From Macrostomum lignano (taxonomy: Eukaryota), in the NCBI GenBank assembly GCA_002269645.1, contig NIVC01001256.1:248001-312000 (forward strand): a DNA stretch of 64,000 nucleotides, written 5' to 3'. Shown one piece after another: positions 1-64,000 of the stretch (positions are counted from its first letter, which is position 1; every line of letters starts with the position of its first letter). The notes beneath the pieces are model-generated. The model had not been told where the DNA came from, made no database searches, and worked only from the letters and a program-made list of their open reading frames with translations. The translations under genes were made by a program, and so were the position numbers.

Positions 1-387
1 AGCACAGCGAGAAACGAACTGCCACCACCGGTCACTCAAGCTCTCTGTCCCCTTCTGCAAGCGCTCCCCCCTTGACCCCTGGGCCGCCAAGCCGCCCCCA
101 TTCAGTCAGTCGCTTTCTGCGACAAAACCCCGCCGTGTCTGTCCGTCTGTCATCGACAGCGAAGCATCGACTAACAGAAACCAAAGCAATTTTACCATTT
201 ATCTATAGACGAGGGGTTTATCCCCTTAAACTGCACGGCCAGGACTTTCAATACCAACTTCCCGCCGAGTACTTCGGCAAGACAACTGCCGCTTCCAGTG
301 AACAGTTGAGTCGATTTCTCAATAACAGGAAAAATTTGCATTAAATCCTCATTTTCTTCCATTTATCCCAATTATTGATTCCCTTAG

Positions 388-408
388 GACAAGGCGCACT
401 GGACTCGC
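388..408 (+). other. candidate 21-nt microexon (DKAHWTR in frame 0); host gene unknown
   Basis: attcccttag|GACAAGGCGCACTGGACTCGC|gtaagt: acceptor and perfect donor flank a frame-preserving 21-nt segment. No homology recognised. Confidence 0.2.
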
Positions 409-1160
409 GTAAGTTTGCGTCCTCCGCTAGAATGCGAGCCACTCCAACGGCCGGTTGATTGCTGGATTCCCGGACACGAGCCCAGCATTAGTGGATTGGC
501 GGTGGGGGTCGCCGCAGCTCCCGGTTGCGACTCTCTCTGGCGCACTCTGAGGGACTCTGACTGTCCGCGGCTCGAGCTCTCTGTGGCAGCGCAGTCGCAA
601 ACTGGACTAAACGGCGCCCTTCCCTCTGCTCACGTGGCCGTCTCCTCCCTACTCGCCCATCTCCCCGCCCTCCCCGATGCGGCCGCCCCTCCATAATTCA
701 ATTGCCGTGTTTCTGGGCGACGGCCGGCCCTCGCCAAGCCCCCCTCCCACTACCCGCACTCTACACAAAAATGCGGGGCTAGCAACGAGATGATGCCGGG
801 GCAGCTGGGAGAAGGAGAAGAGGCGGCGGCTCGCTTTCCCATCTGCATAGAATCTGCATACGCTGCGGAGGGACTCTTCGAGGAGTCTGGGGGGGCAGTC
901 TGGGACAGCGGCGGCGGGGACTCCGCTCGCCAGCGAGCCGGGAGGTGGGAGCGCGTCCCAAGATCGATACCCCCTCAAGCGTGCTGCGGGAACATGGGAG
1001 TCGGCAGACCAAAGAGGACGCCAGAGAGATGGATGGCGGAGCACTTCTGAGCTGGCTGGGGCTGCCGCCGATTCGAGGGGAAAAGAGCAACCGGGGGAAA
1101 AATATGCGAATTCCTCTCCGGGGTCAGTGGGCTGGTGGGCTGGGAGTTCTGGATGCAAAT

Positions 1161-1590
1161 GGATTGCTAATCTATTCCATAGTAAGCAGGATTAGAATGG
1201 ATTGCTAATCTATTCCATAGTAAGAAGGATTAGAATGGATTGCTAATATATTCCATAGTAAGCAGGATTATAATGGATCGCTAATCTATTCAATACTAGC
1301 AGGATTAGAATGGATTGCTAATCTATTCCAAGTAAGCAGGATTATAATGGATCGCTAATCTATTCAATATTAGCAGAGTTAGAATGGATTGCTAATCTAT
1401 TCCATAGTAAGCAGGATTATAATGGATCGCTAATCTATTCAATACTAGCAGGATTATAATGGATTGCTAATCTATTCAATATTAGCAGAGTTAGGATGGA
1501 TTGCTAATCTATTCCATAGTAAGCAGGATTAGAATGGATTGCTAATCTATTCCATAGTAAGCAGGATTAGAATGGACTGCTAATCTATTC
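1161..1590. repeat. 38-bp minisatellite, ~11 copies
   Basis: Unit ggattgctaatctattccatagtaagcaggattagaat recurs at 1161, 1199 and onward, with minor variants. Confidence 0.95.
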
Positions 1591-2572
1591 AGTTTCGTGA
1601 ATTATAGGGCCGCCCAATCTTGAATATATTTCCAGAAGAACTTGCTGACTAATTAATCTACCAAAAGTAGCCTGCAGGGCTGCTCACTTCTGCATCAGCC
1701 GGTCAACCCGGCAGGCGGCGGGGTCAGCCAGGGAGCCAATTAGCCGCTCCCCTATTCCCCTGAGCTCGCACAGCTGAAGGGCGAAGCTGGTCCAGCCTGC
1801 CATTGTTGGGGAGATGCCCTCCTCCCAGTCTCCGATATCCGCTTCATCGGGAGGACAGGGGGGGGAGCTAGGGGGGCGGGCGGAAGCAACTGACGCCAAG
1901 AAAAAAGTTTGCGAAGAGGCTCCCTGACAGCGAGGCTTTCGCCAGCCCGGCAGAGACCGCGGGGGGGGGGAAGCCGGTCGGCCCTTCGCTGGTTGCCCGG
2001 CCGGCAACACGAGGTTTCAAGTGAAGTGGGCAGGCCAGTCCGGTGCCTCCTCTTCTCCCTCTGTCCCAGAAGAATGTGGGGGCGACTTGAGAGCGACTTT
2101 GAAGGCAGGGCAAGCAGGGGGGGGGATTCTTTGCCGTTGAAAATGCCGGACCTCTGTCCCATGCGGCCGCGGCCTTCGGGCCGGTTGCCCTCTCTCGCAC
2201 TTCGCTGTTTAGCAACAGATGCTGGTAAGGGGAACCGCAGGAGCGCCCTGTTGCTCCCTCGGCGCTCTGGGTTTTAACAACAAGAACTGACTGGGGGTGG
2301 CCGAAAAGTGCAGCACCAAGTTATTCTCGGCCGTGGGCTCCGCTGTTGGACAATGGCCAGATTAGCTGGAAGTGCCAACAGTGCATGTAATTGTGCTTTG
2401 TTTTCTGGCGCGCCTGTCAAAGCTTTGATCGGCCAGGCCCGCACAACTGTAGGGGCAGACTTTGTAGGATTTACACTAATCCGATTTCTGCAAATCCACA
2501 CTGCCAATTGGCATCGGCGCGAATGATAAATCTGGAAAGAGTACCCAGAGACAGGTGTGCGAGATGGTCTGC

Positions 2573-2890
2573 TAGCAGCTAGATAGATTAGATTAGATTA
2601 GCAATCTGCCAGCAGCTAGATAGATTAGATTAGATTAGCAATCTGCCAGCAGCTAGATAGATTAGATTAGATTAGCAATCTGCCAGCAGCTAGATAGATT
2701 AGATTAGATTAGCAATCTGCCAGCAGCTAGATAGATTAGATTAGATTAGCAATCTGCCAGCAGCTAGATAGATTAGATTAGATTAGCGATCTGTCAGCAG
2801 CTAGATAGATTAGATTAGATTAGCAATCTGCCAGCAGCTAGATAGATTAGATTAGATTAGCAATCTGCCAGCAGCTAGATAGATTAGATT
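2573..2890. repeat. 37-bp minisatellite, ~8.5 copies
   Basis: Unit cagcagctagatagattagattagattagcaatctgc with an internal (TTAGA)n. It ends ~60 nt from the KIF26 exon donor at 2951. Confidence 0.95.
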
Positions 2891-2951
2891 TCCCAGCATC
2901 CCCAGAAAAATGCAGTGCCACCCCCTTTCCTAAAAATTTCAAGAGACTCAC

Positions 2952-3045
2952 CGAGACCGCCATAGCCGAACACGAACACGCAGCCGTCTGAGCCGCTCAC
3001 TACGCCCTGGATGATTTCGGGCAGGGCGGCTGAGCAGAGCTCGGG
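2952..3045 (-). CDS. KIF26: KIF26/VAB-8 kinesin-11 exon (motor domain up to the P-loop)
   Basis: ttcag| ... |gtgagt boundaries, 94 nt. Encodes PELCSAALPEIIQGVVSGSDGCVFVFGYGGL(G), matching KIF26 [32 protein letters not shown] as I recall it. In phase with the 4910-5128 exon. Missed by the ORF track. Confidence 0.88.
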
Positions 3046-3129
3046 CTGAAACAGGGAGCAGGCGATGATGCGATTTTAAAGCTCGTTTGTTGGTTGGTTT
3101 AGCTTAATTTCGGCTAAGAAATATACCCT

Positions 3130-3555
3130 CGAATCTCTCCTGAATATCACCTGAATTTCTTCTGAATCTCCCCTGAATCTGCCCTGAATCTCTTCTGAAT
3201 CTCCCATGAATCTTTTCTGAATCTGCCCTGAATCTCCCCTGAAGCTCTCTAAATCTCTGACTAATAGAGAGAGATTCAGATCTCACCTGAATCTTACCTG
3301 AATCTCCTCTGAATCTCCCCTGAATCTCTCCTGAATATCTTCTGAATATCTCCTGAATACTTCATAAATATCTCCTGAACATCTCATGAATATCTCATAA
3401 ATATCTCCTGAACATCTCCTGAACATCTCCTGAACATCTCCTGAATCTCTCCTGAATATCTCCTGAATATCTCCTGAATATCTCATGATTCTCTCATGAA
3501 TCTCCCCTGAATCTCTCCTGAGCATCACCTGAATCTCTCCTGAACCTCTTCTGAA
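3130..3555. repeat. degenerate ~11-bp minisatellite (ctgaatctctc-like), intronic
   Basis: Repeated tgaatctc/tgaatatc units within the KIF26 intron. Confidence 0.9.
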
Positions 3556-4454
3556 GCTATCAAAAGTGCATCTGCAGACTCTCATCAGTCCAGCAATTCA
3601 TCCATAATCTTTCCTCTCTCGTCTCTAACGCTCCCGGACTCAGCTATAAATCTGAAAGTCTCCGCTCTGTCTCCACGTCATGGGCGGCGGGCACTCTTAC
3701 AGCCATCATCGGGTCCCCTGTTTCCATCGCTCCGTCTCCCTGGGCGCACACAGGCGCAGACGGGGGCGAGGAAAGCTGTAAATCAGCCGCATCAGGGGCA
3801 GCTTTATTGTCGGCCCTTTTGGCAGCGAAAAAGGGGCCAGACGGGGCTCCCCATATCGAGATTCGGCTGACGACAAAAATGTCGTTGAAATGAGAGGCGC
3901 GGTGATTAAGAGCTCGACAATAAAACCCGATCTTGCTTTAGCCAGGATTTTCTGTCTGAGCTCCGCCGCGCTCTGATTTGCATGGGGGGTGGCGGGGGAC
4001 AGAGGACTCCACTGTCTCTGATGAGGAAGAGATGCTGAGGCACGGCGGGACTCGCCCAATGCGGCTGACCCACCCGGAAACCGGCGGAACGGCACAAAGA
4101 GAACTTCGCCCCAGCTTCAAAGCTGGAGAGTGTTGGATGGCCTTGTGGGGATATTTGTATTTTTGGGGAGAATTGGGCAAAACATTTCCGCTGAATGCTG
4201 CAGCTCTCCATAGTCTACCTCTACCACCCCCGCCATTTTTTCTGGCGACTGCGAGAGCGGATTAGATGGAGAAACGGCTGGTGATGGATGGCAGTCGGCC
4301 GAAAATCGGCGGCAATTCTGAGAAAAATATGCAAAAAATGAATTTGCTCGATTTGGGGAGACACCGCCCGGTAATAAAAGTGACTCGATAATCAAAATTA
4401 ACTGATCTACTCTGCAGCTCTGGCTCAGAAATGCGCCACTCTGCAGTTACTCTG

Positions 4455-4895
4455 CATCAGCCAGCATCACCCAGCATCACCCGGAATCACCCGGATCCAC
4501 CCAGCATCACCCGGAATCACCCAGAACCACCCTGTATCATCCTGGTCGCTCTACATCACCAAGCATCACTCAGCATCACCATGAATCAACTAACATTTTC
4601 CAGCATCACCCAGCATCACCCAGCATCACCCAGAAGCCATCAATATCCCCCTGCGTCACCCAGCATCACCCCAGCATCACCCTGAATCAACCAACATTTT
4701 CCAGCATCACCCAGTCTCACTCTGCTTCGCCCTACATCACCCAGCATCACCCAGCATCACCCAGCATCACCCAGCATCACCCAGCATCTCACAGCATCAC
4801 CCAGCATCATTCAACATCACCCGGCATCATCCAGCATCACCCAGCATCACCCAGCATCACCCAGCATCACCCAGCATCATTCAACATCACCCAGA
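4455..4895. repeat. 10-bp minisatellite (ccagcatcac), intronic
   Basis: Tandem ccagcatcac with degenerate interruptions. It begins ~14 nt inside the intron after the donor at 4909. Confidence 0.92.
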
Positions 4896-4909
4896 GTCAC
4901 CGAACGCAC

Positions 4910-5128
4910 CAAGCTGCTCTCCTCTGTAAAGACGGCATCGAAGGAGAAGAGTTTCGGTGCCAGTTTGCTCTGCCCGCCTGTGGTAGAGGCGGCGGTGGTG
5001 GCGGCGGGTTGCCGGTGGTGGTGCAGAGCGGCGGGGTCGAAGACGGTCACCTGGCGCCGGCGACTGTCGGCTGACATACATGCGGCACCCCCGGTCTCCT
5101 TCGAAACTACCTTGACGATCACCTTCAT
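4910..5128 (-). CDS. KIF26: KIF26/VAB-8 kinesin-11 exon (start of motor domain)
   Basis: ttccgcag|ATG AAG GTG ... TTG|gtgcgt, 219 nt. Encodes MKVIVKV...DSRRRQVTVFDP...APKLFSFDAVFTEESSL, compared with KIF26 KVKVMLRI...DPRKKQITLYDP...PPKMFAFDAVFPQDASQ. Confidence 0.9.
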
Positions 5129-5383
5129 CTGCGGAAGTTTAGAGGTGTACAGTGATGATGCCAATTCAACGAAATTGTGTCAAAGGTTCCAGGCTCGATT
5201 TTAGGTCCAACCGCACAAAATCCTCACAGCTTGACTATGAGAAATGGGCCGCTGCACAGGGTCGCTTTCACTAGCTGAAAATATTGTATTGTTAATGACT
5301 AAACAACAATGCAGTTCAAAACTTGTGCCAAATTTCAGAAACTCAAAACTTCTTCAATGATGTGAAATTTTAATCATCTACAG

Positions 5384-5766
5384 CTTGTGAATCTTTAATC
5401 TTGTGAATCTTTAACCTTGTGAATATTCGATCTTGTGAATCTTCTGGCTTGTGAATCTTAAATCTTGTGAATCTTTTATCTTGTGAATCTTCGATCTTGT
5501 GAATCTTTAATCTTGTGAATCTTCAATCTTGTGAGTCTTCAATCTTGTGAGTCTTCAATCTTGTGAATCTTTAACCTTGTGAATATTCGATCTTGTGAAT
5601 CTTCTAGCTTGTGAATCTTAAATCTTGTGAATCTTTTATCTTGTGAATCTTTAATCTTGTGAATCTTCAATCTTGTAAATCTTCAATCTTGTGAATCTTC
5701 AATCTTGTAAATCTTCAATCTTGTGAATCTTCGATCTTGTTGAATTATCAATCTTGTGAATCTTCG
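5384..5766. repeat. 16-bp minisatellite (tcttgtgaatcttcaa), ~23 copies
   Basis: Directly visible tandem units in the KIF26 intron. Confidence 0.93.
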
Positions 5767-8252
5767 AGCTCGTGAAGATTGTGAAACCCTGCATCTGCAC
5801 CCTGCACCGAACTCTTCCCAATGCATCCGTGAACGTTTCAGATAATTCCCCCCGTCAGGGATATTCGTCTCTACGGTTTTCATTCAGCCGCCCCTCCTCA
5901 GTCCCAATTTTGACTGATGGAGGCGCCACCGGGGGACAGCGCAATCTGCGCGAGCCCCGCCTCCCCGACAGCCGTCACAGGAGAGGAAAAGCTGATTCCG
6001 TTTTTTCGTTTCAACTCCCGAAGAGTTTACAGTTTTACAGCCGGCCTGTCACCCGGGCACTGGCGGCTGGCGGCTCCCGGGTTCATCTCAGTCGAAATTC
6101 CCGTCTTAGCCGCCGGAACTGCCGGCTTGGCGACTTTGCAGGAATTTTTGCTATTTGGAAAACTTGCCAAACTGCAATCAACACCCCGAAGAAGCGGTGA
6201 AACCGCGGATGCAAATCATTTGAATCGCAGAGCCCGGCAGGAGTGATGGAGAGAGAGTGAAAGTTTAGCAAAAGGAGGCGAAAGAAAGTGGGCGAAGAAT
6301 AACCTCGGACAGACCGGCTGCCGCTAGGAGGGGACGGAGATGGAGACGGAGAGGGAGAGAGGAGAAGGCGATTGGAGAGGCATTAAGGTAGGTACAAACT
6401 TTGAGTCTTCCAGGTTGGCCCTCATAGGCGTGGTCCTCGAGGGTCCATGCCACGTGGGTGGAATCGAACCCACCAGAACCTCGCCGAGAAAGAGAGGGAA
6501 GATGATGATGAAGCTTCCCACCGCCACTGCCTGAATCGTCAGAAAAAGTGCAGCGAACTCAGCCAGCCCGATGCCTGATGCACCAAAACGGGCAGCCAAC
6601 AATGCAGCGGGGAGGCGACTGGCGCTGCCTGCACTGCCTTCAGTTCTGCCTCTCCCTCCCTTCCCGCTTCTTCTCCGCCTCGCCTCCGCGCACTTCCTGT
6701 GCGCCGCCTTCAGAAGCCGCATCCGGTGCGCGCTGGTGGGGGCCACTTGGCAGCGCTTGACTGCCAGTAGGGCCAGGTGCAAATAAAGCTGAGCTGCTTC
6801 AGTTAAATTTCTGTTAACTGCGATAAGGCAACTGCAGCAGTGCGGAGTTCACTACCTTAACTAAGGCCTAATCATTGCTTGCTAATGCTTACTCAAGCTG
6901 AGAACTATTCTTATTAATCCCTTGCGTGCCATCGCGACTCCCCGCTCCGCGGCTGCCCTCGCCTCGGGGGCGCAAATGATTGTTTCATATTCTCTTCTTT
7001 TATATTCTCTTCGCATCGAAAAGGGCTGGCCGCCAACCTCCCCCCCCCCAGCTAATCCCAGGCCGCAGCGCAGGGCAGGTTGCAGTTTTATTGAGCTGGA
7101 GAGCCGAGCTCAGCTCTCTAATTGCCCGCTCCCAGCCCCGGCTGACTGACGGGTGACGCAATAATCCCGGCCGGGTTAAAGAATTTATTGAATCCTGGCT
7201 CGAATTTATTTGGAGGCCCGAAAAAAATTCTTTTCGCTGATTGACTCCAGCTGGGAGCCGGCCAAGCGGCTGGTGACAGCCAATATGGTCCGGTCTTCAT
7301 CACTCAACTGCTCTCTTGCCGGAAGCCAAGCGGCATTGCAATGGCAGGGGGTGAGCAGTTTTTACAACTCTGAAAGCGAGACGCCAATTATGCAATAAAA
7401 ACTCGCCCTGCCTGCTGCGCCGTCAGTTGAGCATGAGTTGATCAGTTTTTAGATCCAACCGGGCCAGCGGAAAGTGCTGAGCAGTGCGTTTGAAAATTTT
7501 ACGACTTTGTTTATTGCGTCAAACTGATGCATCTCTATCTTAGCCCTGCCTCTCCATGCTCTCTCTATGCCGCAACTCGAGGCGACAGTCAACCCGCTCA
7601 CACAGGCTGTACAGGCAGCCAGCCGCTGTTATGTCAGAAGTCCTGCCCCACAGACCGCACTTGAGTCAAGTAGAGCTTGGAAACTACTTACTAGGGGCCG
7701 CGGCTGCAAGAAATAAGGCAACTCTGTCGTCCTTTAAACTAACAGGGCAGTTGACCTCTCCCCCTTACTCTACATGTCCCTATTCCCTTCTCCCCGTCTC
7801 TTCATCTTTCAACCGCCAAAGTGATTCCAGTCTCACTATTCTGTCCTGTAGAGCCACCTGGCTCAGTAGGGAATCACCACTCCATCCTCATCTGAGCCTA
7901 GTCGCAAGTTCGATTCCCTCTTCTCCCCCTGTGTTGACCGGCCCGCCCTGGGATGGGAGATTTAATTCCCATTGCGCAAACACCAGTTGGCAGCGCCCTC
8001 CTCTCCCCTTTGAGAAGCGGCAAGATGGAGCTCCACCAACACCCAGAAGCGGCGGCTCTCTTTAAAAAGGCTTTGACCAAACAAGCAGTTTTGAGGCTCC
8101 TGTGAGCGATGGGAGAGAAGGGAAAGCGATTGAGCAGCTTGTTGGGCGAAATTTAAAATTCACAAAAAGCGCGCAGAAGCCGACAGGCCCTCAAAAAAAG
8201 AGCATGAGAATCGGTTGCTGGGCGAGCAGCAAAAGCAGCAGACGGGACTCAC

Positions 8253-8478
8253 CTTCGCAGCGGAGGTGCAGCTGGCGGCCGGCTCCGGTGCAGCAGGCGG
8301 CAGCAGTGGCGGTGGCGGCGGCCCCCCGGCCGTCCTGAGCAGCTCAGCAAATCGAGTGGCGGAAGAAGCCGCGGCCCCGCAGCCGAAGCCCCGGTTTGCT
8401 GTCCGCTGCTTCCGCTGACCGCGGCCGCCGGGCATCGGCGAGGTCGGACTCTGCATCAGGCTGCTGGCTGCTGGCAGC
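8253..8478 (-). CDS. KIF26: KIF26 exon preceding the motor domain (acceptor uncertain: 8478 or 8502)
   Basis: Encodes ...ASSATRFAELLRTAGGPPPPPLLPPAAPEPAASCTSAAK|gtgagt, resembling the KIF26 pre-motor motif [22 protein letters not shown]. The phase-0 donor joins in frame to MKVIVKV. Confidence 0.7.
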
Positions 8479-8887
8479 CTGGAATTGACAGCGGCAGCGG
8501 CACTGCAGCGGGGGAAGAGGATCGGACAGGATGGGGAAGAGGAGCCGGCTGCGGGGGAGGCTGGCAGGGTGGCGGAAGACAAAAGCCGGACAGCTGGCGT
8601 CGGGCCGTCAGCATCTCCGGTTGGCGCTCCAGGGAACTGCCTGTGCCTCCAAGCCCTCCAAGTCTTTCAGACTTTCAGGTATCAAGAGGGACGGACCGGT
8701 TCGCGTTCATTCTTAGTTCGGTTTTCAGTCCCCTAATTGCTGGCTCATATTTGGCTTTTTTGATTAGCAAACAGTCGAATTTTTTTAGACTGCAGCTTGA
8801 TGTTCTTGCCTTCAGTTCAACCCGCTTTCACACAATGTCTTCGATCTTTTCATTCGTGTCCACGTTTTTGTGTGAAATCATCCTTTT

Positions 8888-10100
8888 CACTCTTTGTCTG
8901 TATTCTTGTCATTTCACTGTCTGTATTCTTGTCACTCACTGCCTGCATTCTTGTCACTCACTGTCTGTATTCTTGTCACTTCACTGTCTGTATTCTTGTC
9001 ACTCACTGTCTGTATTCTTGTCACTTCACTGTCTGTATTCTTGTCACTCACTGTCTGTATTCTTGTCACTCACTGTCTGTATTCTTGTCACTCTTTGTCT
9101 GTATTCTTGTCACTCACTGTCTGTGTTCTTGTCACTCTTTGTCTGTATTCTTGTCACTCACTGTCTGTATTCTTGTCACTTCACTGTCTGTATTCTTGTC
9201 ACTCACTGTCTGTATTCTTGTCACTCACTGTCTGTATTCTTGTCACTCATTGTCTGTATTCTTGTCACTCACTGTCTGTATTCTTGTCACTCACTGTCTG
9301 TATTCTTGTCACTCATTGTCTGTATTCTTGTCACTCACTGTCTGTATTCTTGTCACTCACTGTCTGTATTCTTGTCACTCATTGTCTGTATTCTTGTCAC
9401 TCACTGTCTGTATTCTTGTCACTCACTGTCTGTATTCTTGTCACTCTTTGTCTGTATTCTTGTCACTTCACTGTCTGTATTCTTGTCACTCACTGTCTGT
9501 ATTCTTGTCACTTCACTGTCTGTATTCTTGTCACTTCACTGTCTGTATTCTTGTCACTTCACTGTCTGTATTCTTGTCACTCATTGTATGTATTCTTGTC
9601 ACTGCACTGTCTGTATTCTTGTCACTCACTGCCTGTATTCTTGTCACTCACTGTCTGTATTCTTGTCACTCACTGTCTGTATTCTTGTCACTTCACTGTC
9701 TGTATTCTTGTCACTAGCTGTCTGTATTCTTGTCACCCACTGTCTGTATTCTTGTCACTCATTGTATGTATTCTTGTCACTTCACTGTCTGTATTCTTGT
9801 CACTCACTGTCTGTCTTCTTGTCACTCACTGTCTGTATTCTTGTCACTCACTGTCTGTATTCTTGTCACTCACTGTCTGTATTCTTGTCACTTCACTGTC
9901 TGTATTCTTGTCACTCATTGTCTGTATTCTTGTCACTCACTGTCTGTATTCTTGTCACTCATTGTCTGTATTCTTGTCACTCACTGTCTGTATTCTTGTC
10001 ACTTCACTGTCTGTATTCTTGTCACTCCCTTTCTGTATTCTTGTCACTCCCTTTCTGTATTCTTTTCACTCTCGTCCTGTATTCTTTTCACTCACTGTCT
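8888..10100. repeat. 22/23-bp minisatellite (ctgtctgtattcttgtcactca), ~55 copies
   Basis: Tandem units visible. This array generates the spurious C/L/S/V/H-rich ORFs at 8643-10555. Confidence 0.96.
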
Positions 10101-11439
10101 TCACTTTCCGAATTGCTTTCACTCGCTACCTGTATTCTGTAGGGAGACTTTCGCCATTCCCAACCCATTCCTCAATTTCCAGTCGGCATTCTATTCAAAG
10201 CGTCAACTGGGTGACAAGAGCTACTAAAAGTACATCGGGGGGCTACCGCTACTCTCAAAGTCTCAGTTCCTCATCGAAATTCGCTCCCGTCCATCCATCT
10301 CTCTTACCCGTCTTCAAGAGTTGCTTCCGGTTGGCATTCGCGGTGTCCACCGCTGCTTCTCAAACTTCTACTCTGCACTGTTCTCAGCCCACTTCGCCTC
10401 CAAAGAAGTGCGTCGGTCAAGCTGCTAACTCAAGTTATCGTGAGGAGAAGAACCTGGATATCCGACAGACAGATTGGGGAAGCAGAAGAGAACGGGGGGC
10501 AGCTGAGCGAGAGGGCTGGCCCGGTGGATTTTGCTTGCTTTGGCCTGAAGCCTGAGGAGATTATGGAGTGCGCGTATTAATCCTGCCGTACTGCCAGCCC
10601 TGATTGGCTGGCAACTCGCTGCCAACCCTCAGTGACCTCCGGGCTGACAGAGCCGTCTGCCTGGCCGGGCGGGCTGGACCTCCGCTGCTCTCCGCTCCCT
10701 AATCTCATTGCCTTATTCTCATGTCTACATCTCTCTGTCTCACTCTACCTTATTCTCATGTCTACTTCTCTGTCTCACCCTACCTTATTCTCCCGTGTCT
10801 ACATATCTGTCTCACTCTACCTTATCTCACCTATCTCACTCCATCAGTCTCTTTTATTTGCCCACTTGTGTTTTTGTTGCTCCCAAAAGTTTCTTTTTTT
10901 CTTTTCAGGTCGTGCACCAGCCCCGTCCGCGGCCTCGCGCCAGCGCAGCCATCAAATAAGATGAACGAGCGGCCGCCCTGCCAAACCGCTCGGATGGCAA
11001 AGGTGGGCGCTGACGGGGGGACAGCCGGGCCAAGCCGGGAGATGCCCGCCCAGAACAACAGCTGTCGTCTCTGCAAATGAATGGTGGAGAGCGCAGAGGC
11101 CCCCCAATCCTGGCTAGAAATAAAATCAGTTGGCGCTAAGGGACGAAGGCCGGTTATCGAGTTCGAGTAGCCATCCAGGCAGCGAGGTGCGCGGCCCGAT
11201 GGTGATTAATGGCTGAAAGTCCCTGGCGGCTTCGCTGCCCTCGCTGACCTACCGCGGCAATTCAGTCTGCCGTTTCTGCAACAGCTGCTGCTTCTTCTAG
11301 GAGAAGACTTGGATCTTTATGATCTTAGGAGAGGAGTAAAACCTACGTATTGCTGCTGGATCTAAAGGTGCTAAAGAAGTATTGCTTTAAATAGAAGGCT
11401 AGGAGCTGAGAGCGTTGAGACATAGGATATCCAGAAGCA

Positions 11440-11735
11440 GCAGAGTGTTGCCTAGAAGCAGCAGAATCTTCCTTAGAAGTTGCAGGGTGTTCCCTAAAAG
11501 CAGCAGTGTTCCCTAAAAGCAGCAGTGTTTCTTTAAAGTTGCAGAAGGTTCTCTAGAAGCAACAGAGTGTTCCCTAGAAGCAGCAGAGTGTTCCCTAGAA
11601 GCAGCAGAGTGTTCCCTAGAAGCAGCAGAGTGTTCCCTAGAAGAAACAGAGTGTTCCCTAGAAGCAGCAGAATGTTCTTCCCTAGAAGCACCAGAAGTTT
11701 CCATAGAAGCAGCAGTGTTCCCTAGAAGCAGCAGA
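11440..11735. repeat. 21-bp minisatellite (ctagaagcagcagagtgttcc)
   Basis: Homogeneous core at 11570-11660 with degenerate edges. Confidence 0.88.
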
Positions 11736-12310
11736 ACGTTACGAAGAATCAACCGAATTCATCTTAAATTTCTAAAAGCCTAATAATTTCCGCAAAGCAC
11801 TAAAACATCTCCACTCGATCGCAGCTTTCGTAATTGGAAAAAGACAGAGCGTCAAGGGCCGAAGCCGCCCCATTAGCTGGCCCGCTATACACGGCTTCGC
11901 ATGGGTTGGGATTTGGGAAGAGGACAGACGGGGACCGGCGGGCAAATTCTGCTGGCAGGCAGAGCCGGTTTCGGGGTGGAAGGAAAAAAGCAGACGGACT
12001 GGTGGCGTCGCCTTTCTGGACCCCTCCTTCGTTTCTTTGCCCCCGTGCCCACCCCTGCTCCCCCTCTCTCGCCTTCTGTCAAGAACAACTTGGCAGCAAA
12101 GTTGATCCACCAGCGCAGCGGTGCGTCTTGAGCCGCCCACCCCCACTGTATTGAATCTGCGTATCTAAAACCGTATTGAAAATCGATATTTACTAGCAGT
12201 TGAAGCTGTAGGAATTAACGCTCGTAAAAAAAACATATTAATTTCAGATCCCAGAAACTCTACTTGATTGATATTCAGATCACATGAAGTGCTGAAGATG
12301 TTTCAATTCC

Positions 12311-13090
12311 CAAAAATGTCAGCTTTCTGATGTTCCAAACTACGAGTAAAAATGTCAGATCTCTGGTGTCCTAACCCCAAAAAATGTCAGATCTCTGATG
12401 TCCTAACCCCAAAAAAATGTCAGATCTCTGATGTCCTAACCCAAAAATGTCAGATCTCTGATGTCCTAACCCCAAAAATGTCAGATCTCTGATGTCCTAA
12501 CCCCAAAAAATGTCAGATCTCTGATGTCCTATCCCAAAAATGTCAGATCTCTGATGTCCTAACCCTAAAAAATGTCAGATCTCTGATGTCTAACCCTAAA
12601 AAATGTCGGATCTCTGATGTCCTAACCCCAAAAAATGTCAGATCTCTGATGTCCTATCCCAAAAATGTCAGATCTCTGATGTCCTAACCCTAAAAAATGT
12701 CAGATCTCTGATGTCTAACCCTAAAAAATGTCGGATCTCTGATGTCCTAACCCCAAAAAATGTCAGATCTCTGATGTCCTATCCCAAAAATGTCAGATCT
12801 CTGATGTCCTAACCCTAAAAAATGTCAGATCTCTGATGTCTAACCCTAAAAAATGTCGGATCTCTGATGTCCTAACCCCAAAAAATGTCAGATCTCTGAT
12901 GTCCTATCCCAAAAATGTCAGATCTCTGATGTCCTAACCCTAAAAATGTCAGATCTCTGATGTCCTAACCCTAAAAATGTCAGAGCTCTGATGTCCTAAC
13001 CCTAAAAATGTCAGATCTCTGATGTCCTAACCCTAAAAATGTCAGATCTCTGATGTCCTAACCCCAAAAAATGTCAGATCCCTGATGTTC
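12311..13090. repeat. ~31-bp minisatellite with a 125-bp higher-order repeat
   Basis: Unit aaaaatgtcagatctctgatgtcctaaccc(c/t). The variant gtcgga recurs at 12607, 12732 and 12857 (period 125 = 4 monomers). Confidence 0.93.
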
Positions 13091-13814
13091 CACAATCCAA
13101 CAGGCTCACCGCAAATGTTTGTGCCTGAACTGTTTTACGGCGCCGCCGCTGTCAAGGAAATCAGAAAAATCCGCCCGCTCCCCGACCACGCGCGGTCAGA
13201 ACTCGCGGGCCGATAAAAGCCCCCGAGGTCACCGGCTGGCGGGCCGAATCGCCGGAGTTGTAAACGCCGCCGCCGCCGGTCGTAAACGCTGAAAATCTTC
13301 TCTCCGCTCTCCTTGCCGACTTCAGAGCTAGAAAACACGCTAGAAAATCACCTTCTGTCCTCCCGAAATCTATTGGAGAATTTTTAGAGCCCTTTGGCAG
13401 CCTGCCAGCGCATGCGAAGGGCGAGAAGGCGAGAGCGGAGTGACTAGGGAGGGGCGCGAGCCCCAGACAGTCACCATGAGGGGGGAGGGGGCTCGTAAAC
13501 CCGATGAGCTGAGATGGGATCGGGGATTTGGGGAAATTTTCCGGGGCAGCTAAGGCCAAGGACGGGATGGGGGAGTTAATGTCGACTTTATGGCCGGCGA
13601 GGGACCCGGGGGGACTGGGTGGAGTGGGGAGGCAGAGGGTGCTCTCAGCAGCTCCGGCTAGCATCCTAGGAGAGCACTATCTCCATGCTGAAGAGTACTA
13701 ACACGTTTGCATTACTGATTTGTCTAAATTTGTGCCATGGGAATTCGCCCTGCCGAGTTGTGTAGGAGCAGCCGCTGGACACTGATCCATCTCTTTACTC
13801 ATCCTTATTCTCCT

Positions 13815-14672
13815 GGTCTCTTAGCCTATACGAGTCTTCATTATCTTTGAGTCCTTATTATCTTTGAGTCCTTAGCCTATACGAGTCTTTATTATCTTTG
13901 AGTCCTTAGTCTATACGAGCCCTCATTATCTCCGAGTCCTTAGTCTCTATGAGTTCTCATTATCTCTGAGTCCTTAGTCTCTATGAGTCCTCATATCCCT
14001 GAGTCCTTAGTCTATACGAGTCCTCATTATCTTTGAGTCCTTAGCCTATACGAGTCTTCATTATCTCCGAGTCCTTAGTCTATACGAGCCCTCATTATCT
14101 CTGAGTCCTTAGTCTCTATGAGTTCTCATTATCTCTGAGTCCTTAGTCTCTATGAGTCCTCATATCCCTGAGTCCTTAGTCTATACGAGTCCTCATTATC
14201 TTTGAGTCCTTAGCCTATACGAGTCCTCATTATCTTTGAGTCCTTAGTCTATACGAGCCCTCATTATCTCTGAGTCCTTAGTCTCTATGAGTTCTCATTA
14301 TCTCTGAGTCCTTAATCTCTATGAGTTCTCATTATCTCTGAGTCCTTAGTCTATACGAGTCCTCATTATCTCTGAGTCCTTAGTCTCTATGAGTTCTCAT
14401 TATCTCTGAGTCCTTAGTCTCTATGAGTTCTCATTATCTCTGAGTCCTTAGTCTCTATGAGTCCTCATATCCCTGAGTCCTTAGTCTATACGAGTCCTCA
14501 TTATCTCTGAGTCCTTAGTCTATGCGAGTCCTCATTATCTCTGAGTCCTTAGTCTCTATGAGTTCTCATTATCTCTGAGTCCTTAGTCTATATGAGTTCT
14601 CATTATCTCTGAGTCCTTAGTCTATATGAGTTCTCATTATCTCCGAGTCCTTAGTCTCTATGAGTCCTCATA
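13815..14672. repeat. 34-bp minisatellite, ~25 copies
   Basis: Unit gagtcctcattatctctgagtccttagtctctat with interspersed variants. Confidence 0.95.
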
Positions 14673-16539
14673 ATCTCAAAATTTATTACAGACATTATAC
14701 TCATGCATTTGATGCCTCATAGGCACTTTAGTGCACTTTGACAAGAAGTCCTGCTGCCGCGACACTGACAGAGTGAAGAAATCGGCACATATTATTCGTC
14801 GAAGAGGACCCAGAAGATGAGAGATGAGGGGCCTCTCTAAGCTGGGAGGCTGGGCTTAATTTGGACCGCTACTGTCGTTGGGATAAATATGCAAAACAGC
14901 GGCGGTGGCGGCACTCCGAATTCACTTGGTGTGTCCCCCCCACTCTGGCAGCTGGGCGGCAGATTTCGGCTCCCTGGCAGAATTTCCCAACCGGCATCCC
15001 CCCCCCAGCCTGCCAGTTTTCTGTGCAAACCGCAAGGTCTCTTCTTCTCCTAGAAGATAAGGAGAGAGTGAGCAGCTATTCCGGAGAAGACAGCTGATGA
15101 GGCGCGGGTTGCTCTGTGGCTGCACACGGAGCTCTCTTCCCCCTATTTACTAACTATATCAGCTATAATTTTCCCACTTTTCGTGGAACTCCAATTCAGA
15201 AACTGGGGGTGGCCTAATCCATAGAGAGAAGCTCGAGCCACAGATTGCTGGCTGTAAATCAAGTGAAATACTTCTGTATGGGAAAAAAGAAAATAGAAGA
15301 CAGCTCAGCACCAGCCCGAATGGCTGACCGGCCGCTCTGCGGGAATTCCCGCATTTCAGTTGGCTGCCATGGCGATGCGGCTGGGGGTCAGGCGGGTCGC
15401 GCAGCGGAGCTGCCGGCCCAGATAGTCGGGCGCAGGCCCGGCAGCTGCGGTGGCTGCAGGACACGCCGAGCAGCTGGAAGCCGCAGACCCCCCCCCCCCC
15501 CTACAGTTGCAGTTTCGCTCACCTGGTCACGCAGCGAAGGTCGCCTGGATCTACAGTGACCGGCGGCGGCTGCAGAGTCTGGAGAATTTGATAGCGGAGC
15601 ATAAATCAGTGATGAGTCGCCAGTTCTTGCCGGGGGATCAAAGCTCGGGCTAGACCGGATTTAAAACCAGCATTCATTTTGGGATTCTTCAAGCAGCCGA
15701 AGTAATTCTTGAGCAACGGTTTTAATTTTGATCCCGACCACCAACTGACCTCCGGCTGACCCCTCTCGGCAGCCGAAGGAATCGCCTTGTGGCACCCAGG
15801 GGGGCAGTTTTTCCTCCACTGTTTTCCTCCTCATCCCGGGGCGCCTGTTGAAAGCCGAAAATTTCTCAGCACGGGAGAGGCCTGAGCTCGCCTTCCTTCT
15901 TCCCCAGCCTCCGCCCGCGGGTTCCCACGACTGGCAGCATTTTTGCCGGCATGAAAAATTCAGCACAAAATTAATCAAGGAAAATTGGGCCCGGGTGCCG
16001 GCCAGAAATATATCTGGCTGATGACGCACGGGAGGCTGGGCCCGCCGGCTGTTGGGTTGGCCGGCGACTTCGAATACGAAAATGCAAAAACTGGAGCTGC
16101 GCGAGACGGGAGGAGGCAGACTGGAGGATCCTCACGAATTGAACTCATTTTTGCGACCCGCTGTGCAGGCGTGAAAAGAACATTCGCCAGGGACTCGCAG
16201 GGAGCTGATGAAGGATGAGAGGCTGGATGGGACGCAGCTGCTTTCAGCTTGCAGTCTGGCGAGCTGAGGGGATTATCCGGTAAGTCGATACTCCCGACTG
16301 ATGAGGGAGGCTGCAAGCTCCACTCTGCAGCTCACTTTCTCTGCGACTCGAGCACCAGGCATGGCGCTCTGGGCTGCCCCCCCCCCGGTGCAGCTTCATG
16401 CATTGCACTGCAGATAACTTAATAACTGCGATGATGCGCCGGGAGGTCGGCTCGGAATTAATGTACGGGACGTGAAAGAATAGGAGAAACTGGCGATCAA
16501 GCTTAAGGTCATGGGATATGAGAGGAGCGCGAAAGAAAA

Positions 16540-16796
<257 letters not shown>

Positions 16797-17124
16797 TAAC
16801 AATGTTAGTAAATGTGCAACAGCTGCTGAGAAGAGGCAGTCGGAGACTTTACTCAAAAGTAAGAAGTTGGAAACGGATCACTTCCGCATCTCCATCTGGC
16901 AGCGCTGTCCAGTTTCTGGGATAAAATGATTATTCGAGTAGCGGCTCGAGTGGCAGTTTTCAGTTGCCAACCAGACAATATTTTGGATCTACTTGAAAAA
17001 AGATTAACTGGAATTCAGATGGTTTTTAACGAGTACAAAAGTCAGAGTTTCTGGTTGTGCCATGAAGTAGCGGAATGCGATGATGCTCAAAAATTGCAGT
17101 AAGTACAGACAGTCGAGGCATAGA

Positions 17125-17325
17125 GTGAGCGAGAGGTGTGAGGAGTGAGGTGGGTGGGGTGTGAGATGGGTGCAGAATGGGGTGGGTGGGGAGTGAGGTG
17201 GGTGAGGAGTGAGGTGGTTGCGGAGTGAGGTGGGTGCGGAGTGAGGTGGGTGCGGAGTGAGATGGGTGCGGAATGGGGTGGGTGGGGAGTACGGTTGGTG
17301 CAGGTTGAGGTGGGTGCGTGGTGAG
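17125..17325. repeat. degenerate G-rich repeat (ggagtgaggtgggtg-like)
   Basis: Imperfect tandem copies. Confidence 0.75.
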
Positions 17326-18164
17326 GTGTTCTGTATTTTCAAAGAAATTCTCAATAATTTCGCAGGCACTAAAACTTCTTCAGTTAAATAAAACCCGCAA
17401 ATTTTTGTTCCGTTTGATCACGCAGATCTTCGCTCCTTTGCAGTTGAATTACGTTGCGGAGATTTTGGAGGCGATTCCTCAGATCCGAATCGAATCCCTG
17501 GCTGAGCCCTGGGTGCCCAGCAACGCTCCTCAGTGAGTAATGACTTTGGCTGCCCAGTGCCCCACATCGCCTTTATTCGTCAAAAAGTCGCTTAAAGTGC
17601 AAATGAGCGGCTTTGGCGAGAGCGGATTCTGGCTGCGGTTTGCACTGTGCAGAGTTGGGCGGCCTCAGCCTGGGATGAGGCGTGGAGCAGCAAGCGATAC
17701 CAGACTCCAAGAAGTCATCGGCAGCGGCCAGCGCAAATATGGCGGGTCCGGGGTGGCTGCAGTTTATCATAAATCCTCGATCACAAATTGATTAATCGTG
17801 TTCGCATGTGACTTTTCCGCAAGTTTGGCACTTTTCTCTGTGGGAGCAGAGACATTCGGAATCGCACTTCCCTGCAGGTCGCTCACTCAGACACTGTGTC
17901 GGGCATTGCATTTCATTTTCTTCAATTTTTTGCATTCCTTTGGCTTGAAATTAGTTTTTTTGTAGTTGAAATTATACCAAATTTATACTTTCAGAGGTTA
18001 CAATTTTCTCTCAAAAAATTTCTGAATTCCTTAATTCCATATTTCCGAAAAAGTTTTATGCAAAAGTTTTAGGATAATAACGAAGTATGAGTGCTTCAAA
18101 TTCCGGACTGGAAACTGTGGTATTTAAAAAATGAATTTTTGTTAGCGCGATTCAACTCATGAGC

Positions 18165-18170
18165 TATAAA
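18165..18170 (+). promoter_or_regulatory. candidate TATA box of the CxxC/lectin-like gene
   Basis: TATAAA (gagctataaaggag) lies 521 nt upstream of the ATG at 18686, with only ~40 nt of unique sequence, a 13-bp array and ~37 nt between them. Motif only. Confidence 0.3.
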
Positions 18171-18204
18171 GGAGCAGTTGCTTCAGCCGGAAACCTGCCT
18201 AGAC

Positions 18205-18648
18205 AGAAGCTGCTCACAGAAATTACTCACAGAAGCTACTCACAGAAACTACTCACAGAAGCTACTCACAGAAGCTACTCACAGAAACTACTCACAGAAG
18301 CTACTCACAGAAGCTACTCATAGAAACTACTCACAGAAGCTACTCACAGAAACTACTCACAGAAGCTACTCACAGAAGCTACTCATAGAAACTACTCACA
18401 GAAACTACTCACAGAAGCTACTCACAGAAGCTACTCACAGAAGCTACTCACAGAAGCTACTCACAGAAGCTACTCACAGAAACTACTCACAGAAGCTACT
18501 CACAGAAGCTACTCACAGAAGCTACTCACAGAAACTACTCACAGAAGCTACTCACAGAAGCTACTCATAGAAACTACTCACAGAAACTACTCACAGAAGC
18601 TACTCACAGAAGCTACTCACAGAAGCTACTCACAGAAACTACTCACAA
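18205..18648. repeat. 13-bp minisatellite (cacagaagctact), ~34 copies
   Basis: Tandem units ending ~37 nt before the ATG at 18686. Confidence 0.95.
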
Positions 18649-18685
18649 TCACAGAAGCGACGGTACACGAGCTTAAACTCTCAGC

Positions 18686-19625
18686 ATGAATTTTTCTCTG
18701 CTAGTGGCTGCGGCTCTGCTGGCCGCCCTGACCGGGTCGTCGGCTGACCGGAACCTGCAGAGAGGCAAGCGGCAAGACCACAAAATGTGCCTGCCAGGCC
18801 ACCAGCTAAGCGAAGACTCGGACCGCATGTGCGAGCCCTGCAGCGCCGGCACCCATAGGGAAATAGCCGTGAATTCAAAGTGCCAGAAGTGCCCGCCAGG
18901 CTCATACAGCGGCGCCGGGGCCGCCGCCTGCTCCAAGTGCTGGCCGGGCAGCTTCGCCGCCAGCTCGGGCTCCGCGAGCTGCCAGAAGTGCGCCAAGGGC
19001 TCCATTGCTGCCACGGACGGCTTGTCGAGCTGCACGCCCTGCCCTGCCGGCAGCTTCGTCAGCTTCAGCGGCTCCCCAGCCTGCGTGAAGTGTCCCGCCG
19101 GCACCTCGAGCAAGGCCGGAGCAGAGGAGTGCAGCAAGTGCCAGCCGGGCCACTTCTCCCCAGCTGGAGCGGCCGCCTGCAGGCCGTGCCCAGCCGGCAG
19201 GGTCTCAGCTGCGGGAGCCTCCGCTTGCCACCGCTGCCCGGCCGGCAGCTTCTCAGTTGCGGGCGCCTCGGCTTGCCACCGCTGCCCGGCCGGCAAGTTC
19301 TCAGCTAGGGGCGCCTCGATTTGCACCCGCTGCCCTGCCGGCAGCTTCTCTGCTATGGGCGCCTCCGCTTGCACCCGCTGTCCGGCCGGCAGCTTCTCAG
19401 CTATGGGTGCCTCGGCTTGCACCCTCTGCCCGGCCGGCCAGTTCGCCTCCTCAGAAGGCAGCAAGCAGTGCAAGGCCTGCCCTCCGGGCACCTTCTCTGA
19501 CGCGGCGGGCGCGGCTGAGTGCCAAAAGTGCGACCGGGACTTCGCCCTGGCCATCAAGTCCGGCATGACTAAATGCGACCTTTGCCCCAACGGCGGCGCC
19601 GCCCTTCGGGACAACCGCTGCTACA
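18686..19625 (+). CDS. exon 1 of a secreted Cys-rich protein: signal peptide, RGKR site, 16 CxxC repeats (GCC2/GCC3, ephrin-receptor-like type)
   Basis: MNFSLLVAAALLAALTGSSA signal peptide, then ~17-aa repeats of the form CxxCPAGSFSAxGASA. GC3-rich coding. Donor TAC A|gtgagc at 19626; the ORF-track extension to 19720 is intron read-through. Confidence 0.9.
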
Positions 19626-19837
19626 GTGAGCTCCCGCCAGTTCCCTTATTTCTTCCTCAAGCTCATAAAACCTCGAAAAGTTTTAGCACTAGTTACCGCA
19701 AAACTATCGAGATTGTTTAATTTCTTTCATTTTATTTTCCTTCAATTTGGTAAGCCTAGACTGAACATAACGGAAGGTCGAAATAACATTTTTAAGCCTC
19801 TCTAGAACCTCACTCGACACCAAAACCGGCATTTCAG

Positions 19838-20265
19838 GAAAGCTGAAAGTCTCCTGCCGGGTGAGCTGGCCGGACTGCGAGCGCACAATCGACAATGACG
19901 TGTACTCCTACGGACAGGCGCTGCACAAGAAGTTCGCCAAGCCTTCGACTCCAGTGCATGAGACGTATTTTCACTACAAATTCGATGCTCCAGTGAACTT
20001 GAGGGGCTTCGCTGTCTGGGGCAAGTACGGATGCTGCTTAAAGAGCATCAGAAATTTCAAAATAGTTGCCAGCACTGAAGGGCAAACGCATTCCTGCTTC
20101 TTTGATGGAAAATATGATGTAGGCAAATTTGAGTTCAGCAACTATTCTGGTACTCATCGCAACTGCAAATACGACTCGGTCACGGATTTAAAAATTGAGC
20201 ACAGATACAATGATGCAGCCAATAAAATAATAACAATAGCTGAGGTGGCGTTCTATGCTTATTGA
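19838..20265 (+). CDS. exon 2: F-type lectin (fucolectin)/F5-8C-like beta-sandwich domain, C-terminal
   Basis: catttcag|GA AAG joins exon 1 in frame (A+GA=Arg), giving 455 aa in total. Motifs CERTIDND, YFHYKFDAPVNLRGFAVWGKYGCC and ITIAEVAFY parallel the FTLD pattern (RAVDGN, WxVDL, vicinal CC, LxLCEVEV). Confidence 0.78.
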
Positions 20266-20293
20266 CTCCGATTGGACTTGGAAAAAGATCGGA

Positions 20294-20299
20294 AATAAA
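20294..20299 (+). promoter_or_regulatory. polyadenylation signal AATAAA
   Basis: Lies 29 nt after the stop codon at 20265. Confidence 0.5.
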
Positions 20300-21049
20300 C
20301 CAGCGCGCCAGCTGCTTTGCTGAGAATCGAGTTTCAATTTTGCTCTGTTATTTGTCAGAAATGATCCTACGCGTATGTAGATTGAACAGTTCAAAACAGT
20401 TCTTCACCTCAATAAGCTGCAAAAAAAGTGTCGATATCATTAGTTATGGTTAAAGTGCACAGAGCGGCAAGATGACCTGGAAGCGGGCGGCCCGATAAAG
20501 CAGATAAAAAGCATACCCCCCCCCCCCGAGAACCAGCGGAAAGTGAGGAGAGATGAAGGCGGGTGGGAGGCTGAGCAGTGCATGCAACCAGGGCCCTGGC
20601 TGCCGGCTGGTATCAGTTTAGTAATGAATTATTGATCCACAATCAACAGACCGGTAGCCGGGCGGGCAAAGATTCGTCTCCTAGAAGAAGAAGACGAGAG
20701 CTGAGGGCAGGAGACGATGGGGGGCTCTGCCGCCTCTGCCCCCTGCCGCCGCCCTTTTAATTTTCGGGACTTAAAAGCGACCGCCGATCTTTTAGTCAAA
20801 CAGAAATGAGAAAAAGTCGAGCTGAAGAAGCAGAAACAGTGGGGAGGCCAGAGAAGGGAGCACCGCAGCTGATAAGCTGGCAGAAGATCCGCGCCAACAC
20901 TCCCTCAATGTGCCTCCCTTTTCTGCAGATTTTTGTCTTCTTCTCGATCTCCATTTCCCTCTGCGTTTTTTTCTTGCACTCTCCGATTCTTTGTCTCGCC
21001 TCTGCTTTTTCTCCTGGCCTTCGTCTTTGTTTCTGCACCTTCCTCGATT

Positions 21050-24000
21050 CTCTTCTCTCCCTTTCCTCTTTCCTCTCTTCTCTCCCTTTCCTCTTTCCTC
21101 TCTTCTCTCCCTTTCCTCTTGACTCTCTTCTCTCCCTTTCCTCTTGACTGTCTTCTCTCCCCTTACTCTTGACTCTCTTCTCTCCCTTTCCTCTTTACTC
21201 TCTTCTCTCCCCTTCCTCTTGACTCTCTTCTCTCCCTTTCCTCTTGACTCTCTTCTCTCCCTTTCCTCTTGACTCTCTTCTCTCCCTTTCCTCTTGACTG
21301 TCTTCTCTCCCTTTCCTCTTGACTCTCTTCTCTCCCTTTCCTCTTGACTCTCTTCTCTCCCTTTCCTCTTGACTCTCTTCTCTCCCTTTCCTCTTGACTC
21401 TCTTCTCTCCCTTTCCTCTTGACTCTCTTCTCTCCCTTTCCTCTTGACTCTCTTCTCTCCCTTTCCTCTTGACTCTCTTCTCTCCCTTTCCTCTTGACTC
21501 TCTTCTCTCCCTTTCCTCTTGACTCTCTTCTCTCCCTTTCCTCTTGACTCTCTTCTCTCCCTTTCCTCTTGACTCTCTTCTCTCCCTTTCCTCTTGACTC
21601 TCTTCTCTCCCTTTCCTCTTGACTCTCTTCTCTCCCCTTACTCTTGACTCTCTTCTCTCCCTTTCCTCTTGACTCTCTTCTCTCCCTTTCCTCTTTCCTC
21701 TCTTCTCTCCCTTTCCTCTTGACTCTCTTCTCTCCCTTTCCTCTTGACTCTCTTCTCTCCCTTTCCTCTTGACTCTCTTCTCTCCCTTTCCTCTTGACTG
21801 TCTTCTCTCCCCTTACTCTTTCCTCTCTTCTCTCCCTTTCCTCTTTCCTCTCTTCTCTCCCTTTCCTCTTGACTCTCTTCTCTCCCTTTCCTCTTGACTG
21901 TCTTCTCTCCCTTTCCTCTTGACTCTCTTCTCTCCCTTTCCTCTTGACTCTCTTCTCTCCCTTTCCTCTTTCCTCTCTTCTCTCCCTTTCCTCTTGACTC
22001 TCTTCTCTCCCCTTCCTCTTGACTCTCTTCTCTCCCTTTCCTCTTGACTCTCTTCTCTCCCTTTCCTCTTGACTCTCTTCTCTCCCCTTACTCTTGACTG
22101 TCTTCTCTCCCTTTCCTCTTGACTCTCTTCTCTCCCTTTCCTCTTGACTCTCTTCTCTCCCTTTCCTCTTGACTCTCTTCTCTCCCTTTCCTCTTGACTC
22201 TCTTCTCTCCCTTACTCTTGACTCTCTTCTCTCCCTTTCCTCTTGACTCTCTTCTCTCCCTTTCCTCTTGACTCTCTTCTCTCCCTTTCCTCTTGACTGT
22301 CTTCTCTCCCTTTCCTCTTGACTGTCTTCTCTCCCTTTCCTCTTGACTGTCTTCTCTCCCTTTCCTCTTGACTCTCTTCTCTCCCTTTCCTCTTGACTCT
22401 CTTCTCTCCCTTTCCTCTTGACTCTCTTCTCTCCCTTTCCTCTTGACTCTCTTCTCTCCCTTTCCTCTTGACTCTCTTCTCTCCCTTTCCTCTTGACTCT
22501 CTTCTCTCCCTTTCCTCTTGACTCTCTTCTCTCCCTTTCCTCTTGACTCTCTTCTCTCCCTTAACTCTTGACTCTCTTCTCTCCCCTTACTCTTGACTCT
22601 CTTCTCTCCCTTTCCTCTTTCCTCTCTTCTCTCCCTTTCCTCTTGACTCTCTTCTCTCCCTTTCCTCTTTCCTCTCTTCTCTCCCTTTCCTCTTGACTCT
22701 CTTCTCTCCCCTTACTCTTGACTCTCTTCTCTCCCTTTCCTCTTGACTCTCTTCTCTCCCTTTCCTCTTTCCTCTCTTCTCTCCCTTTCCTCTTGACTCT
22801 CTTCTCTCCCTTTCCTCTTTCCTCTCTTCTCTCCCTTTCCTCTTGACTCTCTTCTCTCCCTTTCCTCTTGACTGTCTTCTCTCCCCTTACTCTTGACTCT
22901 CTTCTCTCCCTTTCCTCTTTCCTCTCTTCTCTCCCTTTCCTCTTGACTCTCTTCTCTCCCTTTCCTCTTTCCTCTCTTCTCTCCCTTTCCTCTTGACTCT
23001 CTTCTCTCCCTTTCCTCTTGACTCTCTTCTCTCCCTTTCCTCTTGACTCTCTTCTCTCCCTTTCCTCTTGACTCTCTTCTCTCCCTTTCCTCTTGACTCT
23101 CTTCTCTCCCTTTCCTCTTGACTCTCTTCTCTCCCTTTCCTCTTGACTCTCTTCTCTCCCTTTCCTCTTGACTGTCTTCTCTCCCTTTCCTCTTGACTCT
23201 CTTCTCTCCCTTTCCTCTTGACTGTCTTCTCTCCCCTTACTCTTGACTCTCTTCTCTCCCTTTCCTCTTGACTCTCTTCTCTCCCTTTCCTCTTGACTGT
23301 CTTCTCTCCCTTTCCTCTTGACTCTCTTCTCTCCCTTTCCTCTTGACTCTCTTCTCTCCCTTTCCTCTTTCCTCTCTTCTCTCCCTTTCCTCTTGACTCT
23401 CTTCTCTCCCCTTCCTCTTGACTCTCTTCTCTCCCTTTCCTCTTGACTCTCTTCTCTCCCTTTCCTCTTGACTCTCTTCTCTCCCCTTACTCTTGACTGT
23501 CTTCTCTCCCTTTCCTCTTGACTCTCTTCTCTCCCTTTCCTCTTGACTCTCTTCTCTCCCTTTCCTCTTGACTCTCTTCTCTCCCTTTCCTCTTGACTCT
23601 CTTCTCTCCCTTACTCTTGACTCTCTTCTCTCCCTTTCCTCTTGACTCTCTTCTCTCCCTTTCCTCTTGACTCTCTTCTCTCCCTTTCCTCTTGACTGTC
23701 TTCTCTCCCTTTCCTCTTGACTGTCTTCTCTCCCTTTCCTCTTGACTGTCTTCTCTCCCTTTCCTCTTGACTCTCTTCTCTCCCTTTCCTCTTGACTCTC
23801 TTCTCTCCCTTTCCTCTTGACTCTCTTCTCTCCCTTTCCTCTTGACTCTCTTCTCTCCCTTTCCTCTTGACTCTCTTCTCTCCCTTTCCTCTTGACTCTC
23901 TTCTCTCCCTTTCCTCTTGACTCTCTTCTCTCCCTTTCCTCTTGACTCTCTTCTCTCCCTTTCCTCTTGACTCTCTTCTCTCCCCTTACTCTTGACTCTC

Positions 24001-27000
24001 TTCTCTCCCTTTCCTCTTTCCTCTCTTCTCTCCCTTTCCTCTTGACTCTCTTCTCTCCCTTTCCTCTTTCCTCTCTTCTCTCCCTTTCCTCTTGACTCTC
24101 TTCTCTCCCCTTACTCTTGACTCTCTTCTCTCCCTTTCCTCTTGACTCTCTTCTCTCCCTTTCCTCTTTCCTCTCTTCTCTCCCTTTCCTCTTGACTCTC
24201 TTCTCTCCCTTTCCTCTTTCCTCTCTTCTCTCCCTTTCCTCTTGACTCTCTTCTCTCCCCTTACTCTTGACTGTCTTCTCTCCCCTTACTCTTGACTCTC
24301 TTCTCTCCCTTTCCTCTTGACTCTCTTCTCTCCCTTTCCTCTTGACTCTCTTCTCTCCCTTTCCTCTTGACTGTCTTCTCTCCCTTTCCTCTTGACTCTC
24401 TTCTCTCCCTTTCCTCTTGACTGTCTTCTCTCCCCTTACTCTTGACTCTCTTCTCTCCCTTTCCTCTTGACTCTCTTCTCTCCCTTTCCTCTTTCCTCTC
24501 TTCTCTCCCTTTCCTCTTGACTCTCTTCTCTCCCTTTCCTCTTTCCTCTCTTCTCTCCCTTTCCTCTTGACTCTCTTCTCTCCCCTTACTCTTGACTCTC
24601 TTCTCTCCCTTTCCTCTTGACTCTCTTCTCTCCCTTTCCTCTTGACTCTCTTCTCTCCCTTTCCTCTTGACTCTCTTCTCTCCCTTTCCTCTTGACTCTC
24701 TTCTCTCCCCTTACTCTTGACTCTCTTCTCTCCCTTTCCTCTTTCCTCTCTTCTCTCCCTTTCCTCTTGACTCTCTTCTCTCCCTTTCCTCTTTCCTCTC
24801 TTCTCTCCCTTTCCTCTTGACTCTCTTCTCTCCCTTTCCTCTTGACTCTCTTCTCTCCCTTTCCTCTTTCCTCTCTTCTCTCCCTTTCCTCTTGACTCTC
24901 TTCTCTCCCTTTCCTCTTTCCTCTCTTCTCTCCCTTTCCTCTTGACTCTCTTCTCTCCCCTTACTCTTGACTCTCTTCTCTCCCTTTCCTCTTTCCTCTC
25001 TTCTCTCCCTTTCCTCTTGACTCTCTTCTCTCCCTTTCCTCTTTCCTCTCTTCTCTCCCTTTCCTCTTGACTCTCTTCTCTCCCTTACTCTTGACTCTCT
25101 TCTCTCCCTTTCCTCTTTCCTCTCTTCTCTCCCTTTCCTCTTGACTCTCTTCTCTCCCTTTCCTCTTGACTCTCTTCTCTCCCCTTCCTCTTGACTCTCT
25201 TCTCTCCCTTTCCTCTTGACTCTCTTCTCTCCCTTTCCTCTTGACTCTCTTCTCTCCCCTTACTCTTGACTGTCTTCTCTCCCTTTCCTCTTGACTCTCT
25301 TCTCTCCCTTTCCTCTTGACTCTCTTCTCTCCCTTTCCTCTTGACTCTCTTCTCTCCCTTTCCTCTTGACTCTCTTCTCTCCCCTTACTCTTGACTCTCT
25401 TCTCTCCCTTTCCTCTTGACTCTCTTCTCTCCCCTTCCTCTTGACTCTCTTCTCTCCCTTTCCTCTTGACTGTCTTCTCTCCCTTTCCTCTTGACTGTCT
25501 TCTCTCCCTTTCCTCTTGACTGTCTTCTCTCCCTTTCCTCTTGACTCTCTTCTCTCCCTTTCCTCTTGACTCTCTTCTCTCCCTTTCCTCTTGACTCTCT
25601 TCTCTCCCTTTCCTCTTGACTCTCTTCTCTCCCTTTCCTCTTGACTCTCTTCTCTCCCTTTCCTCTTGACTCTCTTCTCTCCCTTTCCTCTTGACTCTCT
25701 TCTCTCCCTTTCCTCTTGACTCTCTTCTCTCCCTTTCCTCTTGACTCTCTTCTCTCCCCTTACTCTTGACTCTCTTCTCTCCCTTTCCTCTTGACTCTCT
25801 TCTCTCCCTTTCCTCTTGACTCTCTTCTCTCCCTTTCCTCTTTCCTCTCTTCTCTCCCTTTCCTCTTGACTCTCTTCTCTCCCCTTACTCTTGACTCTCT
25901 TCTCTCCCTTTCCTCTTGACTCTCTTCTCTCCCTTTCCTCTTTCCTCTCTTCTCTCCCTTTCCTCTTGACTCTCTTCTCTCCCTTTCCTCTTTCCTCTCT
26001 TCTCTCCCTTTCCTCTTGACTCTCTTCTCTCCCCTTACTCTTGACTGTCTTCTCTCCCCTTACTCTTGACTCTCTTCTCTCCCTTTCCTCTTGACTCTCT
26101 TCTCTCCCTTTCCTCTTGACTCTCTTCTCTCCCTTTCCTCTTGACTGTCTTCTCTCCCTTTCCTCTTGACTCTCTTCTCTCCCTTTCCTCTTGACTGTCT
26201 TCTCTCCCCTTACTCTTGACTCTCTTCTCTCCCTTTCCTCTTGACTCTCTTCTCTCCCTTTCCTCTTTCCTCTCTTCTCTCCCTTTCCTCTTGACTCTCT
26301 TCTCTCCCTTTCCTCTTTCCTCTCTTCTCTCCCTTTCCTCTTGACTCTCTTCTCTCCCCTTACTCTTGACTCTCTTCTCTCCCTTTCCTCTTGACTCTCT
26401 TCTCTCCCTTTCCTCTTGACTCTCTTCTCTCCCTTTCCTCTTGACTCTCTTCTCTCCCTTTCCTCTTGACTCTCTTCTCTCCCTTACTCTTGACTCTCTT
26501 CTCTCCCTTTCCTCTTTCCTCTCTTCTCTCCCTTTCCTCTTGACTCTCTTCTCTCCCTTTCCTCTTTCCTCTCTTCTCTCCCTTTCCTCTTGACTCTCTT
26601 CTCTCCCTTTCCTCTTGACTCTCTTCTCTCCCTTTCCTCTTTCCTCTCTTCTCTCCCTTTCCTCTTGACTCTCTTCTCTCCCTTTCCTCTTTCCTCTCTT
26701 CTCTCCCTTTCCTCTTGACTCTCTTCTCTCCCTTACTCTTGACTCTCTTCTCTCCCTTTCCTCTTTCCTCTCTTCTCTCCCTTTCCTCTTGACTCTCTTC
26801 TCTCCCTTTCCTCTTTCCTCTCTTCTCTCCCTTTCCTCTTGACTCTCTTCTCTCCCTTACTCTTGACTCTCTTCTCTCCCTTTCCTCTTTCCTCTCTTCT
26901 CTCCCTTTCCTCTTGACTCTCTTCTCTCCCTTTCCTCTTGACTCTCTTCTCTCCCCTTACTCTTGACTGTCTTCTCTCCCTTTCCTCTTGACTCTCTTCT

Positions 27001-28290
27001 CTCCCTTTCCTCTTGACTCTCTTCTCTCCCTTTCCTCTTGACTCTCTTCTCTCCCTTTCCTCTTGACTCTCTTCTCTCCCCTTACTCTTGACTCTCTTCT
27101 CTCCCTTTCCTCTTGACTCTCTTCTCTCCCTTTCCTCTTGACTCTCTTCTCTCCCTTTCCTCTTGACTCTCTTCTCTCCCTTTCCTCTTTCCTCTCTTCT
27201 CTCCCTTTCCTCTTGACTCTCTTCTCTCCCCTTACTCTTGACTCTCTTCTCTCCCTTTCCTCTTTCCTCTCTTCTCTTCCCTTTCCTCTTGACTGTCTTC
27301 TCTCCCTTTCCTCTTTACTCTCTTCTCTCCCCTTACTCTTGACTCTCTTCTCTCCCTTTCCTCTTTCCTCTCTTCTCTCCCTTTCCTCTTTCCTCTCTTC
27401 TCTCCCTTTCCTCTTGACTCTCTTCTCTCCCCTTACTCTTGACTCTCTTCTCTCCCTTTCCTCTTTCCTCTCTTCTCTCCCTTTCCTCTTGACTCTCTTC
27501 TCTCCCTTTCCTCTTGACTCTCTTCTCTCCCTTTCCTCTTGACTCTCTTCTCTCCCTTTCCTCTTGACTGTCTTCTCTCCCCTTACTCTTGACTCTCTTC
27601 TCTCCCTTTCCTCTTGACTCTCTTCTCTCCCTTTCCTCTTGACTGTCTTCTCTCCCTTTCCTCTTTACTCTCTTCTCTCCCCTTACTCTTGACTCTCTTC
27701 TCTCCCTTTCCTCTTTACTCTCTTCTCTTCCCTTTCCTCTTGACTGTCTTCTCTCCCTTTCCTCTTTACTCTCTTCTCTCCCCTTACTCTTGACTCTCTT
27801 CTCTCCCTTTCCTCTTTCCTCTCTTCTCTCCCTTTCCTCTTGACTCTCTTCTCTCCCCTTACTCTTGACTCTCTTCTCTCCCTTTCCTCTTTCCTCTCTT
27901 CTTTCCCTTTCCTCTTGACTCTCTTCTCTCCCTTTCCTCTTGACTCTCTTCTCTCCCTTTCCTCTTGACTCTCTTCTCTCCCTTTCCTCTTGACTCTCTT
28001 CTCTCCCTTTCCTCTTGACTCTCTTCTCTCCCTTTCCTCTTGACTCTCTTCTCTCCCTTTCCTCTTGACTCTCTTCTCTCCCTTTCCTCTTGACTCTCTT
28101 CTCTCCCTTTCCTCTTTACTCTCTTCTCTCCCTTTCCTCTTTACTCTCTTCCCTTCCATTTCCTCTTTACTCTCTTCTCTCCCTTTCTTCTTTACTCTCT
28201 TCTCTCCCTTTCCTCTTTACTCTCTTCTCTTCCATTTCCTCTTTACTTTCTTCTCTCCCTTTCTTCTTTACTCTCTTCTCTCCCTTTCCT
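21050..28290. repeat. ~7.2-kb polypyrimidine satellite, 25-bp unit (ctcttctctccctttcctcttgact), ~290 copies, with higher-order duplications
   Basis: Continuous array with recurrent variants (gactgt, ccccttact, ctttcct). It degenerates into CT-rich sequence up to ~28430. Confidence 0.98.
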
Positions 28291-28523
28291 CCTCTCTCAC
28301 CTCACCTCTCTCTCTCCCCTCTCCCTATCCTCTCTCCCCTCATCTCTCCTCTCCCGTCTCCCTTCTACTCTTTTTTCTCTTCTCTCATCTCCCCTTCGAT
28401 CTCCTTTCCCCTTCTTTCCTCCATACACTACATGTATCTCCATCCTATCGCTTAGAGCCTGATTCACGTTTCATTTTCTCGCTCTAAGTTACGGATCCCA
28501 GCCGATGAGAGCCTGAAACTTAC

Positions 28524-28611
28524 TGCTGCTGCTGCTGCTGCTGAGCTGAGGCGGGGCGGGCGAGCGCCAACGTTCCGAGCGAGCTCATGCGGCTGGCCGT
28601 TGCTGAGCAGT
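28524..28611 (-). CDS. candidate 88-nt exon, (R)LLSNGQPHELARNVGARPPRLSSAAAAAA; host gene unassigned
   Basis: tcctgtccccgcag| ... |gtaagt boundaries. Phase-compatible with the candidate exon at 33915-34159. No family recognised. Confidence 0.35.
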
Positions 28612-29784
28612 CTGCGGGGACAGGATTTGACTCGAGTTATGCCGCCTGCGCGATGGCTGGGAAGCTGTGCAAACTTGGAGCTCGCAAATTCGACACCCAA
28701 ACTGACCCTCCGAATGCACCGGGACTGCAGCCGTTTCTTAACCACAGATTAATGCGGGATTAAAGCCCACCCGCTCTAGACTTCCTCTACTCCCTGATGA
28801 AGGCGGAGGGGAGGGGCAGCCTCTCCCGCCAGCCCGGCAGGGGATTTGCGATTTGGAGAGATTATGGTAGAATGCGCGAGAGAGTTGAGTGAGTGGCTGG
28901 GCTGAGAGGCCAGCTGAGCTGAAATGATGACGCACTGGTAGAAAAAACAATAGGGAGGCTGGACTCTCGCTTTCAGCGCTTTTGTTTAGCCAGCTGGCAA
29001 TCAGGAAGTCAGGCCTCAGCGGACGGGCGACTGAGAATATTATAAACACATTAATAAAAAGATGAGGCCTGCCATAAGTAAGAAGCTGGGGATTTGGAAA
29101 ATAGGGATTTTTTGGCCCAGTTCGGGATTTGAGAGAGCACTTGCTCAGCTGCAAGGAGGGGGAGTAGATGCAGCAGAGATGCTGGCACAGGACCCCTGCA
29201 CTTCAGCCTCCTCCATTCCTACCCGCTTCGCATCAAGTCCGGACCTGCTGAATTTACATTAGGGGGAGGAGGGGTGGGTTTAGGGGATCATGGCCGGTGC
29301 GTACGCCAAGTTCTCCCGCCAGTCAGAAATTTATTTCGTCTGTTGCAGTGACAGGCAGCCCGGAGCTGTCAGCGCTGCCTGCTCTGGCGGTCTGGCGAGG
29401 CGGGGGATGGTGCTAGAATGCAGATCCGCCCCAGCTTCCCCATGGCCAGGGCGAGAGCTGCTGCTGGTGCTGGTGGTAGGGGGGGGGGGGGGCTGCGGCA
29501 GTTCCGCCGACTCAAGTGGTGGCCGCGGCTCTGCGAGGCGAGCGAACTCGGGCCGGCATTGGAGAAGGGGGCGGCCGACGGAGAGGAAAGAGAGAGGGAG
29601 ACAGAAATATCGAGAAGACACAGATTCCTGACGGGTCTTCCACTCTGCATGCTCGCAAGCTGAGCAATGAAAACTCTTCTCATTAAACCTTAATGTGCTC
29701 ATAATACCCTCGTGCTACGCTCAATATTGCAGAGGTGTCTTCAACTGTTTCCTTCCTCTACTTTTGGTTGAGACTGCCTTCGCC

Positions 29785-31173
29785 TCCCATTTCTCTACTT
29801 CTCCCACTGTCTCTAAATTACCCTCACCTGCCATTTCTCTACTTCTCCCACTGTCTCTAAATTACCCTCACCTGCCATTTCTCTACTTCTCCCACTGTCT
29901 CTAAATTACCCTCACCTGCCATTTCTCTATTCCTCACACTGACTCTAAATTACCCTCACCTGCCATTTCTCTACTTCTCACAATGTCTCTGACCTACTCT
30001 CTACTGCCATTTCTCTACTTCTCACAATGTCTCTGACCTACTCTCTACTGCCATTTCTCTACTTCTCACAGTGTCTCTGACCTGCCTTCACCTGCCATTT
30101 CTCTACTTCTCACAGTGTCTCTGACCTGCCTTCACCTGCCATTTCTCTACTTCTCACACTGTCTCTCACCTTCCTTCACCTGCCATTTCTCTACTTCTCA
30201 CACTGTCTCTCACCTTCCTTCACCTGCCATTTCTCTACTTCTCACACTGTCTCTCACCTTCCTTCACCTGCCATTTCTCTACTCCTCACACTGTCTCTAA
30301 ATTTCCCTCACCTGCCATTTCTCTACTTCTCACACTGTCTCTAAATTTCCCTCACCTGCTATTTCTCTACTTCTCACACTGTCTCTCACCTGCCTTCACC
30401 TGCCATTTCTCTACTTCTCACACTGTCTCTCACCTTCCTTCACCTGCCATTTCTCTACTTCTCACACTGTCTCTCACCTTCCTTCACCTGCCATTTCTCT
30501 ACTTCTCACACTGTCTCTCACCTTCCTTCACCTGCCATTTCTCTACTTCTCACACTGTCTCTCACCTTCCTTCACCTGCCATTTCTCTACTTCTCACACT
30601 GTCTCTCACCTTCCTTCACCTGCCATTTCTCTACTTCTCACAGTGTCTCTGACCTGCCTTCACCTGCCATTTCTCTACTTCTCACACTGTCTCTCACCTT
30701 CCTTCACCTGCCATTTCTCTACTTCTCACACTGTCTCTCACCTTCCTTCACCTGCCATTTCTCTACTTCTCACACTGTCTCTCACCTTCCTTCACCTGCC
30801 ATTTCTCTACTTCTCACACTGTCTCTAAATTTCCCTCACCTGCCATTTCTCTACTTCTCACACTGTCTCTAAATTTCCCTCACCTGCCATTTCTCTACTT
30901 CTCACACTGTCTCTCACCTGCCTTCACCTGCCATTTCTCTACTTCTCACACTGTCTCTCACCTTCCTTCACCTGCCATTTCTCTACTTCTCACACTGTCT
31001 CTCACCTTCCTTCACCTGCCATTTCTCTACTTCTCACACTGTCTCTCACCTTCCTTCACCTGCCATTTCTCTACTTCTCACACTGTCTCTCACCTTCCTT
31101 CACCTGCCATTTCTCTACTTCTCACAATGTCTCTGACCTACTCTCTACTGCCATTTCTCTACTTCTCACAGTG
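29785..31173. repeat. 44-bp minisatellite, ~32 copies
   Basis: Unit tcacctgccatttctctacttctcacactgtctctcaccttcct. The near-identical ORFs at 30115 and 30643 are offset by 528 = 12 x 44. Confidence 0.96.
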
Positions 31174-31741
31174 TCAGCAACTAAAATTATATATTTTTCC
31201 CTCTTTAAAACCTAAAACCCGACCAATGCTTAAAATTGGCCAATGACTTTACTCACTGTGTCCATCTTGGCACTGGGAGATGAACCTTCAGTTGAAATTT
31301 TGTTCCTTAAAATTTTCAGGTCTCAGCCTGATCTTAGCCGTGCAAATCTGCACTGCATCCTTGAAATTAGAACCCAGGGGCGCTGCCAGTCCCGCCGCCA
31401 ATGGCTCCGAGCCGTCGGGTTCACGCTGGGGCAACAGCTGAGCCGGACAATTGATGGGGAAGCGGAGAGGCTGGGCCGGTGAATTTTCCCGCCTAAATCC
31501 CCCTCCCCCATTTCAATAAGGTTTCTCTCTGCTTCTCTCGCCTATCGAGGTGTCAAGCAGTTGAGTGATACTCAAATGACCCGGGGCTGAGTGGATTCAT
31601 GAGCAGCCTCTGAGGAAGCTGGACTGCCTGTTGCGTCACTCGCTACAATGGGGCTTTGACCCCCCACCAGTAATTGTTGCTGGGCTTGAACTCCAGCAAA
31701 TTTAGCACTGAGCTGCTCTTAGCTGATGGACACACAAGCGG

Positions 31742-32690
<949 letters not shown>

Positions 32691-33179
32691 AGAGAATAAT
32701 ACAAAGCACAAACGCATTAATAGCAATACAAGAACTATACTCAACCGGTGCGATGGGAAATAATTTTATTGAATCGCTCATTCAAAACTCCGGGCGCGTG
32801 AGGCTCTCAGTCCGATCTTCACAATCGCGCATTTTCTGACCCGTTTGAATTTCCGCCTGTGGGTCTGCGGAAGATGCCCCAACCCCAGTTCTTCAAGCCT
32901 AACCAACAACCTGATGTAGGCGCTTTGACGCCGAAATGGGTTCTTTTTATTAACGAAAACTCTGCTCCACTTTGTAAAGCTACAGATTCTAGACGAATAG
33001 TTTATTGCCGTTGGATATTCCGAATTATATCACGATCTTGAGATGCCAAAACTCTGAAGCAATCGAGAAAGAAGTCATGAGCCAATCTAGAGGGACGAGG
33101 TGACAGAAGGAAATGCAATAGAAGAAAGCAATAAACACGAGCGGAGAAAGAGAGTAGAAAAGAAAAGGATGTGAAAGAG

Positions 33180-33825
33180 AGGGTGTGAATGAATAGGGTG
33201 TGAATGAACAGAGTGTGAATGAATAGGGTGTGAATGAATAGGGTGTGAATGAATAGGGTGTGAATGAAAAGGGTGTGAATGAAAAGGGTGTGAATGAAAA
33301 GGGTGTGAATGAATAGGGTGTGAATGAATAGGGTGTGAATGAATAGGGTGTGAATGAATAGGGTGTGAATGAATAGGGTGTGAATGAATAGGGTGTGAAT
33401 GAATAGGGTGTGAATGAATAGGGTGTGAATGAATAGGGTGTGAAATAATCGGGTGTGAATGAGTAGGGTGTGAAATAATCGGGTGTGAATGAGTAGGGTG
33501 TGAATGAATAGAGTGTGAATGAGTAGGGTGTGAAAGAAGAGGGTGTGAAAGAATAGGGTGTGAGTGAATAGGGTGTGAATGAATAGGGTGTGAATGAATA
33601 GGGTGTGAATGAATAGGGTGTGAATGAATAGGGTGTGAAATAATCGGGTGTGAATGAGTAGGGTGTGAATGAATAGAGTGTGAATGAGTAGGGTGTGAAA
33701 GAAGAGGGTGTGAAAGAATAGGGTGTGAATGAATAGGGTGTGAATGAATAGAGTGTGAATGAGTAGGGTGTGAATGAATAGGGTGTGAAAGAATCGGGTG
33801 TGAATGAAGAGGATGTGAAAGAAGA
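33180..33825. repeat. 15-bp minisatellite (gggtgtgaatgaata), ~43 copies
   Basis: Tandem units. They produce the SFTPY and HSHPI pseudo-ORFs. Confidence 0.96.
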
Positions 33826-33914
33826 CCGGTGGGAAAGAAGGGGCGCTCCAAAAAGTTTTGCAGCCAAAAATCTATATCAAGCAACAGAGCCCATTGCCAC
33901 GGACAGGCCCCTAC

Positions 33915-34159
33915 CTGGAGGTCTCAGAAGTGGCGAACACACTCGTGCCGGAAGCTCGCTTAGCCAACATGGGGTTTGGCTTGTAGCACATTCGCTGCTG
34001 CTGCTGCTGCTGCTGTGTCCTTCTGGCCAGCAGATGTCGATACTTCCCATAGAGCAGCGGTGGCGCAGGCGGCGGCGGGCACGGCGCGGACAGGCAGCGG
34101 CAGTCGCCTCCTCCGCCGCCTCCGCAGACGCGACAGCTAGACGCTGGCAGCGGCTGCTC
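33915..34159 (-). CDS. candidate 245-nt exon, EQPLPASSCRVCGGGGGGDCRCLSAPCPPPPAPPLLYGKYRHLLARRTQQQQQQQRMCYKPNPMLAKRASGTSVFATSETS; host gene unassigned
   Basis: Long pyrimidine tract ending gccacgcag|, open frame throughout, and an AG|gtaggg donor. Poly-G/P/Q composition like the confirmed exons. Confidence 0.4.
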
Positions 34160-34704
34160 CTGCGTGGCGAAGCGGGAGCGAACAGGAAAAAAGCAATTTA
34201 TTTGCCATATGCTAATTTTGCTACTTCTAGTAGGGCAGCCTGTTAAAATTTTAAATCTTTCATGCTAGTTCATGCGAAAGTTCCTGAATTTTATCGCTTT
34301 TCCTCCTCAATATACCGGATGAATTTGTTGTTAAATTTCAACTAAAATTGCTTTTCTCTACGCTGGTGTACGGAGATGACTAATTGAATAGCAGCTGTCC
34401 TGACATTTTCGAGTAATTCGCATTGATCTGCCAATGGCATCTGCACTGAAAGTAGTCGCCCCTGTGCTTTTCTTAAGTTTTCTATTGCCGCCTATAACGG
34501 GATGGCGGGCAGCGGAAGGCAGCGGAAGGCACAGCGGACTTTGACGAGTCAGCGACAGACGCTGCGGACTGTGCAGTGAAATCCGGCCACCAGCGGCAGT
34601 CAGGGTGCCTGCTTGAAGATGGCCGGGATGGCTTTGGAAATGAATTCGATTGCAGAAAAGTGCACGAGCCGCATGCTTTGTACCTTGTTTGAATGCAGTG
34701 CCGA

Positions 34705-34985
34705 GCGGAGAGTGGAGAGTGGAGATTAGAGAGTGGAGAGAAAAGAGTGGAGAGTGGAAAGTGGAGAGAATACATGTAGATAGTAGAGTGGAAAGTGGAG
34801 AGAGTAGAGGGGAGAGTGGAGGGGAGAGCGGACAGGGGAAAGAGTGAGAGGGGAAAGGAGAGAGGGGAGAGGGAAGAGTGGTGTAGAGAGGAGAGGGGAG
34901 AGGGAAGAGTGGTGTGTAGAGAGGAGAGGGGAGAGGGGAGAGGGGAGAGGGGAGAGCGGAGAACAGCGAGTGGGAAGCAGAGAGT
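34705..34985. repeat. degenerate GA-rich low-complexity tract
   Basis: agagtggag/gagaggg-like imperfect repeats. Confidence 0.75.
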
Positions 34986-35635
34986 TGAGAGGGACATCAA
35001 AGAGGGGGGCGGGGTCCTAATTTAAGTAAAGCTGTTAAGTCCTTATGGTGGCGGGTGAGTTAAGCTTAGACTAGCAGCTGTCAGCAGAGAATGGAGAGAA
35101 ATGAGATGGCGGGTAAGGGAGACAAACACAGGCGACGTAAAGGAATTTACAGAATATAGCGATATTCTGACCTGCATGCAGAAGGATGTAGCCTCTATGC
35201 ATGTAAAGACAGTATTGGTGAGGTGAGGCTGGAAAAGATATGGAGAGTCAGAGCTTCATGGCAGCGTTGCAGTTGCGGGCTTCACCCAAGCGGAAATGTC
35301 CTGTCCTCGCTGATGAACTCCAACAGACCCCCCGAAAAAAACTTCGGGAGCAGTGAGGCGCAGAGTGATCAGTGTCTGGCTCTGTTTGGTTTTCACCTGG
35401 TGCTGGACAAGCACTATTCACAAGGCCCTGCCATCATTCTGGAGAGAGTTGGCGAACTTCTGGTGGTGGGTGGGTGGCCGCATGACCAATTTCATAATCC
35501 AGCCAGTGCAAAGGTGAGTGAAATTGGTGCACGTTCTAATCAATAAAATAATTAGCCAATATCAGGAGTGAAAAAGTGCAAAGTATTATCGGATAGTATC
35601 AAGGGTGCTAATAGTTCTTATCAGTAAATACGCTT

Positions 35636-35933
35636 TATCAGCAAACGTAGGATATTGATATCAAAGGTGCGAAATCTTATCGGCAAACGTAGGATGATAA
35701 TATTTGATATCAAAGGTGCGAAATCTTATCGGCAAACGTAGGATGATAATATTTGATATCAAAGGTGCGAAATCTTATCGGCAAACGTAGGATGATAATA
35801 TTTGATATCAAAGGTGCGAAATCTTATCAGCAAACGTAGGATGATAATATTTGATATCAAAGGTGCGAAATCTTATCGGCAAACATAGGATGATAATATT
35901 TGATATCAAAGGTGCGAAATCTTATCAGCAAAC
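35636..35933. repeat. 49-bp minisatellite, ~6 copies, most units containing the palindrome TTTGATATCAAA
   Basis: Unit atttgatatcaaaggtgcgaaatcttatcggcaaacgtaggatgataat; caaaggtgcg at 35711 and 35760. Confidence 0.93.
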
Positions 35934-36544
35934 GCACTCAATAATAAAATGATTGCTCTGAATTCCAATGGTCATCAGAGTCGGTGCCCACAGATGGCAG
36001 CGGCAAACCAGAAAAACTTACTCTGGTAGCCATTCGGTGTCTCTTGCCAGTTGAGTTGCATGAGGCAGTGCGTCTCAGCAGCCGTAGTCCTTAACAGGCC
36101 ACTCTTTGCTTAAATACTCTCCAAGCAGGAAAGTGGTCCTGCAGCCCTGGTAGAAAAATCCCTACCGCTCGGGAATTCCTGCCTCTCGCCGGCGGTTATT
36201 GGCGACGGGATCGCTGCGAAATTCCCATTCCCATTTGCTACGGACACTGGCTGCATGGACCGGCCCGACCCGACCGCGCCTCGGAACTTCAAGCCCTCAA
36301 TTAGCACTTTGATTCGCTATGGGGACTTTGCTGGCCACTCAAAACAGGGTGGGTGATATGAGAGGGAAAGTGAAGATAAATGGGAGGCATAAAAGAGAAG
36401 GGAGAGCAGCTCAGCGTGAGGAGAAAGACACCAGATGGGGGATAGAAAGTCTCATAGATGGGGGTAGAGTAGGGGAAGTATAGTGGTAGGGCGGTGGATG
36501 GGCATTAAGAGACCTAAGGAGAGGGTTAGAGAGACATCAGGGAA

Positions 36545-37465
36545 CGCGAGTAGAGATGCACCAGAGAGAGGGGTAAAGATACATTAGAGAGGGTAAAAAT
36601 AAACCAGAAAGGGGTAGAAGTACACCAAAGAGGGGGTAGAGATACACCAGAGAGGGGATAGAGATACACCAGAGAGGGGGTAGAGATACACTGCAGAGAG
36701 GGGGTAGAGATACACTGCAGAGAGGGGTAGAGATACACCAGAGAGGGGTAGAGATACACCAGAGAGGGGGTAGAGATACACCAGAGAGGGGGTAGAGATA
36801 CACCAGAGAGGGGGTAGAGATACACTGCAGAGAGGGGGTAGAGATACACCAGAGAGGGGTAGAGATACACCAGAGAGGGGGTAGAGATACACCAGAGAGG
36901 GGGTAGAGATACACTGCAGAGAGGGGATAGAAGTACACCAGAGAGGGGGTAGAGATACACTGCAGAGAGGGGATAGAAGTACACCAGAGAGGGGGTAGAG
37001 ATACACTGCAGAGAGGGGGTAGAGATACACTGCAGAGAGGGGTAGAGATACACTGCAGAGAGGGGGTAGAGATACACTGCAGAGAGGGGGTAGAGATACA
37101 CCAGAGAGGGGGTAGAGATACACTGCAGAGAGAGGGTAGAGATACACTGCAGAGAGGGGATAGAAGTACACCAGAGAGGGGTAGAGATACACTGCAGAGA
37201 GAGGGTAGAGATACACTCCAGAGAGGGGATAGAAGTACACCAGAGAGGGGTAGAGATACACCAGAGAGGGGGTAGAGATACACTGCAGAGAGGGGGTAGA
37301 AGTACACCAGAGAGGGGTAGAGATACACCAGAGAGGGGGTAGAGATACACTGCAGAGAGGGGGTAGAAGCACACCAGAGAGGGGGTAGAGATACACCAGA
37401 GAGGGGGTAGAGATACACCAGAGAGGGGGTAGAGATACACCAGAGAGGGGGTAGAGATACATCAG
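36545..37465. repeat. 20-23-bp minisatellite (ggggtagagatacaccagaga / ...cactgcagaga)
   Basis: Two interspersed unit variants. Confidence 0.94.
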
Positions 37466-38499
37466 GGAGTGGACGGAGATGCATTGAAGATGGAGGTAGA
37501 AATCGACATCTCTTAAAGATAGAGGTGGAATAAAAGTTGTGGAGCAAGAAATCAATCGGAAAAGAAGGAGATGAAGAAGGGGATCTGTGTCAATTATTGC
37601 ATTTAATTAACCAAAAAATAGTTTATGACTACTAAATAATTTCAGCTTTAGTGCAACAATGTTCCATGAGACTGCCAATCTTTTCATCACCTAGGAATTG
37701 AATTTCATTTCCCTCTCCACCCATACCTCCGCCCTGGAGTGTGCAGCTATATTCCATGTTGCACTTTTCAGTGTTTTTTTTCTCCCAACGCCCCGGGTTT
37801 CGGGGGCCGGGGCGATAAGGACTCAACAAGAGCCACGCCACTCACTGGAGTCCCCCCTTCTGGCTACTCCACAGCCCCTGTCGCTCCTCAATTCACAGAC
37901 TTCGGTCACTCGCCACAGTTTCATGGCTGAATAATTGTGGCTGAGAGGACCGGCTTCGGCGAGTGTGAATGGGGAGAGGGGGGAGAGAGTGGAGATCTGA
38001 CAGGCGGACAGCAACAGTCTCGAAGAGGAACAGCGGCAGCCCCGCGGTGAGTCATCGGCAACTCCAGTCGGCAGAGACAACTGAGCAAACTCTGCAAAAG
38101 GTCCGACAGGCCAAGCAGCTGCGGCCCGAGCCTCTCAGAGCCACTTTTGTCAGGGTGCTGAGTAGTGCTGCCGGGGCAGAGGGGAGCGAGAGACAGTGCG
38201 GCCGTCAAATCTGTCTGGGCACCTTTAGACTTTCTTTGGAGGGCCGCGGGGAGGTGTCGGAGGGTTCAAGCAGCAGCGTGTCCTGAGCCGGAGAGGTCAA
38301 TTGTGCAGGGTCCGGGTTAGACTTCGTTTTTCTTGGGTTTTTTGAAATTTAAACTATTTTTAAATTTTATGCCAGGTAGTTTCAGTTGGGATAAGGCTAA
38401 ATAATCACCAGCGACTCAAACAGTTTGCGAGTTCTGACGGCGAGAGTCGTGATGAAACTTTGGACTCCGTTTGAGGAGCAGTTTTCATGGTGGGCTGCT

Positions 38500-38990
38500 T
38501 GTGGTGGTTGTACGTGGGGGTTGTTCGTGGAGGTTGTTCGTGGGGGCTGTTTGTAGGGGCTGTTGGAGGGGGTTGTTAGTGTGGGGCTGTTGTTAGGGGT
38601 TGTTAGTGGGGGATGTTGGTGGAGGCTGTTTGTGTGGCGCTGTTGGTAGGGGCTGTTGGAGGGGTTGTTAGTGGGGGCCTGTTGGTAGGGGGCTGTTGGA
38701 GGGGGTTGTTAGTGGGGCTGTTGGAGGGGGGCTATTGGAGGTGGTTGTTAGTGGGTGTTAGTGGGGGGCTGTTGGAGGGGGTTGTTAGTGGGGCCTGTTG
38801 GTAGGGGGCTGTTGGAGGGGGTTGTAAGTGGGGGCTGTTGGAGAACTTGGAAGGGGTTGTTAGTGGGGGCCTGTTGTTGGGGGCTGTTGGTAGGGGGCTG
38901 TTGGAGGGGGTTGCTAGTGGGGGGCTGTTGGTAGGGGTTGTTGGAGGGGGTTGTTAGTGGGCGGCTGTTGGGGGGGGGGGGGCTGTTGGC
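38500..38990. repeat. degenerate G/T-rich repeat with many G-runs
   Basis: ggggctgttggagggggttgttagt-like units. Confidence 0.8.
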
Positions 38991-39409
38991 GAAGCTTTAC
39001 TCTTTATCACCAATAATTCGACATATGTACGACTCGTAATTAAAAAACTCGAGAACACGAGCAAATCGCTTAATTGTAGCAGCGAAATAATTTTATGCAC
39101 TGAGCAAATTCATCAGCATTAGAAGCTGCTCAATCAGGCCCCTGAACTTTTGTTGAACCCCTGAAGTCGAGTGGCATTTACTACTTATTTTAGTAGTATC
39201 TGTAGCTTTAGAATGTTTATTAAATAGCGCAGTAGATGGAACGAATATTTTTCAGAGCAACAACACATTGAGTCACGTGACTTTTTAACTGTCGATTCGC
39301 AATAGTAGTTAAAGAGGACAATAAAAATATCGAATCGATACAACATAGAGGTGAGTTTGCATGTCCACTCATTGTACAATTTCCGCGCGAGTGCAAAGAA
39401 TCGTGCAAG

Positions 39410-40551
39410 TCAAACGTCCGTAGAGTTGACGGCCCGTTCCGGCTCGGACTTGATGGAGCTGCCCAGACTCGCCAGTCGGGTCGGCCGATCGGCCGCCAAG
39501 TCGCTCCCGGCACCGTTGCTCACAGCCGACTCGCTGAACTGCCGGATTAGCGGCGCTTTTGATCTGTGCTCTTCCTGCCGCTCCGCCTGCTGCTCCTCCT
39601 GCCGCTCCGCCTGCCGCTCCGCCTGCTGCTCCGCCTGCTGCTCCGCCTGCTGCTCCGCCTGCTGCTCCTCCTGCCGCTCCGCCTGCTGCTCCGCCTGCTG
39701 CTCCTCCTGCCGCTCCGCCTGCTGCTCCGCCTGCTGCTCCGCCTGCTGCTCCGCCTGCTGCTCCGCCTGCTGCTCCGCCTGCTGCTCTGCCTGCTGCTCC
39801 GCCCGCTGCCTCTTAGCATATTTATTTGGCTCCTTTGTCGAGGACGCCAGCCGACCAGACGAGATGACGCTGACGGTGGCAGCTGTGGCGGCAGTGACGG
39901 CAGTAGCGGCGGCGGCATCCTTCCCGTTGACGCCGACAGTTGTTGGGTTGAACGCGGTGGCGGCAGCGGAGGCCGGATGCAGCAGGTGCTGGCTGGCTGC
40001 GGCAGACGGCAGCACCTGCAGGTTGACTCCACCAGCAGAAGTCACTGCGTAGGTTGGCAGACGGCGCAGGCTGATGGCGTCCAGAGTCTGCTGCTGCTGC
40101 TGCGGGTGCCAGCGGAGCCAGTGCAGCGGCCGCAGCCCGCACCGGTCGCCATTGGGCGGCTCTTCGGATTCTTCAACTGCCGTCGTCGTTGCCACCGCGC
40201 TCGCCTGCTCGTCGATGGCCTCGAGGGCGCGCTCCTCGGCGAAGCGGCGCTGCAGGCAGGCGAGTCGTGCTTGGCGCTCCTCCAGGCAGATGGACATCCG
40301 AGAGCCTCGCGCGTACTCCCTGTAGATCACAGTGCCGCTGGACTCAGCGCACACCTGCACTTTGTCCAGATTCTTCGGACGCAGGTGCCGGGCTCTGTCG
40401 GATCGGCTGCCGCGCGACAGGCGCAGGCTGCCCAGCTTGTGCAGGAAGACGGCCACCGCGGCGGCCCAGGCGCCCAGCACCAGCAGGAAGATGAGCGCGT
40501 CGGACACCGTCCAGCGGGGCGGGGAGTACTTGGCCGGAGCGGCGGTCGGGG
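39410..40551 (-). CDS. FNDC4/5: terminal exon of FNDC4/FNDC5-like protein: juxtamembrane, TM helix and long cytoplasmic tail
   Basis: caaccacag|CC CCG acceptor (phase 1). TM SDALIFLLVLGAWAAAVAVFLHKLG parallels FNDC5 GEVLIIVVVLFMWAGVIALFCRQ (recalled). Followed by RPKNLDKVQV...VIYREY, then a low-complexity tail ending at the stop at 39410. Confidence 0.8.
39578..39812 (-). repeat. coding 12-nt repeat encoding (EQQA/ERQA/ERQE)n in the FNDC-like tail
   Basis: In frame within the 39410-40551 exon, ~19 units. Confidence 0.85.
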
Positions 40552-41691
40552 CTGTGGTTGTAAATATGATTTTTTATGCATGTTTAAATATGTTGAAACT
40601 TCAGTTTTTATCATTTAGCGAAAATTCTATCAAAAACACTTTAAAGCTACTATCAGTAGTCTGCTTTGAATGAGTGGGTGAGCGGGTAAAACGGGGATCA
40701 GTTATTGAGCAACGCAGGCACACGAAATTCCCGAACACAGGCTAAATTTCTGTTGCGCACCTTCCCAAGCAAGAATCAAGCCGCCAGCCCTCCGGACCGT
40801 CGAGATATTCAACGATTCTGCCATAAGCGCTAGCGTATTCAATGCACCCTGTATTCTAAATTTCATCAGCACGTTGACCACGTGTCGGCATCAGATCTGA
40901 CTTCGTTGGTCACCGGCCTTCACCCAGGCGGAGCTTCTGGACCTTCAACAGATGGCACCAGGTGACTATGGACACCCTATTGCATTCCGCCACCCCCTTG
41001 GTGTACTGCTAATGATTGCGCAATCCAGCTGCTGCAGCCTCTGAGCACGGATTTAGCTTCCCTCGCTTACCGAACCACCTGATCTCAGCTCGTAATGGAC
41101 AATCTCTAATGGACTCATAAAGCTACTCTCCTTTCTTCCTGGGATTAATTTTTTTCCAGGCTGGCAGTCACAATCCGGCCACGCCCAAAAGCTTCAGCCA
41201 CGCCCATTGGGCCGGCCATTTATAGGCCTGTCCGAGCCTGTCCGGTGTCTGGCCGGTTTCCCATCTCATTATTTTTCTCTCTATGCCTCCAGGCAGCCCG
41301 GGCCGGCTGGGAGGTTGGGGCTGAACGCCATGCGAACCGGATTTACACGCGCGGGCTCTTGCCGGCAGAGGAAATTAACTGATGTTTTCTACTTTAATCC
41401 AGTCAAAAAGCTGAGTAGCAATATGAGCTGATTGACTATTCATGCGAGCCCAGATCCCAGTCTCCCCGGCCTAACTGCCATCGAGCAGCTCGGATGAGGC
41501 CTGTCGCCTCCCCCCCCCAGCCTCCGCAGTGGGAAGCCGATGAAGCCCAACAGATGTCGGTCGACAGTCGGCATGCAACTCAAAGGATCGATTTCCGCCT
41601 TCTTCTCTGCATTTTTTACACCTCCATTGCTTCTTGGGCCAAAATTGTTGCTTTTTGCCTCGCTATTGCCGGTGCCTCTGATGACTGTGCT

Positions 41692-43146
41692 CACTGCCAT
41701 CTGTCTCCACTGCCATCTGTCTCCACTGCCATCTGTCTCCACTGCCATCTGTCTCCACTGCCATCTGTCTCCACTGCCATCTGTCTCCACTGCCATCTGT
41801 CTCCACTGCCATCTGTCTCCACTGCCATCTGTCTCCACTGCCATCTGTCTCCACTGCCATCTGTCTCCACTGCCATCTGTCTCCACTGCCATCTGTCTCC
41901 ACTGCCATCTGTCTCCACTGCCATCTGTCTCCACTGCCATCTGTCTCCACTGCCATCTGTCTCCACTGCCATCTGTCTCCACTGCCATCTGTCTCCACTG
42001 CCATCTGTCTCCACTGCCATCTGTCTCCACTGCCATCTGTCTCCACTGCCATCTGTCTCCACTGCCATCTGTCTCCACTGCCATCTGTCTCCACTGCCAT
42101 CTGTCTCCACTGCCATCTGTCTCCACTGCCATCTGTCTCCACTGCCATCTGTCTCCACTGCCATCTGTCTCCACTGCCATCTGTCTCCACTGCCATCTGT
42201 CTCCACTGCCATCTGTCTCCACTGCCATCTGTCTCCACTGCCATCTGTCTCCACTGCCATCTGTCTCCACTGCCATCTGTCTCCACTGCCATCTGTCTCC
42301 ACTGCCATCTGTCTCCACTGCCATCTGTCTCCACTGCCATCTGTCTCCACTGCCATCTGTCTCCACTGCCATCTGTCTCCACTGCCATCTGTCTCCACTG
42401 CCATCTGTCTCCACTGCCATCTGTCTCCACTGCCATCTGTCTCCACTGCCATCTGTCTCCACTGCCATCTGTCTCCACTGCCATCTGTCTCCACTGCCAT
42501 CTGTCTCCACTGCCATCTGTCTCCACTGCCATCTGTCTCCACTGCCATCTGTCTCCACTGCCATCTGTCTCCACTGCCATCTGTCTCCACTGCCATCTGT
42601 CTCCACTGCCATCTGTCTCCACTGCCATCTGTCTCCACTGCCATCTGTCTCCACTGCCATCTGTCTCCACTGCCATCTGTCTCCACTGCCATCTGTCTCC
42701 ACTGCCATCTGTCTCCACTGCCATCTGTCTCCACTGCCATCTGTCTCCACTGCCATCTGTCTCCACTGCCATCTGTCTCCACTGCCATCTGTCTCCACTG
42801 CCATCTGTCTCCACTGCCATCTGTCTCCACTGCCATCTGTCTCCACTGCCATCTGTCTCCACTGCCATCTGTCTCCACTGCCATCTGTCTCCACTGCCAT
42901 CTGTCTCCACTGCCATCTGTCTCCACTGCCATCTGTCTCCACTGCCATCTGTCTCCACTGCCATCTGTCTCCACTGCCATCTGTCTCCACTGCCATCTGT
43001 CTCCACTGCCATCTGTCTCCACTGCCATCTGTCTCCACTGCCATCTGTCTCCACTGCCATCTGTCTCCACTGCCATCTGTCTCCACTGCCATCTGTCTCC
43101 ACTGCCATCTGTCTCCACTGCCATCTGTCTCCACTGCCATCTGTCT
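41692..43146. repeat. perfect 16-bp minisatellite (ctgtctccactgccat), ~91 copies, intronic
   Basis: No variant unit seen over ~1455 bp. It starts 33 nt from the donor at 43179 and produces five spurious 480-650-aa ORFs. Confidence 0.98.
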
Positions 43147-43179
43147 ATCGCCAGCCCCCAAAAGTGCATTTGTGCTCAC

Positions 43180-43632
43180 TGGAGTTCGCACCGGTCAGGT
43201 TTGCCTTGGCCGCCATGTCCTCAGCAGCGACAGCGGCGCTGAGATTCCAGACGCTGAAGACCAGCGACTCCGGCCAGCGGCAGAAGAGGCCCGACGGCTC
43301 CTGAAGCACAGAGACGGAGGCCCGGTAGACCACTTCCGGTCGGAGGTGGTCCACGCGGTGCCCGCTGGCCGAGCAGCTGAGATGCCAGACGCCGCGGAAG
43401 CTGAGGCGGCCAGCCGGCGGCCCAGTCGAATCGAACAGTCGCAGCTCGAGCTCGCGGCAGAAGCGCCGCGCTGGCGGAGGCAGCGGCTGCCACTGGAGTA
43501 ACGCGGCGGATCCCGGGGCTGGCGCGGCCCGGACTCGAAGCTTCAGCCGGTGCCGGCAAGTCTGGGACGGGACAGCGAACTCAGGCTCAGGCTTGGCCTC
43601 CGCTGCCGTGTCTGCAGCTGCTAGCGGCACAA
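43180..43632 (-). CDS. FNDC4/5: FN3-domain exon of FNDC4/FNDC5-like protein
   Basis: cctggcag|TT GTG ... TCC A|gtgagc, 453 nt, phase 1 to phase 1 (alternative donor after 43192). FN3 hallmarks AALLQW and DHLRPEVVYRASV. Post-FN3 PESLVFS...AEDMAAKAN resembles FNDC5 SEPVLFKT...AEKMASKN. Sequons NLS and NLT. Confidence 0.8.
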
Positions 43633-44744
43633 CTGCCAGGGGTGATGAAGATAACGGAGGGGATGGGGGAAGCTGCAGAGAAGCTCTGTGTGAGTCTCAT
43701 TGGTCAGGCGTTGACTGGCTCTCTGACTAGTTCAGCTGATGAAGCTGAGAATCTGAGAAGCAGATTTAAATAGAATAATTTAGAGCTGAAAATGCTACAG
43801 TAAAGAAATTGATAACTACATTTGAGTTCCTTTGTAAACTTCACTAATGATTTACATTTCATTACTTTTGGATAAAATAATTAGTTTGAATTTTTTCAGG
43901 TACAAGTCAGAAAAGCATCGCGAGCTGAAAGCAAAAGGAAGCAGACCCAGGCGTACATTGCTGTGAGATATCAGGGTCAGTACACATCAGCCAGACTGAT
44001 TCGCGCAACCGCTATTGTCTACTGTTAGTAAACTATACGGAAAAAGAAATGCTAGAAATACTTTGAAATTTGCAACGACTGCTGCGAGTATGCCACTAAC
44101 TAGGCCTAAATTAATCAATCAATATACTCATTCATCAGTTCACTCAAAGACTCAGATATTACCTTATGACTTCACTCATATCCTCACTCATGAACTCGCT
44201 CATAAACTCACTTATGAACTCACCCATGAACTCACCCGAAGTGCTGTAATCTTGTACCTATAAAATATTTTTATACAGCATTAAAAAGTTTATCAACAGT
44301 TCAACATCCGGTTGCTCTGCCCCCTATGCGTCGCATTCTCTCCTCCCGTATTATGACCGGGAATCAATCTGACTGTGAGCTGAGTGCCTGAGTACCCCCC
44401 CCCCTCTGAATTGCGGGGCGCGAGCCGACTGCTTCTATTGATTGCAGCCCGGACCGGGAGCTGAGTGAGCTGAGTAGTGTGGGATTTGGGAAGCAACGAG
44501 AGGCAGAACTGAGATGAGGGATTGGAGATTGCGGATGCTGAATGCCTGCGGATGCAGATGATGCACAAAGACAAATCTCGCTACTCAAGCAGTGTTTTGT
44601 GCGTTTCGGCGGCTTCTCACAATTCAGTTCCGCCTGAATCCCGTGCTGGCTTGCCCTGAGGCGGATTTGCCTTCCCTTCACCTTAGTTCACGGCTTCATC
44701 AGCTGCCATGCTGGGGCACCGCGATGGAGCTTCTGACAGTGTGG

Positions 44745-45560
44745 CTGTGCTTGTGTGTCTGTGTCTGTGTGTCTGTGTTTGTGTGTTTGTGTTTGTGTGT
44801 CTGTGTTTGTGTGTCTGTGTTTGTGTGTCTGTGTTTGTGTGGCTGTGTTTGTGTGTCTGTGTTTGTGTGTCTGTGTTTGTGTGGCTGTGTCTGTGTGTCT
44901 GTGTGTCTGTGTCTGTGTGTCTGTGCTTGTGTGTCTGTGTCTGTGTGTCTGTGTTTGTGTGTCAGTGTGTGTGTGTCTGTGTGTCTGTGTCTGTGTGTCT
45001 GTGTGTCTGTGTTTGTGTGTCTGTGTTTGTGTGTCTGTGTCTGTGTGTCTGTGTCTGTGTGTCTGTGCTTGTGTGTCTGTGTTTGTGTGTCTGTGTCTGT
45101 GTGTCTGTGTCTGTGTGCTGTGTGTTTGTGTGTCTGTATGTCTGCGACTGTGTAACTGTGTGGCTGTGACTGTGTAACTGTGTGACTGTGACTGTGTAAC
45201 TGTGTGACTGTGACTGTGTAACTGTGTGACTGTGTGTCTGTGTGCCTGTGTGTTTGTGTGACTGTGTGTTTGGTCTGTGTCTGTGTGTCTGTGTCTGTGT
45301 GCTGTGTGTTTGTGTGTCTGTATGTCTGCGACTGTGTAACTGTGTGGCTGTGACTGTGTAACTGTATGACTGTGTGTCTGTGTGCCTGTGTGTTTGTGTG
45401 ACTGTGTGTTTGTGTCTGTGTGCCTGTGCAATTTTGTGCCTGTGCAATTTTGTGCCTGTGTGTCTGTGTGCCTGTGTGTCTGTGTGCCTGTGTGTCTGTG
45501 TGCCTGTGTGTCTGTGTGCCTGTGTGTCTGTGTGCCTGTGTGTCTGTGTGCCTGTGTGTA
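44745..45560. repeat. composite TG-rich micro/minisatellite (tgtgtctg, tgtgactg, tgtgcctg blocks), intronic
   Basis: Successive blocks with changing units in intron 1 of the FNDC-like gene. Confidence 0.93.
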
Positions 45561-45693
45561 TACGTGTCTTTGTTTTTGTCTTTATGGCTGTCTCATCGCA
45601 GGTCTTCTATCACCTTTTTTACGCTCAGAAAATGCGTGTGAAGGAAGTCATTTATCACTGAATTTTGGTTGGTATGCACAACAAGCAACTCAC

Positions 45694-45736
45694 CAAGCAG
45701 AGCCAGGCAGCCGATGGGTAGCCAGATGCTCGGCAT
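45694..45736 (-). CDS. FNDC4/5: first coding exon (signal peptide) of FNDC4/FNDC5-like protein
   Basis: ATG CCG AGC...CTT G|gtgagt. Splicing to 43632 gives MPSIWLPIGCLALLVVPLAAA-DTAAE, a textbook signal peptide. An in-frame upstream ATG at 45781 is an alternative start. Confidence 0.72.
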
Positions 45737-46182
45737 CCCCGTCAGCGGACTCTGTCGATAGTGCTCTGGAGCCTGTCCCATCGGAGTTGACTCAATCTTG
45801 TGAGGATGGCCTGCGGACCGCTAGGCAGTTGTTTGCTCAGTGCAATTTCAAATTCTGACTTACAGGTGGGGACGCGGATGCTGAGCCAGCAAATGACAGC
45901 CGGGCGAGAGTGGGCGGCCGCGCCGGAGCAGGGAGTGAGGAGTGGGAGGCGGCCGGCCACACTGAGTGGGGGCTCAAAGTCCATCTTTGAAAGCACAGCA
46001 GCAGGCAAGCCAGCCACGGTTAAAGTGGGTGTGAAGGGGAAGCAGAGAGCTGGCAAAGAATAGAGAAATAGAGAACAGGAAGTCCGGCACACGGGAATAA
46101 TTTACTAATAGATTGCTGCATCAATTTCCCTGACAACTCAGCTTTCAGCTTTCACACCAGGCACATCTTATAGTTGAAACCA

Positions 46183-48118
<1,936 letters not shown>

Positions 48119-49019
48119 GTCTGAGCATATTTACTGCCATCAAGAGCACGGACAATACCATGTATGCAATGAATTGATTCCAGCTCATATTCAAAGTTGG
48201 AGACTCAAAGACGCGTAAGCAGATCTCAGCTTCGTTAGCCTCAGCTTCGAGACAATTGAGATCAGGTTGAAAATATTGACTGCATGCCCAGTATCGTGAC
48301 TTGAATGGCTTGGAGACACGGGAGACGCAGCTTCACAAGAAAAGCCAGCCTCTGTTAGAGAGTATACAGTGGCATGGAAGCCTCTGCGCTAATGCCATAT
48401 AAAACTGCCTTTTGTGCTTGTAGCTCGTAAGCTGTTTCCCCATGCAAGCCCCCTGCCTGCTTTGTGTATCATCTCTGTGCGTGCCTGAGCTGAGGAGAGG
48501 AGTGTGGGGGATGCGTCTTTCCCGCTGGGGAGTTCGGGGGGCCAACGGGATGGTGGGGAAAGCAGAGCGAGAGATGGAGGACAAGTAGAGTATCAGAAGC
48601 TGAGCAAGGAGAAGCACCTTGTTGTGTCTGTGTTTTGCCTCTGCCTCACAGCATGCAGGCTTTCATGGGATGGCTCAGCCCCGGCTCTAAATGCGAATGG
48701 GGTCTTCCGCAAGGTCCGTCTTTTCCCAGGAGACCAGCAGCCGTAGCAGCAGCTTTGTTGCTCCTCTCCCCAGCCTCTGACCTTGACGGTTGTCATATTT
48801 CTATACTTGGCTCTTTATATATTCGATTAGATGAAGATTTTCGAGTGAGCCTTCTTATCTTTCTTTCATCGCGTCTCTTTGACTTGTATACTTCACTTTG
48901 CTGCAGGGTGAAGCTGGAAGCGATCGACGTTTCTTTTTTAAAGTTGCAGAAAGGGTACAGGTTCGTATCCGGGGGTCACCCAGAAATCCTAGAAGGCCAT
49001 TTTGGGCGGTCCCTTTGGA

Positions 49020-49137
49020 CTAATTATTTGGCCTATTTAGTGAAATTATTGGCCTATTTAGTGAAATTATTGGCCTATTTAGTGAAATTATTGGATAATT
49101 CAGTAAAATTATTGGCCTATTTAGTGAAATTATTGCC
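49020..49137. repeat. 21-bp minisatellite (tatttagtgaaattattggcc), ~5 copies
   Basis: Tandem units visible. Confidence 0.88.
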
Positions 49138-49787
49138 CAATGGCCTAATTTCCTAATAGGCTGGAGTGGCATAATTTCAGAAGAAAAAAACAGAAAATTT
49201 CCTATCTCGATGGACCTTCAAATAAATTGAATTTGCCAGTTAGCTAGCCAGCCAGTCGTCCCTGTCTAGCCTCGTAAAGGCGCCGGTAGATTAGTTCTTA
49301 ATAAATCATTGTCGCTACTTAGAACAGTAGGCAGATGAGCCCGTAGGCGGCCATCTGTCGCCCTACTGTCTAATTAACCCCTGAGCTGCGGGTCAGTAAT
49401 CAGTTGACGTCAGAAAATTCGAGCAGTTAAGGTAAGAAAGCTGTGAATAAGGACTTAAACCAGGGCGGGATAAAGTGAATTTGGGGATTGTTTTGAAGAT
49501 TAGAAAAACAAAACGCGAACTCGATGACCAGTTTCTAATTATTGCTTGCTTGTGTTGTCTCGCTCCTGCCCTAGAAGTGTCCTTAAAATCAGGTGTTTAG
49601 TGATGTTGATGGCCCTTTGCGCGAGCGTCAGCTTTTCTAATTTTAGACTAAACACTTGCAAATTGCTTTTGCAGGTGTTTCACATAGTCGAGCGATAGGC
49701 TGTAATTATTCCCTTCAGAATTTGAATGCAATGTGTTTGGGAAGTCAGGATCTGTGAGTTTTTTTATTTGCAAACGGGTTAAGTGTA

Positions 49788-50308
49788 GAGTGACTGAGCC
49801 AGTGTACATTGAGGCCAGACGGAGTGTAGAGGGGCTGAGCCAGTGTACATTGAGGCCAGACGGAGTGTAGAGTGACTGAGCCAGTGTACATTGAGGCCAG
49901 ACGGAGTGTAGAGTGACTGAGCCAGTGTTCATTGAGGCCAGACGGAGTGCAGAGTGACTGAGCCAGTGTACATTGAGGCCAGACGGATTGTAGAGGGGCT
50001 GAGCCAGTGTACATTGAGGCCAGACGGAGTGTAGAGTGACTGAGCCAGTGTACATTGAGGCCAGACGGAGTGCAGAGTGACTGAGCCAGTGTACATTGAG
50101 GCCAGACGGAGTGCAGAGTGACTGAGCCAGTGTACATTGAGGCCAGACGGATTGTAGAGGGGCTGAGCCAGTGTACATTGAGGCCAGACGGAATGTAGAG
50201 TGACTGAACCAGTGTACATTGAGGCCAGACGGAGTGTAGAGTGACTGAGCCAGTGTACATTGAGGCCAGACGGAGTGCAGAGTGACTGAAACAGTGTACA
50301 TTGAGGCC
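49788..50308. repeat. 41-bp minisatellite, ~12.5 copies
   Basis: Unit gagccagtgtacattgaggccagacggagtgtagagtgact. A solo partial copy ctgagccagtgtaca lies at ~50494. Confidence 0.95.
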
Positions 50309-51697
50309 CGACATCGGATGAAGCTGGTGAGGGTTGAATGCAGAATGCTCTCGGTGACTGTCTCGAGGAGCGATTCAAGCAGCCTATTCAGCTTCGTACT
50401 AACCGCGGTCAACTCTGCTTAACTTGGAAACTAAAATCTGCTAACGGCAAATGTGCTGACCCAACTGGTCTTGCAACCCGCCAGTCAGTGAGCTGAGCCA
50501 GTGTACAGTTAAAATCATTGCTTGATCGAAATTGCGTATTCAAAGTAGGGAATTTTTTCCATTAAAAAGATTAAAAAACGCTATTTTTGTATTACAAGAG
50601 CAAGCAACCATGGGCGCAGTAATTAGTTATTAAAGCTCTCCCCCGATCTGGGGACAAACAGAGAGCAAATCTTTTGCTTCACGGCTAGCCGCAGACGAAG
50701 CAGAAAGAATGCTGCAGAAACTGGTCACGGATCAAAGAAGATCTCGGTTGGGTTGCCTCATCATGCTGGGAGCTTCTGGCCCGTAGCGAGCCCTTGTTCA
50801 TGGGAAAAGCCGAGGACAAAAAAACTCAATCCGAGTGAATGAGTCCTCGCTGCTGCTTCTGCTCAAAGCCATTCAGCCTGAGTCAGAGCACAGCGGGCGA
50901 CTAGCGAACTGTGAGCAGCTCTCTATACTGATACAGCAGAGATGCTGGATGAAGCGACTGACGGAAACAATAAGCAGTTCCTGCCTGCTCCAGATTCCCC
51001 CTGACAGCGAGGCGTGTCTTTTTTCGGTGTCAGCTCGGCAGGCAGTTCATTTGGCTGAGGGAGGGGGCGGGCTTGAGCACAATGACAGAGAAAACCCAAT
51101 AAAACATGATGAAGCAAGGCTGAGCTGGATAGACCGCCTACAGTCGTTGCATGAGGTGCTGCTGTCGGCTGACTCCGGCGCCCAGGTCTTGAGGCGCGCC
51201 CTGTGACGCAAGAGATGAGGGCAGACGGTGCTTGAGATTTCGATAAGCTAAATTTCAATTTCAGACAAAAATTATAATGCAACTTTTCTTAGAAAAAGTT
51301 CGTTTGCAAAATTTGGCAAACATAATCTAAGCTTCCTAAGCCCTCATGCAGCCGCTTCATCACTCACAGCTGCATGGATGAAGCGAAGTGAAAGGTGTGA
51401 CGAAGGTGGCCTTTCTCGATCTGCTACAGCAGGATTGGGAAGGAGGAGAAAAGAGGAGGAGGCTGCGGCAGACAGATGAGGGGGAGGAGTTGGGATGGAG
51501 ATGAGGGGACCCGGCTATTATTAAGGCACAAAAATAATAATTAAGCAGCGATCAGCTCTGTCGGGGATTGGGCGAATCCCAGTGGAGTGAGATGGCGGAG
51601 AGGGAGGCTGAGCGGGCTATGAGGGCGATGGGTGCGCTGCCTCAATGTAGAATAAAAACAGCCGGAGACACAGAAAAGCTGGGCCGGTTTTTCTAAG

Positions 51698-51764
51698 ATT
51701 CGCGCAGAGCGGCAGTTACGGCAGCAGCTTGAAGAGCTTCGCTTGGTTGTGACCGGCAATATGG
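51698..51764 (+). CDS. candidate upstream exon of the GPCR (IRAERQLRQQLEELRLVVTGNM; ATG at 51761 may be the start)
   Basis: tttttctaag| ... ATG G|gtgagc. An 80-nt intron to ctcattcttgcag|CC joins in frame (MASAAQKQFLHTQEVIDLL...). Confidence 0.45.
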
Positions 51765-51844
51765 GTGAGCTTGTGACTGATTCGACTGCTTTGAATACGA
51801 ATGGAGCTGAAAGCAAATTAATCACAGTTCTCTCATTCTTGCAG

Positions 51845-52165
51845 CCTCTGCTGCACAGAAGCAATTCCTGCATACACAGGAGGTGATCGACCTGCTGAAC
51901 CGGCGACCGCTGGGCCCGCTAGAGTACATCCTGTTCGCGGCCTACGGGGTGGCCATGCTGTGGTCGCTGGGCGCCAACGGCCTCTTCATCGCTATGGGCC
52001 TGCGGTACAAGCAGCTGAGGCAGCGCCTGCCAAAGCTGATGGTCAGCCTCGCGGCGTCCAACCTGCTGGTCACTCTGGTCTGCATGCCGGCCGCCGTCTG
52101 CTACCTCGTCTACCACACCTGGCCTCTGGGCAAGGTCGGCTGCAAGCTGATGCACTTTACTGAAG
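51845..52165 (+). CDS. class A GPCR exon: TM1, TM2, ECL1 and start of TM3
   Basis: ILFAAYGVAMLWSLGANGL (TM1), LMVSLAASNLLVTLVCMP (TM2), WPLGKVGCKL (ECL1/TM3 Cys). Donor GAA G|gtgagg at 52166. Alternative acceptor at 51880. Confidence 0.88.
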
Positions 52166-52289
52166 GTGAGGCAAGTGGGGGAACCGGGAGGTTGAAACAC
52201 CGAGCTGCGCTAGAAAGAGAGATAGACGAGAGGAAAGGAGACGGAGCGAGAAAAAAGGAGGCATGGGAATAGAAGAGGGGTGAGGAGAG

Positions 52290-52965
52290 GCAGGAGGCAG
52301 GAAGAGGAAGGGGAAGGAAGGTAGGGGAAGAGGCAGGAAGGTAGGGGAAGAGGCAGGAAGGTAGGGGAAGAGGCAGGATGGTAGGGGAAGAGGCAGGATG
52401 GTAGGGGAAGGGGCAGGATGGTAGGGGAAGAGGCAGGATGGTAGGGGAAGAGGCAGGATGGTAGGGGAAGAGGCAGGATGGTAGGGGAAGAGGCAGGATG
52501 GTAGGGGAAGAGGCAGGATGGTAGGGGAAGGGCAGGATGGTAGGGAAGAGGCAGGATGGTAGGGGAAGGGGCAGGATGGTAGGGGAAGAGGCAGGATGGT
52601 AGGGGAAGGGGCAGGATGGTAGGGGAAGAGGCAGGATGGTAGGGGAAGGGGCAGGATGGTAGGGGAAGAGGCAGGATGGTAGGGGAAGGGGCAGGATGGT
52701 AGGGGAAGAGGCAGGATGGTAGGGGAAGGGGCAGGATGGTAGGGGAAGAGGCAGGATGGTAGGGGAAGAGGCAGGATGGTAGGGGAAGAGGCAGGATGGT
52801 AGGGGAAGAGGCAGGATGGTAGGGGAAGAGGCAGGATGGTAGGGGAAGGGGCAGGATGGTAGGGGAAGAGGCAGGATGGTAGGGGAAGGGGCAGGATGGT
52901 AGGGAAGGGGCAGGATGGTAGGGGAAGAGGCAGGATGGTAGGGGAAGGGGCAGGATGGTAGGGAG
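52290..52965. repeat. 20-bp G-rich minisatellite (ggcaggatggtaggggaaga), ~34 copies, intronic
   Basis: Tandem units in the GPCR intron. Confidence 0.96.
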
Positions 52966-52974
52966 ATGAAGGAG

Positions 52975-53095
52975 CGGGAATGGAGAGGAAGGGGCGGGAA
53001 TGGAGAGGAAGGGGCGGGAATGGAGAGGAAGGGGCGGGAATGGAGAGGAAGGGGCGGGAATGGAGAGGAAGGGGCGGGAATTGAGAGGAAAGGGC
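52975..53095. repeat. second 20-bp G-rich minisatellite (ggggcgggaatggagaggaa), ~6 copies
   Basis: Abuts the previous array and has a different unit. Confidence 0.9.
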
Positions 53096-53296
53096 AGGAA
53101 GGTCGGGGAAGTGCAGGAAGGGGGAGGAAGGCTGTCGGGAAAAGAAGGAGCGACCAGAAGAGACGTGAAATGGCAGTCTAGTTCGTATATGCATTTGTTT
53201 GCAATGCACCTTGACTAAAATGCGCCCAAGGACCACTAGGAACACTTCGTTATAGTCTAGTAGTCTAGTAGTCCTTGAATGCGCCCAGAAGGAAGT

Positions 53297-54073
53297 TCTA
53301 AAGGAATCTAAAGGAAGCTAAAGGAATCTAAAGGTATCTAAAGGAATCGAAAGGAATCTAAAGGAATCTAAAGGAATCGAAAGGAATCGAAAGGAATCTA
53401 TAGGAATCTAAAGGAATCTAAAAGAATCTAAAGGAATCTAAAGGAATCTAAAGGAATCTAAAGGAATCTAAAGGAATCTAAAGGAATCTAAAGAAATCTA
53501 AAGGTATCTAAAGGAATCGAAAGGAATCGAAAGGAATCTGAAGGAATCTAAAGGAATCTAAAGGAATCTAAAGGAGTCTAAAGGAATCTAAAGGAATCTA
53601 AAGGAATCTAAAGGAATCGAAAGGAATCGAAAGGAATCTAGAGGATTCTAAAGGAATATAAAGGAATCTAAAGGAATCTAAAGGAATCTATAGGAATCGA
53701 AAGGAATCTAAAAGAATCTTAAGGAATCTAAAGGAATCTAAAGGAATCTAAGGGTATCTAAAGGAATTTAAATGAATCTTAAGGAATCTAAAGGAATCTA
53801 AAGGAATCTAAATGAATCTTAAGGAGTCGAAAGGAATCTAAAGGAATCTAAAGGAATCTAAATGAATCTAAAGGAATCTAAAGGAATCTAAAGGAATCGA
53901 AAGGAATCTAAAGGAATCGAAAGGAATCGAAAGGAATCGAAAGGAATCTAAAGGAATCTAAAGGAATCTAAAGGAAGCTAAAGGAATCTAAAGGAATCTA
54001 AAGGAATCGAAAGGAATCGAAAGGAATCTAAAGGAATCTAAAGGAATCTAAAGGAATCTAAAGGAAGCTAAAG
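53297..54073. repeat. 10-bp minisatellite (aaggaatcta), ~78 copies, intronic
   Basis: Tandem units with single-base variants. Confidence 0.97.
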
Positions 54074-55005
54074 GTTCTGCAGTCTCGCTCGTAGAGTGTC
54101 ATAAAAAGCGCAGGTGCGTCCCGACTAACATGCAGTAGCTTGACACTTAGCGTGTGTGCGCTCTCATTTTTAGTGGAGTTAAGAGCTGTTGCAGCCTGCC
54201 CTGGGGGGAATTCAGAGGGAGAAGGGAAGGGGAGAGGTGAGGAGAGGCATTAGGAGGAAGCAGCTGCGTCAAACAGCAGTTTAGCTGTGGGGACTCAACA
54301 TTTCGCCTGGGGGATTCTGTTCTTGTCCTTGATCTGTCTGCCGCGCGGTGATTCGTGAGCTGTCAAAGGAAGTCCGTTGAGTCGAACTGGCCTGGCTGAT
54401 AGCGATATAGATCTATAATTAATTTGCCTCTCAGCACAGGACAGGCAGCCAGTAAGGCTTTACTAGAAAATAAAATCCCTCAAACGAAAGCCAAGTGCCG
54501 CTGGAATACTCAGTCACGTGCGAATAGGGAAGCTGAGATTCAGCTCCCGCCAAATCGTCTTGATCAAATTGCCTACTCGAATTTCGTCGAAACGAGGACT
54601 GTATTAATCTGGGGGTTCGGAGCTTTGGGATTTGTCTTGCCCATTCTTCTATCCGACAGGAATACTGATGGCCGCTCCCTCTCTTGGCCCCCATTGCTGC
54701 GGCCCGCGATGTAGAGACCTCATCGATGATGCTATCAGAGAGGCAGCTAGCGAGGGCTCACGTGAGCACAAATAGTAATTTTACCCGCGAGTGCCATCAA
54801 ACACTGTTTAGTGTGCCTGACTGCTGGAATCCAGCTGAGTCCCCTCGCGCTACATTGCTCAAAGACATCGGATACTCGAATGCGGATTAGCGTACTCAGC
54901 TCAGAGAGGCTGCTTCCCGAACAACTGACAAAAGTTACATCGGGTCTGTGTTGCAGAGAAAAAATACATTTAGACAGAAACATATCGAAGAAGCGCCCTC
55001 GTTAG

Positions 55006-55938
55006 GGTTGTCAGAGAGGGAGTTGTCAGAGAGAGGGTTGTCAGAGAGGGAGTTGTCAGAGAGAGGGTTGTCAGAGAGGGAGTTGTCAGAGAGAGGGTTG
55101 TCAGAGAGGGAGTTGTCAGAGAGAGGGTTGTCAGAGAGGGAGTTGTCAGAGAGAGGGTTGTCAGAGAGGGACTTGTCAGAGAGGAAGTTGTCAGAGAGAG
55201 GGTTGTCAGAGAGGGACTTGTCAGATAGGGAGTTGTCAGAGAGAGGGTTGTCAGAGAGGGAATTGTCAGAGAGGGAGCTGTCAGAGGGAGTTCTCAGAGA
55301 GGGAGTTGTCAGAGAGGGAGTCGTCAGAGAGAGAGAGGGAGTTGTCAGAGAGGAAATTGTCAGAGATGGGACTTTTCCGATAGGGAGTTGTCAGATAGGG
55401 AGTTGTCAGAGAGGAAGTTGTCAGAGATGGGACTTTTCCGATAGGGAGTTGTCAGATAGGGAGTTGTCAGAGAGGGAGTTGTCAGATAGGGAGTTGTCAC
55501 AGAGGGAGTTGTCAGAGAGGGAGTTGTCAGATAGGGAGTTGTCACAGAGGGAGTTGTCAGAGAGGGAGTTGTCACAGAGGGAGTTGTCAGAGAGGGATTT
55601 GTCTGAGAGGGATTTGTCAGAGAGGGAGTTGTCAGATAGGGAGTTGTCAGATAGGGAGTTGTCACAGAGGGAGTTGTCAGAGAGGGATTTGTCTGAGAGG
55701 GATTTGTCAGAGAGGGAGCTGTCAAAGGGAGTTGTCAGAGAGGAGGGAGTTGTCAGAGAGAGGGTTGTCAGAGAGGGAGCTGTCAGAGAGGGAGTTGTCA
55801 GAGAGGGAGCTGTCAGAGAGGGAGTTGTCAGAGAGGGAGCTGTCAGAGAGGGATTTGTCAGAGAGGGAGCTGTCAGAGATATTTGTCAGAGAGGGATTTG
55901 TCAGAGAGGGAGCTGTCAGAGGGAGTTGTCAGAGAGGG
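55006..55938. repeat. 15-bp minisatellite (gtcagagagggagtt), ~62 copies, intronic
   Basis: Ends ~52 nt before the acceptor at 55990. It produces the ERELS pseudo-ORF. Confidence 0.96.
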
Positions 55939-55990
55939 TTACCCTAGTTGACCTCAGCTCACCGCCCCAGGCCGGCCCAACCGATTCCAG

Positions 55991-57522
55991 GCGTGGCCAT
56001 CATCTCAAACGTGTTCTCCCTGGTTGCCATGGCGATTCTACGCGCCAGGAGTTTCCGCCGTCAGGAGCCGGTGAAGCAGCGGCTCTGGCAGGGCCGGCGA
56101 CTCGTCCTGCTGCTTCTGCTGGTGTGGGGCGGCGCTGCCGCTCTCGCCTCGCCGAACATCTTCATCCGGTCCACCGTGACCTTCGGCGTGCAGAGCATGC
56201 AGGAGTTCATGCAGGGCCGCAACCGCGGCGGCGGCGGTGAGGCTCTCAACGCTACTGGCAGTCCCAGCGACGCGCCCGAAGACCAGCAGTGCGGCGAAAT
56301 CTGCGTCACATTCTGCGACGAGTACTGGGGTGAAAACCCGTGGGCGAGGCGGCTGTACTCCGTGCTGCTGCTGCTGCTGGTATTCTGCATGCCCTGCGCC
56401 GTCATCTCAGCTTGCTACTGCTTCATCACCGCTAGCATCGCGGCGCTGGCCCGCCTGCTCAGCCAGTCGGAGCAGCAGCCTGACGGTGAGGAGCTTCAGC
56501 TGTGGCGGCTGCAGCGGCATCAGCAGCGTCCACCGACGCCCCAGCATCCGGCGCCGCCGAGTCCGAATCTGCTTCATCCAAACAGGTGTCTCATGCTCAA
56601 CCTGAGCCAGCATCAGCACCAGCGTCATCGTCAATCTTTGCAGTTCTCCAGCAGCGCTCCGGTCAGCCCGACAACTGGCGGTGGCGGTGGAAGCGACGCC
56701 GTCGGTCCCAGCAGCCCCGTGGGTGCGGAGGGCCCTGGCGGCGGCAACGTAGGCGGGCTCAGCCGCTTCCACAGCCACGACCGCTTGAACCCGTGCGTAT
56801 CCTCCTACACGGACCAGATCCAGGCGAGCGAGTCTCACAGCAGCGTGCCCTCTCAGTACCAGGCCAGCGTCGCGCACCAGTCCACGAAGCGCGCCGTGCA
56901 GACGCTGGTGCTCCTTGTCGCCTGCTTCGTTATCTGCTGGCTGCCGGTGAATCTCGTCGGAGTCTGGATCGACTTCTCCTCTGCTGGCGGCGGTCACCAG
57001 CGCCGCGATCCGAGGCCGCCGTTCCGGGGCGGGCTGCAGCTGGTGGCCGGGCGGCCGGAGGTCATGCGACCGCTGGAGGAGAGCATCTACAGCGTGGCGC
57101 TATTTCTCGGCCACCTGCACAGCGCGGTGTCGCCTATTTGCTACTGGTGCCTCAACAAGAGCTTTCGGCGCCACCTGAGCGCCCTGGCCTCGCGCATGTG
57201 CTGCCGGGTATTCAGGCGGTCCGGCAATCGGCAGGACGAGCAGCGCCGAGGAAGAGGCGGCGGCGCTGGAGTCGGCGGAGGCGGCGGAGCTCGTGGGGGC
57301 AGAGGAGACGCTTGCGGCGGCGGCGGAGGCGGCGGAGGCGGCGGCGGCAGGGCGGAGGGAGCCTGCGCAGTTCCGCTCGTGATCCCTGACGACGCGCCGG
57401 ACGGACGAACCACAGCGGCGGTGGCGGCCGCTGTTGCCGCCGGCGGGTACATCGGCAGCCGGTCCTCGGACACGGAGTCGGCCAGAGTTCTCGCTGGAAA
57501 ATTGCGCCTGATTGGCCTGTGA
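55991..57522 (+). CDS. class A (rhodopsin-like) peptide-type GPCR terminal exon: TM3-TM7, long ICL3 and C-tail
   Basis: gattccag|GC GTG joins in phase 1. TM4 LVWGGAAALASP, ECL2 CGEICVTFCDEYW, TM5 FCMPCAVISACY, TM6 KRAVQTLVLLVACFVICWLP, TM7/H8 LGHLHSAVSPICYWCLNKSFRR. About 618 aa from the ATG at 51761. Confidence 0.9.
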
Positions 57523-57817
57523 TCTGGGTGAAACTGCGCCTGATTGGCCTGTGATCTGGGTGAAACTGCGCCTGATTGGCCTGTGATCTGGGTGAAACTG
57601 CGCCTGATTGGCCTGTGATATGGGTGAAACTGCGCCTGATTGGCCTGTGATCTGGGTGAAACTGCGCCTGATTGGCCTGTGATCTGGGTGAAACTGCGCC
57701 TGATTGGCCTGTGATATGGGTGAAACTGCGCCTGATTGGCCTGTGATCTGGGTGAAACTGCGCCTGATTGGCCTGTGATATGGGTGAAACTGCGCCTGAT
57801 TGGCCTGTGATCTGGGT
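57498..57817. repeat. 32-bp minisatellite, ~10 copies; first unit contains the GPCR stop codon
   Basis: Unit aaactgcgcctgattggcctgtgatctgggtg. The first copy encodes KLRLIGL*. Confidence 0.95.
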
Positions 57818-58287
57818 GTTTCAGTTGCTCAAAGCTTCACAAACTCGAAACTGTCAAGCTGAGAGCTTCTGAAAATTTTGAGTTAGTGAGGCGCACAGTC
57901 AGTGACTATCCGGGAATACCCGGGGAATAAAGCCGTGGGAATTCAACTATCCAGTCCTGGTGTTGCGGCTAGTTGTCAGGCATAGAGATTAGAAATGAAT
58001 ATCACTACATAACTATTCGTGTTCTGCATGGATTCAAGTAAAGCATACCGCTTTTTTAATGCAATCGTATGTTCTCTGATAATTTGATCGTGACTTGGAG
58101 AAACTGCGAGTCTAAACTTCCTTTGATGAGTTCTTGGAAATGAGTTCTGAAAAGTGAAAGCCCTTTTTATCGCATAAATTGCTTTTATTGTTCATTTTTG
58201 TCACTTCGTTAAGATTTTGCTGAAGGTGGAATCTATTTGCAGAAATGAGTTCAAGTAATGAACTTCTGTCATTGATGTTTGTTTAAA

Positions 58288-58744
58288 TAGGGGTCGGCGA
58301 ACTTCGACCCGCGGGCCACATGCGGCCTTCAAAGCCTCTCTACCCTCTCCTCTCTCTCCCTTCTCTTCTCTTCTCTCCTCTCTCCGCTCTCCTTTCTCCT
58401 CTCTCTCTCCCCTCTGTCCCCTCTCTTCCCTTTTCTCCTCTTCTCACATCTCTCTCCCCCCTCTCTTCTTCTCTTCTCTTCTCTTCTCCTCTCTCCCCTC
58501 TTCGCTCTCCCCCCTCTATCTCTCCTATCCTCTTCTCTTTTCTCCCCTCTCTCCTCTCCACTCTCCCCCTCTCTCCTCTCTCCTCTCTCCTCTTCTCTCC
58601 TCTCTCCGCTTTCTTCTCTCCCCTCTCTCCTCTCTTCTCTCATCTCTTATCTTTGTTCCCTCTCCTTTTCACTCTCATCTGGCCCGCAGCCATGAGCTGC
58701 ATTCTCTATCTGGCCATTGAGGTAAGAAAGTTTGCCAACCCCTG
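58288..58744. mobile_element. non-autonomous hAT (Buster/Charlie-type) MITE, ~457 bp, with an internal CT-rich expansion
   Basis: 17-bp imperfect TIRs taggggtcggcgaactt / aagtttgccaacccctg (14/17). Subterminal cgacccgcgggccacatgcggcc is typical of Charlie/Buster MITEs. Both flanks contain gtttaa (TA-centred, degenerate TSD). Confidence 0.75.
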
Positions 58745-59061
58745 GTTTAAGCTGAGCTCGTCTGTTAGCCCGACAAGAAACTCGCATGCTCGTCTTCGTG
58801 AGGTTTCAGATTTTTTTACATTGAAATCAACAAAATCCTTGCCCCTGTCATAACTATTTCCTGTTGTGTGCTCTGTTTGTCTGCTCCAAAGAAACCGCTT
58901 TTGGCTTAGAATTTTTTTCACCTTAATCCTCTCTTGTGTTTGCACTTTTAACTGTCTGGTTAATTTTGAAGAAAAATACAGAAATATTAAATCGAACTGA
59001 TCCCCAAGTTGAAAAGCTCGAATCCGCTTTCATAAATATCTGACTCGCCATAAGCCACTAA

Positions 59062-60162
59062 GACACGTCAGGAGCCTTCATGATAGCTAATAGTCTTTAG
59101 GATGCGAAGTAAACACACGTCAGGAGCCTTCATGATAGCTAATAGTCTTTAGGATGCGAAGTAAACACACGTCAGGAGCCTTCATAGCTCATAATGATAG
59201 CTAATAGTCTTTAGGATGCGAAGTAAACACACGTCAGGAGCCTTCATCATGATAGCTAATAGTCTTTAGGATGCGAAGTAAACACACGTCAGGAGCCTTC
59301 ATGATAGCTAATAGTCTTTAGGATGCGAAGTAAACACACGTCAGGAGCCTTCATGATAGCTAATAGTCTTTAGGATGCGAAGTAAACACACGTCAGGAGC
59401 CTTCATAGCTCATAATGATAGCTAATAGTCTTTAGGATGCGAAGTAAACACACGTCAGGAGCCTTCATCATGATAGCTAATAGTCTTTAGGATGCGAAGT
59501 AAACACACGTCAGGAGCCTTCATCATGATAGCTAATAGTCTTTAGGATGCGAAGTAAACACACGTCAGGAGCCTTCATGATAGCTAATAGTCTTTAGGAT
59601 GCGAAGTAAACACACGTCAGGAGCCTTCATGATAGCTAATAGTCTAGGATGCGAAGTAAACACACGTCAGGAGCCTTCATGATAGCTAATAGTCTTTAGG
59701 ATGCGAAGTAAACACACGTCAGGAGCCTTCATGATAACTAATAGTCTTTAGGATGCGAAGTAAACACACGTCAGGAGCCTTCATGATAGCTAATAGTCTT
59801 TAGGATGCGAAGTAAACACACGTCAGGAGCCTTCATAGCTCATAATGATAGCTAATAGTCTTTAGGATGCGAAGTAAACACACGTCAGGAGCCTTCATCA
59901 TGATAGCTAATAGTCTTTAGGATGCGAAGTAAACACACGTCAGGAGCCTTCATGATAGCTAATAGTCTTTAGGATGCGAAGTAAACACACGTCAGGAGCC
60001 TTCATCATGATAGCTAATAGTCTTTAGGATGCGAAGTAAACACACGTCAGGAGCCTTCATGATAGCTAATAGTCTTTAGGATGCGAAGTAAACACACGTC
60101 AGGAGCCTTCATCATGATAGCTAATAGTCTTTAGGATGCGAAGTAAACACACGCCAGGAGCC
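59062..60162. repeat. 52-bp minisatellite, ~20 copies, with +3 and +10 insertion variants
   Basis: Unit cacacgtcaggagccttcatgatagctaatagtctttaggatgcgaagtaaa. Confidence 0.96.
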
Positions 60163-61301
60163 TTTGCGTCACGCGAGTATGTTTTTATCCAAAGTAGTTT
60201 GTGTAGAAGAAGTGCATCATATTCTCAGCGCATCTGCAATGATATGCATGACTGAGGCACAGGCCTTCCCTTTATTAATATGAAGCCCCAGATCATTTAC
60301 ATCAGAGATGTAAAAGTGATCGCGAACTGATTGAGACTTGCATGTAGGCTGGATGTTGGAGCAAGTACGAAATGCATTAGGAGAGGCTGAGGTCTGCGCT
60401 TCAGATGGGATCGAACGATGCAGAGTCTCAAAACCAGATTGATTAGTTCTGACCAGTAGCCATTTTGTTCCTAACGGAATTCAATCTGTTAGGATACACC
60501 TCAACCTGCAGCTGAGTACAGAAGCTTGTCCGCGCCAACAGCCAGACATTTGGGGCGTGGCTGGAGAGGCCGGCCGGCCATTCGCGAGTTTCAACTGCGC
60601 GTAGGTGGGCAAAAATAGCCGAGCAGATTCGATGGGAGTGGCTCACATGGAATGAGACTGAATAAATTCGGCTGCTGAACAGCAGACAGTGGCCCTGAAA
60701 ACTGACATAAATCGGCGAATAGGGGGTAAACCATAATTAATGATCAAAGGCACATAATCAAGGAATGACCTGAAGGAACTAACTGAATGATCAGAGGAAA
60801 CTGTGCTCAACAACAAAACAACTAGAAACTATTACTGTAGTTTCGCGGAAGCAGAATGGCCCACCTGATATTTCCTGCGCAGTGCACCGCCGGTCCGACA
60901 GGGAGAAAGTGGCCAAACTGTGCGCTTTTGGCTCTGATCGAATCGCCAATTAGGGAAGCGCAATTAGCGGCGCGACAGCAGGAGAGTCTTTATGGGGAAT
61001 AGCAGGGGCGGTTCCGCAGCGCAAAGCAGCTTCCTTTGCAGCTTCGCTTACTGCCGCGATTTAAAAATAGGCTCTGTGTACTGACGCCATGTAGTTTTGG
61101 AAAAGCGCTCGAGTAAAAGATCTGGGGGCAATCTAACAGACAGGTTGCTCTTCTCAAAGAGAATCTGAGCACAAAAGTTGTCGTCCTTGGTCTGTCCAGG
61201 GGTCTCAGGCTTCACCTGAACAAATAGGCACTCTATAGGCCAAGGCGTCCAAAATAGCAAAAAAATTTTGCTTGTTGCGATTTTAGTTCAACGCAAAGAA
61301 A

Positions 61302-62112
61302 CTCCCGATCCGCTCCAGAGAGTCACTCCCGATCCGCTCCAGAGAGTCACTCCCGATCCGCTCCAGAGAGTCACTCCCGATCCGCTTCATAAAATCACTC
61401 CCGATCCGCTCCAGAGAGTCACTCCCGATCCGCCCCATAAAATCACTCCCGATCCGCTCCACAGAGTCACTCCCGATCCACCCCATAAAATCACTCCCGA
61501 TCCGCTCCAGAGAGTCACTCCCGATCCGCCCCATAAAATCACTCCCGATCCGCTCCACAGAGTCACTCCCGATCCGCTTCATAAAATCACTCCCGATCCG
61601 CTCCAGAGAGTCACTCCCGATCAGCTCCAGAGAGTCACTCCCGATCCGCTCCAGAGAGTCACTCCCGATCCGCTTCATAAAATCACTCCCGATCCGCTCC
61701 AGAGAGTCACTCCCGATCCGCCCCATAAAATCACTCCCGATCCGCTCCACAGAGTCACTCCCGATCCACCCCATAAAATCACTCCCGATCCACTCCAGAG
61801 TCACTCCCGATCCACTCCAGAGTCACTCCCGATCCACTCCAGAGTCACTCCCGATCCACTCCAGAGTCACTCCCGATCCACTCCAGAGTCACTCCTGATC
61901 CACTCCAGAGTCACTCCCGATCCACTCCAGAGTCACTCCCGATCCACTCCAGAGTCACTCCCGATCCACTCCAGGGAGTCACTCCCGATCCACTCCAGAG
62001 TCACTCCCGATCCACTCCAGAGTCACTCCTGATCCACTCCAGAGTCACTCCCGATCCACTCCAGAGAGTCACTCCCGATCCACTCCAGCGAGTCACTCCC
62101 GATCCGCTCCAG
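61302..62112. repeat. 24-bp minisatellite switching to a 22-bp unit at ~61790
   Basis: actcccgatccgctccagagagtc (alternating with ...cataaaatc), then actcccgatccactccagagtc. Confidence 0.94.
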
Positions 62113-64000
62113 AAATTCGAATCCCGATCCCTCCCGATCCCTTCTCTCGATCCCAGACAATAGCGAATCTGATCCTACCATAGCATAGCGCACAAAAATG
62201 AGAATCGCAACAGATGGAACCGGATTTTTAAGTGAAACAATTGGAGTAGGAAAGTCGACTGGGTCCTGTAAACTTCAAACTGCAACTTATCGGATTTCTC
62301 CAATTACCAAATCCACAGCCGCGGAAGCTTGGAACATAAAGCCCAACCAAATGCTTCTTTTTATATCCAGTTTAGCGTCGTCAATGGGAATAGTTGGATC
62401 CGGATTAGGGAACGGGATTATGTCTTACTTTGAATTCCCCTCAGATGACAGCCAGATTACTTCGCTTGTCCAGTCCACTTTCAGCTGATTGCAGAGAAGA
62501 AAATTGTTTTGCATCTTCAGCAGTCAACACACGGCTGTGCTTGCCGGCTTGCACTTACACAAGGAGTTCTACATGCAGCATCAGGATAGGAAATTGACTG
62601 CAGTAAATTGATTAGCGCACAAATTATAGCCGGTCTCAAAGCATGCGTGGTTGGATTTGCAAGAATTTAGTTTGCGCTTTCTTTGAAAGCAGATATTTAT
62701 TTTTATTAGAGGCAGGGGCTACGTGCACCCTAGCGCACTTCAAGCGACATTGTCACACGTTCCGCGGACTCCCCTGAGCAGGCACACAAGCGTGCGGATA
62801 CGCGGATACAAGCACAAGCACACACAAGAGTGTGCAGCGGCCATAACTTAGCATGTACACAGTTGCACTTCACTTTGCCTTGGGGGTTGGCCCTCCAAGC
62901 CGCTAATTGCACGAGCAGAGCCCAGGCCGAGATTCCAATTTAGCCCCAAATCAACGACTGCACTTGGAATCGAGCCTGGGCCGTTGGAGCGCCAGGCTTA
63001 TTTATGCGGATTTTTCGGTTTCCAATCCAAATAGGCTGCTCCAGAGCTCCCTGACTTACTCATCAGCCGGGAACTAGGGTTCGGGAAGAAGGGACCCGTC
63101 ACACAACGAAAGGGGAGTCGCAGGCGCACCGGGGAGGAAATTAACTTATTTGGCCCGGCCACCTGGCAGCAGCTGGCAGGGCACAGCCGGCTGCGTCAGA
63201 GGCTGAGTAAGAGAGAAGAACTGCATCAGAGACGCAAAAAGCTTCTTAAAGAGACAGTGAAACCTTGAAATTAATCAAAAAATACACCCAGAAAGCTGCA
63301 CTATTTAGGATTCATTTTCCTAAGAGGCGAGGCAAGGCAGCGACGCGCAATTATAAATTTCGAATTCCAATCTATTTATTTAGTTATAAGCAGCAAAGAA
63401 CAATTCTGACAGACAAGAGTGAGACAATATTGCTACTACTAAATATGTTACAGAACTTCTTCTCTATAGAAATATTTTGGTGCATAGCTCGTAGTGAAAC
63501 GTCCAATAAGTAAATATGATTCTAACTGCACTACTGCTACGAGTAGTAGGACAGTTCGAGGGTCCATTAACTAAATGAAACACTGTAATTTAATAAAGTG
63601 AAGGGCTAATATTCACAGAGACCCAAACCCCCTGGGGTGAACATCTTTGGCCCAGGTCTCAGAAATACATTTAAAACACTGATGGGCCCACAGATACTAA
63701 AATAACAGGATATATCACTCGCAAAAGTGCGATCATTTACAATATATATATATATATATATATGTTTTTTGAAGCTGCAACAGTCGCCACTGGCTTTCTA
63801 CAATCAGACACGTTAAACTGGGATATTCATCCTGTTTTGCCGACTCTAGACTGAAGATTACAGAAGAACTTGAAAAAAACCTAATCCAGTGCGTGCATAG
63901 CGAGCAATCGAGAAAAGTGGTAGCGCCCCAGCCAGGCCGATAATGTTTGGCTTTCCTCTTGCCGGCTTGCGCCTGACTTTGACCTCTTTCCTTACTGCTC

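What the first reader, a model, noticed from the sequence alone, without database searches (positions are those of the whole stretch)
39410..45736. Hidden three-exon FNDC4/FNDC5 (irisin precursor)-like gene
Seen: three phase-1-compatible exons (45736-45694, 43632-43180, 40551-39410) assemble a 545-aa protein with a signal peptide, a single FN3 domain, a short stalk with N-glycosylation sequons, a TM helix and a cytoplasmic tail. The ORF track shows only disconnected fragments buried among repeat ORFs. Established (recalled, not searched): FNDC4/5 have the same SP-FN3-TM layout, with a TM motif VLxMWAGVIALF and a post-FN3 AEKMASKN segment, matched here by VLGAWAAAVAVF and AEDMAAKAN; their ectodomain is shed as irisin. 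Inference: an invertebrate, probably flatworm, member of this family with an unusually long ~350-aa tail, informative for the origin of irisin-type signalling.
Basis: partly seen in the sequence, partly recalled or inferred. Interest (0 to 1): 0.7.

Follow-up and report, generated by a model that had tools for sequence, protein, structure and literature searches.

The report
Divergent flatworm FNDC5-like membrane protein gene
A real three-exon gene hidden among repeats encodes a single-pass membrane protein that is a divergent, probably flatworm, member of the family that includes the vertebrate irisin precursor FNDC5; its outer domain has diverged so far that nothing supports an irisin-like hormone role.

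Summary
Minus-strand exons 45736-45694, 43632-43180 and 40551-39410 join through GT/AG sites, both introns in phase 1, into an open 545-aa frame with an N-terminal hydrophobic segment, an ectodomain, a TM helix and a long tail. Homologous genes in Tubulanus, Lingula and Capitella have the same three coding exons, the same phases, and intron 2 within two residues of the same position.

The family assignment is partly right. The TM helix and about 60 following residues belong to Pfam DUF4808. A profile of the window plus its one close relative (Macrostomum lignano A0A1I8JKZ5, 55% identical) retrieved 55 further proteins; all 55 match DUF4808 and six also match fn3. Recalled human FNDC5 and FNDC4 share the TM signature (30.7 and 28.7 bits; unrelated TM helices score 7.3 or less).

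The ectodomain gets no Pfam fn3 hit and no database homolog, and barely beats shuffles against the relatives' FN3. Only an alignment-guided AlphaFold model (pLDDT 66.6) gives a generic FN3 fold, and irisin is not among the top 50 matches. The closest relatives are uncharacterised invertebrate proteins with a cytoplasmic motif I did not see in the recalled FNDC4/5 sequences. It is a new member of a known kind, of modest interest. Shedding or irisin-type signalling is untested.

The parts
45694..45736 (-). Coding exon 1 (43 nt): start codon and most of the signal-peptide-like hydrophobic segment (MPSIWLPIGCLALL + 1 nt). An alternative in-frame ATG at 45781 would make it 88 nt.
   Evidence: Sequence and donor G|GTGAGT; assembly; best of 136 phase-1 candidates in the 12 kb upstream.
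43633..45693 (-). Intron 1 (2061 nt, phase 1). It contains a GT-rich 8/14-nt tandem array at 44739-45559.
   Evidence: GT..AG boundaries; TRF; 40% GC with no codon periodicity.
43180..43632 (-). Coding exon 2 (453 nt, symmetric phase 1-1): end of the signal peptide, the whole ectodomain and the stalk (residues 15-166).
   Evidence: Open frame, splice sites; coding GC3 signature and codon log-likelihood. It occupies the same position as the single FN3 exon of the Tubulanus, Lingula and Capitella homologs.
43250..43540 (-). FN3-like beta-sandwich core (model residues 46-142). W62, L99, L111, Y117 and F140 align with residues invariant in the relatives' FN3 domains.
   Evidence: MAFFT alignment A7; AF2 with A7: seven strands, pLDDT 60-86 over the core; Foldseek top 50 all FN3, TM-score normalised to target 0.75-0.8. 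Sequence support is weak.
43187..43240 (-). Predicted stalk helix (residues 146-163, AAVAAEDMAAKANLTGAN). Sequons N144 and N164 flank it and N159 lies within it.
   Evidence: AF2 helix 131-148 in exon-2 numbering, block-mean pLDDT 56-57, i.e. low confidence; sequons.
40552..43179 (-). Intron 2 (2628 nt, phase 1). It contains a perfect 16-nt x 90.9 tandem array at 41692-43146.
   Evidence: GT..AG boundaries; TRF.
39410..40551 (-). Coding exon 3 (1142 nt including the stop): rest of the stalk, TM helix, conserved juxtamembrane module, long low-complexity tail and conserved C-terminal motif.
   Evidence: ORF; 55% identity to M. lignano P0001 over residues 177-340; profile search.
40439..40498 (-). 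Transmembrane helix (residues 184-203, ALIFLLVLGAWAAAVAVFLH) with the family-invariant W194 and F201.
   Evidence: Hydropathy; TM profile score 42.0 bits vs 7.3 or less for unrelated TM helices; conserved columns.
40247..40516 (-). DUF4808-type module (residues 178-267): RW motif, TM helix and the cytoplasmic motif RPKNLDKVQVC...TVIYREY...EERQARL.
   Evidence: hhalign vs spiralian profile E 7.8e-14 and 3.9e-13; 55 of 55 relatives hit PF16066; 15 of 28 family-conserved columns kept. The window alone scores only 14-15 bits vs cut-off 27.
39574..39809 (-). In-frame 12-nt microsatellite encoding (AEQQ)n in the cytoplasmic tail. It is absent from P0001.
   Evidence: TRF 12 nt x 19.7, 92% matches; translation; P0001 sequence.
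39467..39559 (-). Conserved C-terminal motif (residues 497-527, KAPLIRQFSESAVS...PTRLAS), shared with P0001. It shows that the frame stays coding through the repeat.
   Evidence: BLASTP of the two tails, 35% identity, E 3e-4.
39216..39221 (-). AATAAA, a candidate polyadenylation signal 188 nt after the stop codon.
   Evidence: Pattern scan; function inferred.

Best explanation
This is an intact but unannotated gene with three coding exons, from a flatworm (a Macrostomum or a relative). It encodes a type I single-pass membrane protein of 545 aa, or 560 aa from the upstream ATG. The parts are a signal peptide, one very divergent FN3-like beta-sandwich, a short glycosylated helical stalk, a TM helix with the DUF4808 signature (W194...F201), a conserved cytoplasmic juxtamembrane motif (PKNLD / VIY..Y / E.R..RL), and a roughly 280-residue low-complexity tail inflated by an in-frame (AEQQ)n microsatellite and ending in a conserved motif.

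The protein belongs to the bilaterian DUF4808 family. Vertebrate FNDC4/5 represent a short-tailed branch of that family. The uncharacterised SP-FN3-TM-DUF4808 proteins of nemerteans, annelids, brachiopods and oysters represent the branch closest to this gene.

Shown: the gene structure, the homology of the TM and juxtamembrane module, and conserved intron positions and phases.

Inferred: conservation is concentrated in the TM helix and the cytoplasmic motif, while the ectodomain has drifted beyond sequence recognition. The conserved job of the protein is therefore most likely done at the membrane, with the TM helix and juxtamembrane motif engaging a membrane or cytoplasmic partner. The FN3-like domain would be a fast-evolving surface module. 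Ectodomain shedding is possible but has no support here.
For: Gene model:
- Canonical splice sites, phase 1-1 and an open 1638-nt frame.
- A coding signature in exon 2 that matches exon 3.
- Exon 1 is the best candidate in the 12 kb upstream.
- The homologs have the same structure: Tubulanus 88/324/476 nt, Lingula 211/291/338 nt, Capitella 37/372/521 nt, all phase 1-1. Their intron 2 lies 25-26 residues before the invariant TM Trp; in the window it lies 27 residues before.
- L005 and L006 also show a phase-1 acceptor just before the TM exon.

Family:
- P0001 from M. lignano is 55% identical over residues 177-340 and shares a C-terminal motif.
- The exhaustive profile search found 56 hits, including P0001 itself, all over the TM helix and juxtamembrane region. 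All 55 others hit DUF4808 (best E 8e-18) and six also hit fn3.
- hhalign of the model against six full-length spiralian members gave probability 97.9% and E 3.9e-13.
- The TM profile gave 42.0 bits for the window, 30.7 and 28.7 for recalled FNDC5 and FNDC4, 7.3 or less for controls and 11.8 or less for shuffles.
- Recalled FNDC5 hits fn3 plus DUF4808 at 30.2 bits, above the cut-off, and aligns collinearly with the spiralian profile (E 1.6e-14).

Fold:
- The AF2 model with a 7-sequence alignment has seven strands and pLDDT 66.6.
- The Foldseek top 50 are all FN3 domains.
- Total identity to the relatives' FN3 exceeds all 300 shuffles.
Against: - No transcript evidence: the junctions are predicted, not observed.
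- The window alone is below the Pfam DUF4808 gathering score and has no fn3 hit.
- Sequence support for FN3 in exon 2 is weak: hhalign E 0.28, 11 of 1000 shuffles reach its HMM score, and 27 of 300 shuffles reach its invariant-residue count.
- The FN3 model was guided by an alignment of FN3 relatives, so it is not independent. The single-sequence model was uninformative (pLDDT 43).
- The family-invariant W of the 'KW' motif is L205 here and in P0001, and only 15 of 28 conserved columns are kept.
- The membrane-proximal mechanism is inferred from the conservation pattern alone. No function is known for the DUF4808 cytoplasmic motif.
Confidence: 0.8

Rival explanations
1. Irisin-type precursor. 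The protein is a true FNDC4/5 ortholog whose main role is to release its FN3 ectodomain as a soluble signalling factor.
For: The SP-FN3-TM architecture is the same, and the TM signature is shared with FNDC5 and FNDC4. A stalk of about 40 residues with three sequons lies between the fold and the membrane and could hold a cleavage site. A Drosophila homolog, Iditarod, has exercise-related functions (PMC10523451).
Against: The ectodomain is the least conserved part. It has no homolog at E<=1 and no fn3 hit. Irisin is not among the top 50 structural matches. Even the M. lignano relative is recognisable only from the TM helix onward. The cytoplasmic motif that defines the nearest relatives was not seen in the recalled FNDC4/5 sequences. 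Against the spiralian profile, the FN3 of recalled FNDC4 scores no better than a tenascin FN3 control. Orthology was not tested by a tree, and shedding cannot be tested in silico.
Confidence: 0.15
2. The gene really consists of exon 3 alone, or exon 3 with different upstream exons. It would be a DUF4808 protein with a short ectodomain and no FN3, as Drosophila CG12541 is described, and exons 1-2 would be a chance ORF in GC-rich DNA.
For: P0001 and most database relatives are annotated starting just before the TM helix. CG12541 is reported to carry the FNDC5-like domain without a beta-sheet fold (PMC10523451). GC-rich repeat DNA here produces many long spurious ORFs.
Against: Exon 3 has no start codon before the TM helix other than a GTG inside the stalk, and it begins at a strong polypyrimidine-AG acceptor in phase 1. 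That is exactly where the FN3-bearing homologs have their phase-1 intron. Exon 2 is a symmetric 1-1 exon with a frame-specific coding signature. It aligns in register with strands B, C, E and F of the relatives. The short relatives examined are ORF-level calls that also sit behind a phase-1 acceptor.
Confidence: 0.04
3. A decaying pseudogene or a copy under relaxed constraint. The divergent ectodomain, the microsatellite-inflated tail and the repeat-filled introns would reflect loss of function.
For: Extreme ectodomain divergence. The otherwise invariant KW tryptophan is replaced. The tail holds an (AEQQ)n expansion and an intron holds a perfect 1.45-kb minisatellite.
Against: There are no stops or frameshifts in 1638 nt and all splice sites are intact. 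GC3 periodicity is strong in all exons. The KW-to-KL change and the Cys substitutions are shared with P0001, so they are lineage features and not decay. The C-terminal motif is still conserved in frame beyond the repeat.
Confidence: 0.03

Closest known systems
Uncharacterised spiralian SP-FN3-TM-DUF4808 proteins (Tubulanus polymorphus XP_074655229.1, Capitella teleta ELT89998.1, Lingula anatina XP_013385249.1, Crassostrea virginica XP_022342893, Lineus longissimus XP_064642794.1)
   Same: They have three coding exons with both introns in phase 1, and intron 2 at the same place before the TM helix. The architecture is the same. The TM helix and the cytoplasmic PKNLD/VIY..Y/R..RL motif are homologous (hhalign E 3.9e-13).
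   Different: Their ectodomains are recognisable fn3 (29-34 bits); the window's is not. Their exon 2 ends right after strand G, whereas the window's carries about 25 extra stalk residues. Their tails are shorter in most cases. They keep the invariant KW and the SN.S sequon, both of which the window lacks.
Macrostomum lignano A0A1I8JKZ5 (P0001; named 'C-X-C motif chemokine 2' in UniRef)
   Same: It is the closest relative: 55% identity over residues 177-340, shared lineage-specific substitutions (KL, Cys233, Cys254), and a shared C-terminal motif.
   Different: It is annotated from the TM exon only (263 aa), with no ectodomain and no (AEQQ)n repeat. At 55% identity it is a paralog, or an ortholog from another species, and not the same gene. 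Its locus could not be fetched.
Vertebrate FNDC5 (irisin precursor) and FNDC4
   Same: The SP, single FN3, stalk and TM layout is the same. The specific TM signature (E/D-x-hydrophobic...W-A...F) is shared, scoring 30.7 and 28.7 bits against the family TM profile. FNDC5 passes the Pfam DUF4808 threshold.
   Different: Direct similarity to the window is confined to 27 TM residues (30% identity, pairwise E 0.003). In the recalled sequences, FNDC4/5 have short tails (about 40-50 aa) without the PKNLD/VIY motif, and they match only positions 2-44 of the 121-position DUF4808 profile. From my own knowledge and not tested here: their FN3 is highly conserved and split over two exons. Irisin is not a top structural match to the window model.
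Drosophila Iditarod (FNDC5 homolog) and CG12541 (PMC10523451)
   Same: Iditarod has a single irisin-like FN3, a TM helix and an intracellular domain in an invertebrate. CG12541 is described as carrying an FNDC5-like domain. Several unnamed hits have no FN3 annotated, but whether any is arthropod or CG12541-like is not known.
   Different: Neither sequence was available here, so placement of the window relative to Iditarod or CG12541 was not tested. CG12541 is reported to lack the beta-sandwich, whereas the window has an exon in the FN3 position.

Membership tests
Pfam DUF4808 (PF16066) | The protein scores at or above the curated gathering threshold (27 bits). | tested here: not met
   Window 14.2-15.0 bits, P0001 19.3 bits, both on profile positions 6-43.
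Pfam DUF4808 (PF16066) | A profile built from the protein retrieves family members specifically. | tested here: met
   The window+P0001 profile found 56 hits (including P0001 itself) in 1.84 billion proteins. All 55 others hit PF16066, best E 8e-18.
Pfam DUF4808 (PF16066) | Conserved TM and juxtamembrane residues (W, A, F in the helix; KW; R; PKNL; SVIY..Y; R..R). | tested here: met
   15 of 28 columns conserved at 75% or more are kept, including W194, F201, R209, P224-K-N-L, V240-I-Y, Y245, R258 and R261. The KW Trp is replaced by L205.
Spiralian SP-FN3-TM-DUF4808 proteins | Three coding exons (SP | FN3 | stalk-TM-tail) with both introns in phase 1. | tested here: met
   Window 43/453/1142 nt. 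Tubulanus 88/324/476, Lingula 211/291/338, Capitella 37/372/521. All are phase 1-1.
Spiralian SP-FN3-TM-DUF4808 proteins | Intron 2 at a fixed distance before the invariant TM tryptophan. | tested here: met
   27 residues in the window against 26, 26 and 25 in the relatives.
Spiralian SP-FN3-TM-DUF4808 proteins | Ectodomain recognisably homologous to the family's FN3. | tested here: inconclusive
   hhalign E 0.28. HMM score 1.0 bit, reached by 11 of 1000 shuffles. Total identity exceeds 300 of 300 shuffles, but the invariant-residue count does not (27 of 300). The alignment is in register, with W62, L99, L111, Y117 and F140 matched.
FNDC4/FNDC5 | N-terminal signal peptide. | tested here: inconclusive
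   A hydrophobic core at residues 3-20 is followed by AAAD. No signal-peptide predictor was available.
FNDC4/FNDC5 | A single FN3 domain detectable with the fn3 profile. | tested here: not met
   No PF00041 hit at E<=10 for the model or for exon 2. Recalled FNDC5 and FNDC4 score 50.7 and 47.5 bits.
FNDC4/FNDC5 | FN3 fold of the ectodomain. | tested here: inconclusive
   The alignment-guided AF2 model has seven strands and pLDDT 66.6. The Foldseek top 50 are all FN3. The model depends on an alignment of FN3 relatives, and the single-sequence model failed.
FNDC4/FNDC5 | Specific structural resemblance to irisin rather than to generic FN3. | tested here: not met
   No irisin entry appears among the 50 best PDB matches. 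Monobodies, fibronectin and EpoR lead the list.
FNDC4/FNDC5 | The family TM signature. | tested here: met
   BLASTP of window 183-209 against FNDC5 154-180 gives E 0.003. The TM profile gives 42.0 bits (window), 30.7 and 28.7 (FNDC5, FNDC4), 7.3 or less for eight unrelated TM helices and 11.8 or less for 2000 shuffles. The FNDC5 and FNDC4 sequences were recalled from memory.
FNDC4/FNDC5 | A short cytoplasmic tail of the FNDC4/5 type. | tested here: not met
   The window tail is 342 residues and carries the invertebrate PKNLD/VIY motif. Recalled FNDC5 matches DUF4808 only at positions 2-44.
FNDC4/FNDC5 | Orthology shown by a phylogeny including Iditarod, CG12541 and other single-FN3 TM proteins. 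| not tested
   Sequences of Iditarod, CG12541 and curated vertebrate FNDC4/5 could not be fetched, and the only shared alignable region is about 35 residues.
FNDC4/FNDC5 | Proteolytic release of the ectodomain. | not testable with these tools
   This needs expression and a shedding assay.

The most novel reading that the evidence does not exclude
The flatworm and spiralian proteins would preserve the ancestral bilaterian form of the FNDC5 family: one gene with three coding exons and phase 1-1 introns, combining an FN3 ectodomain with a TM helix and a conserved cytoplasmic PKNLD/VIY motif. Vertebrate FNDC4/5 would then have kept the FN3 and the TM helix but lost the cytoplasmic motif. Arthropod CG12541-type proteins would have kept the TM helix and the motif but lost the FN3. 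Macrostomid flatworms would be letting the FN3 drift. If so, the original conserved function is a cell-autonomous one carried out at the membrane, and hormone-like irisin shedding is a derived vertebrate feature.
Probability: 0.3. Interest if true: 0.5.

Novelty: new member of a known kind. Interest (0 to 1): 0.3.

Why it matters
In practical terms, the gene is real but appears to be missed by annotation, and its M. lignano relative appears truncated to its last exon and is misnamed as a chemokine. Both are worth correcting in flatworm gene sets.

In biological terms, the gene adds a flatworm member to a little-studied bilaterian family that links vertebrate FNDC4/5 to a set of uncharacterised invertebrate proteins. 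The conservation pattern is also informative. The TM helix and cytoplasmic motif are conserved while the ectodomain is free to drift. That suggests the ancestral function of the FNDC5 family lies at the membrane and not in a secreted irisin-like fragment, which bears on the debate over whether FNDC5 acts mainly as a hormone precursor. The window alone cannot settle this question.

Tried and rejected
- Pfam on the whole model, exon 2 and exon 3: no fn3 hit; DUF4808 only below threshold; the other hits are low-complexity noise from the tail.
- PDB sequence search with residues 1-340: nothing at E<=10.
- Word-indexed homolog search with exon 2: no hit at E<=1.
- Word-indexed search with the 53-sequence family profile: only 20 short, unnamed DUF4808 proteins, with no FN3-bearing or vertebrate members, so it did not test the FNDC4/5 link.
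- Single-sequence AlphaFold of exon 2: pLDDT 43, unusable.
- Look-ups of P0001, the window ORF and P0057 in assemblies: not on record. The M. lignano locus and any transcript could therefore not be examined.
- Contigs of the two next-closest relatives (L005, L006) are too short to reach an ectodomain exon.
- The count of family-invariant FN3 residues kept (6 of 11) is reached by 9% of shuffles, so I do not use it as evidence.
- The FN3-only comparison of FNDC5/4 with the spiralian profile is not clearly better than generic FN3 controls, so I do not count it as family-specific.
- Name look-ups for 20 relatives: only five carry names, all 'uncharacterized' or automatic misnomers.
- Rfam on the whole window: no match.
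- tblastn of the model against the window: no paralog.
- Literature: no paper on FNDC5 in flatworms; DUF4808 is mentioned once in passing.

Full report

Yes. On the minus strand, the segments 45736-45694, 43632-43180 and 40551-39410 join into 1638 nt, which is 545 codons plus a stop, with no internal stop.
- The donors are G|GTGAGT and A|GTGAGC.
- The acceptors follow pyrimidine-rich tracts and end in CAG.
- Both introns are in phase 1, and exon 2 is a symmetric 1-1 exon.
- Hydrophobic segments lie at residues 1-20 and 184-203.
- The 30 residues after the second segment carry a net charge of +7, against +2 before it.
- Sequons N144, N159 and N164 sit between the ectodomain and the helix.

These features fit a type I membrane protein.

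The surrounding DNA is GC-rich and repetitive and produces many spurious ORFs, so I checked that exon 2 is more than chance.
- Its codon-position GC (0.73/0.57/0.79) matches exon 3 (0.71/0.53/0.84). The adjoining intron sequence is 40-50% GC with no periodicity.
- A codon table trained on the homology-validated part of exon 3 scores the proposed frame at 38.4, against 18.4 or less for the other five frames.

The 43-nt exon 1 is the best of 136 phase-1 ATG..GT candidates in the 12 kb upstream. It has the only full-consensus donor and the most hydrophobic peptide. An in-frame ATG at 45781 could extend the N-terminus by 15 residues.

**2. Comparative support for the gene model**

The strongest evidence comes from relatives. 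I mapped three FN3-bearing homologs onto their own genomes.

| Gene | Coding exons (nt) | Intron phases | Intron 2 to invariant TM Trp (residues) |
|---|---|---|---|
| Window | 43 / 453 / 1142 | 1, 1 | 27 |
| Tubulanus polymorphus | 88 / 324 / 476 | 1, 1 | 26 |
| Lingula anatina | 211 / 291 / 338 | 1, 1 | 26 |
| Capitella teleta | 37 / 372 / 521 | 1, 1 | 25 |

In each homolog the middle exon encodes the FN3 domain.

Two further relatives sit on short genomic contigs (L005, L006). Both also show a polypyrimidine-AG acceptor in phase 1 just before the TM exon.

The window's exon 2 therefore occupies exactly the slot of the family's FN3 exon. No transcript data could be reached, so the splicing remains inferred.

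**3. What family is it?**

Pfam finds no fn3 domain in the model, even at E<=10. It gives only a sub-threshold DUF4808 match over the TM helix (14-15 bits against a cut-off of 27).

The word-indexed search found one relative, Macrostomum lignano A0A1I8JKZ5 (P0001).
- It is 55% identical over residues 177-340.
- It shares a C-terminal motif, PL(I/L).RQ(F/L)SESA.S...R(L/M)AS.
- It is annotated from the TM exon only and carries the automatic name 'C-X-C motif chemokine 2'.

An exhaustive HMMER search with the two sequences aligned returned 56 proteins (including P0001 itself) at E<1e-3. All of them match the TM helix plus about 60 residues after it. All 55 others match DUF4808 (best E 8e-18), and six also match fn3.

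The named full-length members are 'uncharacterized' proteins of nemerteans, an annelid, a brachiopod and an oyster, with the layout SP-FN3-TM-DUF4808. The model aligns to a profile of six of them with probability 97.9% and E 3.9e-13.

The window keeps 15 of the 28 columns that are at least 75% conserved in the family. These include W194, F201, R209, PKNL 224-227, VIY 240-242, Y245, R258 and R261. The otherwise invariant Trp of the 'KW' motif is Leu here and in P0001.

**4. Link to FNDC4/5**

- FNDC5 hits fn3 (50.7 bits) and DUF4808 (30.2 bits, above threshold, profile positions 2-44 only). FNDC4 hits fn3 and DUF4808 at 21 bits.
- FNDC5 aligns collinearly with the spiralian profile from the signal peptide through FN3, stalk and TM helix (probability 98.3%, E 1.6e-14).

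I split that comparison into parts to see what drives it.
- The FN3 part is not clearly family-specific. FNDC5 scores 61 and FNDC4 scores 45, while a tenascin FN3 control scores 48 and fibronectin FN10 scores 31.
- The TM part is specific, as the table shows.

| Sequence scored against the 32-column TM profile (51 relatives; window and P0001 excluded) | Bits |
|---|---|
| Window | 42.0 |
| FNDC5 (recalled) | 30.7 |
| FNDC4 (recalled) | 28.7 |
| Eight unrelated single-pass TM helices | 7.3 or less |
| 2000 shuffles | 11.8 or less |

Directly, though, the window and FNDC5 share only 27 residues at 30% identity.

It may be chance.

**5. Is the ectodomain an FN3 domain?**

By sequence this is not established.
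- Exon 2 has no homolog at E<=1.
- hhalign against the relatives gives E 0.28.
- An HMM of the relatives' ectodomains scores exon 2 at 1.0 bit, which 11 of 1000 shuffles reach or beat.
- The count of invariant residues matched (6 of 11) is reached by 9% of shuffles, although total identity exceeds all 300 shuffles.

On the positive side, MAFFT without guidance places exon 2 in register with strands B, C, E and F. W62, L99, L111, Y117 and F140 fall on the family's invariant core positions.

AlphaFold failed with the single sequence (pLDDT 43). With the 7-sequence alignment it gave seven strands plus a stalk helix, with mean pLDDT 66.6 and block means of about 60-86 across the core. Foldseek's 50 best PDB matches are all FN3 domains, with E near 1e-4 and TM-score normalised to the target of 0.75-0.8. 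No irisin entry is among them. Because the alignment consisted of FN3 relatives, this model is supportive but not independent.

My reading is that exon 2 encodes a strongly diverged FN3-like sandwich. It is the positional homolog of the family's FN3 and shows no irisin-specific features.

**6. How it most likely works**

Shown:
- an intact gene for a type I membrane protein;
- a homologous TM and juxtamembrane module;
- conserved gene structure.

Inferred:
- Conservation is concentrated in the TM helix and the cytoplasmic PKNLD/VIY..Y/R..RL motif. Identity there is 55% to P0001 and roughly 20-40% to animals of other phyla.
- The ectodomain is unrecognisable even to the family profile.
- The conserved activity is therefore probably exerted at the membrane through that module, and the ectodomain is a fast-evolving surface domain.

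The Iditarod paper notes that FNDC5 may also act in its intact, unprocessed form, and that Idit acts in autophagy (PMC10523451). That fits a membrane-bound role. Shedding of the ectodomain remains possible, since a stalk with three sequons is present, but nothing here supports it.

The roughly 280-residue distal tail is low-complexity. It contains an in-frame 12-nt microsatellite encoding (AEQQ)n that P0001 lacks. The conserved C-terminal motif beyond the repeat shows that the frame stays coding.

**7. Rivals**

I rate the rivals as follows.
- True irisin-type precursor: about 0.15.
- Exon 3 alone forms the gene, as a CG12541-like protein without FN3: about 0.04.
- Decaying pseudogene: about 0.03.

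The evidence for and against each is in the rival entries.

**8. Novelty and verdict**

The family is known. Pfam DUF4808 exists, FNDC4/5 are well studied, Drosophila Iditarod was published in 2023, and the spiralian members are in RefSeq as uncharacterised proteins.

What is new is modest:
- an apparently unannotated, unusually divergent flatworm member with a long tail;
- the observation that the family shares a three-exon, phase 1-1 structure;
- the observation that its nearest relatives carry a cytoplasmic motif I did not see in the recalled FNDC4/5 sequences.

I file it as a new member of a known kind, with interest 0.3.

The source species was not identified. The neighbouring genes are ordinary metazoan genes: an ephrin-receptor-like cysteine-rich repeat exon and a rhodopsin-family GPCR.

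Noticed in passing
window 41692-43146: A perfect tandem array of a 16-nt unit (CACTGCCATCTGTCTC), 90.9 copies at 100% identity, lies inside intron 2 and starts 34 nt after the exon-2 donor. It creates long spurious ORFs in all frames. An array this uniform suggests very recent expansion or an assembly collapse.
   Followed up: partly
window 46183-48000 and beyond: A (GTCT)n microsatellite of at least 455 copies lies just upstream of the gene.
   Followed up: no
window about 22000-28000: About 6 kb with GC skew and AT skew both near -0.85, meaning one strand is almost pure C/T. It is presumably a giant polypyrimidine simple repeat. I did not examine it.
   Followed up: no
window 18686-19720 (+): This ORF encodes seven Ephrin_rec_like cysteine-rich repeats (E 1e-39), presumably an exon of a large extracellular protein.
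   Followed up: no
window 55948-57522 (+): This ORF matches the rhodopsin-family 7TM receptor profile (7tm_1, E 1e-17, matching profile positions 130-260, the C-terminal half of the profile), so it is a neighbouring GPCR gene.
   Followed up: no
P0001 (UniRef A0A1I8JKZ5, Macrostomum lignano): The public entry is named 'C-X-C motif chemokine 2' but is a DUF4808-type membrane protein. It starts just after the conserved phase-1 intron, so it is probably a truncated model built from the last exon only.
   Followed up: partly
window 45781: An in-frame upstream ATG would add MGQAPEHYRQSPLTG to the N-terminus and make exon 1 88 nt long.
   Followed up: partly
window 39574-39809: A 12-nt microsatellite (19.7 copies, 92% matches) lies in frame within the coding tail and encodes (AEQQ)n with AERQ and EEQQ variants. 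It is absent from the M. lignano relative.
   Followed up: yes
window 38492-38977: A G-rich minisatellite (13/27/40/129-nt periodicities) lies about 430 nt downstream of the stop codon.
   Followed up: no
L005 360-420; L006 900-935: The short DUF4808 proteins from Logan and ENA contigs are ORF-level calls of a last exon. Both contigs show a polypyrimidine-AG acceptor in phase 1 just upstream of the called start, so many 'FN3-less' family members in the databases may simply be truncated.
   Followed up: partly
window 61268-62032 (+) and 54948-56240 (+): These ORFs hit the Cornifin (SPRR) and Decapeptide repeat profiles. They are probably proline-rich low-complexity translations and not genes.
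   Followed up: no
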